Below, in pieces: positions 1 to 47,738 of a stretch of 47,738 bases of DNA (positions within the stretch are counted from its first letter, which is position 1; every line of letters starts with the position of its first letter). Both the position numbers and the translations under genes were made by a program. Below the pieces are notes generated by a model. That model made no database searches, had not been told where the DNA came from, and saw nothing but the letters and a program-made list of their open reading frames with translations. The DNA lies in assembly GCA_964422845.1 (NCBI GenBank), contig CAYRCT010000001.1, positions 1-47,738 of the forward strand. The letters are read 5' to 3'. The stretch comes from an uncultured Candidatus Saccharibacteria bacterium. Its GTDB lineage: Bacteria; Patescibacteriota; Minisyncoccia; Minisyncoccales; PEYH01.

Positions 1-67
1 CGGACAAGAAGAGGAAACTTCCTCTGAATGTCCCCCGGAAAAACTAGAGTGAAAACTCTAGCAATGA

Positions 68-99
68 ACGGAGAAGGCAAATATTGCTTCTCCGTTTTT
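68..99 (+). terminator. Rho-independent terminator for an upstream, off-window plus-strand transcript
   Basis: ACGGAGAAGGCAA-ATA-TTGCTTCTCCGT forms a stem with one bulge and is followed by TTTTT. Confidence 0.6.
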
Positions 100-225
100 C
101 TCTTGTCTCTTTTATTATTTTTTCTCCACTTTGAAATTTAGTTTCATTGTTATATAATATTGTTATAATAACATTACTTTCCTTTCTCGTTAAAATCTTA
201 TACAATATAATAATTAATATTTATT

Positions 226-909
226 ATGGAACAACCTCTCGAAAGATTTACCATACAACAAATAATGAGAGAGTTAAAACAAGCAGAGAAAGAAAAGCGG
301 ACAGCTGATTTTTCAAACAAACTTCTGCCTGAATTTTCTTTTTCTGGAAAAGAGATTAATGCGAATCTTGATTTTCATAATTCAAGCATCCAAGGTGCTC
401 TATATTTTGATAACTGCAAAATAAACGGAGATTTAAATCTAGAAAATGCCCTACTCTATACAACCCTCTATATATCTAAAAGCAATATCAAGGGAAATTT
501 CATTGCTAAAAAAACAAAAATTCGAGAAATAATTAATCTCGTCGCTTCTAATTTTGACAAAGGTATTGACTTGCAAGAGGCTAAAATTAGAGGATTTCTT
601 GGTTTAAATAAGGTCTTCATAAAAGAAGATATGAATGTTAGTAGGGCAGAAATAAAAAATATTAAAACCAAAGTTGGCACTATTCGGGGAGATATTTATT
701 TACGCAAAGCAAAAGTAGAGGGATCTGTCATTCTCGAAGAGCTCTCTGCTGAAGGTTTGGGAGATTTTGAAGAAACAACAATCTTAAAAAATTTAATACT
801 CAAGAATGCTAAGTTTAATGGAGTGGTGATGTTAAGCGGTACTGTAATAGAGGGTGAAGTTAATGCAGAAAAGATGCAATGCGAAAATTTAATAGCCCAC
901 ATGACGTAG
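226..909 (+). CDS. Hypothetical beta-solenoid-like repeat protein (pentapeptide- or bactofilin-like periodicity)
   Basis: The motif x-[IV]-x-G-x-[LFIV] recurs at 11/22/33-residue spacing: SSIQGAL, CKINGDL, SNIKGNF, AKIRGFL, GTIRGDI, AKVEGSV, AKFNGVV, TVIEGEV. I recognised no catalytic motif. Confidence 0.5.
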   Translation: MEQPLERFTIQQIMRELKQAEKEKRTADFSNKLLPEFSFSGKEINANLDFHNSSIQGALYFDNCKINGDLNLENALLYTTLYISKSNIKGNFIAKKTKIREIINLVASNFDKGIDLQEAKIRGFLGLNKVFIKEDMNVSRAEIKNIKTKVGTIRGDIYLRKAKVEGSVILEELSAEGLGDFEETTILKNLILKNAKFNGVVMLSGTVIEGEVNAEKMQCENLIAHMT

Positions 910-913
910 CGAT

Positions 914-3900
914 ATGGTTCCTAAATTTACTCACCTTCATGTTCATAGTCAATATTCTCTCCTCGACGGACTCCCTAAAATCGAGGAGCTTTTAAATTAT
1001 GTAAAAGAAAACGGGATGGACAGCGTGGCGCTCACGGATCACGGAGTACTTTATGGGGCAGTAGAATTTTATAAAAAAGCTAAAGCTGCAGGAATAAAAC
1101 CAATTATAGGATGCGAAGTATACGTCGCTTTTGAAAAGATGAATCAGAAAAGACCAAACATTGATAACAAAAGTTATCATTTGGTTCTTTTAGCAAAAAA
1201 TGAAATTGGTTATAAAAATTTAGTAAAACTTGTAACTAAAGCCCAATTAGAGGGCTTTTATTATAAGCCAAGAATAGATGAAGAATTATTATTCAAACAT
1301 TCAGAAGGGCTAATTGCTCTTTCTGCTTGTTTAAAGGGAAAAATTCCGCAACTTGTTCTTTCTGGAAAAATAGAAGAAGCAGAAAAACTAGCATTAAAAT
1401 ATCAAACTGTCTTCGGCAAAGATAGTTTTTATTTAGAAATTCAACATCATCCAAATATTCCCAAACAAGCAAAGGTGAACGAAGCTCTTATCTCTATTTC
1501 TAAAAAATGCAATATTCCTTTAGTGGCGACTAATGATTGCCATTATTTAAAACCAGAAGATGCTGAAGCTCAAGATATTTTAATGCTTATTAATACTGGA
1601 GCAAAAAGCGATGACCAAAATCGGCTTACAATGAGACAGGACGATTTCTCAATGATTACTCCGGAAAAAATGTTAGAAAACTTTAAACATGTACCCGAAG
1701 CATTGGAAAATACTCAAAAAATTGTTGAACTCTGTAATTTCGAATTCAAATTAGGAAAAACAACACTTCCCTACTTTGAACTTTCTAACGGGAAAACGCC
1801 ACAAGAACATTTAAAAAGTGTTTGCCAAAAGGTATTAGAAGAAAAAAAGAAAGAATTTAAAGATATAGAAATAGCTAAACAAAGGATGAAGTATGAGTTG
1901 GAGGTAATCCAAAAAACTGGATTTGCCTCTTACTTTTTGATTGTAGCAGACTTTGTTAATTGGGCAAAAAAAAATAAAATAGTTGTCGGACCTGGTCGAG
2001 GTTCTGCTGGAGGATCCTTGGTCGCCTATCTTGCTGGGATAACCAACATTGAACCAATCAAGCACAATCTTTTATTCGAGCGCTTTTTGAATCCTGAACG
2101 GATTTCTATGCCTGATATTGATTTGGACTTCGCAGACATAGGGAGAGAAAAAGTCATAAAATATATTAGTCAAAAATATGGAGAAAATAATGTCGCTCAA
2201 ATTATCACTTTTGGAACAATGGCTGCTCGGGCGGTTATCCGTGATGTAGGCAGAGTTTTACAATACCCTTATCTTGTTTGCGATAAAATTGCTAAAATGA
2301 TTCCCTTTGGATTTAATCTAAGCCAAGCATTGAAACAAATCCCAGAATTTCGTGAAATGTATGAAAGCGACGAAAAAATTACACGCTTGATTGATCTAGC
2401 TAAAAAATTAGAAGGAGTTGCTCGACATGCCTCAACTCATGCCTGTGGATTAGTAATATCTGATAAAGCACTAGACGAGCTTGTTCCTCTCCAGCATCCC
2501 ACCCAAAGCGAAGTTGGTATCGTTTCTCAATATGAAATGCATTCTATTGAAGATTTAGGATTATTGAAAGTGGATCTCTTGGGATTGAAAAACCTTACCA
2601 TTATAGAAAACTGCATTAACCTAATCGAAAAAATTAGAAACGAAAAAATAGACATTGACAAAATTCCCGAAAACGACAAAAAAACATATAAACTCCTCCA
2701 AAAAGCCGAAACAATATCTGTTTTTCAATTGGAATCAGAGGGAATGCGAAAATGGCTTAGTAAACTACAGCCATCTAAATTTGAAGATATTGTGGCTATG
2801 CTCGCTCTTTATAGACCTGGTCCAATGCAATTTATTCCTGAATATATTGCGCGAAAGAGAAAAAGAAAGAAGGTAGAATATGTTCATCCAAGATTGAAAA
2901 CAATTCTAGAGCCAACTTACGGAATTTTGGTATATCAAGAACAGTTAATGCAAATTGCTCAACAAATTGCCGGATTTTCGTTATCGGAAGCAGATATATT
3001 GAGGAAAGCCGTAGGCAAAAAAATAAAATCGCTTTTAGATACTCAAAAAGAAAAATTTATTTCGGGAGCAGTCAAACAAGGAATTGAAAAAAATGTTGCT
3101 GAAAAAATCTGGGGCTGGTTTTTACCTTTCGCACAATATGGATTCAATAAAAGCCATTCCACAGGTTATGGAATTATCGCATATCAGACCGCTTATCTTA
3201 AAGCGAATTATCCCGTTGAATATATGGCATCCGTCTTTGCTTCCGAAAAACAAGATATTGAAAGAACAGCTCTATTGATAGAAGAGTGCAAAAGAATGGG
3301 TATAAAAGTTTTGCCTCCTGATATTAATGAAAGTTTTAAAAATTTTACAGTTGTTGGCAAAAATCAAATTAGATTTGGGCTTTTGGCTATCAAAAATGTG
3401 GGACATAATATTACTGTCGCGATTATGGAAGAAAGAAAAGCTAATGGAAAATTCCAATCAATGGCGGATTTTATAAATAGAATTCTTTGCAAGGATTTGA
3501 ATAAAAGATCAATGCAGTCGTTGATTAAGGTTGGGGCGTTTGATGAATTAGAAGAAAGGGGTATATTGTTAAAAAATTTAGAACGATTATTGTCTTGTTC
3601 TCGAGAAATTCAAAATCATAAAAAAAATGGACAAAAAGGACTTTTCGATAGTTCAACAACTATCCCAACTATGACTCTCTCTAATGCGGAACCTGTGAGT
3701 CCTGCTGAAAAATTGCAATGGGAAAAAGAACTTTTAGGACTTTTTATTTCCGGGCATCCGCTTGAATCATTTAAAAAATCCTTGGGTAAAAAAACAATTC
3801 CTATTTCTAAAATCCGTCAAGATCTTCTTAAGAAAGATGAACATCCTGGTCTCCCTATCCCCCAGATATCTGGACCATTTTTTAAAAAAATAATGCCTGG

Positions 3901-4153
3901 TAATAAGGTAAAAATTTACGGATTAATTTCAAAGATTAAAAAAGTTATCACTAAAAGCGGACGGCCAATGTTTTTCGTAATTATTGAAGATCTTAGCGGC
4001 AGAATTGAAATAATTGTCTTCCCTAATACTGCCGAGCAATGTTCCCTTTCTCTGGTCGAAAATAAAATTGTCTTAATTTCTGGTCGAGCAGACATTAAGG
4101 AAGAGACCCCCAAAATTATTGCCGAAAGCATTGAAGAAATAATAGAGGAATAA
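914..4153 (+). CDS. dnaE: DNA polymerase III alpha subunit
   Basis: 1079 aa. It has the N-terminal PHP motif HLHVHSQYSLLDG, the GPGRGSAGGSLVAYLAGIT palm motif, FNKSHS, and a C-terminal OB-fold-like region. Confidence 0.95.
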   Translation: MVPKFTHLHVHSQYSLLDGLPKIEELLNYVKENGMDSVALTDHGVLYGAVEFYKKAKAAGIKPIIGCEVYVAFEKMNQKRPNIDNKSYHLVLLAKNEIGYKNLVKLVTKAQLEGFYYKPRIDEELLFKHSEGLIALSACLKGKIPQLVLSGKIEEAEKLALKYQTVFGKDSFYLEIQHHPNIPKQAKVNEALISISKKCNIPLVATNDCHYLKPEDAEAQDILMLINTGAKSDDQNRLTMRQDDFSMITPEKMLENFKHVPEALENTQKIVELCNFEFKLGKTTLPYFELSNGKTPQEHLKSVCQKVLEEKKKEFKDIEIAKQRMKYELEVIQKTGFASYFLIVADFVNWAKKNKIVVGPGRGSAGGSLVAYLAGITNIEPIKHNLLFERFLNPERISMPDIDLDFADIGREKVIKYISQKYGENNVAQIITFGTMAARAVIRDVGRVLQYPYLVCDKIAKMIPFGFNLSQALKQIPEFREMYESDEKITRLIDLAKKLEGVARHASTHACGLVISDKALDELVPLQHPTQSEVGIVSQYEMHSIEDLGLLKVDLLGLKNLTIIENCINLIEKIRNEKIDIDKIPENDKKTYKLLQKAETISVFQLESEGMRKWLSKLQPSKFEDIVAMLALYRPGPMQFIPEYIARKRKRKKVEYVHPRLKTILEPTYGILVYQEQLMQIAQQIAGFSLSEADILRKAVGKKIKSLLDTQKEKFISGAVKQGIEKNVAEKIWGWFLPFAQYGFNKSHSTGYGIIAYQTAYLKANYPVEYMASVFASEKQDIERTALLIEECKRMGIKVLPPDINESFKNFTVVGKNQIRFGLLAIKNVGHNITVAIMEERKANGKFQSMADFINRILCKDLNKRSMQSLIKVGAFDELEERGILLKNLERLLSCSREIQNHKKNGQKGLFDSSTTIPTMTLSNAEPVSPAEKLQWEKELLGLFISGHPLESFKKSLGKKTIPISKIRQDLLKKDEHPGLPIPQISGPFFKKIMPGNKVKIYGLISKIKKVITKSGRPMFFVIIEDLSGRIEIIVFPNTAEQCSLSLVENKIVLISGRADIKEETPKIIAESIEEIIEE

Positions 4154-4249
4154 TGAGCTGTATGAGTTACAAACTCGGACAGCTTAAAATTTTAAGCATT
4201 CTTTCGCAACTATTGAATTGTTGGGGAATTAAGCTAAAATGAAAAAATT

Positions 4250-5971
4250 ATGGAATTAGAAACTTTAAGACATTCGTTAGCCCATATATTAGCTTATGCG
4301 GTTCAGGAAATGTATCCTGGAACCAAATTTGGAATTGGACCATCTATTGAAAATGGTTTTTATTATGATTTTGACTTGCCCTCCCCTATCTCTGAAAAGG
4401 ATTTGTGTAAAATAGAAAAAAGAATGCGTCAGTTTATTAGACAAGATTTACGTTTCCAAAAAAAAATTATTACTAAAGTTGAAGCAAAAAAAGTTTTTAA
4501 AAATGAGCCGTATAAATTAGAACTTATAAACGAGCTCTCAAAACAGGCCTCAAAAATCAATACTTATCAAGTAGGAAATTTTCTTGACCTTTGCAAAGGA
4601 CCTCATTTAAAATCTACAAGGGAAATTCCTTTAGATAGTTTCAAATTAACTAAGGTTGCCGGAGCTTACTGGAAAGGAAATGAAAAGAATAAAATGCTCA
4701 CAAGAATTTACGGAGTCGCATTTCTTTCTAAAAAAGAATTAAAAAATCACTTACAAAAACTAGAAGAAGCGGAAAAAAGAGATCATCGTATATTGGGAAA
4801 AAAGCTGGAACTTTTTATTCTCGACGAAGAGATAGGTGCTGGACTGCCCCTGTGGTCTCCCAAGGGGGCAACGTTGCGTCATATTGTTGAAAGCTATCTT
4901 TATGATGAGCTCAATCAAGCTGGCTATAATTGGGTTGTCTCTCCACATATCGCTAATCTTGAACTTTGGAAAACATCTGGACATTGGAACTTTTATAAAG
5001 AGAATATGTATTCCCCCATTGATATTGACGAAGATCAATATATGCTTAAGCCGATGAATTGTCCTTTCCATATAAAAATATACAATTCCAAAATTCGGAG
5101 CTACAAGGATTTGCCAATACTTTTTGCCGAATTAGGGACTGTTTACAGATATGAAAAATCAGGTGTTTTACATGGATTAACTAGAGTTCGCGGATTTACT
5201 CAAGACGATGCCCACATTTTCTGTACTCCAGAACAATTATCAGAAGAGCTTCTTAAAACGACAAGATTAGGCATTAAAATGCTAAAAAAATTCGGATTCA
5301 AAGATTTTCAAATATTTCTTTCCACGCGACCAGAAAAATATGTAGGCAGTGAACAAAATTGGGAAAAAGCAACTCACGCTTTAAAATATACACTTTCTTC
5401 TTTAAAGCTAGATTATGAAATAGATAAAGGCGGAGGCGTTTTTTATGGTCCTAAGATTGATATAAAAATCAAAGACAGTTTAGGAAGACAATGGCAATGC
5501 ACCACTATTCAAGTTGATTTTAATCTTCCTGAACGTTTTTATATGTCTTATATAGACAAACATGGAAAAAAGAAAGAACCAATAATGATTCATCGTGCAT
5601 TACTAGGATCGGTTGAAAGATTTATCGGCGTGTTGATAGAACATTACGGAGGAGCTTTTCCTTTATGGCTCTCGCCTGTTCAAATTTGGGTTATCCCCAT
5701 AGGCAAGGGACACCGAAAATATGCTAAACAAATCGCTGATAAACTTAAATCAGAAAATTTCAGAGTTGAATTAAAAAATGAGGATGAAACCGTTTCAAAG
5801 AAAATAAGAAACGCTGGGATTCAGCGAATTCCATATATTTTGGTACTCGGAGATAAAGAAATTAAAGCCAAAAAGATCGGATTAAGAACAAGAGAAAAAG
5901 GAGATGTAGGATTGACAACTCTTTCTGCTTTTATCAAAAAAATTAAACAGGAAATTGAAAAAAAGAGATGA
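4250..5971 (+). CDS. thrS: Threonyl-tRNA synthetase lacking the N-terminal TGS domain
   Basis: Class II motifs are present (FRYEKSGVLHGLTRVRGFTQDDAHIF, HRALLGSVERFIGVLIEHY). The ORF starts directly at the editing-domain motif RHSLAHILAYAV. A C-terminal anticodon-binding domain is present. Confidence 0.92.
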   Translation: MELETLRHSLAHILAYAVQEMYPGTKFGIGPSIENGFYYDFDLPSPISEKDLCKIEKRMRQFIRQDLRFQKKIITKVEAKKVFKNEPYKLELINELSKQASKINTYQVGNFLDLCKGPHLKSTREIPLDSFKLTKVAGAYWKGNEKNKMLTRIYGVAFLSKKELKNHLQKLEEAEKRDHRILGKKLELFILDEEIGAGLPLWSPKGATLRHIVESYLYDELNQAGYNWVVSPHIANLELWKTSGHWNFYKENMYSPIDIDEDQYMLKPMNCPFHIKIYNSKIRSYKDLPILFAELGTVYRYEKSGVLHGLTRVRGFTQDDAHIFCTPEQLSEELLKTTRLGIKMLKKFGFKDFQIFLSTRPEKYVGSEQNWEKATHALKYTLSSLKLDYEIDKGGGVFYGPKIDIKIKDSLGRQWQCTTIQVDFNLPERFYMSYIDKHGKKKEPIMIHRALLGSVERFIGVLIEHYGGAFPLWLSPVQIWVIPIGKGHRKYAKQIADKLKSENFRVELKNEDETVSKKIRNAGIQRIPYILVLGDKEIKAKKIGLRTREKGDVGLTTLSAFIKKIKQEIEKKR

Positions 5972-6411
5972 ACATTGCGAATGAGACCATTTCTTTAGAG
6001 ACCAAAGAGAGCTTTGATATTATTGACATAACTGAAAGAATAAAAAGATTTGTCCAAGAATCAAAAATAGAAAATGGATTAATAAATATTCAAACCTTGC
6101 ATACCACGGCAAAAATTTTTGTTAACGAAAATGAACCAGAGCTTTTAAAAGATATTAAAAATCATTTAGAAAAATTAGCCCCTAAAAACGATAAGTATCA
6201 TCACGATAATTTTGATATTAGAACTGTAAATATGTGCAACGATGAATGCGCTAATGGACATGCCCACTGTAAAGCGATTCATCTGCCGACAAGCGTTTCT
6301 TTAAATCTAGTTTCCAACAAAATCAAATTAGGAACATGGCAAAGAATTATGTTTATAGAACTAGATCGTCCTAGAAAAAGACAAATCCATGTGCAAATTA
6401 TAGGAGAATAA
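5968..6411 (+). CDS. yjbQ: YjbQ/UPF0047 family protein (secondary thiamine-phosphate synthase-like)
   Basis: 147 aa, with the HTTA..FVNENEP...D....L..L.P.....YHH pattern typical of the family. It overlaps the thrS stop codon (ATGA). Confidence 0.7.
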   Translation: MNIANETISLETKESFDIIDITERIKRFVQESKIENGLINIQTLHTTAKIFVNENEPELLKDIKNHLEKLAPKNDKYHHDNFDIRTVNMCNDECANGHAHCKAIHLPTSVSLNLVSNKIKLGTWQRIMFIELDRPRKRQIHVQIIGE

Positions 6412-6427
6412 TTGATTATTGGCCGAT

Positions 6428-6455
6428 AAAAAGCGCTTTACCGAAGCGCTTTTTT
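6428..6455 (+). terminator. Rho-independent terminator after yjbQ
   Basis: AAAGCGCTT-TACCG-AAGCGCTTT forms a 9-bp stem followed by a T-run. Confidence 0.7.
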
Positions 6456-6473
6456 GATTTAAGCTAAAACAAT

Positions 6474-7772
6474 ATGAAATATTCTATAATCACATTCGGT
6501 TGTCAGATGAATATTAGCGATAGCGAAAGGATCGCCAAAGTTTTAGAAGATATTGGATTTACAGAATCTGCTTCTTTTGAGAACGCAAATTTAATCATCA
6601 TTAACGCATGCTCAGTAAGACAATCAGCGATCGACAGGGTATATGGTAAAATCAGAAAATTATCTTTCGAGACCTCCAGATCTATAGATGCGGATGGCAG
6701 GCCTAAGATCCTTTTAACAGGATGTATTTTAAAAAAAGATAAAATAAAATTTAGGAAAGATTGTAATGGAATTTTTGGAATAGATGAACTGCCAAAATTG
6801 CCAAATTTATTAAAAAAACTTGGATTTAAGATTAAAGAAAATAATAAAAAAGTTGAACACTATCTTCAGATAAGTCCTGAATACCAATCAAATATTTCTG
6901 CCTGCGTGCCAATAATGACTGGGTGTAATAATTTTTGCGCCTATTGTGTTGTTCCCTATGTCCGCGGTAGAGAAATTTCTCGACCAGAAGAAGATATTTT
7001 ATGCGAGATTAAAGCTTTAGGTAAGCGTGGAATAAAAGAAATTTGGCTTTTAGGCCAGAATGTAAATTCTTATAAACCAAATTTTGCTAAATTATTACAA
7101 AAAGTTAATAACATTCCCGGTAATTTTTGGATTAGATTTACCTCTACTCATCCAAAAGATTTGACCGACGAAATGATTGAAACATTTGCTCAATCTGAAA
7201 AAGTAACCCCCTATTTTAACTTACCGATTCAATCAGGCGATGATGAAATGCTTAAAGCAATGAATAGACCATATACAGTAAAAAAATATGAAACATTAAT
7301 TAAAAAATCAAGAAATGCTTTTAAAAAATACCGCGAAGGCATAGAAGAAGAGCTCTCTCTTTCTACAGATATAATAGTCGGTTTCCCTGGGGAAACTAAA
7401 AAACATTTTGAGAATACTGTAAAAACTTTCAAAAAAATCAATGTTGCTTTTGCCTATATTTCTCTTTACTCTCCCCGCCCTCAAACTACGGCATTTGAAT
7501 TAAAAGACGATATTTCTCATGCTGAAAAAAAACAAAGAGAGAAAAAATTATTAGAAATTATTGAAAAAAGCTCTCTTGAATTCAATAAAAAATTTATCAA
7601 CAAAATAGTTGATGTTCTAATCTTAAAAAAGAAAAAAGATTTTTATCTCGGTAAAACCCGACATTATCAAACCATCCGATTTGCGAGTAACAGTGGATGC
7701 AAGGTTGGCGAATTTATAAAAGCAAAAGTAACAAAAGCAACGCCATATGGCTTGGAAGGAAAAATACAATAA
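6474..7772 (+). CDS. miaB: tRNA methylthiotransferase (MiaB-type radical SAM enzyme)
   Basis: It has an N-terminal UPF0004 domain (ITFGCQMN), the radical-SAM motif CNNFCAYCVVPYVRG and a C-terminal TRAM-like region. It is adjacent to miaA. Confidence 0.85.
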   Translation: MKYSIITFGCQMNISDSERIAKVLEDIGFTESASFENANLIIINACSVRQSAIDRVYGKIRKLSFETSRSIDADGRPKILLTGCILKKDKIKFRKDCNGIFGIDELPKLPNLLKKLGFKIKENNKKVEHYLQISPEYQSNISACVPIMTGCNNFCAYCVVPYVRGREISRPEEDILCEIKALGKRGIKEIWLLGQNVNSYKPNFAKLLQKVNNIPGNFWIRFTSTHPKDLTDEMIETFAQSEKVTPYFNLPIQSGDDEMLKAMNRPYTVKKYETLIKKSRNAFKKYREGIEEELSLSTDIIVGFPGETKKHFENTVKTFKKINVAFAYISLYSPRPQTTAFELKDDISHAEKKQREKKLLEIIEKSSLEFNKKFINKIVDVLILKKKKDFYLGKTRHYQTIRFASNSGCKVGEFIKAKVTKATPYGLEGKIQ

Positions 7773-8649
7773 AAAACTAATAGTGATTCTAGGACCCAAT
7801 GCGTCTGGAAAAAGCGCCTTAGCAGTAAATCTTGCCAAAGAATTTAATGGCGAAGTAATTTCAGCTGATTCAAGACAAGTCTATAAAGGAATGGATATTG
7901 GTACAGGTAAAATCACTAGAAAAGAAATGCAAGGCATTTCTCATCACCTTTTAGATGTTGCATCGCCCAAAAGGCGATTTACTGTTACCCAATATCAGAA
8001 AAAAGCAAATAATGCCATAAAAAAGATTTATAAAAAAAGAAAGATTCCTATTCTTTGCGGAGGCACTGGCTTTTATATCCAATCCGTGGTTGACGGAATA
8101 ATTATTCCTAAGGTAAAACCAGACTGGAAATTTAGAAATTTACTTGAAAAAAAGCCGACTGAACAATTATTTCAAATGCTCCAATATCTTGATTCAAAAA
8201 GAGCAGAAAATATTGACAAATATAACAGAAGAAGATTAATCCGCGCGATTGAGATTGTTGTCAAAACGAAAAAAAGCATTCCTGTTCTTAAAAAACAGAA
8301 AAAATTTGATGTTCTAATACTTGGAGTCAAAAGAGATAAATTGGAATTAGAAAAAAGAATCAAGGAACGCTTAGAAAAACAACTCAAGCAAGGGATGGTT
8401 AAAGAAGTAAAAAGATTGAAGAAATCGGGACTTTCTTGGAAACGAATTGAAGAATTTGGCTTAGAATATAAATTTATTGCCTATCAACTTCAAAATAAAA
8501 TGGAATACAATGAGATGGTTGAACGACTACAAAAAGCTATTGAAAATTATGCTAAAAGACAAATGACTTGGTTTAAGAGAGATAAAAGAATTTATTGGTT
8601 AAAAGACAAAAAAACAGCCAAAATGCTGATTAAAAAATTTTATAAATAG
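7747..8649 (+). CDS. miaA: tRNA dimethylallyltransferase
   Basis: It has the P-loop GPNASGKS and the motif SADSRQVYKGMDIGTGK. It overlaps the miaB 3' end by 26 nt. Confidence 0.9.
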   Translation: MAWKEKYNKKLIVILGPNASGKSALAVNLAKEFNGEVISADSRQVYKGMDIGTGKITRKEMQGISHHLLDVASPKRRFTVTQYQKKANNAIKKIYKKRKIPILCGGTGFYIQSVVDGIIIPKVKPDWKFRNLLEKKPTEQLFQMLQYLDSKRAENIDKYNRRRLIRAIEIVVKTKKSIPVLKKQKKFDVLILGVKRDKLELEKRIKERLEKQLKQGMVKEVKRLKKSGLSWKRIEEFGLEYKFIAYQLQNKMEYNEMVERLQKAIENYAKRQMTWFKRDKRIYWLKDKKTAKMLIKKFYK

Positions 8650-8706
8650 TTAAAACAATATATAGAGGTAGGGCTAATAAGCAAGCTTACCAGCCCCCCT
8701 CAAAGA

Positions 8707-8916
8707 TTAGCCCTGTATCATTCGGGCCGTATCAGCTATCGTTAGAGACCCTCCCCGGTTCTCTCTTTCTCTTTGCGCCAAAATATCGGCGACTTCCTCC
8801 TCGGAGACAGGGTTAGACATAAACCCTTCTTTTGTTGGATTTTCTTCTATGAATACCATCCAAGATTTTCTGCCCCGACTACCCCTGGGACTTCTACTGT
8901 CATTTACGTTCGGCAT
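8707..8916 (-). CDS. Hypothetical 69-aa protein in a GC-richer cassette
   Basis: The ORF is preceded by AAGGGGGAATTGA-ATG. One 60-nt hand count (8701-8760) gives about 52% GC. I recognised no family. Confidence 0.45.
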   Translation of the reverse strand: MPNVNDSRSPRGSRGRKSWMVFIEENPTKEGFMSNPVSEEEVADILAQRERENRGGSLTIADTARMIQG

Positions 8917-8977
8917 TCAATTCCCCCTTTTTTGAGATTCTTGGTCGTTAGACCGACAGCTCCATTAAAGCGCTAAA

Positions 8978-9481
8978 TCATATCAAGGTAACCACCTCCA
9001 TTTTTTCTTCTTCAGCAACGACAACATAGCCAAGTTCATTCTTAGAAATTGTTACCTTGCGAAAACCATCAAGCCGAAACTGCTTGGCGATAGCTTTAAT
9101 GATATCTTCTCTGTCGTCAATGAAGAGCGTGCATCCAATCGTGGATATCACTCTAGCCTTAAAAAGTGGCTGGGAAACGCGCGGATCCTTTCGTAGATAA
9201 ATACCATCAAAAGGAATCTTCCATAATTTAAACCAGCACCGAACAAGCCATCCAATGATGCCATATATCCCCGAAACAACGAAAACCTTATTGCCTGCTT
9301 CTCTCTGCTCTCTGATCCACTCTACCGCTTTAGATTTCGGATGCCTGAAAATATAACATGGGGTAGCAAGAAGCACCCTGACAACTCTATTTCGGATTGG
9401 TTTTCCAGAAAAGGGCCAATACCATATCTTCCAAGGGTTTTCGGCTATCACGCCATCAACATCTATTCCAACAATAGCCAT
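8978..9481 (-). CDS. HAD-superfamily hydrolase-like protein
   Basis: HAD motif I is DVDGVI, motif II-like is VVSG, and motif IV-like is FIDDRED. I moved the start to the ATG at 9481 because AAGGAGG lies 8 nt upstream; the GTG at 9490 in the track lies inside that SD. Confidence 0.6.
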   Translation of the reverse strand: MAIVGIDVDGVIAENPWKIWYWPFSGKPIRNRVVRVLLATPCYIFRHPKSKAVEWIREQREAGNKVFVVSGIYGIIGWLVRCWFKLWKIPFDGIYLRKDPRVSQPLFKARVISTIGCTLFIDDREDIIKAIAKQFRLDGFRKVTISKNELGYVVVAEEEKMEVVTLI

Positions 9482-9562
9482 CTTGCTCACCTCCTTCTTT
9501 CTCTATTCACTTGAAAAAGATCAAAACAAAAAAACTACAACTTTAGTATGTTTTATAATACC

Positions 9563-11023
9563 TTATTTTAACTCTTTTGTAAAGAGTCTTTCTAATATTT
9601 CTGGGTTCGCCTTGCCCTTGCTTTGAGCCATTGCTTGACCTATCAAAAATTGAAGCGCATTTCCCTTTCCTTCTTTCAGATCTTTAACTGCTTTTAAATT
9701 TTGAGAAATAACCTCTCTAACAATCCCCTCTAACTCTCCTTTATCTTCTATCTTGCTCAATCCCTTTTCTTTAATAATGTCTGATGGGTCAGCTCCTTTC
9801 TCAAACATTTCTTTGAGAACAATTTTGCTAATTTTGCTCGTCATTTCTTTTCTATATAACAAAGAGATAAACTCGGCAAAGTTCTCTGGAGTGATAAGAA
9901 ATCTTTTGTCCTCAACCGACATTCCTCTTAATAATCCCAAAAGTTCAGAAAGGATATAGTTTGAAGCAATTTGAGCTAATTTCTTATATTCCTTTTCTTC
10001 AATATCTTTATTGTCTTTTGATTTGAGCCATTCTTGAAATTCAGAAACTACTTGTTCAAAATATTCTCCCAAGTCCTTGTTTGAAATAAAGATCCCTATA
10101 TCTGATTCTTTCAATCCATATTCTTGTTTAAAACGAATTTGTTTATTTTGAGGTAATTCTGGGATTTCTGCTTGAATATCTTGAATATATTTTTTTTCAA
10201 AACTTAAGGCAGGTAAATCTGGTTCAGGAAAATATCTATAATCATGAGCTTGTTCTTTAATCCTCTGGGAAACGGTTATTTGTTTTTTCTCATCCCAGCC
10301 CCTTGTTTCTTGAATTATCTTCTCTCCCCCATTTAAAACTTCGGCCTGTCTCTTAATCTCATATTCTATTGCCTTTTTGACTATTTTAAAAGAATTTAAA
10401 TTTTTAATCTCCACCTTAGTTCCCAGTTCTTTACTTGCGCTTATTGAAATATTTGCCTCAACTCTCATCTCTCCTTTTTCCATATTAGCATCAGACACGC
10501 CTAAATAACGAAATATAAGCTGAAGCTGTTGAGCAAAATCATGCGCCTCTCCCCCACTACTTAAATCCGGTTCGGTTACTAATTCCATTAAAGGAACTCC
10601 GGCTCGATTAAAATCAAGCAATGAACAGTCATTCTTATGAATTAATCTTGCTGTATCTTCTTCTAAATGAATTCTCTCAATCATTATTTTCTTGTTTTTG
10701 ACCTGCAAAAAACCATGCCTACATAATGGTAAAGCATATTGGGAAATCTGATAACCTTTTGGCAAATCCGGATAAAAATAATTCTTCCGTTCAAATCCTG
10801 ATTTCAAAGAGATTTTACAGCCCAGAGCTAGACCAGTTTTTATAACTTTTTTGACTGCCTCTTTGTTAATAACGGGAAGTGTTCCTGGATGAGCCATGCA
10901 AATGGGACAAATATTAATATTTGCTTCTTTTTCTAAAGGATCATTCTTGCAACCACAAAACATCTTAGATTTTGTTTTTAATTCAGCGTGCACCTCCAGT
11001 CCAATTGTAGGCTTATATTCCAT
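9563..11023 (-). CDS. gatB: Asp/Glu-tRNA amidotransferase subunit B
   Basis: 486 aa. It has the N-terminal IGLEVHAELKTKSKMFC motif and a C-terminal GatB/YqeY domain. Confidence 0.93.
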   Translation of the reverse strand: MEYKPTIGLEVHAELKTKSKMFCGCKNDPLEKEANINICPICMAHPGTLPVINKEAVKKVIKTGLALGCKISLKSGFERKNYFYPDLPKGYQISQYALPLCRHGFLQVKNKKIMIERIHLEEDTARLIHKNDCSLLDFNRAGVPLMELVTEPDLSSGGEAHDFAQQLQLIFRYLGVSDANMEKGEMRVEANISISASKELGTKVEIKNLNSFKIVKKAIEYEIKRQAEVLNGGEKIIQETRGWDEKKQITVSQRIKEQAHDYRYFPEPDLPALSFEKKYIQDIQAEIPELPQNKQIRFKQEYGLKESDIGIFISNKDLGEYFEQVVSEFQEWLKSKDNKDIEEKEYKKLAQIASNYILSELLGLLRGMSVEDKRFLITPENFAEFISLLYRKEMTSKISKIVLKEMFEKGADPSDIIKEKGLSKIEDKGELEGIVREVISQNLKAVKDLKEGKGNALQFLIGQAMAQSKGKANPEILERLFTKELK

Positions 11024-11052
11024 GTTACTTCATCTTAACAGAATTAAAGATT

Positions 11053-11081
11053 TTGACAATTAAAGACTCTCTGGGTAGACT
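11053..11081 (+). promoter_or_regulatory. Candidate sigma70-type promoter for glyA
   Basis: TTGACA, a 17-nt spacer, then TAGACT, lying 28 nt upstream of the glyA ATG. Confidence 0.4.
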
Positions 11082-11108
11082 AAATTTATGATTCAATAAA
11101 AAATCAAA

Positions 11109-12338
11109 ATGCATATTCAGAAAATAAGCCCTGAAATAAAAAACCTTATTAATTTAGAGCTTAAAAAAGAAAAAGAATCTATCAATCTTATTCCTTCGGA
11201 AAACTATGCTTCTCCATCTGTATTAGAAGCCGCTGGTTCTGTTTTAACAAATAAGTATTCGGAGGGAATGGTTGGTAAGCGATATTATCCGGGTAATCAG
11301 ATTATAGATATAGTAGAAGAGCTATGCCAAAAAAGGATAAAACAACTTTTTAATTTAAACGATTATTGGAGTGTTAATGTGCAAAGCTTATCTGGCACAG
11401 TAGCCAACTTGTCAGTTTATCTAGGACTTTTAAAACCAGAAGATAAAATTCTCTCTATGGAATTATCTGCTGGCGGCCATTTAAGCCACGGACACAAGGT
11501 AAATGCTAGCTCTATGTTTTATAAAATTATTCATTACGCTCTATCAGAAGAAACAAATGAGCTTGATTATAAAAAAATTAAAAAAATTGCTCAGCAAGAA
11601 AGGCCCAATCTTATTGTTTGTGGAGCGACTGCTTATCCGAGAAAAATAAATTTTCAAAAATTTGCAGATATAGCCCATTCTGTAGACGCCTATCTTATGG
11701 CAGACATTTCTCATATTGCTGGTCTCGTCGCGACAGGGCTTCACCCCTCGCCGTTTCCTTATGCAGATGTAGTCACTTCAACCACTCACAAAACTTTAAG
11801 GGGTCCGCGCTCGGCATTTATTATCTCTAATAAACGAATTAGTAAAAAAATAAACAGGGCTGTTTTTCCGGGAATGCAAGGCGGACCTCATAATCATATA
11901 ATTCTAGCTAAATTAATAGCTATTGAGGAAGCGCTACAACCATCGTTCAAGGAATATCAAAAACAAATAATAAAAAATGCCAAGGCTTTGGCAGATTCTT
12001 TAAATAAGCTTGGTTTTAAATTAGTTACCGGAGGAACTGATACTCATTTGCTGTTAATCAATCTAACTAATCAAATAAGTGGAATAAAGGCTCAAGATTT
12101 GTTGGAAGAGGTATCTATATTAGCTAATCGAAATACGATACCAGGAGATAAAGATTATTTTTATCCTTCAGGGTTAAGAATGGGAACACCCGCTATCACA
12201 ACTAGAGGCATGAAAGAAGAACAAATGGAAATAATCGCCCAATTAATTTATGATACACTTCAGCAAAAACAACCATTAGATAAAATAGAAGCAGGAGTAA
12301 AAAAACTTTGTCAAGAATTTCCTATTTACGAAAATTAA
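11109..12338 (+). CDS. glyA: Serine hydroxymethyltransferase
   Basis: It has the PLP-lysine motif TSTTHKTLRGPR and the YSEGMVGKRYY motif. Confidence 0.95.
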   Translation: MHIQKISPEIKNLINLELKKEKESINLIPSENYASPSVLEAAGSVLTNKYSEGMVGKRYYPGNQIIDIVEELCQKRIKQLFNLNDYWSVNVQSLSGTVANLSVYLGLLKPEDKILSMELSAGGHLSHGHKVNASSMFYKIIHYALSEETNELDYKKIKKIAQQERPNLIVCGATAYPRKINFQKFADIAHSVDAYLMADISHIAGLVATGLHPSPFPYADVVTSTTHKTLRGPRSAFIISNKRISKKINRAVFPGMQGGPHNHIILAKLIAIEEALQPSFKEYQKQIIKNAKALADSLNKLGFKLVTGGTDTHLLLINLTNQISGIKAQDLLEEVSILANRNTIPGDKDYFYPSGLRMGTPAITTRGMKEEQMEIIAQLIYDTLQQKQPLDKIEAGVKKLCQEFPIYEN

Positions 12339-12765
12339 ACTTCTCATAAGCATTCTCTAATAAATAGACGTCCTTAACATCTGCTTTTATCATTTTACTC
12401 CAGCAATCTCTACAACACCACCAATGACCGTATAAATAAAGATCCGCCCCCTTTGTGTCCTCTTGGGCATTTTTAATTGCCTGAGCTTCAGCGTGCCCCT
12501 CCTGTAAGCAAATTTCTTTACATAAATAATAATCCTCGCCTGTTTTACTCCCCTTCTCTACCCGAGGACATTTGTCAACTCTCTTGCCAGCATTGGTCCC
12601 TCTTCCTATAATTCTATTATTTTTAACCAACACTGCTCCTGTTGCTTGTAGCACGCAACCACTTTTGCTAGAGATCTCTTTAGCAGCCAACATATAAGAA
12701 TTATCTTCTTTAACAAACTTAAACTTTCTGTTCTCAGGTAAATATGGATAAATAATTTCTACCAT
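12322..12765 (-). CDS. dCMP deaminase (ComEB-type cytidine/deoxycytidylate deaminase)
   Basis: It has the zinc motifs GHAEAQAI and C-C-R-D-C, plus the cysteine-containing insertion before HAE that is typical of dCMP deaminases. It is the last gene of an overlapping operon. Confidence 0.8.
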   Translation of the reverse strand: MVEIIYPYLPENRKFKFVKEDNSYMLAAKEISSKSGCVLQATGAVLVKNNRIIGRGTNAGKRVDKCPRVEKGSKTGEDYYLCKEICLQEGHAEAQAIKNAQEDTKGADLYLYGHWWCCRDCWSKMIKADVKDVYLLENAYEKFNFRK

Positions 12766-13418
12766 TAAACTTTAAAATTATCTTTTAATTCATCTATTTT
12801 ACCTTCTCTGATAAACTCTACCTCTTCTCGGTCATCATTTTTAGCGATTAAAGAATATGGTGCAGATTCCTGATATTTCGCATTCTTTAAGCCATGTTTT
12901 TGAGCTTCTTCTTCTGTGAGAGGAGAAGATAGTAAATGAAAAACCAACTGACAAACTCTCTCGCCCGGATAAAGTCTAATAGTTTGAGTATGAGTATTGT
13001 TTATAATAGGAAGAGCCATATATCCTTTGTAATGGCTGTCTATTGTTCCGCTAAAAATCAAAAGCCCCCTTCTAATAAGCGAACTGCGAGCATATAACAT
13101 GGCCATCAAACTATCATCTTCAATACTCATTTTCTCTAAAGTGGAAGCGATAACAAATTCTTTCGGCAATAATTCAAAATATTGCCCGGGTTGGAGCTTG
13201 ATAAGATCCATACTATTCTTTGATGCATACTCTGTGTAATCAACATTCAATCCTGTCCTACCCTGATCGTTAATTGTCCAATTTTTTGGACTATAAAAGC
13301 TCCATCCTAACCTTAGGTCAACACCGTTTGGCTGCAACTGAAATTTGTCTATATTCGGCTCAAATTTTAATCCCTCTTCTTTTATCTTATTTAAGATATC
13401 CTTTTTTGATAAAACCAT
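12765..13418 (-). CDS. dCTP deaminase/dUTPase-superfamily protein with atypical active-site residues
   Basis: The N-terminal region (NGVDLRLG) and ARSSLIRRGL resemble Dcd. Motif III, GTIDSHYKGYMALPIIN, is closer to Dut (see findings). Confidence 0.7.
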   Translation of the reverse strand: MVLSKKDILNKIKEEGLKFEPNIDKFQLQPNGVDLRLGWSFYSPKNWTINDQGRTGLNVDYTEYASKNSMDLIKLQPGQYFELLPKEFVIASTLEKMSIEDDSLMAMLYARSSLIRRGLLIFSGTIDSHYKGYMALPIINNTHTQTIRLYPGERVCQLVFHLLSSPLTEEEAQKHGLKNAKYQESAPYSLIAKNDDREEVEFIREGKIDELKDNFKV

Positions 13419-13433
13419 ATTTATTATAATTAA

Positions 13434-13934
13434 TTATTTTATTACTTTATACCTCAAAAGAATTGTATCATTATTCAACTTTTTTGTTTCAATTAACTTA
13501 AGATTTACCTCAAACTCATCTTTAAAAAGAGAAATTCCTTGTCCAAAAATTATTGGCTCCACGGTCAAAAATATTTCATCTATTAATCCTGATATTAAAA
13601 ATTGAGTATTCAAATGGGACCCACCTCCCAATACTGCTGACTTATATCCTTGTTGCTCTAGTTTCTTAATAATGTCTTTTGGTTTGCCCGATACATATAA
13701 AACATTATCATAAATCTCCATGTCCTTACTTCTCGTAAAAACAACATTTAATCGGTCTTTTAAGGGTTTCTTAAATGTCCTGAATGTATTGTCCCCGATT
13801 AAGACAACTTTATGTTTCAATGAAAGCTCAACAAAAAAGGCCCTATCCTCCTTAGATGTCCAATCAGGAAAATGGTTCTTGTGTTTACCGATCTTACCAT
13901 CGGCCGTAATAGCCATTACTAAAATAATCTTCAT
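13434..13934 (-). CDS. Dihydrofolate reductase-like protein (RibD C-terminal domain family)
   Basis: It has MKIILVMAITADGKIG, VLIGDNTF and LGGGSHLN motifs. Its start overlaps the stop of the thyA-like gene (ATGA). Confidence 0.65.
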   Translation of the reverse strand: MKIILVMAITADGKIGKHKNHFPDWTSKEDRAFFVELSLKHKVVLIGDNTFRTFKKPLKDRLNVVFTRSKDMEIYDNVLYVSGKPKDIIKKLEQQGYKSAVLGGGSHLNTQFLISGLIDEIFLTVEPIIFGQGISLFKDEFEVNLKLIETKKLNNDTILLRYKVIK

Positions 13935-14761
13935 AAAACAATCTTTAATCCTTTAATTGAAGGCATTGGATTATACTGTCTTTCTAACTCGTCAATAATT
14001 CTTTGGGTTAAAAATTCATCCCCTTTCTCTGCTTTCTCAAACCAATCTTTTTGTCCTTCGAGCATAATGGGACAATGGTCATTTTCTCTTTCCATGAGCT
14101 CCCAAGCTGCCTGATAATGAATATCGTATATGTGTGCATTGCTTATAGAAACGGTAAGCTTGCCTACTCTTACGCCGAGTTTAGCTGCTAAAATCCTTTG
14201 CAAGAGTGCAAATCCAGCTACATCGTGCGGACAACCCAAGATTAAATCATTAGATCTTATAATAAGATGCAAATGGAGTTTATTCGCTATAATATTAACT
14301 GTAAAAGTATACGGACAGGGTACGTTCTTTTTCTTTTCCTCTAGCCCCCTTATATCGTCACCAGGATCCCACGCAACAACAACACCATGTCTGGAACTTG
14401 GATCTTTTGTCAATAAATCAATTAAGGCTTTAATCTGATCCTTACCAAAATATTTGCGCCACCGATATCCATAAGCAGTAGGAACCTTTCCATCCTCTTC
14501 TGAAAAATCATGCCAGATTTTAGTAAATTTTCTTAAAAAAATATCTGGATCCCTTTCTCCCATCAAAAACCATATTTGTTCAGCAACAAATAATTTTATA
14601 GGAATCTTGCGCAGGGTCAAAAGTGGAAATCCTTCATCTAAATTAAAAACTACGCCTGCTAAGGCCTTAGTATAACAATTCTGTCTTTTACTATAAACTT
14701 CCTCCCCCTTATTCATTACTTCCCAAAGAACCTGTTTATACTGCTTATCAAACTGAGTCAT
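13931..14761 (-). CDS. Thymidylate synthase (ThyA) family protein with Asp at the Asn177-equivalent position
   Basis: The TS core motifs align without gaps: EQIWFLMG, YGYRWR, DPSSRH, catalytic VPCPYTF, IRSNDLILGCPHDVAGFALL and NAHIY. Confidence 0.85.
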   Translation of the reverse strand: MTQFDKQYKQVLWEVMNKGEEVYSKRQNCYTKALAGVVFNLDEGFPLLTLRKIPIKLFVAEQIWFLMGERDPDIFLRKFTKIWHDFSEEDGKVPTAYGYRWRKYFGKDQIKALIDLLTKDPSSRHGVVVAWDPGDDIRGLEEKKKNVPCPYTFTVNIIANKLHLHLIIRSNDLILGCPHDVAGFALLQRILAAKLGVRVGKLTVSISNAHIYDIHYQAAWELMERENDHCPIMLEGQKDWFEKAEKGDEFLTQRIIDELERQYNPMPSIKGLKIVL

Positions 14762-14767
14762 AAAGAT

Positions 14768-15193
14768 TTACTCTATTACCTCAACTCCCATGGCTCGGGC
14801 AGTTCCTCCAATAATTTTCATCGCCTGTTCTATATCATCAGTATTCAAATCCTCTAATTTCTTTTGAGCAATTTCTTTGAGTTGCGCTTTTGTAATATTG
14901 CCTACTTTCTTGCGGTTTGGTTCTCCAGAACCCTTTTTAATACCAATCGCTTTTTTAATCAAATCAGAAGCTAATGGCTGTTTTAATCTAAAGTCAAATG
15001 TTCTATCTTCATATATTGTCACTTCTACTGGAATTTTGGAACCTATTTGTTTTTGCGTAGCGTCATTAAACTTTTGACAAAATTCACCGATATTTAAACC
15101 ATATTCGGCTAGAGCAGGTCCGATCGGGGGTGCTGGATTAGCTTGCCCAGCTTTAATTTGAAGTTTTACTATAGATTTAATTTTTTTAGCCAT
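14768..15193 (-). CDS. rplK: Ribosomal protein uL11
   Basis: 141 aa with the [22 protein letters not shown] motif. Confidence 0.95.
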
Positions 15194-15738
15194 TATATTT
15201 TTTTAATTTGTAAAGAATCAAGCTCTACAGGAGTATCCCTGCCGAATAAATTAACCATTACTTTTACTTTACCATGTTCTTGGTCAAGTTCGGAAACCTT
15301 CCCTTCATAGTCACGGAAGGGACCATCAATTATTTTCACTGTATCGCCTATATCTACATTAATATTATATTTCGGCGTTTCTTCTCCTACTCTTTTCGTA
15401 ATCTCCTCTATCTCTTTAACGGAGACAGGCACTGGAGTAGTTCCTGATCCTACAAAGCCAGTAACATTCGGCGTATTTCTTACTACATACCAAGAATCGT
15501 CTGTAACAACCATTTCTACTAAAACATAACCAGGATAAATTTTTTCTTCTATTGTTTTTCTTTTTCCACCCTTAATTTTAATTTTTTTCTCCTTTGGTAC
15601 TAAAACATTAAAAATTTTATCTTCCATGCCTAAAGATTCAACTCGATGCTTCAAATTTTTCGCAACTGAATCTTCGTATCCCGAATAAGTATGAAGCACA
15701 TACCATTGTTTAGTTTTAGGAATTGTTTGTTTTGGCAT
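15193..15738 (-). CDS. nusG: Transcription termination/antitermination factor NusG
   Basis: It has the NGN domain ([11 protein letters not shown]) and a C-terminal KOW motif ([18 protein letters not shown]). Confidence 0.93.
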
Positions 15739-15741
15739 AGA

Positions 15742-15960
15742 TTATGCAAGTAAAGCAACTAATTTTTTTAATAAAGTAGAAAAAAGAAAATCAAGACCAC
15801 CCAAAAAGATGGCTACAACTATCGATATCGCGACAACCACCAAAGAATATCTAATAGTTTCTTTTCTTGTAGGCCAATTTGTTTTTTTGGCTTCCACCTT
15901 TACCTGTTTAAGATAAAGGAGAAATTTTGATGGCAATGATAAAATATTCATATTTTTCAT
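15742..15960 (-). CDS. secE: Preprotein translocase subunit SecE
   Basis: 72 aa with a KKTNWPTRKE motif followed by a single TM helix. It lies in the canonical position upstream of nusG. Confidence 0.85.
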   Translation of the reverse strand: MKNMNILSLPSKFLLYLKQVKVEAKKTNWPTRKETIRYSLVVVAISIVVAIFLGGLDFLFSTLLKKLVALLA

Positions 15961-15970
15961 CCAAGATTAA

Positions 15971-16040
15971 TTCAAGATTAATTCAAGAATATATATTTAT
16001 ACATTAACGAATCAAGGTTCTTGAGGAGTGAAACGACGAA
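15971..16040 (-). repeat. 70-bp intergenic repeat, copy 1, with promoter-like content, upstream of secE
   Basis: It is 69/70 identical to 40554-40623. The minus strand reads AGAACCTTGATTC, a 16-nt spacer, then TATATT. An extra 11-nt tandem unit (caagattaatt) lies at 15962-15972. Confidence 0.8.
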
Positions 16041-16045
16041 GGTTT

Positions 16046-16067
16046 CCAAAAACCCCTTTTCGGGGTC
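16046..16067 (-). terminator. Rho-independent terminator after gyrB
   Basis: The minus strand reads ACCCC-GAAAA-GGGGT followed by TTTTT. Confidence 0.7.
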
Positions 16068-16108
16068 AATGCCCCTATACTACCAACTTGGCTAATAATG
16101 TCAAGAAT

Positions 16109-18034
16109 TTAAATATCTAAATTCTTAACGCTCTTAGCATAGGCCTGAATAAATCTTTTTCTAGCTGGGACTTCTTTGCCCATTAAAATATCAAAAATTC
16201 TATCTGCTTCCTTAGAGTCCTTAATAGTAACTTGTAAAAAAGTTCTATTTTCAGGATCCATAGTTGTAGACCATAATTCATCTGCATTCATTTCTCCCAA
16301 TCCCTTATATCTTTGAACATTAATATTTTTTAAATTATCCTTTTTCATCTCGTCTAAAATTTCATTCTTGTCTTTTTCAAAATAGGCATAGTCTATCCTC
16401 TTGCCAGCTTGTATTTTATACAATGGCGGCTGAGCAATATAAAGATATCCTTGATCAATTAATGGCCTAAAGTATCTATAGAACAAGGTTAAAAGCAATG
16501 TTTTGATATGATTTCCATCTGAATCGGCATCAGCCATCAAAACAATGCGATGATACCTTAATTTAGAAATATCAAAATCTTGAGCAATGGCTGTGCCGAG
16601 AGCAATAACCAATGCCTTTATTTCATCAGAGGTTAAAATTCTGGCTAATTTTGCTCTTTCTACATTTAGAATCTTTCCTCTCAAAGGCAAAATTGCTTGG
16701 AATCTCCTATCTCTGCCTCCCTTGCAACTTCCTCCAGCGCTTGCGCCCTCGACAACAAAAAGTTCTGACTCTGTCGGATCCTTAGATGAGCAATCAGCTA
16801 ATTTGCCAGGCAAACTTAATCCTTCTAGTGCGCCTTTTCTCAACACTGTCTGTCGAGCAGCACTAGCGGCCTTTCTCGCTTTGACTATTAATAAACAACG
16901 TTGGATTATAGCTCGAGCATCTTGTGGATATTGTTCTAAATATTCACCAAGCGATTCATTAACCACTGACTCAACTGCTGTTTTAGCTTCTGGATTGCCT
17001 AACTTAGTCTTAGTCTGTCCCTCAAATTGAGGCTCTCTAATCTTAATTGAAACTACTGCGTTTAATCCAATTTTCACATCACGTCCACTAAAATTTTCCT
17101 CGTCCTCTTTCAAAAAGTCATTTTTCTTAGCATAATCATTAAGTACACGGGTAAGAGCGCTTCTAAAACCCGTAAGGTGACTTCCACCTTCTAAAGTATA
17201 AATATTATTGGCAAAACTTTCTTCATAGCTCTCCTCCTCTTCAGTATATTGAAAGGCCACCTCTACTATAATTCCATCTTTTTCTTTAGAGGTATAAAAA
17301 GAATTTTCGTGAAGTAAAGCATTCTGACCAGATAAATATTTTGCATACGATTGAAGTCCTCCTTCGAAATAGAAAGTATAAGGAAAAGTATTGTCCGTTC
17401 TCTTGTCTTCAAATTTTATCTTCACTCCCTTAGTTAAATATGCCTGTCGCCGAAGATGATGTAAGATTATTTTTTTATCGAAATCAACAGTTCTAAAAAT
17501 TTCTTCATCTGGTTGGAACAAAATGGTAGTACCGCCAATTTTACATTTTTTTTCTTTTTTGAGTTTCGTTTTAACTTTTCCCTTAGCATATTCCTGGGTA
17601 TACAAAAAACCATTTCTGCAAATCTCGGCTCTTAAAAAAGAAGAGAGTGCACAAACCACTGAAATGCCTACTCCATGAAGACCCCCAGAAATTTGATAAA
17701 CCTTTTCCCCAAATTTTGCTCCTGCGTGTAAAGTAGTCATTACTGTTTCCAGGGCCGATTTCTTAGTTTGAGAATGAATATCAACAGGAATACCCCTTCC
17801 ATTGTCAGAAATTTTTACATAACTATTAGGCAAAAGAGAAACTGAAATTTCATTAGCATAACCGGCTAAGCTTTCATCGATACAGTTATCGATACACTCC
17901 CAAACCAAATGATGCAAACCCTCGGAGCCAGTCGAGCCAATATACATGGCTGGTCTTTTGCGTACTGGTTCAAGTCCTTTTAAGACAAAAATGTCTTTTG
18001 CTGTATATTCTTGTTCGCCATTTTTTTTAAGCAT
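16109..18034 (-). CDS. gyrB: DNA gyrase subunit B
   Basis: It has GHKL ATPase motifs (GGLHGVG), the Toprim motifs EGASAGG and PLRGKILNVE, and the C-terminal QRYKGLGEMN motif. Confidence 0.95.
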   Translation of the reverse strand: MLKKNGEQEYTAKDIFVLKGLEPVRKRPAMYIGSTGSEGLHHLVWECIDNCIDESLAGYANEISVSLLPNSYVKISDNGRGIPVDIHSQTKKSALETVMTTLHAGAKFGEKVYQISGGLHGVGISVVCALSSFLRAEICRNGFLYTQEYAKGKVKTKLKKEKKCKIGGTTILFQPDEEIFRTVDFDKKIILHHLRRQAYLTKGVKIKFEDKRTDNTFPYTFYFEGGLQSYAKYLSGQNALLHENSFYTSKEKDGIIVEVAFQYTEEEESYEESFANNIYTLEGGSHLTGFRSALTRVLNDYAKKNDFLKEDEENFSGRDVKIGLNAVVSIKIREPQFEGQTKTKLGNPEAKTAVESVVNESLGEYLEQYPQDARAIIQRCLLIVKARKAASAARQTVLRKGALEGLSLPGKLADCSSKDPTESELFVVEGASAGGSCKGGRDRRFQAILPLRGKILNVERAKLARILTSDEIKALVIALGTAIAQDFDISKLRYHRIVLMADADSDGNHIKTLLLTLFYRYFRPLIDQGYLYIAQPPLYKIQAGKRIDYAYFEKDKNEILDEMKKDNLKNINVQRYKGLGEMNADELWSTTMDPENRTFLQVTIKDSKEADRIFDILMGKEVPARKRFIQAYAKSVKNLDI

Positions 18035-20069
18035 ATTTTTCTTTTCTTACTTCCCAATCTGCGTTTTTCTCTAACGCTTTAATAATTTTTCGAAAAAGTT
18101 CATCAATCTCTCCTCCTTCTAAAGTCCTATTCTTTGACTGAAATACGATATGAAAAGCCACGCTTTTTCTTCCTTCGGTTAAACCCTCACCTTCATAAAT
18201 ATCAAAAATGTCAACATCTTGAACTAATTCCCCTCCTGCAATATTAATTTCATTTAAAACTTCAGCTACTTTAACTCTAAAAGGTAATAAAATAGATACG
18301 TCTCGGACTGCTGAGGGAAACTTAGATATCTTTACATATTCTTGTTCCTCGCTACAAAATCCAACTAATTTATCAAAATCAATTTCAAAAGCAATGACTG
18401 GTACCTTAACTCCTAGTTTAGATAATATTCTTGAAGATAATTCACCTATAAATCCTATTTCTTTACCATTAATTTTAATTTCTGCCGACTTATTTAAATT
18501 CCATAATATTCTTTGACTATTATCAGGTGTTGCTTGAAAATTATCGTAAAATATATCAGACATGCCTAATCCCTGGAGTAGCCCATCGATTACTCCTTTA
18601 AGGACATAAAAACCATCTTCGTCTCCAAAAATCATCCCAGCTAACATTTTTTTCTCCTCTATTTCTCCTACTTCTTTTCTAAATACTGTTCCTAGTTCAA
18701 AAATTTTAATCTTCTCCTTTTTCTGAAAATGCTTCTCTTTGTAACTAACATTATCTAAAAGGTTAATTAATAAATTGGGGCGGAGATAATAAAGTTGCTC
18801 TGAAAAGGGATTTTCTAATTCTACTAAATTGCTATCTAAGTAATCGCCTATTTTTTTGCTGATAAATGAATAGTTATAAAGTTCAAAAAAACCAGATGCT
18901 TTTAGAATATTCTTAGTCCTCTCCTGCCAAATAATTTCTTCATTTTTTTGAGCAGGCATAAGCACTAATTTGGGGAAAACTGACGTAATCTTTTCGTATC
19001 CGTAAATTCTTCCTATCTCTTCAATCAAATCCTGCTTTTCAGTTATATCTAGCCGCCAAGTAGGAATTTTTACTTGAAGTTTGCTATCTACCTCAAAACC
19101 CAATGATTTAAAAATCTTGATTATTTCTTTTTTGGATATTTTAAGACCTAATAATTTCTCTGTTTGTATTAAATCTAATTTAATTTTTTTAGGTAAAGTC
19201 TTTTTAGAAAAAATATCTACCCTGTTCTTGACTATCTTCCCCCCTCCCAACTCATTTATTAACCTCGCCAGTCTATCTATGGCCAATTCAGTCATATTTG
19301 AATCCATACCATGTTCAAATCGAAACGAAGCATCTGTTTTAAGACCTAATTTTTTTGATGTTTTGCGAATTAATAATGGGTTAAAATTGGCTGACTCAAG
19401 AAAAATATTCTTTGTCTCCTTGCTAATAGCACTACTCTTCCCTCCTTTTATCCCTGCAATAGCTAAGGGTCTCTTTGAATCAGCAACCACTAAAATACTT
19501 TCGTCTAATCTATAAGTTTTATCATCTAGGGCGTCTATTTTTTCATTGTTTTTTGCTCGACGAACAATTATTTTTGAGCCATCTATTTTGTCTAAATCGA
19601 AAGCGTGTAAGGGTTGGCCTATTTCTAGCATTATATAATTCGCTGCATCTACTATGTTATTTATTGGTTCAAGCCCGCAAGACAATAACCGTTCTTGAAT
19701 GTATTTCGGCGACTCTTTCACTTTTACTCCTCTAATCACCCTGCCAGTATATCTTGGACAATTATTTTTATTCTTAACTGTAACTTGAATAAAATCTTTA
19801 ATGTTTGTCTTTTTATCTTCTTCTATCCTTACGTTTTGTGCTTTAAGTTTTACGCTTGTGAGTGCTACGCACTCACGCGCTATTCCTAAATGGGAAAAAC
19901 AATCAGCTGCTCTATTCGGAGTAATGTCTAAATCAAAAATAAAATCATTACCGATCTTCTTAATTCCCTCCACCTCAAAACTGTGAAGCGTCAAAATCTC
20001 TGCTAGCTTTTTCGGAGTAGGAAGTTTGTTTTGAAAAAAAGATTGTAACCAATTATAAGAGAATAACAT
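18027..20069 (-). CDS. pheT: Phenylalanyl-tRNA synthetase beta subunit
   Basis: 680 aa. It has an N-terminal tRNA-binding-like region and B3/4, B5 and FDX-ACB-like regions. It lies directly downstream of pheS. Confidence 0.9.
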   Translation of the reverse strand: MLFSYNWLQSFFQNKLPTPKKLAEILTLHSFEVEGIKKIGNDFIFDLDITPNRAADCFSHLGIARECVALTSVKLKAQNVRIEEDKKTNIKDFIQVTVKNKNNCPRYTGRVIRGVKVKESPKYIQERLLSCGLEPINNIVDAANYIMLEIGQPLHAFDLDKIDGSKIIVRRAKNNEKIDALDDKTYRLDESILVVADSKRPLAIAGIKGGKSSAISKETKNIFLESANFNPLLIRKTSKKLGLKTDASFRFEHGMDSNMTELAIDRLARLINELGGGKIVKNRVDIFSKKTLPKKIKLDLIQTEKLLGLKISKKEIIKIFKSLGFEVDSKLQVKIPTWRLDITEKQDLIEEIGRIYGYEKITSVFPKLVLMPAQKNEEIIWQERTKNILKASGFFELYNYSFISKKIGDYLDSNLVELENPFSEQLYYLRPNLLINLLDNVSYKEKHFQKKEKIKIFELGTVFRKEVGEIEEKKMLAGMIFGDEDGFYVLKGVIDGLLQGLGMSDIFYDNFQATPDNSQRILWNLNKSAEIKINGKEIGFIGELSSRILSKLGVKVPVIAFEIDFDKLVGFCSEEQEYVKISKFPSAVRDVSILLPFRVKVAEVLNEINIAGGELVQDVDIFDIYEGEGLTEGRKSVAFHIVFQSKNRTLEGGEIDELFRKIIKALEKNADWEVRKEKYA

Positions 20070-20078
20070 ATTGATATT

Positions 20079-21107
20079 TTAAAATTGCTTTAAAAATCGT
20101 AGGTCTCCGCTATATAAAAGCCGGACATCATCAATTTTATATTTCATCATCGTTAAACGATCCAATCCTAATCCAAAAGCAAAACCTTGCCAATTCTTTG
20201 GATTCAATTTTGCTGATTTGAAAACTTCTGGATGAACCATTCCAGCTCCTCCCATTTCCAACCATCCGCGCTGGGAACAAACACTGCACCCCTTGCCTCC
20301 ACAAACTAAACAACTCATATCTATTTCAAAGCTTGGCTCAGTAAAAGGAAAATAACTAGGTCTTAAACGAATTTTTACTGATTTTTTGAAAAACATTTCT
20401 AAAAATCTTCCTATTATTGCTTTAAAATTAGCAACGCTCACTTCCTTGTCCACCATTAATCCCTCTATCTGATAGAAATTAATTTCGTGAGAAGCATCTG
20501 TCGCTTCATATCTAAATGCCCGACCCGGCGCAACGATTCTTAATGGCGGATTATGTTTCTCCATATATCTTATTTGCACAGGGCTAGTATGGGTGCGCAA
20601 AAGCAATCTATCTTTCTCTTTCTCGGGTTTTTTCAGCCAAAATGTATCCCATGCATCTCTAGCTGGATGATCTTTAGGGATATTCAATGCATCAAAATTA
20701 TATTTTTCTGTTTCTATTTCCGGTCCTTCAACAACTGAAAAACCTAATCGTTCAAAAATGTCTTCCACTTCCCTTTTCACTTGAGTGATTGGATGAAGAT
20801 GTCCAATCAAATTTTTCTTACCAGGTAAGGTAATATCTATCCACTCTTTTGTGTCATCTTTAGGCATCTCTTGTTGGAATTTTTTTTCTAATTCTCTAAT
20901 GTCATTCAATAATTTTTTCTTAAATTGATTTACTATTTTGCCATTTTTCTTTTTTTCTTGTTCTGACCAATCTTTTAGCGAACGCAAAACAAGGGTAATT
21001 TCTCCTTTTTTACCTAAATATTTTTGAGAAATTTTTTTCAATTCCTCTATATTTTGAACTGATTTAATCTCTCGTTCAGCTCTATTTTTAATCTCCTGTA
21101 TATCCAT
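20079..21107 (-). CDS. pheS: Phenylalanyl-tRNA synthetase alpha subunit
   Basis: It has the class II motifs FRYEATDASHEINFYQIEG and GFAFGLGLDRL. Confidence 0.95.
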   Translation of the reverse strand: MDIQEIKNRAEREIKSVQNIEELKKISQKYLGKKGEITLVLRSLKDWSEQEKKKNGKIVNQFKKKLLNDIRELEKKFQQEMPKDDTKEWIDITLPGKKNLIGHLHPITQVKREVEDIFERLGFSVVEGPEIETEKYNFDALNIPKDHPARDAWDTFWLKKPEKEKDRLLLRTHTSPVQIRYMEKHNPPLRIVAPGRAFRYEATDASHEINFYQIEGLMVDKEVSVANFKAIIGRFLEMFFKKSVKIRLRPSYFPFTEPSFEIDMSCLVCGGKGCSVCSQRGWLEMGGAGMVHPEVFKSAKLNPKNWQGFAFGLGLDRLTMMKYKIDDVRLLYSGDLRFLKQF

Positions 21108-21181
21108 TTATACTTCTATTCTACCGTAAAATTCAGCGAAAATCAAACTAAAAAAACTGCGGATATCCACAGCTTAAAATT

Positions 21182-21228
21182 AAAAAAATATGCCCGTTAA
21201 GTTTCGCTTTTGCGATATTAAACGGGCA
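21182..21228 (-). terminator. Rho-independent terminator closing the small-ORF cassette
   Basis: The minus strand reads TGCCCGTT...AACGGGCA (8-bp stem with an inner TCGC-AAAA-GCGA stem) followed by ATATTTTTTT. A second palindrome plus T-run lies at 21149-21172. Confidence 0.65.
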
Positions 21229-21235
21229 CAGACTG

Positions 21236-21325
21236 CTATTCTTTTGGAAAAGACCTGTGGTAACCAATGACGCAAAGAAAGATAGCTAACAAAACCATTA
21301 CCAACACTATCCAAATTGTCGCCAT
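21236..21325 (-). CDS. Candidate 29-aa hydrophobic peptide (MATIWIVLVMVLLAIFLCVIGYHRSFPKE)
   Basis: Hand-translated ATG ORF with one predicted TM helix. The frame stays open upstream as far as an AAGGAGGTG placed right after the stop of the 62-aa ORF, so the true start is uncertain. Confidence 0.3.
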   Translation of the reverse strand: MATIWIVLVMVLLAIFLCVIGYHRSFPKE

Positions 21326-21395
21326 TAGATATTCTGGGCCCGAATCTACTAGAAAAAATCTAAGCGAATAGTCAATTATTCTTCTCACCTCCTTG

Positions 21396-21584
21396 CTAAA
21401 AGAATGTTAACACGAGCTTTTCGTCCTCAACCTCAATCTTAACTTTACTCTTATCAAAAAGATTAAGAGTAACTTCACCGACTGGATTTTCGAAGAAACG
21501 CTTCAATGCACCAGTTTGTGACCCTGGGCCATAAACCGAACTGCCAACCTCGACACTTATACACTTGACTCCTTTCACATGCAT
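21396..21584 (-). CDS. Hypothetical 62-aa protein
   Basis: It has a consensus SD (AAGGAGGAACT-ATG) and its own TTGACA-17-TACTAT promoter. I recognised no family. Confidence 0.5.
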   Translation of the reverse strand: MHVKGVKCISVEVGSSVYGPGSQTGALKRFFENPVGEVTLNLFDKSKVKIEVEDEKLVLTFF

Positions 21585-21623
21585 AGTTCCTCCTTATTCC
21601 GTTGAAACTTTTGTACTATAAAA

Positions 21624-21652
21624 ATAGTAATACAAAAAATTTATAATGTCAA
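21624..21652 (-). promoter_or_regulatory. Near-consensus sigma70 promoter for the small-ORF cassette
   Basis: The minus strand has TTGACA (21652-21647), a 17-nt spacer, then TACTAT (21629-21624). Confidence 0.55.
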
Positions 21653-21674
21653 ACTATATAAAAAAATCAAAAGT

Positions 21675-22382
21675 CTATAACATTTTTTTAACCTCTTCCC
21701 AAATCTTTTTATGAATAATTTCTGGTGACAATAATTCTCCATCTTTAATACATTTTATCGCTTTATAGTCTTCGGGAAATTCTTCTAAGACCTGAGCGTA
21801 AGAATTAAGAGCGTCTTTTAGATGATCAATATCTTGTTCGTGTAAATCTCTTTTCTTTTTTCCAAGATAAAGCTCTTTTCTCTTTTTCTTCAGCCGATCC
21901 GTTATCTTACCTGACAATTTATAAGCTAATTGTGGAGAAGTTTCTAGAACAAAAGCAATGTCGGGAACAGGTATTCCGAAAAAATTATATTCAAGATTAT
22001 AAAGCCATTTAAAAAATTCACTTCTTTTATTTTTGTCTTTTATCTTCCCTCCTTGGTGACCCATATTAGAAGCCACATATCTATCTGAAACTACAATTAC
22101 GCCTTTATTCAATAATTTTTTTATCTTAAATGAAGCATCATATCGGTCACAAGCATAAAAAATAGAAGCTCGCTTAGCCCCTACTTCTTTGGCAGAGCCA
22201 TATTTCCCTGCCAAATATTCTTCAACAAGACCTGCTGATTTTTTGCCGTATTGAGGAAAATCTATTTTAACCGCTTTAAAGCCCGATTTCTTTAATGCTT
22301 TAAATAGAAGTTTTGTTTGAGTGGATTTTCCCGATCCGTCTAATCCTTCAAAAATAATAAATTTTCCTCTTTCGTTTTTCAT
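21675..22382 (-). CDS. tmk: Thymidylate kinase (long form, 235 aa)
   Basis: It has the P-loop FEGLDGSGKSTQ and the DRY motif (SDRYVASN). Confidence 0.88.
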   Translation of the reverse strand: MKNERGKFIIFEGLDGSGKSTQTKLLFKALKKSGFKAVKIDFPQYGKKSAGLVEEYLAGKYGSAKEVGAKRASIFYACDRYDASFKIKKLLNKGVIVVSDRYVASNMGHQGGKIKDKNKRSEFFKWLYNLEYNFFGIPVPDIAFVLETSPQLAYKLSGKITDRLKKKRKELYLGKKKRDLHEQDIDHLKDALNSYAQVLEEFPEDYKAIKCIKDGELLSPEIIHKKIWEEVKKML

Positions 22383-22449
22383 AAAATATAAATATTAATT
22401 ATTTTATTCTATCAGAAACTTCTTTCAAATCCAACCTTGCCCACAATAC

Positions 22450-22477
22450 AAAAAACCGGCCGAATGGCTGGTTTTTT
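22450..22477. terminator. Bidirectional hairpin terminator between tRNA-Asp and tmk
   Basis: CCGGCC-GAAT-GGCTGG forms a stem flanked by an A-run on one side and a T-run on the other. Confidence 0.6.
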
Positions 22478-22481
22478 AATA

Positions 22482-22558
22482 TGGCGGGGACGACCGGATT
22501 TGAACCGGCAACCTTCACTGTGACAGAGTGATGATCTAACCAATTGATCTACGTCCCC
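22482..22558 (-). tRNA. tRNA-Asp (GUC) with encoded CCA
   Basis: Hand-folded cloverleaf: GGGGACG/TA/GATC-AATTGGTTA-GATC/A/TCACT-CTGTCAC-AGTGA/AGGTT/GCCGG-TTCAAAT-CCGGT/CGTCCCC/G/CCA. Confidence 0.9.
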
Positions 22559-22574
22559 AAATCTTCAAAGCTTG

Positions 22575-22645
22575 TACCGGGGTTGGGAATTGAACCCACT
22601 TTGACCGCTTATGAGACGGCCTTAGAAGCCATTCTACTCCCCGGC
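22575..22645 (-). tRNA. tRNA(CAU), either Met elongator or Ile2, with atypical geometry
   Basis: Hand fold: GCCGGGG/AG/TAGA-ATGGCT-TCTA/A(G)/GCCGT-CTCATAA-GCGGT/CAAA/GTGGG-TTCAATT-CCCAA/CCCCGGT/A. It is 71 nt with a short D loop. It has either an extra nucleotide at position 26 or a 6-bp anticodon stem. CCA is not encoded. Confidence 0.6.
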
Positions 22646-22843
22646 TTGAGACAAGGCATCTATTAGTCCCATAATTTTATAATATATCTCTGCCGGTCTT
22701 CTAATTCCAAGCATAGCGGTTCCGTAATGGATATTAAAATTCTTATAAATCTTCTTATTTTTCGCTTTAATTAATATCGTTTTATAGAATTGTTTTCGCG
22801 GAATACCGTGGGTTCGAAAATATATCAATGTGCATAACTTTTG

Positions 22844-23161
22844 TTGCGGGGCCTGGAATTGCACCAGGGCCTGGGGCTTCTTTGACACTTTTTGTTTCCA
22901 AAAAGAATGGACTATACCATATGCCTAAACTAGGCATTTCCCATTATAGTCTCTGAACCTTCCCAATAAATATTAGGCTTGGCTGCTGATTACCAAATCT
23001 TCTCTTTTTTTGAACAATCGCGCTTATCCTTTTGGATTACGCTGTTGTAAGAAAAGCTCTAACGGCTTTCCAGCAATTTAGAGAATTTTTCCACAAGACA
23101 TTACTGTCTTGGGTCACGCTTCGAACATGAGACCCCCGAGATACTACTTCTCTACCCCGCT
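22844..23161 (-). tRNA. tRNA(CAU), probably the initiator, interrupted by a group I intron
   Basis: The 5' exon (23161-23127) reads AGCGGGG/TA/GAGA-AGTAGTA-TCTC/G/GGGGT/CTCAT. The 3' exon (22879-22844) reads AA/GCCCC/AGGC/CCTGG-TGCAATT-CCAGG/CCCCGCA/A. It has a 1:72 A-A mismatch and an A11:U24 pair. Confidence 0.8.
22880..23126 (-). ncRNA. Group I intron (247 nt, no ORF) in the anticodon loop of tRNA(CAU)
   Basis: It follows an exon U and ends in G. Core motifs present are AAATTGCTGGAAAG, CAGCAGCCAAGCCTAA and GTTCAGAGACTATAATGGG...GGTATAGTCC. GNRA-capped hairpins are CAAGACA-GTAA-TGTCTTG and CTTTTTG-GAAA-CAAAAAG. A candidate P8 hairpin is ATGCCTA-GTT-TAGGCAT. Confidence 0.85.
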
Positions 23162-23166
23162 ATACT

Positions 23167-23189
23167 AAAAAACGCTTCTTTATAGAAGC
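23167..23189 (-). terminator. Rho-independent terminator after the gatCA operon
   Basis: The minus strand reads GCTTC-TATAAA-GAAGC followed by GTTTTTT, immediately before tRNA position 1. Confidence 0.55.
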
Positions 23190-23223
23190 ATATTACCTTA
23201 AATAAAGTAAAAAATCAAATTAA

Positions 23224-23832
23224 TTATTCCTTTATCTCAGAAAAAGCTTTTTGATAAATTGCAATAAGCTCTTTGGCCCTTTCTAAAGAAAGTTGAGCCT
23301 TGGGATAAGCTAACATTTTCTGTAAAATTTCTTTCGCTTTCAAAATATCGTCAGCATTAGAAATTGTTTCCCCTGATAGTTTTTTCTCTTGTTTTTTTAA
23401 TGCTTGATTAAAAAGTTTGTCTGCATCGATAAACGCTAACTTATAATTCAATTCATTTCCGCTTTCTAATTTATCTGAAATTCTTTCCCAATCAGTTCTT
23501 TCTATTCTGCCATCTTTAAAATTTAATTCTTCATCTTTAGATTCATCTGACTCTCTAGAAATAGACGGCTTCATAGCTGGATCAGACGAATTAATGGCAG
23601 AGGCAGAAGAAAGATATGCTTTTTTAACTGCCTTAGAACTATAATGATTTTTCCAATACCGATAGTCTTCTAATCTATCCAGAAATACATATTTTAAATA
23701 GGAAGTTATAAAAAGAAAGTAAACAATTAAGATAAGAGATGTCAAAGAAAAAATAAAAACAATGAGCTTCACTGGAAAAAGAGCTTGTTGAAGTTCCGGA
23801 GAAATAATCATTTGGAAAATATTATCTAGCAT
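23224..23832 (-). CDS. Hypothetical membrane-anchored protein (202 aa)
   Basis: It has an N-terminal TM helix (LIVFIFSLTSLILIVYFLFI). It overlaps the gatA stop by 7 nt. I recognised no family. Confidence 0.55.
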   Translation of the reverse strand: MLDNIFQMIISPELQQALFPVKLIVFIFSLTSLILIVYFLFITSYLKYVFLDRLEDYRYWKNHYSSKAVKKAYLSSASAINSSDPAMKPSISRESDESKDEELNFKDGRIERTDWERISDKLESGNELNYKLAFIDADKLFNQALKKQEKKLSGETISNADDILKAKEILQKMLAYPKAQLSLERAKELIAIYQKAFSEIKE

Positions 23833-25244
23833 AAATCCTCAAAAAATTTAGCTGCTTTAAAAATTCTTTCCTCTTCGTATTGCGGAGCCATAAACTGAAT
23901 GCCCACTGGTAAATCTCCGACTCTGCCCGCAGGAACGGAAATGGCAGGTAACCCAGCAAGATTTGCAGGAACAGTCAAAAGATCTGCCATATACATTGAT
24001 AATGGATCTTTAAGTCGTTCTTCCAACTTGAACGGAAGAAAAGGCGATGTCGGAGTTAGAAGTAAATCAACCTTTTCAAATACTTTTTCAAAATCCTGCT
24101 TTATCTTATTTTGCATCTTTTGCGCTTTTAAATAATAAGAATCATAATACCCAGACGACAAGCAATAAGTGCCAATCATTATTCTTCTTTTAACTTCTGG
24201 GCCAAAAAATTCTCCTCTAGTTTCAAAATAATTGTTTAATAAATTGTCTGCTTCTCTTCTCATGCCAAATTTAACTCCGTCATACCGCGCTAAATTACTA
24301 GAGGCCTCAGCTGGCATAATAATATAATAACAAGCAACTCCATATTCTAAGTGAGGCAAGCTAACTGTTTCAATTCTAATCCCCTGTTTTTCCAACTTGT
24401 TAATCGCCTCTTTAGTAATATCAACTATCTCTTTCTGAATCCCATGTCCCAAACATTCTTTAACAACCCCTATTTTTAAATTCTTAATGTCTACTTTTTT
24501 ATCTGCTTTTTGCGGTTGTTCGTAACTAGTAGCATCCATAAAGTCCTTTCCTTTTATTACATTAAAAAGGACCTCTGCATCTTCAACATTTTTAGCAATT
24601 GGACCTATTTGATCTAACGATGAAGCCAGAGCAATTAAACCGTAACGCGAGACGGCTCCATAAGTAGGTTTCATCCCAACTACTCCGCAAAAAGATGACG
24701 GACATCTTACTGAACCTGCTGTATCTGACCCCAGGGCTACCATAGACATCTGGGCAGAAACCGCGGCCGCAGAGCCAGAAGATGAACCTCCTGGCACATA
24801 TTCTAAATTATGAGGATTTTTAGTAGGCCCATAAGCAGAGTATTCTCCTGATGCGCCCATTGCAAATTCGTCAAGATTGGTTTTTCCTAAAATTATTCCT
24901 CCTTGCTCTTTAATCTTCTTTATAACAGTAGCATTATAGGGCGCGATATAATTATCTAAAATTTTTGATCCGGCAGTGCATCTTTCTCCCTCAACCAACA
25001 TATTGTCTTTAATCGCTATGGGCACGCCTCCTAATGCTGGCAAAGTTTCCCCTTGAGAAATTAATTTGTCAATCTCTTTGGCTTGTTTAATTGCCTGCTT
25101 GTCAAGAACAGTAATAAAAGCATTAATCTCTTTGTTTAATTTCTGAATATTATCTAAATATGACTCAACAACTTCTTTACAAGAAAACTTTTTATCAATT
25201 AAACTTTTACGGATTTTCTTAATGGTTAAAGAGGAAATATCCAT
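23826..25244 (-). CDS. gatA: Asp/Glu-tRNA amidotransferase subunit A
   Basis: It has the amidase signature GGSSSGSAAAVSA...GSDTAGSVR. Confidence 0.95.
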   Translation of the reverse strand: MDISSLTIKKIRKSLIDKKFSCKEVVESYLDNIQKLNKEINAFITVLDKQAIKQAKEIDKLISQGETLPALGGVPIAIKDNMLVEGERCTAGSKILDNYIAPYNATVIKKIKEQGGIILGKTNLDEFAMGASGEYSAYGPTKNPHNLEYVPGGSSSGSAAAVSAQMSMVALGSDTAGSVRCPSSFCGVVGMKPTYGAVSRYGLIALASSLDQIGPIAKNVEDAEVLFNVIKGKDFMDATSYEQPQKADKKVDIKNLKIGVVKECLGHGIQKEIVDITKEAINKLEKQGIRIETVSLPHLEYGVACYYIIMPAEASSNLARYDGVKFGMRREADNLLNNYFETRGEFFGPEVKRRIMIGTYCLSSGYYDSYYLKAQKMQNKIKQDFEKVFEKVDLLLTPTSPFLPFKLEERLKDPLSMYMADLLTVPANLAGLPAISVPAGRVGDLPVGIQFMAPQYEEERIFKAAKFFEDLC

Positions 25245-25245
25245 A

Positions 25246-25536
25246 TTAATTAAAAACTGATTTTACTTTTATAAATCTTTCTTTTGTTTCAGGAGCAAGC
25301 TCTAACAATTTTTTATTTATTTGAGAATTGTTTTCGCTTGATTCATCTTCTCTTGTCGTATTTCTGCTCCTTGATAAATGACTGCTCAATTTAATATCAT
25401 CAATCTTAACTTCTTCTAATTTATGAAAATAATCTAAAATAGAAGAAAGGTCTTTTTGCAAATCTTGTAATTCTTCTTCAGAAAATTTAATTCTCGCCAA
25501 TTGAGCAATATGTTTTACTTCTACTAGGTCAATCAT
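25246..25536 (-). CDS. gatC: Asp/Glu-tRNA amidotransferase subunit C
   Basis: 96 aa, with VKHIAQLARIKFSEEEL at the N-terminus. It lies directly upstream of gatA. Confidence 0.88.
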   Translation of the reverse strand: MIDLVEVKHIAQLARIKFSEEELQDLQKDLSSILDYFHKLEEVKIDDIKLSSHLSRSRNTTREDESSENNSQINKKLLELAPETKERFIKVKSVFN

Positions 25537-25587
25537 GGTGAATTTAATAATTGAATATAATTAATTCTCTTGTTGTTTAGCTAAATT

Positions 25588-26664
25588 TTATTGTCGTGGC
25601 GGCTCAAATTCCTCTTGTTCGCTTAAAACATCCTCTAATTCGTCCAGATTTTCTAGAACCATGCCCGCTCCCCTAACAACGGCTGTAAGGGGATCTTCAA
25701 TAACTTTAACAGGCATTTTTGTTTCTTTGGCAATAAGCTCATTTAATCCCCTTAACATTGAACCCCCTCCAGCCAAAAATATGCCCCTAGCCATAATGTC
25801 AGCAACTAATTCTGGTGGCGTTGATTCAATAATGTCTTTAACAGTGTTAACTATTTGTTTAACTGATTTCTCAAGAGCTAATTTAATATTGCCTTCTCCA
25901 ACCATTACTTCTTCGGGCAAACCAGTAATTAAATTTCTTCCTCTAATTGGTATTTCTTTTTTCTCCTTGCCCTTAACTTTGTTAATGCTCTTGCCCAAAT
26001 AAGCGGAACCAATCTTTATCTTCACTTGCTCGGCAGTACGGGTTCCAATTAATAATCGATATTCTTCTTGGCAATAGTCTATAATATCTCTGTCAAGCCG
26101 ATCTCCTGCTATTTTTAAACTTTTCGCTAGAACAATACCTCCAAGAGAAATAACAGCAATATCAGCAGTTCCTCCGCCAATATCCACTAAAAAATTGCCA
26201 CCCGCTTCTTGAATCGGCAGACGAGCACCAATGGCCGCAGCTATCGGCTGTTCAATTAAAAATACTTTTCTGGCTCCAGCATTTTTAGCTGCATCGCGAA
26301 CTGCTTTCTTTTCTACTTCGGTTAATCCGCAAGGAATTCCAACGATTACTCGGGGTCTTGGAAAAACTACCCGATTTTTATAAGTACTCTCAATAAAATA
26401 TTTAAGCATTTGCTCTGCAATCTCAAAATCAGAAATTACTCCCTTTATTAACGGCCTACTAGCAGTGATGTGAGTCGGTGTCCTGCCAACCATCTTTTTT
26501 GCTTCTTTGCCGATAGCTAGAACTTGACCAGTTTTTTGGTTAACAGCTACTACCGATGGTTCAGCAATAACAATTCCCTCCCCTTTTACATAAACTAAAG
26601 TAGTGGCAGTTCCTAAGTCAATAGCAATGTCTTTTCTTAAATTAGAAAAAAAGTTATGTATCAT
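25588..26664 (-). CDS. mreB: Rod-shape-determining actin homologue MreB (copy 1)
   Basis: It has the actin-fold phosphate motifs IDLGTATT and DIGGGTADIAV, plus LAGGGSMLRGL. Confidence 0.92.
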   Translation of the reverse strand: MIHNFFSNLRKDIAIDLGTATTLVYVKGEGIVIAEPSVVAVNQKTGQVLAIGKEAKKMVGRTPTHITASRPLIKGVISDFEIAEQMLKYFIESTYKNRVVFPRPRVIVGIPCGLTEVEKKAVRDAAKNAGARKVFLIEQPIAAAIGARLPIQEAGGNFLVDIGGGTADIAVISLGGIVLAKSLKIAGDRLDRDIIDYCQEEYRLLIGTRTAEQVKIKIGSAYLGKSINKVKGKEKKEIPIRGRNLITGLPEEVMVGEGNIKLALEKSVKQIVNTVKDIIESTPPELVADIMARGIFLAGGGSMLRGLNELIAKETKMPVKVIEDPLTAVVRGAGMVLENLDELEDVLSEQEEFEPPRQ

Positions 26665-26667
26665 AAA

Positions 26668-27915
26668 TTAAAATTTAAAATTAGATAATTTATTAATTTT
26701 TATAAATTCCGGCTTGATTTTATTCCTTTCTTTTAATTCAACGCTGTTCTCTTTTAGTGTTTTCTCACTAATTAAAATTCTATATGGAATACCAAATAAA
26801 TCAGATTCTGCCAATTTTTCTCCAGCACTTACATCTTGTTGATCATCATATAACACTTCAATCCCCCGCTTTTGTAAATCTTTATAAATTTTTTCTGCTT
26901 GAGTTACAATTTCTTTTTTTCTCATATTTATGGGCAATAGATGAACTAGATATGGAGAAACTTCCTTGGGCCAAATAATACCCCTGTCATCGTGATGAGC
27001 TTCAACTATTGTTGCCATCAATCGCCCTACTCCAATGCCATAGGAAGCCATAATAACTAATTTCTTTTTTCCATTTTTATCAACAAAAGATAAATCAAAT
27101 GGTTCAGAATATTTAGTTCCCAGGGGAAATATATTGCCTATTTCAATACCTTTCTCTTGTTTAAGTATGCTTCCACATTCGGGACATTTATCGCCCTCCT
27201 TCTGTTTGGTAATTTCTTTATTCTGGGCAAAACCACATTTTGAACAAAAGACAATTGTATCTTCCCCCACTGGAGTTAATGCTTGAAATTCGTCAGTAAA
27301 CTCAGCCGTAAATCCACCTCCAGACGCCTTTACTCTTACGGCAGACAAGCCACATCGTTTAAAAATCTTGAAATAACTTTCTGCAACAATTTCGTAATAT
27401 TTCTCAAAATCTTCTTGATCAGCGTGGAAGCTATATAAATCTTTCATTACAAACTCCCTTGTTCTCAGTAGTCCACCAGCATATCTTAATTCATTTCTAA
27501 ATTTTGTTTGAATCTGAAAAAGAGCAAACGGCAAATCCTTATAAGAATTTATTCTTTCTTTAGCTATTTTTGCCACCACTTCCTCATGCGTAGCGCCCAG
27601 GGCAAAATCTTTTTTGTGGCTATCTTTCAGTTTATACAAAGGCGGATTCATCGTTTCCCAACGACCCGATTTTTGCCAAACATTTTTAGGATGAAACGAG
27701 GGCAAAAATACCTCTTGCCCACCGATATTAAACATTTCTTCTCTAATAATTTGAGCTATTTTTTTATGAACCAACCAGCCCAAAGGCAAAAAGCTATAGA
27801 TACCAGAACCCAATTGATCAATAAAATCACCTCTGTATAAAAGTTTATGGGAAATCGCCTCTATATCTTTGGGCGCTTGTTTTTTAGCTTTGTAGAAAAG
27901 TTCTGATTGCCTCAT
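26668..27915 (-). CDS. proS: Prolyl-tRNA synthetase, short form without the INS editing domain
   Basis: The N-terminus is of the bacterial type (SHKLLYRGDFIDQLGSGIYSFLPLG) and class II motifs are present. At 415 aa, a CxxC...CxxC mini-insert sits where INS normally lies. Confidence 0.88.
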   Translation of the reverse strand: MRQSELFYKAKKQAPKDIEAISHKLLYRGDFIDQLGSGIYSFLPLGWLVHKKIAQIIREEMFNIGGQEVFLPSFHPKNVWQKSGRWETMNPPLYKLKDSHKKDFALGATHEEVVAKIAKERINSYKDLPFALFQIQTKFRNELRYAGGLLRTREFVMKDLYSFHADQEDFEKYYEIVAESYFKIFKRCGLSAVRVKASGGGFTAEFTDEFQALTPVGEDTIVFCSKCGFAQNKEITKQKEGDKCPECGSILKQEKGIEIGNIFPLGTKYSEPFDLSFVDKNGKKKLVIMASYGIGVGRLMATIVEAHHDDRGIIWPKEVSPYLVHLLPINMRKKEIVTQAEKIYKDLQKRGIEVLYDDQQDVSAGEKLAESDLFGIPYRILISEKTLKENSVELKERNKIKPEFIKINKLSNFKF

Positions 27916-27916
27916 T

Positions 27917-29038
27917 CTAAAATAAAATGTCTTTAAATTGTATTATGTCTTTAAACGTTACCAGAAAAAGCACAATAATCAAGATAAAAAAACCTACTAG
28001 ATTAACTCTTCTTTCCAATTTGGCTGGAGCCCTCTTTTTAAAAATTGCTTCATAAAGAACAAACACTAATCGTCCGCCGTCCGCCGCTGGAATCGGCAAG
28101 ATATTTATTGTTCCTAGAGCCAAAGAAATCGCGGCAATAAGATAAAAAACCTGCCAAGCACCTCCTGCCATACTCAATTTTGTAAAAACCAATATACCAA
28201 CTGGACCCGAGACCGAGCTAGACAATGGCTCTATATTTTTCTCTGCAATGGAAGTTTTTATTAAATTTCCCATAGCGCAAAAAGAGAAATGACCAAGATT
28301 TACAGTGTGTAAAACGCCTGCAAATATTTTTTCTCCAGAACTTTCGTATTTCAAACGACTCACATCGCTTAACGCTATTCCTGTTGCTCCCTCGTTTTCT
28401 GGAGGATCTAATCGTGGCACAATTTTAACCAATCGCTCCTCTTTTGTATGAATATTTCTTAAAAATAAACTAACTTCTTCTCCTTTGTGTTCATTAATAA
28501 AAGAAATTACCTCCTCTGAATTTTCCAAACTTTCTCCATTCCCCGCAAGGACTAAGTCAAATGGTTTAATTCCTGCTAGATCAGCCGGAGAATTATCTAT
28601 CACTACTGAAACAGCTGAAAAATTTTCCTGTTGGCCAAAAGGAAAATCATAATCAAAGAATTGGCCCTGATATGTCTGAAATCCGTTGAACCCGACAAGA
28701 AAATAGAAAAGGATTATTGCGACTAAAAAATTAGCAGCCACTCCTGCTGAAAGCACGGCCGCCTTCTGGCGCGGAGGTCTACTAGCAAAACTCTTGGAAT
28801 CTTTAGTGTTCTCTTCGTCGGGGTCTTCACCATAAATTTTTACAAACCCACCAAAAGGAATCCAATTTATAGAATAAACAGTATCTCCGAACTTTTTGCC
28901 AAATATCATTGGCGGATAACCAAGACCAAATTCTTCTACTTTAATTCCCAATTTCTTGGCAACAAGAAAATGCCCAAGTTCGTGAGAGATAACAAGGAAA
29001 CTAAAAATTAAAATGAAAACAATAAAAGCTAATATCAT
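27917..29038 (-). CDS. rseP: Site-2 protease (M50 family, RseP-like)
   Basis: It has the HELGHF zinc motif in TM1, a PDZ-like middle region, and multiple TM helices. Confidence 0.88.
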   Translation of the reverse strand: MILAFIVFILIFSFLVISHELGHFLVAKKLGIKVEEFGLGYPPMIFGKKFGDTVYSINWIPFGGFVKIYGEDPDEENTKDSKSFASRPPRQKAAVLSAGVAANFLVAIILFYFLVGFNGFQTYQGQFFDYDFPFGQQENFSAVSVVIDNSPADLAGIKPFDLVLAGNGESLENSEEVISFINEHKGEEVSLFLRNIHTKEERLVKIVPRLDPPENEGATGIALSDVSRLKYESSGEKIFAGVLHTVNLGHFSFCAMGNLIKTSIAEKNIEPLSSSVSGPVGILVFTKLSMAGGAWQVFYLIAAISLALGTINILPIPAADGGRLVFVLYEAIFKKRAPAKLERRVNLVGFFILIIVLFLVTFKDIIQFKDILF

Positions 29039-29110
29039 GCTGTCGCCTCTTTCTTTCCCTCTTGCACACGCAAGAAAACAGATTGAGACAAATTTAATGT
29101 TAAAAAATCT

Positions 29111-29662
29111 TTATTCTAATATTTCTTTTTTCTTTTTCTCTTTCAATTCTTCAATCTTTTTATGATATTCATCTATCATCTCTTGAAGCTCGTCTTTTCC
29201 TTTGAATTTATCATCTTCTGAGATTTCTTTCTTGTGAAATTTCTCTTGAATTTCTTTCCATGCCTCATCTCTCCATCGCCGAAGCGTCTGATATGCCTCT
29301 TCCCCTTTGCTGGAAACCTGTGTAATTAATCTTTCTCTGAATTCACCTGTAACTGGTGGTAAATTAATCCTTATTATATGGCCATCATTTGCTGGCGAAG
29401 TTCCCAAGTCCGCTTGCTGAAGCGCCTTGTCAATTCCTTCTAAATATTCTGCGCTCCAGGGTTGAACTAAAAGTTGTCTTGGTTCGGGGCAAGATATCGT
29501 TGCTAATTGTTTCAATGGAAGCTTTGAGCCGAAACAATCAACTATTATATCTTCGATTAAGCTCGGGCTGGCCTTGCCAGACCGAATCTTTTGGAGCTCT
29601 CTCTTAAAATAATCAACTACTTTTTCAAACTCTGGTTTTATTTTTTCAATACTTTGTCTCAT
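29111..29662 (-). CDS. frr: Ribosome recycling factor
   Basis: 183 aa with LxKIRSGKASPSLIEDI and RINLPPVTGEFR motifs. Confidence 0.93.
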   Translation of the reverse strand: MRQSIEKIKPEFEKVVDYFKRELQKIRSGKASPSLIEDIIVDCFGSKLPLKQLATISCPEPRQLLVQPWSAEYLEGIDKALQQADLGTSPANDGHIIRINLPPVTGEFRERLITQVSSKGEEAYQTLRRWRDEAWKEIQEKFHKKEISEDDKFKGKDELQEMIDEYHKKIEELKEKKKKEILE

Positions 29663-29728
29663 AAATTCTTTTTGTTAATTATTAAAATTATGGTTGATTG
29701 CTCTTATTGTTTTACTAATTATTACCAC

Positions 29729-30778
29729 TTATTTTAAAATATAAGCAGTCGCGGGACCTTTACCTTTTTGTTCAATAATTTTTAATTTTTTAAGCTTCTG
29801 CAATTCCAATTGAGCAGTTCTCTTTGAACAATCTAAAATATCAACCGCATCTTTTATTATAATCTTGCCACTTATATTAATAAAATCAAGAATTTGGACT
29901 TGCCGAAGGCTTAAATAAATTTGCTCTCCTGATGTCTTGTTATTTTTAAGGGCTGCAAGTGAAAATATTTTTGTTCTTACGGTCTCAATTTCAAATTTAA
30001 ATCCTTCGATAAAATATTCTAACCATTTTGTGAAATCTTTTTGATGGTAAATCGGCCCTATGCTAATTGCCTGATAATATTTTTGTCTATCTTTATTGTA
30101 ATAATCTTCTAGGGCAAAAAGTTTACGAAAATTATAATCTCTTTGATACAAAATCAAGGTAGATAAGGCCCGGGCCACCCTTCCATTCCCATCAACAAAT
30201 GGATGAATAGAAGCAAACTGACGATGAGCCGTTCCTGCAACTAAAATTGGATGAATATCTTGTTGTTTGCTGTTCTGGATCCAATCAATTAGATCCTTTA
30301 TTAACTCAGAAACTTTCAAGGCATCAGGTGCTGTATAAATAACTTTATCGGGCGCGCCTAGTGCTCTTTTAACAACATAGACCTTTTGAGTTCGATACTT
30401 GCCACACTTTTCTTTTGGTAATGTTTTATCTGTAACTAGATGGTGAATTTTCAAAATAATTGACTCTGTGATTACTTTCTTTTCCTCAACTATTTTTTCA
30501 ATGTACTTAATTGTTTTTAAATAATTCTTTGCTTCATAAATATATCTTGCTGGCGCATCAATTTTTTGCCCCTTGAATAATGCCTCAACTTGTTCAAGAT
30601 TCAAAATGTTTCCTTCTATCGCGATAGAGCTTTGAGTCATTCTAATTAATGCTTGCCTGCGCAATCTAAGTTCTTGAGTAGGCAAAATCTTTGCTTTTTC
30701 AATAATAACTTTAGCTTCAGCTATAGAGGTTAAATCAGATAATATCTTATTGGTCAGCTTGTAAGATGGATTAAACAT
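29729..30778 (-). CDS. Fic-domain protein with a C-terminal wHTH-like region
   Basis: The Fic motif HPFVDGNGRVAR is intact. An N-terminal inhibitory-helix-like motif SIAIEG is present. The start was moved to M27 (MFNPSYKL) of the track ORF, which is the more typical family N-terminus. Confidence 0.8.
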   Translation of the reverse strand: MFNPSYKLTNKILSDLTSIAEAKVIIEKAKILPTQELRLRRQALIRMTQSSIAIEGNILNLEQVEALFKGQKIDAPARYIYEAKNYLKTIKYIEKIVEEKKVITESIILKIHHLVTDKTLPKEKCGKYRTQKVYVVKRALGAPDKVIYTAPDALKVSELIKDLIDWIQNSKQQDIHPILVAGTAHRQFASIHPFVDGNGRVARALSTLILYQRDYNFRKLFALEDYYNKDRQKYYQAISIGPIYHQKDFTKWLEYFIEGFKFEIETVRTKIFSLAALKNNKTSGEQIYLSLRQVQILDFINISGKIIIKDAVDILDCSKRTAQLELQKLKKLKIIEQKGKGPATAYILK

Positions 30779-30891
30779 AGTTTTGATACTATCCCTTTCT
30801 ATGCATTTTAACACTAAATTTAGAATCGCGCAATAATCACGCAATAAATCGTGCAAAAAACAGATTATTTATCTAAGTTTTAAGTCTTAGA

Positions 30892-31821
30892 TTAAATTTT
30901 CATCAATAGAACTTCTAGTGCTAATCGGGGATTAGCATTGGTGCGAAAAAGAACAAATTTTATCTTTTCAATCAGATTAATAATCTTTTTCAAATGCTGA
31001 ATTGAATAATTATTTTTTTGAAAATCTGCCGGCACTTGCCTATTCCCAAATTTATTTAATAAAAGCTCTCGAAAATAATTTAACCAAATATCTAAAACTT
31101 TATTCGTTTCCTCTCTTTTTTTAGAAAGTTTTTCAGCATATTGGAAACGAATTTTTAAAGATGAATCAACGAGCTGGTTAATTCCTTTTATTTTTTCTCT
31201 CTGAAATTTTTCTTGTTTAGGATTATTCAAACAATCTATTGCCAATCCGGGTTTACCGAAAGATAACCACGAAAGTTCTTGCGCCTTTCTGACAGAAATA
31301 TTCTGCTGAATTAAATATTTTTCTATCTTTTTATTAGATAATAAATCAAAACGAATTACTTGGCATCTAGAAACGATCGTGGAAGTAAGCCGATTCAATT
31401 GTTGGGATAATAAAATGATTACTGTCTTACCTTTGGGCTCTTCCAATAATTTCAACAAAGCTCCTTGAGCATCAGCAGTCATTTCTGACGCCTCATCAAT
31501 AATAGCCGCCTTATAGTTTTGACCAATAGCTGATAAAGATAATTTCGTTTTTAAGTCAAAAATTTGAGCCACAGGAATAATTGCTCTAGATGATTCTTTT
31601 TTTTCACCCTCTTTGTCAACTGAACATTCTGGCTTAATCAATGTTAAGTCAGAAACAATGTTACTTTCTTGTGAAGGGTTAACTAATAATTTTGTGAACT
31701 CCAAGGCAATTGCTTTTTTCCCAATCTTGCCTGGACCGTAGAATAAATAGGCATGGGCAACTCTATTATTCTGAATACTTCTTTTTAAAAAATTTCTTTG
31801 TTTTTCATGCCCAATAATCAT
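30892..31821 (-). CDS. holB: DNA polymerase III delta' subunit
   Basis: It has the AAA+ clamp-loader motifs HAYLFYGPGKIGK and SRCQVIRF. Confidence 0.85.
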   Translation of the reverse strand: MIIGHEKQRNFLKRSIQNNRVAHAYLFYGPGKIGKKAIALEFTKLLVNPSQESNIVSDLTLIKPECSVDKEGEKKESSRAIIPVAQIFDLKTKLSLSAIGQNYKAAIIDEASEMTADAQGALLKLLEEPKGKTVIILLSQQLNRLTSTIVSRCQVIRFDLLSNKKIEKYLIQQNISVRKAQELSWLSFGKPGLAIDCLNNPKQEKFQREKIKGINQLVDSSLKIRFQYAEKLSKKREETNKVLDIWLNYFRELLLNKFGNRQVPADFQKNNYSIQHLKKIINLIEKIKFVLFRTNANPRLALEVLLMKI

Positions 31822-32828
31822 TTCTTTTTCGACATCACACTCTTTTTGTAAACATCAAGATTTTCTAAAACTGCGCCCGTGCCTTTGGCAACGCAGAAAA
31901 GCGATTCGTCTGCTAAAAAACAAGGAACTCCGGTTTTTTTAGATATTAAACGGTCAAGATTTCGTAAAAGCCCACCACCTCCAGAAACCACCATTCCCTT
32001 GTCCATAATATCGGAAGATAATTCAGGTGGAGTATCTCTCAAAACCATCTTTATTGCTTGAATGATCTCTTCTAAAACATCTGTAATTGCTTCGCAAACT
32101 TCATTAGAAGAAATTTTAACGCTTCTTGGCAGACCAGAAACTAAATCTCTGCCTCGAATTTCGACTACTCTCTCTTTGCTTTCGCACAAGGCAGTACCCA
32201 CTTTAATTTTAACTTCTTCTGCTGTTTGTTCTCCTACTGCTAAATTATGTTTCTTTTTGATATACTCGCTCACAGCAACATTCATTTTGTCTCCAGCAAC
32301 CCTAATAGAGCTAAAGGTTACTATTCCACCTAGAGAAATGACCGCTACTTCTGTTGTTCCACCTCCAATATCAACAATCAAATGACCAGAACAAGTATGA
32401 ATAGGAATGCCTGCGCCAATAGCAGCCAAAACTGGCTCTTTAGCAATATAAGCATTTTTTGCTCCAGCTAAAGTAGCCGCCTCAACAACGGCCCTTTTTT
32501 CTGTAGAGGTAATGCCAGCTGGAACAGAGATTATTAATTCTGGCTTTAAGAATTGAAATTTTGGTTTAGTTTTAGAAATAAAATATTTTATCATTGCTTC
32601 CGTTACTCGAAAATCCGCGATCACTCCATCTTTAAGCGGACGATAAACAACAATATTCTCTGGTGTTCTGCCTGTCATTTCTTTTGCCTCTTTCCCCACA
32701 GCCAAAATTTTGTTTTCATCGATATCAACGGCAACAACCGAGGGTTCGTTCAAAACCACTCCCTTTTTGGGGACAAAAACTAAAGAATTACAAGTTCCCA
32801 GATCTATTCCTATTCTACGAATAAACAT
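31818..32828 (-). CDS. MreB/Mbl actin homologue (copy 2)
   Basis: It has the motifs IDLGTCNS, DIGGGTTEVAV and VSGGGGLLRNL. It overlaps the holB start. Confidence 0.9.
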   Translation of the reverse strand: MFIRRIGIDLGTCNSLVFVPKKGVVLNEPSVVAVDIDENKILAVGKEAKEMTGRTPENIVVYRPLKDGVIADFRVTEAMIKYFISKTKPKFQFLKPELIISVPAGITSTEKRAVVEAATLAGAKNAYIAKEPVLAAIGAGIPIHTCSGHLIVDIGGGTTEVAVISLGGIVTFSSIRVAGDKMNVAVSEYIKKKHNLAVGEQTAEEVKIKVGTALCESKERVVEIRGRDLVSGLPRSVKISSNEVCEAITDVLEEIIQAIKMVLRDTPPELSSDIMDKGMVVSGGGGLLRNLDRLISKKTGVPCFLADESLFCVAKGTGAVLENLDVYKKSVMSKKK

Positions 32829-32829
32829 A

Positions 32830-34110
32830 CTAATTCTTTATTCTTTTAATTTTAGCTCCGATTTTTTCCAACCGCTCTTCTATCCTCTCGTATCCCCTGT
32901 CAATCTGATAAATATTATTAATAGTCGTTTGCCCTTTAGCAATCAATGCTCCGACTATCAACGAGGCTCCTCCCCTTAAATCGGGAGAATTCACAACTAC
33001 TCCCCTCAACTCTGTCGGGCCATTAACAATTGCCCTGTGAGGGTCAGCAAAAATAATCTGCGCTCCCATTTTATTTAATTCGTCTAGATAACGCAATCTG
33101 CCTTCGTATAATGGATCGTGTAAAAGAGTTGTTCCTTCTGTTTGTGTTGCCAAAACACCAAACAAGGGCAAAAGATCCGTGGGAATTCCAGGAAATGGCA
33201 ACGCCTGAACTTTTTCCATTCTTAAAGAAACCCAAGGTTTAATTTTAACAATGCCTTGATCTTTTATCTCTAGGGGAAGACCAAAGTCCCTTAATCTCTT
33301 CAACACAAGTTCCAAAAAAGGTATTTCAACATTTTTAACAGTTAATTCGCTTCTAGTGGCGGCTGCCATTAGAATAAAAGTTCCTGCTTCAATCGGATCA
33401 TTGATTAATTTGTGTTTTGCTCCTGATAATTTCTTTTTTCCGGTTATAACGAAAATATGAGGACCTTTTGTTTCTACTTTCGCTCCCATCTTTTCCAAAA
33501 ATCTAATTAAGTCCTGAATTTCATAATCACAATCAGCTATTTTAATAACTGTTTTTTGATTAAACCTGCTCGCAAATGACAAAACATTTTCAGTAGCTGT
33601 AACGCTAAATTCGTTAAGAATAACTCTATCCTTTGGCTTTTCATTAATCTCTAGGTTAAAATATTCTCCTTTTTCTGATTCCTTTACCTTAACGTTAACC
33701 CCTAATTGAGAAAAAGCATCCAAATGAGTGGAAATCGGCCGAGCCCCAATTAAACATCCGCCTGGCTGTGGAAATTTCACCTTTCCGCATCTTGCCAAAA
33801 GAGGTCCAAAAAGTAAAACAGAACCTCTAAATTTTGTTACCAAGTCCTCTCTGATTTTATCGGGCTCAGGAGCTGTTTTTTCTTTAATTTTGATAGCTCT
33901 CTTGCCAATCCAAGAAATTTCCTTTCCTAAACTTTCTAAAATCTCCAACAAAAGAAAAACATCCTCAATCAAAGGGATATTTTCTATTAAACACTCCTCA
34001 TCTGTAAGTAATGTGGCAGCTAAAATCGGAAAACAAGCATTTTTAGCGCCCCTTGCTTCTATCGTGCCCCTTAACCGTTTGCCTCCATTAATGATGAATT
34101 GCTCTGCCAT
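32830..34110 (-). CDS. murA: UDP-N-acetylglucosamine 1-carboxyvinyltransferase
   Basis: It has the N-terminal INGGKRLRGTIEARGAKNA motif and the active-site motif PGGCLIGARPI with the cysteine retained. Confidence 0.95.
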   Translation of the reverse strand: MAEQFIINGGKRLRGTIEARGAKNACFPILAATLLTDEECLIENIPLIEDVFLLLEILESLGKEISWIGKRAIKIKEKTAPEPDKIREDLVTKFRGSVLLFGPLLARCGKVKFPQPGGCLIGARPISTHLDAFSQLGVNVKVKESEKGEYFNLEINEKPKDRVILNEFSVTATENVLSFASRFNQKTVIKIADCDYEIQDLIRFLEKMGAKVETKGPHIFVITGKKKLSGAKHKLINDPIEAGTFILMAAATRSELTVKNVEIPFLELVLKRLRDFGLPLEIKDQGIVKIKPWVSLRMEKVQALPFPGIPTDLLPLFGVLATQTEGTTLLHDPLYEGRLRYLDELNKMGAQIIFADPHRAIVNGPTELRGVVVNSPDLRGGASLIVGALIAKGQTTINNIYQIDRGYERIEERLEKIGAKIKRIKN

Positions 34111-34264
34111 GATGCTTTTATGCTACCTTGAAATAAAAAAAATGGCAAATTATGCCTTTTAATGTTTCTTGGGAAAGTCCACAAGTTATGGACTTTCCCA
34201 AGCAGAGTGTGAGTCTTTACGACTCGCTTAATTCGTCCCTTGGAGACGGTCTTTCCTTCGTCCT

Positions 34265-34300
34265 CTAGGTGACAAAAACTCCGAAATGTACTTTGCGCAT
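34265..34300 (-). CDS. Candidate mini-ORF 2 (MRKVHFGVFVT) inside the structured RNA
   Basis: GGGAGG lies 10 nt upstream of the ATG. The ATG itself sits in the GCGCAT/ATGCGC stem (34295-34300 paired with 34319-34324). Confidence 0.25.
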   Translation of the reverse strand: MRKVHFGVFVT

Positions 34301-34433
34301 GATGATCAATCCTCCCTTATGCGCCGGGTTTCTGTACGACCTTGTTCTGATAGCAAATTGCTGTTCAGAGCGCCTTTTCCGATTGGAGTGCGAACCTTTC
34401 GGTTCACCGAATTCGTCTCTTTCAGCCGTACGC

Positions 34434-34478
34434 CTACTTAATGACGAAACCTCCAATAGATACAAGTGCTTTTTTCAT
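34434..34478 (-). CDS. Candidate mini-ORF 1 (MKKALVSIGGFVIK) inside the structured RNA
   Basis: GGAGG lies 10 nt upstream of the ATG. Confidence 0.25.
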   Translation of the reverse strand: MKKALVSIGGFVIK

Positions 34479-34581
34479 CGCCGATCGACCTCCATGTCGA
34501 TGTCCACGAGTTCTCTATGTTTCGAGGCAATCACCTTGAAACGCCTTTTCGAGAGAGTCCTAAACTCCCTGTGCTAATTTT

Positions 34582-34610
34582 ATAATACAAAATATTTTTA
34601 CTTTTTGCAA
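34582..34610 (-). promoter_or_regulatory. Candidate promoter for the structured RNA/murA leader
   Basis: The minus strand has TTGCAA (34610-34605), a 17-nt spacer, then TATTAT (34587-34582). Confidence 0.4.
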
Positions 34611-34629
34611 ATAGATTATCCACTAATGC

Positions 34630-34657
34630 TTGAAAATAAGGAATAAATGTCTATAAT
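34630..34657 (+). promoter_or_regulatory. Candidate promoter for the plus-strand 492-aa gene
   Basis: TTGAAA, a 16-nt spacer, then TATAAT. Confidence 0.45.
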
Positions 34658-34740
34658 TAAATTACCTTAAAGAATTTATATATAATCAATTTAATTTCAA
34701 GGTTCTGTGAGCGAAGCAAGCAGACTCTTCTAATAAGAAA

Positions 34741-36219
34741 ATGACAAAAAGATTTAAAAAAATATTATTCTTCGGACTCTGTCTGCTCTTCCTTATATCA
34801 GCACCATCTGTAATTTTCTATTCTTTAGGATATCGTTTTGATTTTGAGAATATAAAAATCGTCCAAACAGGAGGCCTCTTTTTAAAAATTTCGCCTCCGG
34901 GAGTAATAGTTGATATTGATCAAGAATTACACAAAAAAACTAATTTCTTTTTTGATTCCGCCTTTATCAACGGATTAATACCGAAAGATTATCAAGTAAC
35001 TATTCAAAAGACTGATTATCATCCGTGGAGCAAGGTTTTAAAAATAGAAGAGAAACAAGTTACTGAAGCGAAAAACATTGTCCTATTTCCCAAAAATCCA
35101 GAATTTAACCTTGTAAACAAGGATATAAATGATTTTTTCCCTGCCCCTGATGGTAAAAAAATAATCTTTAAACTTACAGGAGAAATGGGATGGACCCTCA
35201 ATTCTTTTAATATTGAAACCAAAGAACAAAAAAAACTTGCGAGCGAACAAGAGCTTAAGCTATTGCAAGAGGATAAAAAAATCAATGAGATTACATTTCT
35301 TAATCTTGTCTGGTCTGACGATTCTCAAAGAATTCTTATTGAAATTAGCATAAAGGGTCAAAAACGATATCTTGTCCTTACAACAGAGCCAGAAACAAAT
35401 CTTTTTATTCTTGACTCTGAAACCAGTATAAAAAAGATTAGTTTTAGCCCAAGTAAATCTGAAGAATTATTCTTTATTGCGCTTGAACCCAAACAAAAAT
35501 TAACAGAAGAAGACAAAAAATCCAAAATTAGAAAAGAAGTTATTTTTCGTTTAAAGAGTGATGGCCAGCAAGTAATGTTAAAAAATTCTTCTCCTTCTTT
35601 TGAGCAAAATATTGTAAGCTATTTGGTTATAAAAGATAATATTGTCTGGCTCACTGATTCTGGATTTCTTTATCTCGGCCGATTAATAAATTCTGATAGA
35701 ATAGAATTGATTAAAATTCTAAACCTCAAACCAATAAATATTTATGAAGAAACAAATTATCAAATTATTGCTAAAGATTTTTCTAAAATCTTTCTCAAGC
35801 GAGACGAAACTCTTTATTATCTAAATCCTGAAACCCATTTATTGGAACAAATCTTTAATTCGATAAAGACAGTAAAATTTTCTCAAGATATGAAAAAGAT
35901 TATTGTTTCTACTGGTAATCAAATCTGGCTTTTTTATCTAGAAGAAGAGTACGAACAACCTAAAAGAAAAATTGGAGAAAAAATTCTTTTAGCCGGATTT
36001 CCAAACGAAATCAACAATCTTTTCTGGTTAAATAATTTCTATATAATTTTCCAAACCAACGAGTCAATAAAAATTGCAGAGATTGATAATCGCTCTAGGG
36101 TTAATTTAATTGAACTTACAACATTCCCCTGTTCTTCAATCTCTTGGTCTCAAGAACAAAAAACTCTTCTCGTCTCGAGTGAGAATAATCTCTTTTCTTG
36201 CAACGATATTATAAAATAG
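34741..36219 (+). CDS. Hypothetical membrane-anchored protein with a PEGA-like domain and beta-propeller-like repeats
   Basis: It has an N-terminal TM helix and a PEGA-like segment (YQVTIQKTDYHPWSKVL). TolB/WD40-like strands recur (DGKKIIF, SQRILIE, MKKIIVS). Confidence 0.55.
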   Translation: MTKRFKKILFFGLCLLFLISAPSVIFYSLGYRFDFENIKIVQTGGLFLKISPPGVIVDIDQELHKKTNFFFDSAFINGLIPKDYQVTIQKTDYHPWSKVLKIEEKQVTEAKNIVLFPKNPEFNLVNKDINDFFPAPDGKKIIFKLTGEMGWTLNSFNIETKEQKKLASEQELKLLQEDKKINEITFLNLVWSDDSQRILIEISIKGQKRYLVLTTEPETNLFILDSETSIKKISFSPSKSEELFFIALEPKQKLTEEDKKSKIRKEVIFRLKSDGQQVMLKNSSPSFEQNIVSYLVIKDNIVWLTDSGFLYLGRLINSDRIELIKILNLKPINIYEETNYQIIAKDFSKIFLKRDETLYYLNPETHLLEQIFNSIKTVKFSQDMKKIIVSTGNQIWLFYLEEEYEQPKRKIGEKILLAGFPNEINNLFWLNNFYIIFQTNESIKIAEIDNRSRVNLIELTTFPCSSISWSQEQKTLLVSSENNLFSCNDIIK

Positions 36220-36263
36220 AGCTTTCGGAAGTCCGATTTTAAACAGTTAATATAAAAAAATAT

Positions 36264-36287
36264 GGCTCGGGGTTTTGGCCCCAAGCC
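36264..36287. terminator. Hairpin terminator between convergent genes
   Basis: GGCTCGGGG-TTTTGG-CCCCAAGCC forms the stem. On the minus strand it is followed by ATATTTTTTT. Confidence 0.6.
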
Positions 36288-36300
36288 ACGATTGTTCTTT

Positions 36301-37023
36301 TCAGAGTGATGCCACGAACACCATGAAGCGTCCCTCTTCTTCTTTCTCCGCTCTTACTGCTCTAGAGTGAGAAAAAAACAGATAATCTCCACGGGAATCC
36401 TTTGAACAACAAGTGCAGCAATCAGCTACAACAATATTCCTCTCTAAAATTCCCTGTTCAATGATCTGTGTTACAATTTCGGAAACTAGATCTGTTCCAT
36501 TGTAACAACATGGACCAATTCCTGGCCCAATGGCAATCCTCATCGAGGTTGTCGTTACTCCAATCTCTTTCATTCTTTGTATAGTCTTAGCAACGATGCC
36601 AAGACGAGTCCCCTTGAGGCCAGAATGGACTAATGACAAGAGGGAATACTTCCGATCATTGCTACCCGTTATAATCACAGGATAACAATCGGCTGGCAAA
36701 AGTGCTAATCCGACTCCATGTCGCGCTGTAATTAGACTATCGCATTCAACTCTCTCGCCCACGCTTTCTGAACCAACAAGCCTAATCTTGTCCCCATGTT
36801 TTGGAGATATGGTTACGATCGCTTGAGGAGAAAGATCGAAAAAAGACAAAAGACTTTTTCGATTCTCTCTCGCCATATTCGGATCGCCGAAACCATTAGA
36901 CATATTTCCCGAAGGAAGAGTAGAAAAACCGTGTGAGAGAGAAAGTTCTTCCTCTCCAAACTGGGCTACACCATAGGGCTTGATATCTAAATTAACCCTC
37001 TTCGCATCTACTTTTTTGGCCAC
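36301..37023 (-). CDS. pgeF: YfiH/PgeF-family (Cu-oxidase_4, LACC1-like) protein
   Basis: It has the family motifs HG...DSLIT...ADCYPV...HSGLKGT...IGPGIGPCCY. The start was moved to the GTG at 37023, which lies 8 nt after AAGGGG. Confidence 0.75.
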   Translation of the reverse strand: MAKKVDAKRVNLDIKPYGVAQFGEEELSLSHGFSTLPSGNMSNGFGDPNMARENRKSLLSFFDLSPQAIVTISPKHGDKIRLVGSESVGERVECDSLITARHGVGLALLPADCYPVIITGSNDRKYSLLSLVHSGLKGTRLGIVAKTIQRMKEIGVTTTSMRIAIGPGIGPCCYNGTDLVSEIVTQIIEQGILERNIVVADCCTCCSKDSRGDYLFFSHSRAVRAEKEEEGRFMVFVASL

Positions 37024-37104
37024 CTTTATCACCCCTTATTAGATTGAAAATCTTATTGCTAAACAAACAATACCATAGAAATAAAGATTTGTAAAGGTCT
37101 TTAA

Positions 37105-37132
37105 AACAAAAAACCGGGTTTTTAGGCCCGGC
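37105..37132 (-). terminator. Rho-independent terminator after rpsI
   Basis: The minus strand reads CCGGG-CCTAAAAA-CCCGG followed by TTTTTTG. Confidence 0.65.
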
Positions 37133-37146
37133 TTCTTATTTCAATG

Positions 37147-37677
37147 TTATCGCTTAGACCATTGTGGTCCTTTTCTGGCTCGTTTAAGTCCGAATTTCTT
37201 TCGCTCCCTCATCCTTGGATCTCTAGTTAAAAATCCGGATTTTTTAAGTTGTTTCCTAAATTCTGGATTAAATTTAATCAAAGCACGAGAGAGTCCATGT
37301 CTTACTGCTTCCGCCTGTGCATGAGAGCCCCCTCCCTTAACTCTAGCAGAGACCTTGAACTTATCCTCACTGCTTATCATTTCTATGGGTGATAGAAGAA
37401 TTTTCTGTGATTCAATAGTAGGAAAATAATCTTGATAATTTTTTTCATTTACTAAAAATCCTTCCCCCGATTTAGTCCAAATCCGAATTCTAGCAACAGC
37501 TGTTTTTCTTCTTCCTACTGCTTCAATGTATCTCTCTACTTTGGGAGCTTTTTTCTTAATCGGTTTCTTGGATTCAGCAATAGTTTTTTTAATATTCTCA
37601 ACTGGTTTTTTAACCGACTTTTTAATCGGTTTCTTTTTAGCTATTTTTGACTTTTTTTCTTCTATTTTTTTAGGCAT
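37147..37677 (-). CDS. rpsI: Ribosomal protein uS9 with a Lys-rich N-terminal extension
   Basis: It has the GRRKTAVARI motif and ends ...RKGPQWSKR. About 45 extra K-rich residues lie at the N-terminus. Confidence 0.93.
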   Translation of the reverse strand: MPKKIEEKKSKIAKKKPIKKSVKKPVENIKKTIAESKKPIKKKAPKVERYIEAVGRRKTAVARIRIWTKSGEGFLVNEKNYQDYFPTIESQKILLSPIEMISSEDKFKVSARVKGGGSHAQAEAVRHGLSRALIKFNPEFRKQLKKSGFLTRDPRMRERKKFGLKRARKGPQWSKR

Positions 37678-37723
37678 AACTATTAATAAAATGTATTCTT
37701 TTTTACAAAGATAATTATAAAAA

Positions 37724-38074
37724 TTATAATTCTACTTTTAATCGCTTTATTTGTTCTGGTCTCAATTTATTCTTGGGTAACATTCCCCAAACTGCTTTTT
37801 TAAGCACTTCAACTGGATTTTCTTCAAAAAGTTTACTCAAAGGAGTTTCTTTTAATCCTCCCAGATAACCAGAATGCCTGTAATATATCTTTTGATCCAT
37901 CTTCTTGCCTGTAAATTTAATTTTTTTGAAATTCTTTATTATTACAAAATCACCGGCATCCTTGTTCGGCATAAAATCTTCTTTGTGTTTGCCTCTCAAA
38001 AGGCCAACAATTTCAACTGCTAACCTTCCCAATGGCCTATCTGTGGCATCAATTGTATGAGTTTCTCTTTCCAT
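37724..38074 (-). CDS. rplM: Ribosomal protein uL13 (short, 116 aa)
   Basis: It has the LGRLAVEIVGLLRGKHK and DAGDFVII motifs. Confidence 0.92.
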   Translation of the reverse strand: MERETHTIDATDRPLGRLAVEIVGLLRGKHKEDFMPNKDAGDFVIIKNFKKIKFTGKKMDQKIYYRHSGYLGGLKETPLSKLFEENPVEVLKKAVWGMLPKNKLRPEQIKRLKVEL

Positions 38075-38424
38075 TATTTAACAAATTCAATAATAGCGAT
38101 TTTTGCTCCATCGCTCGCCCTGGGTCCTTTTTTGATAATTCTTGTATAACCCCCTGCGCGATTCTTGTAAGAAGGAGCAATTTCTTCAATTAATTTTTTA
38201 ACTGTTGGATTAGAAAAAATCTTTAACAATTCCCTTCTCGCAGCCAAATCACCTTTTTTTGCTTTAGTTATTTTCTTCTCAACAAAAGAAGAAAGTTCTT
38301 TTGCTTTTGCCTCGCTAGTCTCAATTCTACCATTTAAAATCAAGGCTCTAGCTAGACTCTTTAGTAAGGCCTTTCTTTGTCCTGATGTTCTGTGAAATTT
38401 TCTCCCGACTTTTCGTTTTTTCAT
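38074..38424 (-). CDS. rplQ: Ribosomal protein bL17
   Basis: It has GRKFHRTSGQRKALLKSLA and ends ...DGAKIAIIEFV. Confidence 0.92.
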   Translation of the reverse strand: MKKRKVGRKFHRTSGQRKALLKSLARALILNGRIETSEAKAKELSSFVEKKITKAKKGDLAARRELLKIFSNPTVKKLIEEIAPSYKNRAGGYTRIIKKGPRASDGAKIAIIEFVK

Positions 38425-38427
38425 CTT

Positions 38428-39270
38428 TTATTTTTTCTTCTTGGGTTTGGTCGCTTTTTTCAATACAACTTTATTTTTAATCGCTTTTTTTGTCTTCTTC
38501 TCTACTTTTTTGACTGGTTTTTCTTTCTTTACTTTCTTTACTTTCTTCACCTTCTTTTCTGTCTTTTTAATTGGTTTTTTTATCAAAACATCTTTCTCTC
38601 CAAATATCAAAGAAAAATGATTAACTAAAATTTCAGTCGCCTCTATCAATGCCTGTTCTGGAGATATCGTGCCATCACTTTTTACAGTTATAAACAGACG
38701 ATCAAAATCAGTTCTTTCTCCTACTCTCATATTTTCAACCCGATAATTAACATTTTTGACTGGTGTATAAATAGCATCTAGACTAATTTGTCCGATCTCT
38801 AATTTTTCTTTTTCTCGCATTTCTCTTGGTTCATATCCTACTCCTTTCTCAACTAAAATTTCCATCTCTAAATCTGCTTTTTTATCGGTAAGAGTGGCAA
38901 TGTGTAAATCTTTGTTAATTAATTCTATTTGAGATGGCAATTCAAAATCAGATCCTTCTACATCTTTTTCTCCATGAACTTTTAATACAGCTCTCTGTGG
39001 CTCATCTCCATAAAGCTTGAAACGAAGATTTTTCAGATTAAGACAAATATTGATGACATCTTCCATCACGCCTGACAAAGTAGCAAATTCATGCTGAACT
39101 CCTTTTATGTTCACTCGAGTAATTGCGGCCCCAGGAAGAGAAGAAAGGAGAACTCTACGCAAAGTATTGCCTATTGTAATGCCATAGCCAGGATAAAGTC
39201 CTTCTATCACAAAAGTAGATTGATTTTCCTTTTTTTCAATAACTTTCGGTGGCTTGGGTAATGAAATCAT
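38428..39270 (-). CDS. rpoA: RNA polymerase alpha subunit: NTD only plus a Lys-rich tail
   Basis: The alpha-NTD motifs are present (GNTLRRVLLSSLPGAAIT, DAIYTPV). The last ~55 aa read KKPIKKTEKKVKKVKKVKKEKPVKKVEKK... and no alpha-CTD sequence is seen. Confidence 0.9.
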   Translation of the reverse strand: MISLPKPPKVIEKKENQSTFVIEGLYPGYGITIGNTLRRVLLSSLPGAAITRVNIKGVQHEFATLSGVMEDVINICLNLKNLRFKLYGDEPQRAVLKVHGEKDVEGSDFELPSQIELINKDLHIATLTDKKADLEMEILVEKGVGYEPREMREKEKLEIGQISLDAIYTPVKNVNYRVENMRVGERTDFDRLFITVKSDGTISPEQALIEATEILVNHFSLIFGEKDVLIKKPIKKTEKKVKKVKKVKKEKPVKKVEKKTKKAIKNKVVLKKATKPKKKK

Positions 39271-39290
39271 AATATAAAAATGATTAATTA

Positions 39291-39932
39291 TTATCTTGAA
39301 TAAAATTCAAAAATAGATGAAATCTCTGCTGGTGGACTTGCCTCTTCTAGTGTTGGCAAACCGATTACTTCTCCATCAACTTTCTTTTTGTCTAATTTAA
39401 GCCAAACAGGCGCTTCATATTTTTTTAAAGAAACATCTAATCTTTTAAATATTTCCTTATCCTGAAATTTTGGACAAAAACTTATTTTATCTCCTTTTTT
39501 AGCTGTAAAACTAGGAATATCAACTTTCTTGTCATTAACCAAGAACTGACCATGAGAAACCATCTGGCGAGCTTGAGTGCGATTAATAGCAAAGCCCAAT
39601 CTAAAAATAATATTATCTAAGCGGGTCTCTAATTTTTGAATTAAAAGCTCCGCAGGATTCTCCCCTGTAGAAGAAGCCCGACGAGTTCTCTCAAGAACAT
39701 CTTTAGCATACTTACTAAATTGTCTCTCTCTTAATCCATACCAATTTCTTAACTTTTGCTTTTCTCTTAACTCCTTACCATATTCTGATAAAGGTCGTCC
39801 TCTTTTTTTCTTTACTAACCCAGGAGGATATGCCTTTTTAATCATTGGACATTTAGCAGAAAAACACTTTTCTCCTTTTAAGAATAGTTTCCTTCCTGCT
39901 CTTCGACAAATTTTACATTTTGCGTCTTTCAT
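39291..39932 (-). CDS. rpsD: Ribosomal protein uS4
   Basis: It has an N-terminal zinc-ribbon-like CKICRRAGRKLFLKGEKC and an S4 RNA-binding domain (RLDNIIFRLGFA). Confidence 0.93.
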   Translation of the reverse strand: MKDAKCKICRRAGRKLFLKGEKCFSAKCPMIKKAYPPGLVKKKRGRPLSEYGKELREKQKLRNWYGLRERQFSKYAKDVLERTRRASSTGENPAELLIQKLETRLDNIIFRLGFAINRTQARQMVSHGQFLVNDKKVDIPSFTAKKGDKISFCPKFQDKEIFKRLDVSLKKYEAPVWLKLDKKKVDGEVIGLPTLEEASPPAEISSIFEFYSR

Positions 39933-39992
39933 TTGACTTAAATCCTCCCGCTCCCGTCCTCCCTACTAGAAAGGCGAGGGCGTAGTGGGATT

Positions 39993-40448
39993 TTAATTTC
40001 TTCTTTTCTTGGGGAGACGGCAACCATTATGAGGAATTGAAGTAACATCCTCGAGAGAAACAATGTTTACGCCGTGTGCAACTAAGGCTCTAACAGCTGA
40101 TTCGCGTCCTCCTCCAATTCCTTTAACTTTAATACTTATCTCTTCTATCTTTAGTTTTTGAATAGTCTGAGCCATTAACTCTGCAACTCTGTTAGCAGCA
40201 TAAGGCGTGCCCTTTTTTGTTCCCTTAAAACCAACTTTCCCAGCACTAGCCCAAAACAAAACGTTCCCTTGTTCGTCGGTAAGAGTTAATATCGTATTAT
40301 TATAAGAGGAGAAAACATAAACAAATCCTTTTTTTAAATATTTTTTAAGATTTGGAGAAGATGCAACTTTTTGCATCTTTGATTCAATCTCTTCTTTCTC
40401 TTTTAATAACTCTTCTTGACTTTTTTTAATAACTTTTTTCTTTCCCAT
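39993..40448 (-). CDS. rpsK: Ribosomal protein uS11 with an N-terminal extension
   Basis: It has the C-terminal DVTSIPHNGCRLPKKRR motif. Confidence 0.93.
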   Translation of the reverse strand: MGKKKVIKKSQEELLKEKEEIESKMQKVASSPNLKKYLKKGFVYVFSSYNNTILTLTDEQGNVLFWASAGKVGFKGTKKGTPYAANRVAELMAQTIQKLKIEEISIKVKGIGGGRESAVRALVAHGVNIVSLEDVTSIPHNGCRLPKKRRN

Positions 40449-40553
40449 ATGTCAATTCTGCCCAAAAAGGCAAATGAATGATAATGAATGTGGCCCGATC
40501 GGCTGCAGGACTAAACACCTCTCTCAAGGCGAGTCGCCAATTGACTCTTTTTA

Positions 40554-40623
40554 TTCAAGATTAATTCAAGAATATATATTTATACATTAATGAATCAAGG
40601 TTCTTGAGGAGTGAAACGACGAA
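40554..40623 (-). repeat. 70-bp intergenic repeat, copy 2, upstream of rpsK
   Basis: It is 69/70 identical to 15971-16040. The promoter-like TTGATT-16-TATATT lies at 40598-40571. A second AGAACCTTGATTC-16-TATAAG unit lies at about 40625-40665. Confidence 0.8.
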
Positions 40624-40677
40624 AGGTTCTTATATATTTATTTCTTAGCGAATCAAGGTTCTGCCGTAGGCAGGTTC

Positions 40678-41067
40678 TTACTTCGGCGCAGGAGCGCCTT
40701 TACGTCCCGAACCAACTGTTTTTCTTAAATTACCTCTTACTGTTCTTGAATTTACTCTAGTGGTCTGTCCTCTCACTGGAAGCCCTTTCTTATGACGCAG
40801 TCCTCTCCAAGAGCCAATATCTTTTAATCTTTTTATAGACATCATGCGAATTTTACGAATCTCTCCCTCAACTTTATATTTTGAAGTAATAATCTCTTGA
40901 ATTTTATGTGCTTCATCATTCTTCAAACTATCCACTTTTCTATCGGCCTCAATACCTGCTTCCATTAAAATTTTTTTACTCGAAGTACGTCCTATTCCGA
41001 GAACATAGGTTAATCCAATCTCTATTTGTTTATTAGGAGGCAAATTAACGCCTGATATTCTTACCAT
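40678..41067 (-). CDS. rpsM: Ribosomal protein uS13
   Basis: It starts MVRISGVNLP and has a basic C-terminal tail. Confidence 0.93.
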   Translation of the reverse strand: MVRISGVNLPPNKQIEIGLTYVLGIGRTSSKKILMEAGIEADRKVDSLKNDEAHKIQEIITSKYKVEGEIRKIRMMSIKRLKDIGSWRGLRHKKGLPVRGQTTRVNSRTVRGNLRKTVGSGRKGAPAPK

Positions 41068-41070
41068 AAA

Positions 41071-41187
41071 TTACTTCCCCTGTCTTTGTTTGTGTTTGGG
41101 ATTTTTACAAATAACATAAACTCGTCCTTTTCTTCGCACGATTTTACATTTATTACAAATTTTTTTTACTGAAGATCGGACTTTCAT
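41071..41187 (-). CDS. rpmJ: Ribosomal protein bL36 (absent from the ORF track because it is under 60 aa)
   Basis: Hand translation gives [38 protein letters not shown]. It lies in the canonical position between infA and rpsM. Confidence 0.9.
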
Positions 41188-41263
41188 AATAAAAAACAAA
41201 TATTCCTATATTTGCAAAAGCAATTAACGAATTATTTTAAAACTATATATTCGATACAAATTT

Positions 41264-41485
41264 TTATTTCTTTCTATAGACTATTCTTCCCCTATCGTCT
41301 TCAAGAGAGGCCATTTCTATTGTTACTCTATCTCCTGGCAGAATTTTAATTCTGTGTATTCTTAATTTGCCAGCCAAATGAGCAAGCACCATTTTGCCGT
41401 TCTCAAGTTTAACTCTAAAAAGAGTGCTTGGTAACGCCTCCTCAATTATTCCATCTATTCTATTTGTTTCTTTTTTTGGACTCAT
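41264..41485 (-). CDS. infA: Translation initiation factor IF-1
   Basis: It has an S1-like fold (GIIEEALPSTLFRVKLENGKMVLAHLAGKLR). The start was moved to the ATG at 41485; the track begins at an upstream TTG. Confidence 0.92.
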   Translation of the reverse strand: MSPKKETNRIDGIIEEALPSTLFRVKLENGKMVLAHLAGKLRIHRIKILPGDRVTIEMASLEDDRGRIVYRKK

Positions 41486-41502
41486 TAACAATAGTGATTA
41501 AA

Positions 41503-41531
41503 AGCATAACATTATTTAATTTGAGAGTCAA
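41503..41531 (-). promoter_or_regulatory. Candidate promoter for infA-rpmJ-rpsM
   Basis: The minus strand has TTGACT, a 17-nt spacer, then an extended -10 (TGT-TATGCT). Confidence 0.4.
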
Positions 41532-41536
41532 CTATT

Positions 41537-42844
41537 TTACTCAAACATTACAATTACTTCAACTTCTGTCGGTTCAGCGGCGACACTTCGTGCCCAAAAT
41601 GGCTTGAATTCAATTACTGGTGGTTTTAATAATCCCGGACAAATTTCTAATGCGTATCTTGCAATATCACGTTTCCCGCGACCTCTAGCAATTTCTTTTA
41701 AAGAATCCTTATCTATCTTGGAGTAAACGTTAATAGAAATTTCTAATTTTCCCTTGATATCTTTTCCTTTAATATCTGTGGCACCTCCTAAAATTTGTTT
41801 TTCTTCTGGCAAAAACTTGACTGTTAAAAGTTCTTCTATAAAATCCTTACTTGCGGATAAACTAGAGATAGCGTACTCTTTGGCAAATTCTAAAAGAAAA
41901 TTAGTTCGTATCTTAAGCCCTTTTGCCTTAACTTTTATTTCGTAAAGAAAAACATCCATTTCTTGTCCTTCTTTAGCATTTAATGCCATTCCTTCAATCA
42001 ATTCTAATTCAATGCTATCGTCTAGTATCTCAAAATCGGGGCCAACTTCATCCTCTAGTGCTGCTTTGATTTCTTGACGTGCTACTTCTAAAAGTTGTTT
42101 TTTTGCGTTTTCAAAGCTTTCTTCAGTAACCTTATAAACGATATTTTTTCTTCCTCCTTCCATGTTAGAAAAAGATCTACCAAAAATATCGTAATACAAT
42201 TGTGGAGGAGCAAAATTTCTTAAGCCAGGCACAGAGAAAACACATTGTTCAATATTATATTCGTCTCCAGCCTCACTAGCTATAACAGGAGCATCGATAT
42301 ATCCACCAACAGGAATAGTCGCCTTTTGTTGGATATGAAACTGACGAGCCGGTTCGCTAGAAGAGAGAAATCTCGTGCCTTCCACCAGGCTAACGGTTCG
42401 TGTGTGTTTGTTATAAATTCTAATTATTCCTTTAGCTTTTTCCTCAACGCTAACCTCAGAAGAAGAAAATTCTTTAGTAAATGTTTTTTCTATTTCCACG
42501 GGAACAGCAGGAATAATAGTTTCAGATAAATCAGTGGGAGACAAAAGAAATTCAGAACTAGAGGTAGAAAAAACAACATTTGCGTTAAGTGTTAATTTGT
42601 CTATGTGGGGAAAAAGCTCTATTCTGACTACTGTTCCAACAGAAAAAAACCAATAAATAACAATAGCAAATATTATCAAAACCGAAACAAATAAACCCCT
42701 CTTTTTGGAAAAAACAAATTGTTGCTTTTTTTCTTTTTTGTCCTCTATTCTGGCGGACTTTTTGACCAAAACTTTTTCAGACCTACCCAATATTTCTTCT
42801 CTTTTCCTTGGCGGAATAATATCGTAAATTTTCTTTTTTATCAT
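41537..42844 (-). CDS. Hypothetical membrane-anchored protein (435 aa)
   Basis: It has a basic N-terminus and one TM helix (LFVSVLIIFAIVIYWFF), followed by a large extracytoplasmic-looking domain. I recognised no family. Confidence 0.55.
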   Translation of the reverse strand: MIKKKIYDIIPPRKREEILGRSEKVLVKKSARIEDKKEKKQQFVFSKKRGLFVSVLIIFAIVIYWFFSVGTVVRIELFPHIDKLTLNANVVFSTSSSEFLLSPTDLSETIIPAVPVEIEKTFTKEFSSSEVSVEEKAKGIIRIYNKHTRTVSLVEGTRFLSSSEPARQFHIQQKATIPVGGYIDAPVIASEAGDEYNIEQCVFSVPGLRNFAPPQLYYDIFGRSFSNMEGGRKNIVYKVTEESFENAKKQLLEVARQEIKAALEDEVGPDFEILDDSIELELIEGMALNAKEGQEMDVFLYEIKVKAKGLKIRTNFLLEFAKEYAISSLSASKDFIEELLTVKFLPEEKQILGGATDIKGKDIKGKLEISINVYSKIDKDSLKEIARGRGKRDIARYALEICPGLLKPPVIEFKPFWARSVAAEPTEVEVIVMFE

Positions 42845-42845
42845 A

Positions 42846-44606
42846 TTAACTTAATTTTGCCTTAATTCTTCTAATCCCAGAGCCAACCGACTCCTGTTTA
42901 ATAATCTTAAATTGCCCAAGTTCGCCAGTGCGACCAACGTGCGGTCCAGCGCAAATTTCTTTAGAAAAATCACTTATTGAATAAACGCTCACTGTTTCTG
43001 GATATTTCTTTTTAAAAAATGATAAAGCTCCGCTTTTAATTGCTTGCTGAAGTGATAATTTTTCTTTCCTAATTTCTAAATTTTCTTTAATCTTTTCATT
43101 AATTAAATCCTCTACTTTTTCTATTTCTTGGTTAGTCAATTTTCTATCAAAGGAAAAATCAAATCTTAATCGTTCTTTTGTAATATCGGAACCCATTTGT
43201 CTTACATTATTCGTTAAAATCTTCCGTAAAGCAGAATGTAAAAGATGTGTGGCAGTATGTAATTTAATGGCTTCTTTGTTTTCTACCTCTTTTCCAATGC
43301 CGCCAAACTTCTTTTCTGCCCCTGCCCGAGAAATCTCCTGATGTTTATTCCGTTCATTTCTAAATCCTTTTTCGTCCACTAAAAATCCTTTTTCTTTAGC
43401 AAGCTCTTCGGTAAGCTCTAAGGGGAATCCATAAGTTTCGAAAAGATTGAATGTCTCCTCTCCGCTAATCATTGTTTTTTCTTTTTTGTTTGCTAAAAGT
43501 TTTTCAAATTGAATTAATCCTCTGTCTAGTGCTTTACTAAAATCTTCTTCTTCTTTTTGAATAACTCTAAGAATGTCTTTTTCTTTAAATTCTAGTTCTG
43601 GATAAACATTTTTATAAAGTTCAATCACTTTTTTAGCTAAATCGGTTAAAAGATTTTCGCTACCATTTAAAACCTTTTTGCATCTTATGGCTTTTCTTAA
43701 TAATCTCCTTAAAATATATCCTTTGTCAACCTTGGAAGGCATAATTCCCCCGCTTATTAAAAAAGAAGCTCCTTTAATATGGTCAGCAATAATTCTTGCT
43801 TCTTTAGATCTTTCATCCTTGCCAATTATATTAATAAGCGGCTTAAATAAATCTGTTTCAAAAATTGTCTCCTTGCCTTGACTTGCAGCAGCTAATCGTT
43901 CCAATCCTAGACCAGTGTCAACCCCCTTTTTCCCTCCTTTTTCTCCTATAGAAAAAATATCCTTATTACTATCTTGATAATACTCATTAAAAACTAAACT
44001 CCATAATTCAACAAATCTTCCGCAATCACAACCCACTGAACATTCTTTTCCTTTTTCGCAAGGTTTGTTTCTTAATTCAAAATAAATATCTATTGTTGGT
44101 CCACAGGGACCTTCTATACCTGTTGGTCCCCAAAAATTATCTTTTCTTCCCATGGCAATAATTCTCTGCTCTGGAATATTATTGCTTATTAAAATTTCTT
44201 TTGATTTAATATCCTCTGGCGCCTGCAAATCACCTTTAAAATAGCTAAACCACATTTTATCCATTGGCAATTTACATTTCTCAAGAAAAAATTCAAGCGC
44301 CAATTTAACTGTATCTTCTTTAAAATAATCGTCAAAACTAAAATTGCCGAGCATTTCAAAAAAAGTAAGATGGCTATTATCTCCAACATCGTCAATGTCA
44401 GAGGTTCTTAAACATTTCTGACAACTTGCTACTTTCTTACCGTAAAGCGATTTTTCCTCCAGATAATATGGCTTAAATTGCTGCATTCCAGAAGTAGTAA
44501 AAAGAACTGATGGATCGCTGGGAATCAGCGAAAAAGAAGGCACAATTTTATGTCCTTTTTTCTCAAAAAAATCCAAAAATTCTTGACGCAGAAGATTAGA
44601 ATCCAT
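42846..44606 (-). CDS. alaS: Alanyl-tRNA synthetase, short form without the C-Ala domain
   Basis: The catalytic N-terminus is present (FTTSGMQQFKPYY). The editing-domain zinc motifs HTATHLLHSAL and CAGPHV are present. It is 586 aa. Confidence 0.9.
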   Translation of the reverse strand: MDSNLLRQEFLDFFEKKGHKIVPSFSLIPSDPSVLFTTSGMQQFKPYYLEEKSLYGKKVASCQKCLRTSDIDDVGDNSHLTFFEMLGNFSFDDYFKEDTVKLALEFFLEKCKLPMDKMWFSYFKGDLQAPEDIKSKEILISNNIPEQRIIAMGRKDNFWGPTGIEGPCGPTIDIYFELRNKPCEKGKECSVGCDCGRFVELWSLVFNEYYQDSNKDIFSIGEKGGKKGVDTGLGLERLAAASQGKETIFETDLFKPLINIIGKDERSKEARIIADHIKGASFLISGGIMPSKVDKGYILRRLLRKAIRCKKVLNGSENLLTDLAKKVIELYKNVYPELEFKEKDILRVIQKEEEDFSKALDRGLIQFEKLLANKKEKTMISGEETFNLFETYGFPLELTEELAKEKGFLVDEKGFRNERNKHQEISRAGAEKKFGGIGKEVENKEAIKLHTATHLLHSALRKILTNNVRQMGSDITKERLRFDFSFDRKLTNQEIEKVEDLINEKIKENLEIRKEKLSLQQAIKSGALSFFKKKYPETVSVYSISDFSKEICAGPHVGRTGELGQFKIIKQESVGSGIRRIKAKLS

Positions 44607-44617
44607 TATTAATTCTT

Positions 44618-45127
44618 TTAACTAAACCTGTCGGCAACAATTGAAGCAACATATGCATCTGGTTTTATCTTTGCCTCAAAACCATTACTATTAATTAAAC
44701 CAACTAACTCTTTTATCATATCGCGAGTGGCTCCATTCTTGCCAATATCAGCATGTATGTAACGAAATTGATAATTAGGCAAATCATTAAGAGAAGGGGC
44801 CTTTTTTTCAATTGCCTCTCTCAAAACTAGTGCTAATCGACAAGAAAGCAAAACTTCTTCTAGAATTCGTTCGTGAAGATTGTGAAATTTCCGATTTTTA
44901 TATTTTACTTTTTTCAAAAAAAATCTCCCTCCCCAACCCTTTCTCAAAACAACTATAGCGATAGGAAAAGACGGCTCCTCTGAAGAAGAGGAATCGCATC
45001 CCACAATGATTTCGTAATTATGTTCCGGCTGTTCTTGAATGTATAAAAAGATTTCATCTAAAACTTTTTGGAAATCTAGATCTCCCTTTGTAGGGTTATA
45101 AAATTTTCCTGATATTATGTCTTCCAC
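44618..45127 (-). CDS. YkuK/DUF458-like (RNase H-like fold) protein
   Basis: It has IVGCDSS near the N-terminus and C-terminal AKIKPDAYVAS..ADR. These resemble my recollection of B. subtilis YkuK. Confidence 0.5.
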   Translation of the reverse strand: MEDIISGKFYNPTKGDLDFQKVLDEIFLYIQEQPEHNYEIIVGCDSSSSEEPSFPIAIVVLRKGWGGRFFLKKVKYKNRKFHNLHERILEEVLLSCRLALVLREAIEKKAPSLNDLPNYQFRYIHADIGKNGATRDMIKELVGLINSNGFEAKIKPDAYVASIVADRFS

Positions 45128-45140
45128 GATTTGAATTTTA

Positions 45141-45884
45141 TCAAAATTTCTTTAAAATAGCAATAAATTCGTTAACTTTTAGAGAAGCACCGCCGACAAG
45201 CACTCCATTCATCGTCGATTCCTTGATATAGCCCTCAATGGTAGAAAAATTGACACTTCCTCCGTAAATAATTTTCACTTTTTTTAATATCTGTTGGTTA
45301 TAGAGACTTGCTAAAATTTTTTTTATTAGAAGACTTATACTCATCGCCTCATCATAGGCACAATTTTCCCCTGTGCCAATTGCCCAAATCGGCTCATAGG
45401 CAATTATAATTTTTTCTACTTGATTTCTGGAAATATTCTCTAATCCCTCTCTTATCTGTGTTTTTAAAATTTGAAATGTTTTGCCCGTTTCTTTTTGCTC
45501 TTCAGTTTCTCCAATACAAAAAATAGGTACAACTTTTTGACCTAAACAGGCTGTTATCTTCTTATTGACCGTTCTATTTGTTTCTCCCATAATCCTTTTC
45601 TCGCTATGCCCTACTATAGCGTACCTACAGCCAACATCTTTAAGCATTCTAGCCGAGACTTGTCCAGTAAAAGCTCCTTCTCTCCAAAAAACATCCTGGC
45701 TTCCCAACTTTATTCTTTTCCCTATTATTTTTCTTAGTTCAGATAAAAAAATAAAAGGTGGACAAATGACTATATCTACTTTTCTTTTTTTGTCTAATCC
45801 CTTTTTTATTCTAAGCAAAAGACTCTTCGCTTCAGTAAGAGTTGAGGGATTTGCTTTCCAGTTGGCAATAATCAAGGGTCTCAT
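45141..45884 (-). CDS. tpiA: Triosephosphate isomerase
   Basis: It has the ANWK, GHSEKR, AYEPIWAIGTG and GGAS motifs. Confidence 0.93.
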   Translation of the reverse strand: MRPLIIANWKANPSTLTEAKSLLLRIKKGLDKKRKVDIVICPPFIFLSELRKIIGKRIKLGSQDVFWREGAFTGQVSARMLKDVGCRYAIVGHSEKRIMGETNRTVNKKITACLGQKVVPIFCIGETEEQKETGKTFQILKTQIREGLENISRNQVEKIIIAYEPIWAIGTGENCAYDEAMSISLLIKKILASLYNQQILKKVKIIYGGSVNFSTIEGYIKESTMNGVLVGGASLKVNEFIAILKKF

Positions 45885-46942
45885 ATTGTCTGTTTTTTCA
45901 GATATTCCGCCGCTTTTTCCGGCTCAATAGTAGAAATTTCAATGCCAGTACACATTTCGAAACCAGCCATAGTCGCCGTTTTCGGCGCAACAACCCAGTG
46001 CCAATGATAATAATCGTGATTCCTGCCATCGCAAGGCGCAGTGTGAAGATAAAAATTATAAGAAGGATCGTCTAATCCTTTATTGAGCTTTCTTAGCACA
46101 ACAAAAAATGCTTCTGCCAAATATTTTTTTTGCTCGTCTGTAATCCTTTCAAAATAAGGAGAATGCTCTTTCGGGGTAATAGAAATTTGAAAAGCAGAAG
46201 TAGACGCAAAGGGACAAATAACCAAGAATTCTTTGTTCTCAAATATTAAACGCTTTTTATTCTTTCTATCGTCTTCATTCATTAAACAATAGGCACACTT
46301 TTTGTGATGCTTATAATATTCTTTCGCACCGGTTAAACTCCTTTTAATTTTAGGATCAAGTACGGGCGTAGCAATAATTTGAGAATGCGGATGAGCTACA
46401 GATGCTCCAGCTTCAACACCGTGATTATGAAAAATAGAAATATAATTAAAATGTGGTTCTTTCATCAACTCAACGTATCTCGCTTGATAAACATCTAAAA
46501 CCTCTTTAACTTCTTCAAGATTAAATCCTGCTATTTGGCGAGTATGATCTCGCGTTACCACAACCTCAGCTGAACCATAAGCATTCATAAGAGAGTGAAT
46601 CCCCTCTTTTCTAATATCGCGTCCGTTTTCTTTTGAAAAAGCGGGATATTTATTTGGAATAACAACTACTGTCCAATCTTTAGGAATCCTTGGTCTTTTA
46701 TTCTTTCCATTATCATAAAAATATAATTTTAATTTTCCTTTGCGAGAAATCAAAAGAGGCGGTGCTTGTGTCTTGATGTTGCAAAAAAAACAATCTTTTT
46801 TAGGAACTGTTTTTATTATCCTCTTTTCTTTTTTGAAGGTTTCTGGTCTTTGAGCTCTACCAGTGGCAATGACAACCCAATCACCAGATATTAGCGAGAA
46901 ACGAAGTTCTGAAGAAATTTTTGGTTTTTTAGTGCTTGACAT
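45881..46942 (-). CDS. galT: Galactose-1-phosphate uridylyltransferase-family (HIT superfamily) enzyme
   Basis: It has an N-terminal CxxC (CFFCN) and the active-site motif HPHSQI. Confidence 0.8.
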   Translation of the reverse strand: MSSTKKPKISSELRFSLISGDWVVIATGRAQRPETFKKEKRIIKTVPKKDCFFCNIKTQAPPLLISRKGKLKLYFYDNGKNKRPRIPKDWTVVVIPNKYPAFSKENGRDIRKEGIHSLMNAYGSAEVVVTRDHTRQIAGFNLEEVKEVLDVYQARYVELMKEPHFNYISIFHNHGVEAGASVAHPHSQIIATPVLDPKIKRSLTGAKEYYKHHKKCAYCLMNEDDRKNKKRLIFENKEFLVICPFASTSAFQISITPKEHSPYFERITDEQKKYLAEAFFVVLRKLNKGLDDPSYNFYLHTAPCDGRNHDYYHWHWVVAPKTATMAGFEMCTGIEISTIEPEKAAEYLKKQTI

Positions 46943-47657
46943 ATTTACCTAAAATTAAATTTTTTCTAAGTTTAATCATATCCAAAAACATTTTAATAAC
47001 ATTCTTTAATTTAACCTTGCTTTCTAAATCGTTGACCCATCTTATCGGAACTTCTTTAATCTTATAACCCAATCGTTTTGCTAAAATTAAACTTTCAACA
47101 TCGAAATTAAAACCATCTGTCTTTACTTTAGAAAAAATATCTTCTGTTGCCTTGGCAGTGAAACCCTTAAATCCACATTGAGTATCCTCAATTTTCCAAA
47201 GACCAATAATAAACTTTCTAATTAGTTTAAAACTATCTCCAAAAATAACCTTTCTTATCCATGGTTGAGGCGGATCAAGAACCGCTCCCTTAACGTCCCG
47301 AGAACCGATGACAACATCGAAGTCCTGCTCAAACCAGGGCCACATTTTTTCTACTTGATCAACAGAAGTAGAATTATCTGCATCTGTAAATAATCTATAG
47401 TTCCCTTTTGCCTCAAGTATGCCTTGCCTGACTACATATCCTTTGCCGTGATTCTCTTTGTTATCAATTAATCTTAAATTAGGAATTTTAGATTCTAAAT
47501 CTTTTACAACTTGAGCGGTGTTATCTTTAGAACCATCGCTAACAACTATTATTTCATAATCGTAGTTTTGTTTTGTAAGATAAGTGCTAATAGAACTAAG
47601 GGTTTTTGGTACTCTCTTTTCTTCGTTATAAGCGGGAATAACAACAGATAATTTCAT
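46929..47657 (-). CDS. Family 2 glycosyltransferase (polyprenyl-phosphate glycosyltransferase-like)
   Basis: It has the GT-A fold motifs SVVIPAYNEE, VSDGSKD and DAD, and is about 240 aa as in Dpm1/GtrB-like enzymes. Confidence 0.8.
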   Translation of the reverse strand: MKLSVVIPAYNEEKRVPKTLSSISTYLTKQNYDYEIIVVSDGSKDNTAQVVKDLESKIPNLRLIDNKENHGKGYVVRQGILEAKGNYRLFTDADNSTSVDQVEKMWPWFEQDFDVVIGSRDVKGAVLDPPQPWIRKVIFGDSFKLIRKFIIGLWKIEDTQCGFKGFTAKATEDIFSKVKTDGFNFDVESLILAKRLGYKIKEVPIRWVNDLESKVKLKNVIKMFLDMIKLRKNLILGKYVKH

Positions 47658-47738
47658 AAAATTATATTAATAATTTATCGTCAATTAATCATTCTTCTAT
47701 TGTATCAGAAAATTGAAAAAAATAAAGCGAGAGACACT

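Follow-up and report, generated by a model that had tools for sequence, protein, structure and literature searches.

A thymidylate synthase homologue with a dCMP-type active site in a Patescibacteria operon: a candidate cytosine-first route to thymidylate

Thymidylate synthesis, as it is taught, proceeds by the methylation of dUMP, catalyzed by either ThyA or ThyX. The 47,738-nt stretch of DNA analyzed here (the window) codes for a ThyA homologue that was originally predicted, from sequence alone, to carry aspartate at the position of E. coli Asn177 and thus to modify C5 of dCMP rather than of dUMP. The questions raised by the locus are which nucleotide this enzyme uses, and what its neighbors (Table 1) would do with the product.

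Table 1. The predicted operon and associated genes of the window
Feature	Position	Strand	Evidence or comment
ThyA homologue, Asp type, 276 aa, predicted dCMP C5-methyltransferase	13931..14761	minus	ATG-to-stop ORF; PF00303
Dihydrofolate reductase (DHFR), Thermotoga maritima type, 166 aa	13434..13934	minus	PF01872, 77 bits; PF00186, 54 bits
Dcd-family protein lacking the deaminase catalytic Glu, 217 aa	12765..13418	minus	PF22769, 93.8 bits; TIGR02274, 107.1 (cut-off 92.8)
dCMP-deaminase-family zinc deaminase, 147 aa	12322..12765	minus	PF00383, 44 bits
Serine hydroxymethyltransferase (GlyA)	11109..12338	plus	PF00464, 511 bits
Thymidylate kinase (Tmk), next step after dTMP	21675..22382	minus	PF02223, 83 bits

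The ThyA homologue matched PF00303 in a Pfam profile search (171 bits, E 3.5e-50), and phmmer alignments paired IIRSNDLILGCPHDVAGFALL of the window with solved thymidylate synthases without a gap; the same register was obtained in MAFFT alignments with E. coli ThyA, the reference sequence of which was verified residue by residue against PDB 1AOB. The residue corresponding to Asn177 is Asp180 (codon GAT, 14222-14224) and it follows His179, the counterpart of Phe176, so both substitutions of the original prediction stand. The HMM register likewise had Asp, not Asn, at the discriminating position, and with three independent alignments concordant, an error of register was rejected. All of the catalytic residues said to be retained could be aligned: Cys149 (14315-14317), Glu61, Tyr97, Arg169, Ser170, Asp172, His210, and Tyr212 correspond to E. 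coli Cys146, Glu58, Tyr94, Arg166, Ser167, Asp169, His207, and Tyr209, respectively. Three changes had not been noted before, Pro150 (14312-14314) for His147, His125 for Arg127, and Ile168 for Gln165. The motif originally given for T4 gp42, MRSNDVVFGFRNDYAW, was exact when compared with PDB 1B49. The natural Asp of the window protein resembles that of the engineered N177D/N229D ThyA mutants, which are dCMP methylases; such Asn-to-Asp mutants of the L. casei and E. coli enzymes, attributed to Liu and Santi and to Hardy and Nalivaika (both 1992), reportedly prefer dCMP and have lost most of their activity on dUMP. Asp at the Asn177 site, together with a residue other than His at the His147 site, provides the best separation of cytosine-modifying from uracil-using thymidylate synthase (TS) homologues (PMC8670742).

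The protein shares its fold, catalytic residues, C-terminal tail, and partnership with DHFR and serine hydroxymethyltransferase (SHMT) with the canonical ThyA of E. coli and L. casei, but it is only about 25-30% identical to them, is naturally Asp177, Pro147, and His127 in E. coli numbering, and lacks five residues following the Tyr94 region and carries an insertion ahead of the catalytic Cys. The tail is TS-like, ending YNPMPSIKGLKIVL and aligning with YDPHPGIKAPVAI. An AF2 model (pLDDT 89.6) had full-length thymidylate synthases as its best structural matches in a Foldseek search of the PDB (TM about 0.8). The PDB entries 9IQU, 9IQC, and 9IR2, 234-238 aa in length, carry the name "thymidylate synthase". 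Among NCBIfam models, TIGR03284 was matched above its cut-off (128.7 vs. 108.35), whereas scores for the seven others matched were far under theirs, e.g., 150 vs. 327 for NF002497. With respect to the sugar, Ala and Lys (as in MilA) specify ribonucleotides and Ser167 and Arg126' deoxyribonucleotides (PMC5175136). The window protein and the MilA/BcmA CMP hydroxymethylases have the discriminating Asp in common, but MilA contains Ala176, Lys133', and a large helical C-terminal domain, whereas the window protein has the deoxyribose-type determinants Ser170 and Arg124; a CMP substrate of the MilA type was therefore rejected.

The stop codon of the thyA homologue overlaps the DHFR start by 4 nt (ATGA), and DHFR is presumably translationally coupled to it; the stop of the Dcd-like gene and the start of the deaminase gene overlap in TAATG, and no terminator-like site was found between the operon genes on the minus strand. 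Read from this layout, the thyA homologue, DHFR, Dcd-like, and deaminase genes are a co-transcribed housekeeping operon. What had been described as a DHFR-like gene codes for a true DHFR, matching the T. maritima enzyme (PDB 1CZ3/1D1G) with E 8.6e-30 along the whole of its length (residues 2-165). The glyA gene runs toward the operon from the opposite strand, and the two overlap at the operon's end; SHMT regenerates 5,10-methylene-THF. In the window, Tmk is found 7 kb upstream; it is inside the cluster in many relatives (e.g., L001, L003, and L067) and was present within ±8 kb in 20 of 34 loci. TK is also close to the operon genes. A prophage or other mobile island was considered and rejected: the whole window is housekeeping in character (DnaE, tRNA synthetases, GyrB, ribosomal proteins, MreB, and MurA) and its synteny is conserved, the thyA homologue being located between rplK and gatB and vertically conserved across several lineages of Patescibacteria.

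The operon had originally been read as TS homologue, DHFR, and deaminase; these last two were borne out as a true DHFR and a conserved neighbor, but the fourth gene, for a Dcd without its catalytic Glu, had been overlooked. In alignments to the M. tuberculosis, E. coli, and other Dcd structures, Glu138 of E. coli Dcd is replaced by Pro137 (13008-13010). The protein otherwise shares the fold and family of Dcd and bifunctional Dcd-Dut enzymes, including the RSS..R motif and the C-terminal AKY motif, and it differs from them further in possessing the motif-III residues of dUTPase, Asp127 and Tyr130 matching dUTPase Asp90 and Tyr93. The loss of Glu is not peculiar to the window: Pro occupies the site in 116 of the 120 closest relatives and Ser in the remaining four, with Glu in none, and it was Pro in 6/6 operon orthologues and 58/58 metagenome loci. 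The Dcd-like protein probably only strips pyrophosphate, and its predicted reaction is from dCTP to dCMP and PPi. A plain cellular dUTPase was rejected because a separate canonical Dut gene adjoins the Dcd-like gene in 9/34 loci.

The deaminase contains HAE at residues 91-93 and the sequence GHWWCCRDCW, and its best PDB matches are the S. mutans dCMP deaminase 2HVV (E 2.7e-8) and PBCV-1 4P9C. The same subfamily adjoins an Asp-type TS on two phage-like contigs (L020 and L021, 30-33% identity), and the operon enzyme resembles the 5mC-selective phage deaminases (mSCD-B5 and relatives) both in its dCMP_cyt_deam_1 fold and in being next to an Asp-type TS. Many phage deaminases in this position are selective for 5mC, and the best-studied one, mSCD-B5, acts on 5mdCTP, not 5mdCMP (bioRxiv 10.1101/2024.12.05.627091). 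Published work in which a sequence rule for this selectivity was sought gives none. The predicted role for the operon deaminase is conversion of a 5-methyl-dC nucleotide into a dT nucleotide.

Asp180 and Pro150 were invariant in the 121 closest database relatives and in 80 of 80 metagenome loci, and those of the 201 that could be attributed were all from Patescibacteria; such invariance also led us to reject a sequencing error or pseudogene as the source of the signature. Among 150 cluster representatives, 26 of the 27 Asn177 proteins also had His147 and Arg127, and Asp177 went with a residue other than His at 147 in all but two cases. Position 127 is His or Gln in the Asp-type clade, co-varying with, or invariant alongside, Asp and Pro147. 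A neighbor-joining (distance) tree of 144 sequences, made without bootstrap, assigned the ThyA homologue to a large clade of Asp-type proteins that also includes the TS homologues of PaMx74 (a Pseudomonas phage) and the XP12-like phage Mallos (Xanthomonas), and that is separate from the Asn-type ThyA clade, with T4 gp42 as a distant outgroup. Natural fusions of a deaminase (P0145) and of a MazG-like pyrophosphatase (P0206) to an Asp-type TS were found. A single-protein search of genome contigs returned only three relevant loci plus Bacillus thyA. Every computational test capable of refuting the predicted modification of dCMP at C5 came out in its favor.

The best matches in cultured phages, the PaMx74/Mallos group, are 31-36% identical over 95-97% of the length. 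Besides belonging to the same clade, the phage and window TS homologues both have Asp at the Asn177 site, Pro at the His147 site, and the motifs NVPCP, AAYGYRWR..FG(R/K)DQ, and AWDP. Both modules also combine the TS with an NTP pyrophosphohydrolase, a dCMP-family deaminase, and DHFR, and the proposed flow in both is from 5-methyl-dC to dT nucleotides. They differ in that the window gene is in a cellular chromosome, the pyrophosphatase partner has the Glu-less Dcd fold rather than being MazG or HAD, the deaminase is of another subfamily (23% identical to that of PaMx74, which counts against the cytosine-first reading), and the C-terminal tail is longer and nearer to that of TS. The idea of methylating cytosine first has already been put forward for 5mC phages, e.g., XP12, and for phage TS/deaminase pairs, some of which have been tested: 5mdCMP was made in vivo by five of seven Asp-type TSs that adjoin deaminases (bioRxiv 10.1101/2024.12.05.627091). 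The new element here appears to be the cellular, housekeeping setting of the module, which is unreported in the literature searched.

Within 3.5 kb of an Asp-type thyA, the Dcd-like gene was present in all 34 full loci, making it the most tightly linked partner; the deaminase, which the original prediction had already placed in the operon, was found in 31, and DHFR in 29. Uncharacterized AAA_17/18 P-loop kinases occur in 16 of the 34 clusters; one, in L067, weakly matches the T4-type dNMP kinase family PF21448. In other Patescibacteria the equivalent syntenic position is occupied by an Asn-type ThyA: L105, L107 (in which the gene order is that of the window), and L108 encode it with a Glu-containing Dcd and canonical Dut, and L104 with a canonical PCxxC dCMP deaminase. 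The Dcds adjoining Asn-type ThyA kept their Glu in 3/3 loci, and Patescibacteria on this classical route also keep Asn177, His147, and Arg127. The Asp- and Asn-type modules appear, therefore, to be alternatives to each other. No thyX, second thyA, or dut is present in the window, and a T. maritima ThyX probe (verified against the PDB) found no ThyX in 863 kb of flanking sequence (±8-10 kb per locus). The only Asn-type thyA in these flanks is on the L067 contig, which also carries the Asp-type module, and it is interrupted by a TAA codon; its occurrence there nevertheless counts against a cytosine-first reading. No contigs coincided between the top 120 clusters of each type, although this comparison was made by eye on the lengths of the longest contigs and is weak evidence.

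We regard as probable, but well short of certain, an alternative housekeeping route to thymidylate that runs from dCTP through dCMP and 5-methyl-dCMP to dTMP, taking the usual three chemical steps in another order, with the DNA assumed to keep ordinary cytosine. The Glu-less Dcd-like protein would take pyrophosphate off dCTP to give dCMP, on which the Asp-type ThyA homologue would then act, Cys149 attacking C6 while Asp180 hydrogen-bonds N4 and protonates N3. Transfer of the methylene group of CH2-THF, followed by a hydride, would yield 5-methyl-dCMP and dihydrofolate; this step is suggested by the residue signature and by the tested phage relatives. DHFR and the neighboring SHMT, as identified by homology, would recycle the folate, and the operon deaminase would convert the 5-methyl-dC nucleotide to its dT counterpart, at either the mono- or triphosphate level, for Tmk to carry onward. 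Membership in the clade of the 5mC-phage TSs, the deoxyribose determinants, the TS-like tail, and the DHFR overlap together point, if indirectly, to a reductive dCMP methylase. That only five of seven phage TSs made 5mdCMP, and that mSCD-B5 uses 5mdCTP, both count against this order of steps.

All four enzymes would, of course, also fit the order dCTP to dCMP to dUMP to dTMP if the Asp-type enzyme took dUMP, i.e., if it were an ordinary TS with an odd active site that was supplied by the Dcd-like protein and the deaminase in turn. The content of the locus (DHFR, SHMT, deaminase, and nearby Tmk and TK) is that of a classical dTMP operon, the TIGR03284 cut-off is passed, public records say thymidylate synthase, and Dut, a supplier of dUMP, is in 9/34 clusters, which itself is evidence against the cytosine-first route. 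The dUMP order also agrees better with a fusion of the Dcd-like protein to the deaminase in L034, which would then link two successive steps. We nevertheless consider dUMP as substrate rather unlikely: Asn-to-Asp mutants of TS are said to prefer dCMP, with most dUMP activity gone, throughout the clade the Asp, Pro147, and His/Gln127 either do not vary or vary together, Patescibacteria on the classical route retain Asn177, His147, and Arg127, and neither the loss of Glu from Dcd nor the distinct deaminase subfamily would have an explanation.

Even if dCMP is the substrate, the product may not be destined for dTMP. T4 gp42 shares with the window protein the discriminating Asp, the RSND motif, the catalytic Cys and Glu, and a deoxyribonucleotide substrate, and a similar enzyme here could supply 5-hydroxymethyl-dCMP for modified DNA or a nucleoside product. 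This we judge highly improbable: methylation is favored over hydroxymethylation because a true DHFR overlaps the thyA stop and the TS-like tail, absent from gp42, is kept, whereas hydroxymethylation gives THF and needs no DHFR (PMC5175136). Furthermore, gp42 is very distant in sequence, an outgroup in the tree, and no glucosyl- or carbamoyl-transferase is nearby. Alternatively, 5-methyl-dCMP might be phosphorylated and incorporated, 5mC replacing most or all chromosomal cytosine as in XP12 and PaMx74, in the lineages with the module (Falkow-, Uhr-, Kuenen-, Moran-, Portnoybacteria, and others). The Dcd-like protein would then be a dCTPase that excludes dCTP, cluster kinases would phosphorylate 5-methyl-dCMP, and the deaminase would divert part of the pool to dTTP. 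The gene set does match that of 5mC phages, every copy of the module includes the Dcd-like protein, kinases are present in 16/34 clusters (including that weakly matching PF21448), and phage partner deaminases act on 5mdCTP. Such genomes seem to us improbable, however, as the window operon itself has no kinase, and a cell, unlike a phage, would need all its DNA-binding proteins to be compatible with 5mC. Tight coupling of the deaminase to the operon is equally consistent with complete conversion to dT and with partial diversion, and the literature searched contains no report of 5mC-substituted Patescibacteria DNA, which obviously cannot prove its absence.

If the cytosine-first route is correct, much of the Candidate Phyla Radiation obtains its thymidine by methylation and then deamination of dCMP, through a module shared with 5mC phages; this would raise to three the housekeeping arrangements of an essential step in DNA synthesis and be a clear case of a nucleotide-pool pathway common to phage and cell. 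Metabolic reconstructions of organisms carrying the module would change because dUMP would no longer be the precursor of dTMP, and inhibitors of the FdUMP type would not be applicable, which bears on drug and antimetabolite logic. Were the less likely 5mC-substituted genomes real, wholesale replacement of a DNA base would be seen for the first time in cellular organisms, a major finding. Regardless of which reading is correct, two of the operon genes pass curated thresholds and are publicly named "thymidylate synthase" and "dCTP deaminase", each without a residue that defines the activity, and misnamed database entries of both kinds probably number from hundreds to thousands.

The original prediction had placed Asp at the position of E. 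coli ThyA Asn177 in the window's ThyA homologue, with His in place of the preceding Phe, and both assignments proved correct. The stretch IIRSNDLILGCPHDVAGFALL aligns without gaps with the matching block of solved thymidylate synthases (phmmer), and multiple alignments, in which the E. coli ThyA and T4 gp42 (dCMP hydroxymethylase) references were exact PDB copies, put Asp180 and His179 opposite E. coli Asn177 and Phe176 in the same gapless register. The catalytic residues named in that prediction are likewise all kept, and further changes were found: Pro150 for His147, His125 for Arg127, and Ile168 for Gln165. Asp180 and Pro150 are shared by all 121 of the nearest database relatives, whose names include Falkow-, Uhr-, Kuenen-, Moran- and Portnoybacteria, and by 80/80 metagenome loci; this signature is not due to chance. 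An Asn-to-Asp specificity switch in thymidylate synthase (TS) is classical. Ser170 and Arg124 are deoxyribose-type residues, whereas MilA-type CMP enzymes carry Ala and Lys at these positions. The best superpositions of an AF2 model (pLDDT 89.6) were with full-length thymidylate synthases.

The window is part of a Patescibacteria (CPR) chromosome with ~34% G+C, and its gene content is housekeeping only (DnaE, ThrRS, MiaB, MiaA, GatB, GlyA, L11, NusG, SecE, GyrB, PheST, Tmk, GatA, two MreB, RRF, MurA, RpoA, and AlaRS). The nearest public record is the Patescibacteria MAG JAYENY010000009, with a thyA homologue 92% identical to the window's. The gene lies in an operon of four tightly packed genes immediately after rplK, with glyA convergent with its 3' end; no terminator-like site was found between the four genes.

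Features of the window discussed in the text
Feature	Position	Strand	Remarks
ThyA homologue	13931-14761	-	PF00303 at 171 bits
DHFR	13434-13934	-	ATGA overlap with thyA homologue
Dcd-family gene	12765-13418	-	passes TIGR02274
dCMP-family deaminase	12322-12765	-	TAATG overlap with Dcd-family gene
MreB paralogues	25588-26664 and 31818-32828	-	both full-length, <7 kb apart
Fic/DOC-domain protein	29729-30856	-	among housekeeping genes
ORF, 492 aa	34741-36219	+	no Pfam match at E <= 1e-4
ORF, 435 aa	41537-42844	-	no Pfam match at E <= 1e-4
ORF, 202 aa	23224-23832	-	no Pfam match at E <= 1e-4
ORF, 170 aa	8978-9490	-	no Pfam match at E <= 1e-4

The overlapping DHFR-like gene encodes a true, Thermotoga maritima-type DHFR (match to PDB 1CZ3 at E 8.6e-30 over residues 2-165). 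Dihydrofolate is a product of reductive, TS-type methylation only. Hydroxymethylases instead release THF (PMC5175136), and the earlier argument from this coupling for a methylase is thus supported. That the homologue is nevertheless a hydroxymethylase is very improbable, as both the DHFR partner and a TS-like C-terminal tail that is missing from T4 gp42 argue against it.

The Dcd-family protein passes its curated family threshold and is annotated "dCTP deaminase", but Pro137 (13008-13010) occupies the position of the Dcd catalytic Glu (E. coli Glu138, M. tuberculosis Glu129). Pro was found there in 6/6 operon orthologues and 58/58 metagenome loci, and the 120 closest relatives have 116 Pro, four Ser, and no Glu. 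The protein keeps the motif-III equivalents of dUTPase Asp90 and Tyr93. It is probably a pyrophosphatase that has been widely misannotated as dCTP deaminase, and we infer a dCTP diphosphatase supplying dCMP. A role as the cell's dUTPase was ruled out because a canonical Dut is encoded separately in 9/34 clusters. The operon deaminase has HAE and CxxC zinc motifs and belongs to a distinct "GHWWCC" subfamily, which also adjoins Asp-type TS genes (those with Asp at position 177) on phage-like contigs.

Linkage was assessed in the 34 metagenome loci where the Asp-type thyA is flanked on each side by 3 kb or more. Within 3.5 kb of it, the Dcd-like gene was present in all 34, the deaminase in 31, DHFR in 29, and all three partners in 27; within ±8 kb, 20 of the 34 loci had Tmk, 16 an uncharacterised P-loop kinase, and four TK. 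Gene fusions join a dCMP-family deaminase N-terminally to an Asp-type TS (P0145, L102 8001-9302, on a phage-like contig where a Glu-less Dcd-like gene adjoins the fusion) and a MazG-like (PRA-PH) pyrophosphohydrolase to another (P0206). A further Asp-type homologue, P0153, is fused with an HNH_3 endonuclease domain, and one operon deaminase with a HAD phosphatase (L045 9523-10608). In at least five loci (L026 3949-4827, also L029, L032, L064, and L070) the deaminase has a C-terminal domain of ~140 aa weakly matching nucleoside 2-deoxyribosyltransferase (Rcl/DNPH1-like fold), which might clear unwanted dNMPs.

Another ThyA family, 309 aa long and carrying Asn177, His147, and Arg127, served as a control. 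It is frequent among other Patescibacteria (Lipton-, Paceibacterota, Saccharibacteria) and also among DPANN archaea, and its Patescibacteria loci have the same neighborhood as the Asp-type ones (GyrB-SecE-NusG-L11-L1 ... Tmk ... GatB), gene order in L107 being identical to that of the window. Dcd keeps its catalytic Glu in 3/3 such loci (L105, L107, L108), which also have canonical Dut; L104 encodes a canonical PCxxC dCMP deaminase, and ordinary FolA is found in each control locus. ThyA position 177, the Dcd catalytic residue, and the deaminase type thus vary together, as expected if deamination moved from before to after methylation. The Asn-type proteins (P0411-P0530) of Patescibacteria and DPANN (Woesearchaeota, Nanoarchaeia) are 70-75% identical, and one locus, L106, clearly belongs to an archaeon (eRF1, histone, TrmB); these observations point to an exchange of genes between the two groups of ultra-small organisms.

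We favor, with moderate confidence, a cytosine-first route to thymidylate. The Dcd-like protein would convert dCTP to dCMP, the Asp-type ThyA would methylate dCMP to 5-methyl-dCMP with formation of DHF, and the deaminase would then yield dTMP, which Tmk would convert to dTDP, while DHFR and SHMT would recycle folate. Homology identifies DHFR, SHMT, and Tmk; the substrates of the other three proteins are predicted. The same four enzymes could also work in the classical order (dCTP to dCMP to dUMP to dTMP), the Asp-type enzyme using dUMP. Such an order would suit a Dcd-like::deaminase fusion in a Patescibacteria locus (L034 9988-11193) and the Dut genes nearby, but the invariant Asp/Pro signature and the Asn-type loci argue against it, and we consider it unlikely. 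Less probable still is that the module, as in XP12, feeds 5-methyl-dCTP into the chromosome, giving 5mC-substituted DNA; the kinases of the clusters would be compatible with this reading.

No thyX, second thyA, or dut was found in the window, and no ThyX in 863 kb of flanks (±8-10 kb around loci). Among the flanks read, one contig combines the Asp-type module with an Asn-type thyA. This 10-kb Patescibacteria contig (L067, Ga0265316_10007526, 3983-10100) carries, in a row, Asp-type ThyA, Glu-less Dcd-like, deaminase, P-loop kinase, canonical Dut, a second kinase (weak T4-type dNMP-kinase match), Tmk, Asn-type thyA, and canonical folA. Its Asn-type thyA is broken by a single TAA codon (9104-9106), and an intact homologue 96% identical to it exists; the contig may have caught the replacement of one system by the other in progress, or may reflect an error of assembly.

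Both the chemistry and the cytosine-first idea are already known for phages. According to a 2024 preprint (bioRxiv 10.1101/2024.12.05.627091), 70% of the dCMP-deaminase genes on phage contigs that have modified cytosine are <3 kb from a TS homologue, and active-site residues predict 5hmdC or 5mdC as the product of most (85%) of these homologues. In the same work, five of seven such TSs produced 5mdCMP, many of the partner deaminases were selective for 5mC, and labelled cytosine gave both 5mC and T in XP12. Phages PaMx74 and Mallos have the gene set hydrolase-TS-deaminase-DHFR. We found no literature recognising the Asp signature in Patescibacteria, whose thyA is treated as an ordinary thymidylate synthase. 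The novelty of their module thus lies in its cellular, vertically conserved, housekeeping setting and in its partner, the putative Glu-less Dcd-like pyrophosphatase.

In a metavirome association study (PMC8670742), 177 and 147 are the two TS positions that best distinguish homologues modifying cytosine from those using uracil. In a set of 150 proteins, each representing a 50%-identity cluster, Asn177 was accompanied by His147 and Arg127 in 26 of 27 cases, whereas all but two Asp177 proteins had a residue other than His, mostly Pro, at 147, and mostly Gln or His at 127. A neighbor-joining distance tree, built without support values, gave two groups. One is an Asn clade that includes E. coli ThyA; the other, a large Asp clade, unites the Patescibacteria family with TS homologues from Pseudomonas phage PaMx74 and Xanthomonas phage Mallos. 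The T4 enzyme gp42 was a distant outgroup. The PaMx74/XP12-like group gave the best matches among cultured phages and shares several motifs and indels with the window protein against E. coli ThyA. Three structures recently deposited as "thymidylate synthase" (PDB 9IQU, 9IQC, and 9IR2; 234-238 aa) had scores against T4 gp42 similar to those of canonical thymidylate synthases, and may represent another non-canonical TS homologue.

Elsewhere in the window, GC skew changes sign at ~8650-8980 (about +0.07 before 8 kb, -0.11 to -0.27 after), and gene orientation converges there, with genes on the plus strand as far as 8649 and almost exclusively on the minus strand from 8978. A replication terminus would be expected to show such a pattern.

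Follow-up and report, generated by a model that had tools for sequence, protein, structure and literature searches.

A group I intron interrupts the initiator tRNA gene of an uncultured candidate-phyla bacterium

The locus and its conservation in related genomes

The locus described here lies on the minus strand of a 47,738-nucleotide stretch of DNA, the whole of which was analysed and is referred to below as the window. A tRNA-fMet gene, split into two exons by a 247-nt intron, is followed by two further tRNA genes. One is a second tRNA(CAU) in the elongator-type position (22574..22645, minus strand), called by ARAGORN; the other is tRNA-Asp(GUC) (22482..22558, minus strand), the third gene of a conserved cluster, identified by ARAGORN, Rfam and synteny. 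The second tRNA(CAU) is structurally aberrant in the window, where it scores 29.8 bits against the Rfam tRNA model (gathering score 29), while its orthologues reach 60-69 bits. A sigma-70 scan returned no convincing promoter directly upstream of the split tRNA.

Judging from sequence, the window belongs to a Patescibacteria (Parcubacteria-like) chromosome from an uncultured CPR bacterium; its GatA is 81% identical to that of a Patescibacteria metagenome-assembled genome (MAG). The gene order gatA / tRNA-fMet / tRNA(CAU) / tRNA-Asp is conserved among loci both with and without the intron. Because orthologous tRNA genes lack the intron in many sister genomes, its distribution is sporadic. Seven independent metagenome contigs show 100% identity to the intron over whatever part of it each covers, and for five of these the identity extends over all 831 bases of the tRNA region. 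Three differences within the intron distinguish an eighth contig.

Gene structure and splice boundaries

Exon 1 (23127..23161, minus strand) comprises nucleotides 1-36, that is, the acceptor 5' strand, the D arm, the 5' strand of the anticodon stem and C32 U33 C34 A35 U36. Exon 2 (22844..22879, minus strand) extends from A37 to the discriminator A73, and CCA is not encoded. Both exons are delimited by ARAGORN in intron mode, by near-identity to an intronless orthologue in a related genome (L013:8052-8123) and by cloverleaf covariation. The intron between them (22880..23126, minus strand) is supported by Rfam RF00028, by covariation in 34 homologues and by a family HMM. It begins after exon U36 (23127), ends with the omega-G at 22880, and is thus inserted between U36 and A37, directly after the CAU anticodon. 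With introns allowed, ARAGORN reports tRNA-Met(cat) at c[22843,23161] i(36,247); given the spliced 71-nt sequence, it again returns tRNA-Met(cat), in a cloverleaf fold. Across the junction CTCAT|AAGCCCC, the intronless orthologue is near-identical to the joined exons. These results reproduce to the base the exon and intron coordinates proposed in the initial annotation, together with the insertion after nucleotide 36, a start after an exon U and an end in G, and two exon halves able to fold as a tRNA.

Two scans that the initial annotation had put forward as checks were run, and both agreed with it: intron-tolerant ARAGORN found the split tRNA-Met(cat) with its 247-nt intron, and Rfam Intron_gpI (RF00028) matched 23139..22888 (minus strand) over the full model (positions 1-253) with 78.3 bits and an E-value of 2.6e-18, well above the gathering score of 50. 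Combined with family-wide covariation, this bears out the assignment to group I. The family HMM scores the window intron at 219.6 bits, a value that is not independent, since the 34 rows of that profile include the window. As had been claimed, the intron is ORF-less: no reading frame lying wholly within it exceeds 32 aa. Two ORFs, of 51 aa (22782..22937) and 84 aa (22634..22888), start in the intron and continue past it through exon 2; the 84-aa ORF has no NCBIfam family match. The split initiator tRNA gene with a group I intron is thus confirmed as real.

Secondary structure of the intron

All elements below are on the minus strand. The P1 hairpin (23114..23130) is formed by exon UCAU (23130-23127) and intron GU (23126-23125), which pair with the internal guide GCGUGA (23119-23114). 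Its register is conserved in 34 sequences and is recovered by the MFE fold. The 5' splice-site wobble is U23127·G23117, and U·G occurs at this position in 34/34 family members, in line with the earlier proposal of an exon-UCAU/intron-GUGA pairing with a U·G wobble. The exon C-G and A-U pairs are likewise present in 34/34 sequences each, while two intron-internal pairs covary (AU/GC/GU and GC/AU/UA/CG). The Rfam alignment places P1 in another register, GGGUCUCAU paired with GCGUGACCC; we rejected it as shifted and containing two mismatches, the UCAU|GU pairing with GCGUGA being conserved and covarying instead.

P2 (23091..23113) is a CAAGACA/UGUCUUG hairpin flanked by CC/GG, with compensatory changes in 7/9 pairs and a GUAA tetraloop cap (23104-23101). 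The P3 5' strand UUCUC (23081..23085) pairs with GGGAA (22938..22942), a strand that forms a pseudoknot with P7; this helix (helix 3 of the covariation analysis) shows compensatory changes in 4/5 pairs and 100% of cells paired. After J3/4 AAA comes the P4 5' strand UUGCUGG (23070..23076), whose partner is UCAGCAG (22983..22989; covariation analysis helix 4). P4 appears in the Rfam alignment and is mostly invariant, with 95.7% of cells paired. P6/P6a (22958..22982), a CC...GG helix enclosing CCUAAU/AUUGGG, is recovered by the MFE fold and has compensatory changes in 4/5 counted pairs.

The P7 5' strand G(A)GACUA (22947..22953), with its bulged A, is followed by J7/3 UAAU and pairs with UAGUCC (22909..22914; covariation analysis helix 11). 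Present in the Rfam alignment and invariant at 6/6 pairs in 34 sequences, P7 is the predicted guanosine-binding helix. The P8 hairpin AUGCCUA-GUU-UAGGCAU (22921..22937) and the GNRA-capped P9 hairpin CUUUUUG-GAAA-CAAAAAG (22888..22905) each display compensatory changes in 6/7 pairs. Downstream of P9, the sequence UGUCAAAG ends in the omega-G. The GUAA and GAAA loops of P2 and P9 and the P8 hairpin are therefore all present as first described. The MFE fold (z = -4.27) recovers P1, P2, P5a-c, P6a, P8 and P9. On inspection, no pairing with the 3' exon was convincing as a P10.

The intron has no room for P7.1/7.2 or P2.1; its peripheral structure includes a covariation-supported P5a-c extension. 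P5 (GCCG/UGGU) and this extension occupy 22992..23066, are supported by covariation, and appear as a 70-nt insertion in the Rfam alignment. P5a (23056-23049/23006-22999) has compensatory changes in 8/8 pairs, P5b contains a conserved internal loop, and the P5c hairpin has compensatory changes in 4/4 pairs; an A-rich strand lies at 23013-23007. The L5c loop (23033-23030) is AAAA in the window allele, in contrast to the GNRA loop of nearly all relatives, and this may weaken a peripheral contact. In one variant (L005), three differences are all fold-compatible: among them, 22995 T->C replaces a G·U by a G-C pair in P5, and 23033 A->G makes the L5c loop GAAA, restoring the GNRA motif. The extension is missing from the shortest family members (about 6/34, 196-231 nt).

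A family of introns at the same site

At least 36 distinct tRNA-fMet genes from metagenomes carry an intron of this family at the identical position, and U-1 and omega-G are found in 36/36 distinct family introns. Homologous introns at this site in L011 and L024 score 92.3 and 82.3 bits. The family was delimited by full-length HMM score, with members at 105 bits or more and other sequences at 85 bits or less. This delimitation came after a metagenome search with a P7/P3'/P8/P7' pattern, which is not specific to the family: it also matches SSU rRNA introns of eukaryotes and further group I introns.

In the alignment of 34 sequences, compensatory changes are observed in 49/77 proposed pairs, and 90.9% of cells are paired versus 35-43% when partners are slid; 0/500 shuffles reached the observed covariation score. 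Covariation is seen in P3, P5, P6 and P8, with P4 and P7 conserved; P7, J8/7 and the U·G positions are invariant across the aligned family. A search for a homing endonuclease ORF in the longest members (L100, 444 nt, and L166, 308 nt) yielded short open frames only. BLAST against phages gave core-level matches only (identity about 71-76%, query coverage 36-51%), which is uninformative on origin.

Initiator identity of the split tRNA

The exons had been described as initiator-like, and the family agrees: the A1:A72 mismatch of the window corresponds to an unpaired 1:72 in 23/26 members, and A11:U24 is found in the window and in 24/26 members. The acceptor stem GCGGGG/CCCCGC with A73 resembles that of E. 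coli tRNA-fMet. In the anticodon stem, G29-C41 and G30-C40 are present but 31:39 is U·G, so that the three G-C pairs of initiators are incomplete; most relatives have A29-U41. In these CPR initiators, the departure from the G-C triplet appears to be a lineage trait rather than a mark of another isotype. The exons of intron-bearing genes have 95.6% of cells paired and compensatory changes in 14/20 pairs, which argues that these tRNAs are still under selection and hence that removal of the intron is required. A homologous seed was labelled fMet by the pipeline of Williams 2020 (10.1101/2020.01.27.920355), which types the isotype with tRNAscan-SE.

Comparison with known introns

By sequence comparison, the intron is a member of the fMet.5Ug type already catalogued by Williams 2020 (bioRxiv 10.1101/2020.01.27.920355). 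Against the family HMM, the seed Yba21.fMet.5Ug aligns from end to end (positions 5-258 of the HMM) with 133.5 bits and E 4.6e-42, and the second-ranked seed reaches 29 bits. Yba21.fMet.5Ug agrees with the window in host tRNA, in insertion after the third base of the anticodon and in U-1/omega-G; it shares the core strings AAAUUGCYGGAAA, AAUCAGCAGC, GUUCAGAGACUAUAAUGG and AUAGUCC, and has GNRA-capped P2 and P9. The seed has a short P5 hairpin, however, whereas the window and about 28/34 relatives have a P5a-c extension of about 58 nt, whose features across relatives are a GNRA loop and an A-rich strand. The fMet.5Ug type is known from this bioinformatic catalogue only, and the literature searched contains no splicing test of any member. 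The type and its presence in candidate-phyla genomes having been catalogued in 2020, the window intron is a further member and current understanding is unchanged.

The initial annotation had likened the insertion site to those of classic bacterial tRNA introns. This holds for the Azoarcus sp. tRNA-Ile(CAU) intron (Ile2.5Ug, IC3), inserted at the same site after CAU, and fails for the cyanobacterial tRNA-fMet intron (fMet.2Ug, IC3; Synechocystis PCC 6803, Gloeobacter), which lies after U33. The Azoarcus intron shares its P1 logic with the window (exon CAU with guide GUG, U·G wobble) and is similarly compact and free of ORFs, with GNRA loops on P2 and P9. Its host is Ile2 rather than the initiator; its core strings are UUCGGCG/GCCGAG and GUAGAGACUAGAC, as opposed to UUGCUGG/UCAGCAG and UCAGAGACUAUAAU in the window; it has no P5 extension, and it scores only 8.1 bits with the family HMM. 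The cyanobacterial intron resides in the same class of host gene, an initiator tRNA, but between U33 and C34 (a position taken from Williams 2020 and the seed Tpc1.fMet.2Ug), three nucleotides upstream of the window site at U36/A37. Its partial HMM match of 7.8 bits indicates no close IC3-core relationship, and in Synechocystis the intron contains the gene for the homing endonuclease I-Ssp6803I, whereas the window intron lacks an ORF. At about 8 bits each, both classical introns are far in sequence from the window intron.

Core strings reminiscent of the Tetrahymena intron had also been pointed out. They are indeed shared at P3/P4, P4'/P6, P7 and P7', as generic group I strings. In outline, the P5 extension, with its GNRA-capped arm and A-rich strand, presumably resembles P5abc of the Tetrahymena LSU rRNA intron (IC1). 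That intron differs in host gene, in length (about 414 nt versus 247 nt) and in its P2.1/P9.1-9.2 elements, and the sequence used for it gave no family HMM match at E<10. The literature searched assigns all four classical bacterial tRNA introns to IC3, a subgroup without a P5abc-like domain.

Proposed splicing and alternative explanations

We consider it very probable that the element is a true group I intron, most likely active in self-splicing, and that it separates U36 from A37 in the initiator tRNA gene of an uncultured Patescibacteria/CPR organism. Catalysis, splicing in vivo and a dependence of initiation on splicing we only infer. The proposed steps are those established for group I introns. 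Before splicing, exon 1 would pair through its terminal UCAU (U33 and the anticodon CAU) with the internal guide GUGA, intron positions +1 and +2 would extend P1, and the U·G wobble would be presented at the 5' splice site. The P3-P9 core would fold with a P4-P6 stack bearing the peripheral P5a-c extension, with tertiary contacts expected from the GNRA loops of P2 and P9. P7 would bind an external guanosine, which would attack the 5' splice site, after which the terminal intron G (22880) would occupy the same P7 pocket and the freed exon 3'-OH would attack the 3' splice site, joining ...CUCAU to AAGCCCC.... The product would be a 71-nt tRNA to which CCA is added after transcription.

An active intron has to be weighed against a dead relic in a tRNA pseudogene, an uninterrupted initiator tRNA elsewhere doing the work. 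The window covers only 47.7 kb of genome, L5c has AAAA in place of a GNRA loop, and the degraded neighbouring tRNA(CAU) means that tRNA decay does occur at this locus. Yet all core elements are intact, with P7, J8/7 and the U·G invariant; the cloverleaf is kept by compensatory changes in the exons of intron-bearing genes, and separate metagenome samples yielded seven contigs with the identical sequence. CPR bacteria have small genomes, usually with a single copy of each tRNA, and in the 22 related loci showing an initiator-type tRNA(CAU) no more than one such gene was seen per stretch of about 13 kb. A relic is, on this evidence, unlikely. An elongator tRNA-Met, or a tRNA-Ile2 with its CAU modified to lysidine, might instead be the split gene, as the insertion site is that of Ile2.5Ug in Azoarcus and the full G29-C41/G30-C40/G31-C39 triplet is missing. 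The unpaired 1:72 and the A11:U24 pair, the likeness of the acceptor end to E. coli tRNA-fMet, the fMet label of the homologous seed and the separate elongator-type tRNA(CAU) immediately downstream in nearly all syntenic loci make another isotype very improbable. As for an assembly artefact, or a group I-like fragment lying by chance between unrelated tRNA halves, the source is a metagenome assembly and default ARAGORN does not call the gene. Such an arrangement is nevertheless scarcely credible given the identical region in contigs of separate JGI, ENA and Logan assemblies, the homologous split genes in GenBank MAGs and the E-value of the covariance model match.

If an active intron in the initiator gene is accepted, we may speculate further, with considerable doubt, that the split gene is the sole source of initiator tRNA, a guanosine-dependent ribozyme gating all initiation, and, separately, that P5a-c acts as a P5abc-like stabilising domain. 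With a sole source, a coupling between initiation and the pool of guanosine nucleotides could follow, in a cell that probably obtains its nucleotides by scavenging. Should the genome contain another, uninterrupted initiator gene, selection on splicing would be relaxed. Orthologous loci with and without the intron offer a clean natural comparison for intron gain and loss in reduced genomes, and the alignment of at least 36 distinct members, with very rich covariation and an optional P5 extension, is good material for ribozyme structure.

Detection of the split gene by tRNA finders

Run on the whole window, ARAGORN misses the split gene by default and also with -i or -i0,1500, while -i50,700 produced a false tRNA-Ser call; among the settings tried, only -i0,400 recovered it. 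Nine "tRNA-Leu(cag) i(34)" calls by ARAGORN among the metagenome matches proved to be 2-nt mis-splits of the same fMet site and were re-split to U-1/omega-G. The split gene thus escapes default tRNA finders, and genomes of this lineage would be reported without an initiator tRNA as a result. A cyanobacterial-type fMet intron can likewise explain an undetected fMet tRNA gene in a genome. The same problem of missed tRNAs was noted earlier for CPR genomes and for tRNAscan-SE, and the tRNAscan-SE 2.0 paper describes genomes in which an fMet or Ile2 tRNA gene goes undetected where a group I intron splits it. With those genomes in mind, a dependence of initiation on splicing would not be unprecedented.

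An intron-bearing initiator tRNA gene in a Patescibacteria chromosome

The tRNA(CAU) gene at 22844-23161 (minus strand) consists of exon 1 at 23161-23127 (AGCGGGGUAGAGAAGUAGUAUCUCGGGGGUCUCAU) and exon 2 at 22879-22844 (AAGCCCCAGGCCCUGGUGCAAUUCCAGGCCCCGCAA), separated by 247 nt (23126-22880) that both begin and end with G. The Rfam Intron_gpI model aligns over its full length to 23139..22888 with 78.3 bits (E 2.6e-18; gathering score 50). By default, ARAGORN misses the split gene and calls just two downstream tRNAs; with introns allowed, it returns tRNA-Met(cat) c[22843,23161] i(36,247), and the spliced 71-mer is recognized as a tRNA-Met with a normal cloverleaf. The gene and intron proposed in the initial annotation are confirmed to the base. 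The description of the intron as ORF-less also holds, no reading frame wholly within it exceeding 32 aa. An 84-aa ORF that begins in its last bases continues across exon 2 and reaches the next tRNA; no match to it was found in NCBIfam.

The window's intron sequence recurs unchanged in seven metagenome contigs of separate JGI, ENA and Logan origin (100% identity over the part that each covers). In five of them the identity spans the entire 831-base tRNA region, and an eighth contig has three differences within the intron. The split tRNA is therefore not an assembly artefact. The intronless orthologue in L013, a stretch from a related genome (AGCGGGGTAGAGAAGAAGTATCTCGGGGGTCTCATAAGCCCCAGACCCCGGTGCAATTCCGGGCCCCGCAAC), is near-identical to the window's spliced exons, which fixes the junction CTCAT|AAGCCCC without any intron model.

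The window is bacterial chromosome (G+C 33-37%), in which the split tRNA is flanked by gatC, gatA, mreB, a class II aminoacyl-tRNA synthetase gene, tmk, pheS, pheT and gyrB. GatA is 81% identical to that of a "Patescibacteria group bacterium" MAG (JAYENY010000009) and 50-59% identical to those of Nealsonbacteria, Paceibacterota, Giovannonibacteria and other Parcubacteria, which places the host among the CPR/Patescibacteria. That the initiator tRNA gene of this CPR bacterium contains a real group I intron is well supported, and the initial annotation was correct in reading it from the raw sequence.

The order gatA, small ORF, tRNA(CAU) #1, tRNA(CAU) #2, tRNA-Asp is kept in many related genomes, with sporadic presence of the intron among orthologous loci. 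The first tRNA is interrupted at this same site in L011 (intron of 261 nt, Rfam 92.3 bits) and the Giovannonibacteria locus L024 (244 nt, 82.3 bits); it is intronless in L013, L022, L026, L033, L037, L056, L061 and others. Upstream of the tRNA gene, a terminator-like hairpin at 23172-23191 (minus strand; ATGCTTCT-ATAA-AGAAGCGT, then TTTTT) stops 10 nt short of the gene's 5' end. A promoter scan detected no strong sigma-70-like promoter between this hairpin and the tRNA gene; a weak TTGATT-17-TAATAT directly upstream of the hairpin was seen by eye and lies under the scan threshold.

Identity and use of the tRNA

We counted cloverleaf pairs on the aligned spliced exons of 26 intron-bearing genes. 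Paired cells amount to 95.6%, and 14 of the 20 pairs show compensatory changes. The initiator-like features noted initially are shared by most of these genes: positions 1:72 are unpaired in 23 of the 26 (A·A in the window) and 24 have A11:U24. The anticodon loop reads CUCAUAA in all of them. In the window, the anticodon stem has G29-C41 and G30-C40, then U31·G39 instead of the third canonical G-C; across the intron-bearing genes, 17 have G-C at 31:39 and 9 have U·G. An elongator-type tRNA(CAU) adjoins the split gene in almost all syntenic loci which, taken together with the exon features, identifies the split gene as the initiator. It is the only initiator-type tRNA within the window. As judged from sequence, the compensatory exon changes in intron-bearing lineages imply that these lineages make use of the tRNA and hence remove the intron from it.

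Many Parcubacteria-like initiator tRNAs have G for U at T-loop position 55. Besides the window (T loop UGCAAUU, 22856-22862; D loop AGUAGUA, 23142-23148), these include L013, L018, L023, L025, L028, L034, L037, L056, L061 and many metagenome loci. In raw counts that ignore kinship, G55 occurs without the D-loop GG (AG instead) in 24 genes and U55 with GG in 22, with no mixed case. From base identities, it looks as if the G18·Psi55 elbow contact has been swapped for A18·G55.

The second tRNA(CAU) of the window (22574-22645, minus strand) is aberrant, with no U8, a poorly paired 3-pair D stem, a 4-bp T stem and G1·U72. It scores 29.8 bits on the Rfam tRNA model (gathering score 29), against 60-69 for the canonical-looking orthologues of related genomes. 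Possibly it is an elongator tRNA-Met or a tRNA-Ile2 that is decaying or of non-canonical form.

Intron fold and proposed splicing pathway

A secondary structure was drawn from the window sequence and counted on a MAFFT alignment of the 34 family sequences that also underlie the profile HMM described below. Standard pairs fill 90.9% of cells, compared to 35-43% when 3' partners are slid by 1-3 columns. Changes on both sides affect 49 of 77 pairs and 461 cells, versus 139 ± 11 cells after shuffling, and none of 500 shuffles reached the observed covariation score. Compensatory changes occur in P2, P3, P5, P5a, P5c, P6, P8 and P9; P4 is mostly conserved and P7, G(A)GACUA/UAGUCC, shows no variation. 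An unconstrained minimum free energy fold of the window precursor (z = -4.27) independently recovers P1, P2, P5a-c, P6a, P8 and P9.

In P1, exon U-4, C-3, A-2 and U-1 (the last exon base) pair with A, G, U and G of the guide. All 34 sequences have the U·G wobble, and the UCAU/GUGA register suggested initially is the conserved one. The two intron-internal pairs next to the exon pairs covary freely (AU/GC/GU and GC/AU/UA/CG/UG). Rfam's P1 alignment is shifted relative to this register. We found no convincing P10 pairing in the window's intron.

Only the structural elements of the following pathway come from our analysis, the reaction steps being those established for group I introns. P1 would present U23127·G23117 at the 5' splice site, which an external guanosine held in P7 would attack. 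The terminal intron G (omega-G, 22880) would then take the place of this guanosine, and the exon 3'-OH would attack the 3' splice site, joining U36 to A37. A73 is followed by CAA; since the gene encodes no CCA, this end would be added post-transcriptionally.

The P5 extension

In the Rfam alignment, the roughly 70 nt that follow P5 are treated as inserted sequence. In the family alignment, this region comprises an 8-bp P5a in which every pair covaries, a P5b whose ends are rich in G-C and enclose a conserved internal loop (consensus UACA / GAAY), a covarying 4-bp P5c with a GNRA cap in nearly all members, and an A-rich single strand leading back to P5a. We presume that it resembles the P5abc arm of IC1/IC2 introns. 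The shortest members (about 6/34; 196-231 nt) lack the entire P5 arm, which is thus peripheral. The window's own P5c cap is AAAA. In a variant population (L005:3603-3855, JGI 3300025736), the three intron differences correspond to window positions 23033, 23012 and 22995: A->G at 23033 turns the P5c tetraloop into GAAA, T->C at 22995 replaces a G·U pair of P5 by G-C, and C->T at 23012 falls within the single-stranded A-rich segment.

The intron family and its relation to known introns

Scanning metagenome contigs with the P7/P3'/P8/P7' string yielded at least 120 stretches. In at least 36 distinct cases, ARAGORN finds a tRNA(CAU) gene interrupted at the same site as in the window; nine of these were initially split 2 nt off and labelled "Leu-cag". 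Among the matches listed, the intron follows exon U-1 and ends in G in 36/36 distinct cases. When 34 of the cases are made into a profile HMM, at least about 53 loci score 105 bits or more, full-length and including exon flanks; at 85 bits or less, matches are partial core matches to other group I introns, such as those of eukaryotic SSU rRNA genes.

Williams 2020 (bioRxiv 10.1101/2020.01.27.920355) added 17 new types to the four classical tRNA intron types (Leu.3Ug, Arg.5Ug, fMet.2Ug and Ile2.5Ug, all given as IC3), and reported tRNA introns to be highly frequent in metagenome assemblies from unnamed phyla. The seed alignment of that study includes Yba21.fMet.5Ug, an fMet tRNA intron located after the third anticodon base. 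Its site and core strings are the same as those of the window's intron, and it matches the family HMM end to end with 133.5 bits (E 4.6e-42). The window's intron is therefore a further case of the catalogued fMet.5Ug type. All other seed matches are partial: Mga42.Leu.1Ug (29 bits), Aol6.Ile2.5Ug from Azoarcus (8.1 bits) and the cyanobacterial Tpc1.fMet.2Ug (7.8 bits). The initial annotation had equated the insertion site with that of classical bacterial tRNA introns; the seed comparison bears this out for Azoarcus tRNA-Ile2 but not for cyanobacterial tRNA-fMet, whose intron is inserted elsewhere, and neither intron is closely related to ours. Compact like IC3 introns yet carrying a P5 extension, the window's intron may fall within or outside that subgroup.

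Lui et al. 2021 (PMC8172020) described group I introns in some tRNAs of circularised CPR genomes, where they hinder detection. In view of earlier literature including that study, an initiator tRNA gene left undetected through a group I intron is not new. The value of our case is modest, residing chiefly in annotation, plus material for structure and evolution work.

The 16-nt P7/J7-3 string GTTCAGAGACTATAAT is also present in group I introns of eukaryotic SSU rRNA genes in metagenomes (L085, L110, L143), so this core string is found far outside bacterial tRNA introns. Three family members (L115:1759-2041, L175:1801-2089 and L100:1797-2256) carry in the P1 loop an insert of ~22 nt that repeats sequence of the same gene's exon 2, namely the T arm and the first part of the 3' acceptor strand (for L115, intron GCCCCGTGCAATTTGGGGTGG vs exon GCCCCCGTGCAATTCGGGGTGG); it may represent a duplication scar or else mimic a tRNA arm. 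Further tRNAs of related CPR genomes are split as well. A 218-nt insert called by ARAGORN in a tRNA-Asp (L028:9587-9882) is under the Rfam threshold. An ARAGORN tRNA-Ala of odd geometry (L045:1535-1805, anticodon at position 231) overlaps an 82-bit group I match, and another tRNA-Asp (L015:9423-9734) is interrupted by a group I intron of 238 nt that scores 84.4 bits with Rfam.

What the first reader, a model, noticed from the sequence alone, without database searches (positions are those of the whole stretch)
34133..34610. About 440 nt of GC-rich, highly structured RNA of unknown class abutting murA
The 630-nt divergent spacer between murA and the 492-aa gene contains a block with about 50% GC (hand count 30/60 at 34381-34440) in a roughly 30% GC genome. 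Both strands have only short, SD-less, poorly supported ORFs. On the minus strand it has a TTGCAA-17-TATTAT promoter. It forms a three-way junction: ATTGGAG/CTCCAAT encloses a GNRA hairpin GTGAACC-GAAA-GGTTCGC and a TTCGTC/GACGAA stem. A potential pseudoknot pairs GTACGGC with GTCGTAC. Further hairpins are ATCGAC-ATGGAG-GTCGAT and GAGTC-GTAAA-GACTC. There is also a perfect 14-bp hairpin, then a weak GGCA/TGCC-T8 terminator that ends only 23 nt before the murA ATG. That leaves no room for a separate murA promoter. The murA-mreB-holB operon may therefore be read through from this element, which would make it a very long regulatory leader. Otherwise it is an independent ncRNA. I could not match it to RNase P, tmRNA, SRP, 6S, T-box, cobalamin or glmS consensus sequences.
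Basis: partly seen in the sequence, partly recalled or inferred. Interest (0 to 1): 0.7.

Follow-up and report, generated by a model that had tools for sequence, protein, structure and literature searches.

The report
Clade-specific structured RNA with mini-ORFs
The GC-rich block upstream of murA is a real, conserved, separately transcribed structured RNA found so far only in one small group of Patescibacteria; it carries one or two tiny ribosome-binding-site-led ORFs, matches no Rfam family, and is not needed to explain murA transcription.

Summary
Window 34135-34610 (minus strand) has its own promoter, about 441 nt of 47% GC RNA in a 34% GC window, a perfect 14-bp hairpin and a weak terminator.

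Rfam (4227 families) and ARAGORN give no match, for the window or three orthologues. Homologues lie at the same place in five other species that form one clade in MurA trees. Sister lineages lack it, and one nested member (L183) has deleted it.

Four species have a roughly 275-290 nt version. The window and its closest relative L182 carry a tandem duplication of the core unit.

Helices are supported by compensatory changes: 11 of 52 pairs against 5.0 expected. G-U pairs far outnumber A-C mismatches, which fixes the murA-sense strand.

Each unit holds an invariant GGAGG-9/10 nt-AUG and an 11-18 codon ORF. Substitutions in the first-unit ORFs (six orthologues) are about half synonymous in that frame only. 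GGAGG sits in a hairpin loop, and the AUG is predicted paired in six of eight copies.

murA keeps its own promoter, including in relatives without the RNA, so the "no room for a promoter" argument fails. Function is unknown. My best reading is a translation-gated micropeptide mRNA or dual-function small RNA.

The parts
34582..34610 (-). Promoter of the RNA: -35 TTGCAA (34610-34605), 17-nt spacer, -10 TATTAT (34587-34582). The predicted start is near A34575, inside the conserved AAAATTAGCA (34581-34572).
   Evidence: Promoter scan. The same TTGYWA-17-TAWTAT-AAAAT(T)AGCA arrangement is seen in L011, L084, L086, L088 and L182. No transcript data are available.
34552..34570 (-). H1, the 5' hairpin AGGGAGTT-TAG-GACTCTCT.
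   Evidence: It appears in the MFE of every orthologue with a different sequence. The register between species is uncertain, so its covariation count is not used.
34383..34550 (-). Unit 1. Its parts are the GAAAAGGCG motif (34550-34542), H2 (34542-34519), H3 (34502-34476), mini-ORF 1 (34478-34434) and the GNRA-capped three-way junction (34457-34382). H3 carries GGAGG in its loop, and CAU is available to pair with the AUG. Mini-ORF 1 encodes MKKALVSIGGFVIK*.
   Evidence: nhmmer unit match, coordinates, helix covariation, coding-frame test and SD/AUG pairing probabilities.
34203..34380 (-). Unit 2, a diverged tandem copy of unit 1. Its parts are the GAAAAGGCG motif (34379-34371), H2' (34370-34344), H3' GCGCAT[..GGGAGG..]ATGCGC (34324-34295), mini-ORF 2 (34300-34265) and three-way junction 2 with a GTAAA loop (34283-34203). 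Mini-ORF 2 encodes MRKVHFGVFVT*.
   Evidence: nhmmer E = 1.5e-25 to the unit profile. The block is absent from the four one-unit species. A second unit is present in L182, with mini-ORF MRTVLTGGFVD*.
34168..34202 (-). Hterm, the perfect 14-bp hairpin CTTGGGAAAGTCCA-TAACTTG-TGGACTTTCCCAAG. It is REP-like.
   Evidence: Hairpin scan. Compensatory changes occur at 3 of 13 counted pairs and 100% of cells are paired. In the orthologues its arms share the GGGAAGTC..GGACTTCCC core with REP hairpins that flank a Y1 (RAYT-like) transposase gene. L183 has a chimeric REP/Hterm hairpin exactly where the RNA is missing.
34135..34156 (-). Weak terminator-like hairpin GGCA-TAATT-TGCC followed by T8. It overlaps the -35 region of the murA promoter.
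   Evidence: Read from the sequence. It is invariant in all RNA-bearing species, so covariation says nothing about it. It was too weak for the terminator scan.
34110..34148 (-). murA's own promoter: -35 TTGCCA (34148-34143), -10 TAGCAT (34125-34120), then 9 nt to the murA ATG (34110). This would give a leaderless or nearly leaderless mRNA. It is not part of the RNA element but abuts it.
   Evidence: Promoter scans of the window and four orthologues. The same or a closely similar motif is seen in relatives that lack the RNA.

Best explanation
This is an independently transcribed, lineage-restricted structured small RNA gene, not a housekeeping RNA and not an obligatory murA leader.

**Architecture.** A sigma-70-like promoter drives a transcript of about 275-290 nt in four sister species. 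In the window and in L182 it is about 441 and 455 nt, because the core unit is tandemly duplicated. The transcript folds into:
- a 5' hairpin (H1);
- one or two units;
- a REP-derived 14-bp hairpin;
- a weak terminator that overlaps the -35 of murA's own promoter.

Each unit runs GAAAAGGCG motif, hairpin H2, hairpin H3, mini-ORF, then a three-way junction capped by a GNRA loop.

**The mini-ORF.** H3 displays an invariant GGAGG in its loop. The AUG 9-10 nt downstream can pair with an upstream CAU in the stem. The AUG opens an ORF of 11-18 codons with a conserved start, MK[KR]AL[VA]L[SC]. The 3' half of the ORF forms the 5' strands of the junction.

**Proposed mechanism.** The RNA is a structurally gated micropeptide mRNA, possibly a dual-function small RNA. 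The 30S subunit can dock on the exposed GGAGG. Initiation needs H3 to open, and a translating ribosome must unzip junction helices P1 and P2.

**Shown:** conservation, covariation, strand, a coding-type substitution pattern, and duplication and loss.

**Inferred:** transcription, translation, the gating, and any effect on murA. The role of the peptide is unknown.
For: **No known family.** Rfam at gathering and at E <= 10 gives nothing for the window. Three orthologues give no consistent sub-threshold hit. ARAGORN finds no tmRNA.

**Orthologues and distribution.**
- Orthologues lie at the same murA-upstream position in L011, L084/85, L086/87, L088 and L182.
- RNA-bearing taxa are monophyletic in MurA trees.
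- Sister lineages L012, L013, L089 and L091-93 lack the element.
- L183, nested in the clade, lost it by a REP x Hterm fusion.

**Structure.**
- 52 pairs are 93.8% canonical.
- 11 pairs carry double changes, against 5.0 +/- 1.6 in shuffles (0/500).
- Slid controls pair in only 31-50% of cells.
- P2 covaries completely: UUCGUC/GACGAA, UCUCCU/AGGAGG, CAAAU/AUUUG.
- The P3 loop stays GNRA (GAAA, GUAA or GCAA) in seven of eight units and is GUAAA in window unit 2.

**Strand.** There are 30 G-U pairs against 6 A-C mismatches. That count includes H1, whose register between species is uncertain.

**Mini-ORF.**
- GGAGG-9/10 nt-ATG is invariant in 8 of 8 units.
- In the six first-unit orthologues, over codons 2-8, differing codon pairs are 38 synonymous and 34 non-synonymous in the ORF frame. 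The other two frames give 8/69 and 4/76.
- Leu-5 is encoded by CTT, TTA and CTA. Position 3 is Lys or Arg, with Arg encoded by AGA and CGT. Where position 9 is Arg, the codons are CGA and AGA.
- The only length variant upstream of the junction is in frame, -6 nt in unit 2.

**Gating.**
- The first four GGAGG bases have unpaired probability 0.97-1.0 in six of eight copies. The exceptions are L011 (fourth base 0.75) and window unit 2 (0.14-0.94).
- The AUG is paired (unpaired probability mostly <= 0.05) in six of eight copies, less so in window unit 1 and L011.
- In unit 2 the CAU:AUG pairing is rebuilt in a different helix register.

**murA promoter.** It is conserved with and without the RNA.

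**No long ORF.** No conserved long ORF exists on either strand.
Against: - There are no transcript or ribosome data.
- Only six species (eight units) are available, all closely related, so covariation statistics are modest and not independent of phylogeny.
- ORF length (11-18 codons) is no longer than chance allows in AT-rich DNA, and the C-termini and stop positions vary.
- The two unit-2 ORFs differ at 5 of 11 residues, with only 2 synonymous changes.
- This genome hardly uses SD sequences. Few of 44 genes have even a 4-base SD-like motif within 30 nt of the start, and only two have a full GGAGG 5-12 nt before a start codon. The GGAGG loop might therefore serve another purpose.
- Junction helix P1 is weak in L084 and in L182 unit 1.
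- The element is dispensable, since L183 deleted it.
Confidence: 0.5

Rival explanations
1. It is a purely non-coding structured RNA. On this view the invariant GGAGG in the H3 loop and the CUCC-type strands are functional RNA motifs, and the mini-ORF is incidental. Such motifs could bind the 3' end of 16S rRNA, bind a protein that recognises GGA loops, or pair with another RNA.
For: - Covarying helices and a GNRA loop point to RNA-level selection.
- The genome is SD-poor, so a displayed GGAGG is unusual.
- ORF lengths and C-termini vary, and the unit-2 peptides are poorly conserved.
- The GAAAAGGCG motif is conserved, with minor substitutions, in all eight units and has no coding role.
Against: - Over the linker codons 2-8, synonymous changes are enriched in the ORF frame only (38/72 against 8/77 and 4/80). 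RNAalifold pairs part of that linker with the 3' arm of H1, so RNA-level constraint there cannot be ruled out.
- The AUG is invariant in 8 of 8 units, and its pairing is rebuilt in a new register in unit 2.
- The only indel is in frame.
Confidence: 0.25
2. It is a long regulatory leader or attenuator of the murA-mreB-holB operon. Translation of the leader peptide would remodel the junction and Hterm, and so set read-through of the weak terminator into murA or occlusion of the murA promoter.
For: - It has the same strand as murA and lies directly upstream in all six species.
- The terminator is only a 4-bp stem plus U8 and overlaps the murA -35.
- The short ORF runs into alternative-pairing strands. 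RNAalifold also pairs the 3' arm of H1 with the ORF's GGAGG region.
- Genes here start without SD, so murA could be translated from a read-through transcript.
Against: - murA has its own conserved promoter, which must suffice in relatives that lack the element and in L183 after deletion.
- The ORF has no run of regulatory codons.
- Hterm is not followed by a U-tract.
- No conserved antiterminator/terminator alternative was found.
- Sister lineages and L183 do without the RNA.
Confidence: 0.12
3. It is a type I toxin-antitoxin-like locus. The mini-ORF would encode a small toxic peptide, with its structured mRNA holding translation off.
For: - The mRNA is structured and its start codon is sequestered.
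- The peptide has a cationic N-terminus followed by hydrophobic residues.
- The locus has undergone tandem duplication and deletion within one clade.
- It sits next to mobile REP/RAYT DNA.
Against: - The peptides are 11-18 aa with 9 or fewer hydrophobic residues, too short for the transmembrane helix of known type I toxins.
- No antisense promoter appears at a conserved position in the window or four orthologues.
- Only a single locus per genome fragment was seen. The element stays at one chromosomal site instead of being scattered.
Confidence: 0.08
4. It is decaying debris of a REP/RAYT (IS200/IS605-like) insertion or a gene remnant with no function of its own.
For: - The spacer is a REP insertion hotspot. 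L086 has a RAYT-like gene with REPs, L084 a solo REP plus tandem repeats, and L088 and L014 other palindromes.
- Hterm shares the REP core, and the RNA was excised between a REP and Hterm in L183.
Against: - Compensatory changes keep six helices across species that have diverged to about 70% identity in this region.
- The promoter, GGAGG and AUG are invariant.
- Both duplicated units keep every feature.
- Other RAYT loci carry no such RNA.
- No parent gene with this N-terminus was found in the sequence held.
Confidence: 0.05

Closest known systems
Dual-function small RNAs and small structured mRNAs with tiny ORFs (for example SgrS/SgrT, RNAIII/hld, SR1/SR1P, Spot 42/SpfP with a 15-aa product). 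From my own knowledge.
   Same: It has its own promoter and terminator, is a few hundred nt long, has several conserved hairpins, encodes a very short ORF inside the structured RNA, and is restricted to one lineage.
   Different: There is no sequence or Rfam relationship. No base-pairing target is known. The ORF is shorter than most (11-18 codons) and its C-terminus is not conserved. The unit is duplicated in tandem within one transcript.
Type I toxin mRNAs (hok, tisB, ibs, zorO, aapA1). From my own knowledge.
   Same: The mRNA is highly structured, the translation start is hidden in a helix, the copies are tandem, and the locus shows gain and loss.
   Different: No antisense partner was found. 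The peptide is too short and too weakly hydrophobic. The element is fixed at one syntenic site.
Leader-peptide attenuators (trpL, ermCL type). From my own knowledge.
   Same: An ORF of 11-18 codons lies upstream of, and on the same strand as, an operon. Its 3' part forms strands of downstream helices, and a terminator sits just before the gene.
   Different: A conserved murA promoter lies between the element and the gene. There are no regulatory codon runs, and no demonstrable terminator/antiterminator pair.
REP sequences and RAYT (Y1/HUH, IS200-like) transposases.
   Same: The 14-bp terminal hairpin shares the GGGAAGTC..GGACTTCCC core with REPs that flank a PF01797 gene in L086, L180 and L181. 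A REP x Hterm fusion removed the RNA in L183.
   Different: The rest of the RNA (H1, H2, H3 and the junction) has no REP similarity and does not accompany RAYT genes elsewhere.

Membership tests
Known Rfam families (RNase P, tmRNA, SRP, 6S, riboswitches, OLE/GOLLD/HEARO/ROOL/raiA, group I/II introns and others) | A covariance-model score at or above the family's gathering threshold | tested here: not met
   The element gives no hit at gathering. At E <= 10 there are only scattered eukaryotic snoRNA/miRNA-type noise hits, and they differ in each of the four sequences tested.
tmRNA | A tRNA-like domain plus a tag-peptide reading frame, detectable by ARAGORN | tested here: not met
   ARAGORN finds only tRNA-Asp and tRNA-Met in the window.
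Housekeeping RNA of any kind | Presence across the phylum, or at least in all close relatives | tested here: not met
   It is absent from sister species with 78-87% MurA identity and was deleted in L183.
Riboswitch or cis-regulatory murA leader | It lies in the 5' UTR of the regulated gene, with no promoter in between | tested here: not met
   TTGCCA-17-TAGCAT lies between the element and murA. The same or a closely similar motif is present in relatives without the element. This rests on promoter consensus and conservation only; no transcription start site data exist.
Leader-peptide attenuator | A short ORF whose translation chooses between alternative terminator and antiterminator helices, with runs of regulatory codons | tested here: inconclusive
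   The short ORF overlaps P1/P2, and an alternative pairing of the H1 3' arm with GGAGG is predicted. No codon run and no conserved antiterminator were found.
Type I toxin-antitoxin | A hydrophobic toxin ORF of about 19-60 aa that forms a transmembrane helix | tested here: not met
   The ORFs are 11-18 aa: MKKALVSIGGFVIK, MRKVHFGVFVT and orthologues.
Type I toxin-antitoxin | An antisense or adjacent antitoxin RNA gene | tested here: inconclusive
   No promoter-like site appears on the opposite strand at a conserved position in the window or four orthologues. The consensus scan is crude.
Small protein-coding gene or dual-function small RNA | A start codon with a ribosome-binding site, and purifying selection on the encoded amino acids | tested here: met
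   GGAGG-9/10 nt-ATG is present in 8 of 8 units. Synonymous/non-synonymous counts are 38/34 in frame against 8/69 and 4/76 out of frame. The sample is small and the species are related.
Small protein-coding gene or dual-function small RNA | Evidence of translation or of the peptide | not testable with these tools
   No ribosome profiling or proteomics is available.
REP/REPIN (RAYT-mobilised palindrome) | A palindrome sharing the REP core of a cognate RAYT, and repeated in the genome | tested here: inconclusive
   Hterm shares the core, and a REP/Hterm chimera exists in L183. The window's 47.7 kb holds no other copy. Whole genomes could not be scanned.

The most novel reading that the evidence does not exclude
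The element is a ribosome-sensing device placed in front of the cell-wall and cell-shape operon. In a genome that almost never uses Shine-Dalgarno sequences, the displayed GGAGG loops capture 30S subunits. Translation of the mini-ORF, or ribosome stalling on it, unzips the junction. That sets how often RNA polymerase from the upstream promoter reads through, or occludes, the overlapping murA promoter. Translational capacity would then be coupled to murA-mreB-holB expression. A related variant is that it arose de novo at a REP insertion hotspot.
Probability: 0.1. Interest if true: 0.65.

Novelty: new member of a known kind. Interest (0 to 1): 0.38.

Why it matters
Very few non-coding RNAs or micropeptide genes have been described in the Candidate Phyla Radiation (from my own knowledge; two literature searches here found none). 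This locus gives a compact, datable case within one small clade: gained once, duplicated once and deleted once through REP recombination. Covariation supports the structure, and there is a coding-type signal in an ORF of 11-18 codons.

It also corrects the idea that murA depends on this element. It shows that murA in these organisms has a highly conserved promoter that would give a nearly leaderless mRNA. The practical value is as a seed alignment for a covariance model, and as a target for metatranscriptomic checks. It does not bear on a long-standing open question.

Tried and rejected
- **Rfam and ARAGORN:** all of Rfam at the gathering threshold and at E <= 10, on the window and three orthologues, gave nothing. 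ARAGORN found no tmRNA.
- **Motif pattern scans:** the junction pattern gave 0 hits in viral contigs. In metagenome contigs it gave 3 hits, all chance matches in high-GC DNA (55-66% GC) with no resemblance to the element. Two further patterns in viral contigs gave 86 loci. nhmmer showed only the pattern itself matching.
- **Extra copies:** nhmmer with full-length and unit profiles over 646 kb of held sequence found no copies away from the murA site.
- **RAYT passenger idea:** two other RAYT loci, L180 and L181, have REPs but no RNA.
- **Antisense antitoxin promoter:** none appears at a conserved position.
- **Longer protein gene on either strand:** frames are broken at different places in each species, and Pfam is empty for the 102-aa and 66-aa ORFs.
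- **Parent gene for the mini-ORF N-terminus:** none was found in the held loci.
it is not above shuffles and not conserved.
- **Early resemblances to RNase P:** ACAGAAACCCGG and GGAAAGUCC looked like RNase P CR-V and CR-I. They are not conserved in orthologues, and GGAAAGUCC is simply one arm of Hterm.
- **An error of mine:** one row of my manual helix table, L182 unit 2 H3, was mis-specified. One search gives the correct pairing, GCAU/AUGC plus GGUCAA/UUGAUC. The totals include that row and should be read with that in mind.
Full report
**1. What is in the window**

The spacer lies between murA and a divergent 492-aa gene. murA is at 32830-34110 on the minus strand (PF00275). The 492-aa gene is at 34741-36219 on the plus strand; its more distant homologues carry a PEGA domain.

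On the minus strand the spacer holds these features, in order:
- a TTGCAA-17-TATTAT promoter at 34610-34582;
- about 441 nt of RNA-like sequence, 47% GC over 34203-34581 against 34.4% for the window;
- a perfect 14-bp hairpin at 34202-34168, the only hairpin of that strength in 47.7 kb;
- a GGCA-N5-TGCC-T8 hairpin at 34156-34135.

Both strands fold well beyond shuffles, z = -5.3 and -5.7, so folding energy alone does not give the strand. The element is identical in nine independent contigs from several samples.

**2. It is not a known RNA**

cmscan against all 4227 Rfam families finds only a group I intron and two tRNAs elsewhere in the window. At E <= 10 the region, and three orthologues, give only unrelated noise that differs from sequence to sequence. 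ARAGORN finds no tmRNA.

**3. Relatives**

The organism is a Patescibacteria (Parcubacteria/Nealsonbacteria-like) MAG. I collected murA neighbourhoods through MurA and through the 492-aa neighbour. The collection gives this picture:
- Homologous RNA lies at the same position in L011, L084/85, L086/87, L088 and L182.
- These taxa form one clade in MurA trees.
- Sister lineages have spacers of roughly 100-280 nt that lack the element (L012, L013, L089, L091-93).
- L183 is nested next to the window and L182 but lacks the RNA. In its place is a chimeric hairpin. The 5' arm comes from a REP (TGGTGGAAGTC). The 3' arm and downstream flank come from the RNA's terminal hairpin (GGACTTCCCTAGGAAATTTTAAAAGGCA).

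The element was therefore gained once, is dispensable, and its terminal hairpin is REP-homologous. REPs with the GGAAGTC(S)GACTTCC core flank a Y1/HUH (PF01797, RAYT-like) gene. That gene is inserted just upstream of the RNA promoter in L086/87, and similar genes occur at unrelated loci. Those unrelated loci carry no such RNA, so the RNA is not a general RAYT passenger.

**4. Anatomy**

Four species have a roughly 275-290 nt version. From 5' to 3' it reads:
- conserved 5' end AAAAT(T)AGCA;
- hairpin H1;
- the single-stranded motif GAAAAGGCG;
- hairpin H2;
- hairpin H3;
- a linker;
- a three-way junction, in which P1 is GGAG/CUCC, P2 is UUCGUC/GACGAA, and P3 is capped by GNRA;
- the terminal hairpin Hterm;
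- the weak terminator.

The window's extra 179 nt are a second, diverged copy of the block from GAAAAGGCG to the junction. Unit 1 is 34550-34383 and unit 2 is 34380-34203. L182 also has two units, so the duplication predates the split between the window species and L182.

**5. Structure support and strand**

I counted pairs on a MAFFT alignment of five species with a structure I specified (H2, H3, P1, P2, P3, Hterm and the terminator). The results:
- 52 pairs are 93.8% canonical.
- 11 pairs show changes on both sides, against 5.0 +/- 1.6 in shuffles (0/500).
- Structures slid by 1-3 columns pair in only 31-50% of cells.

RNAalifold independently recovers H2, H3, P2, P3, Hterm and the terminator. 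Manual per-helix tables that include both units of the window and L182 show full covariation of P2. They also show a GNRA loop (GAAA, GUAA, GCAA) in seven of eight units, with GUAAA in window unit 2.

G-U pairs outnumber A-C mismatches 30 to 6 (this count includes H1). G-U pairs would become mismatches on the other strand, so the transcribed strand is the murA-sense one.

Caveats:
- Only six closely related species are available.
- The register of H1 between species is uncertain.
- P1 is weak in L084 and in L182 unit 1.
- One row was mis-entered and is corrected.

**6. The mini-ORFs**

Every unit has GGAGG followed 9-10 nt later by ATG. The encoded peptides are:

| Unit | Peptide |
|---|---|
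| Window unit 1 | MKKALVSIGGFVIK |
| L182 unit 1 | MKKALVLSRVFSYQPTT |
| L084 | MKRALALSRVSA |
| L086 | MKKQLVLCVGLGEQIPSV |
| L088 | MKKALVLCGGFVK |
| L011 | MKRALVLSGGFVAYRVR |
| Window unit 2 | MRKVHFGVFVT |
| L182 unit 2 | MRTVLTGGFVD |

The frame test uses codons 2-8 of the six first-unit orthologues. These codons lie in the linker, outside the helices I specified, although RNAalifold pairs part of it with the 3' arm of H1. Codon pairs that differ are 38 synonymous and 34 non-synonymous in the ORF frame. The other two frames give 8/69 and 4/76 on the same nucleotides (five-species version).

Further observations:
- Leu-5 uses CTT, TTA and CTA. Arg codons at position 3 are AGA and CGT, and at position 9 CGA and AGA.
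- The one length difference upstream of the junction is in frame (-6 nt, unit 2).
- Partition-function folding puts the first four GGAGG bases in an unpaired loop (probability 0.97-1.0) in six of eight copies.
- The AUG is paired in six of eight copies.
- In unit 2 the CAU:AUG pairing is rebuilt by a helix in a different register.

These points favour real translation under structural control. Four points weigh against it:
- The ORFs are no longer than chance allows.
- Their C-termini vary.
- The unit-2 peptides are poorly conserved.
- The genome hardly uses SD motifs. Few of 44 genes have even a 4-base SD-like motif within 30 nt of the start, and only two have GGAGG 5-12 nt upstream.

**7. 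Relation to murA**

The T8 run and TGCC belong to a TTGCCA-17-TAGCAT promoter at 34148-34120, which ends 9 nt before the murA ATG. The roughly 50 nt around it are identical in all RNA-bearing species. The same or a closely similar motif sits before murA in relatives whose short spacer contains nothing else.

murA therefore has its own promoter, which would give a nearly leaderless mRNA. The RNA's terminator is weak, so some read-through or promoter occlusion remains possible. Nothing requires it, and L183 and the sister lineages do without the RNA.

**8. Interpretation**

| Reading | Probability |
|---|---|
| Lineage-specific, independently transcribed, structurally gated micropeptide mRNA or dual-function small RNA with a REP-derived 3' hairpin | about 0.5 |
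| Purely non-coding RNA whose GGAGG loop has another role | about 0.25 |
| Leader-peptide control of murA | about 0.12 |
| Type I toxin-like locus | about 0.08 |
| Functionless REP/IS debris | about 0.05 |

No homologue was found outside the clade. The large collections could only be searched with exact patterns and the caps are spent, so a wider distribution is untested.

**9. Verdict**

The structured RNA is real and new to Rfam, so it is a new member of a known kind. It has a narrow distribution and an unknown role. The 'obligatory murA leader' reasoning is not.

Noticed in passing
window 22888-23139 (-), with exons at about 23140-23180 and 22845-22887: A group I intron (Rfam 78.3 bits) interrupts a tRNA gene next to tRNA-Met and tRNA-Asp. 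After the intron is removed in silico, ARAGORN calls a tRNA. The exact splice point, and so the anticodon (Leu, Phe or Ser depending on the junction), is ambiguous.
   Followed up: partly
window 34110-34148 (-), and the same site in L011-L016, L019, L044, L045, L084-L093, L182 and L183: The murA promoter TTGCCA/TTGCTA-N17-TAGCAT/TAGGAT-AAAA is conserved across species with MurA identity down to about 63-73%. It ends about 9-17 nt before the ATG (9-10 nt in the closest relatives), which implies a leaderless or nearly leaderless murA mRNA.
   Followed up: partly
whole window (44 ORFs of at least 100 aa): Genes almost never have a Shine-Dalgarno motif upstream. Apart from the two mini-ORFs, GGAGG 5-12 nt before a start codon of a long ORF occurs only before the S4 gene and one 167-aa ORF (start near 9478).
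   Followed up: partly
window 39933-39965 (-): The S4 gene (39291-39932) is preceded by an unusually GC-rich, GGAGG-rich leader, GGAGGACGGGAGCGGGAGGATTTAAGTCAA. It could be an autoregulatory S4 leader. Rfam gave no hit there.
   Followed up: no
window 34652-34723 (- sense) and 40653-40680; L092 60-290: A roughly 70-nt promoter-like unit, GAACCTTGAAATTAAA..ATATAT..TTTAAGGTAATTTAATTAT, lies in the 5' region of the 492-aa gene. A 28-nt piece occurs after the S13 gene. In L092 the unit is present as three tandem copies inserted between the murA promoter and the murA ATG (85-89% identity).
   Followed up: partly
L086 1655-2401 (also L087, L181): RAYT-like Y1/HUH transposase genes (YHIYNRG..., HFH motif) carry one or two REP hairpins inserted in frame inside the coding sequence, encoding ..QLVEVGLPPV... 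They are also flanked by the same REPs. More than 6800 relatives exist in the protein collection, many of them from CPR.
   Followed up: partly
L084 9470-9620; L088 95-150; L014 2915-2945: The spacer between the 492-aa gene and murA is an insertion hotspot. L084 has tandem AAACGGGGG-type repeats plus a solo REP. L088 and L014 have a different palindrome, CCGTTACYCGGTAAYGG.
   Followed up: no
L006 555-768 (window 34478-34265): A JGI gene call with a 14-residue product starts exactly at the mini-ORF 1 ATG and ends at the mini-ORF 2 stop. Its length is not a multiple of three. It may be an annotation oddity, but it shows that one pipeline picked the same start codon.
   Followed up: no
window 29729-30856 (-): A 375-aa Fic-domain gene sits between holB and the ribosome-recycling-factor gene in the window species. 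It is absent from that position in L084/L085.
   Followed up: no
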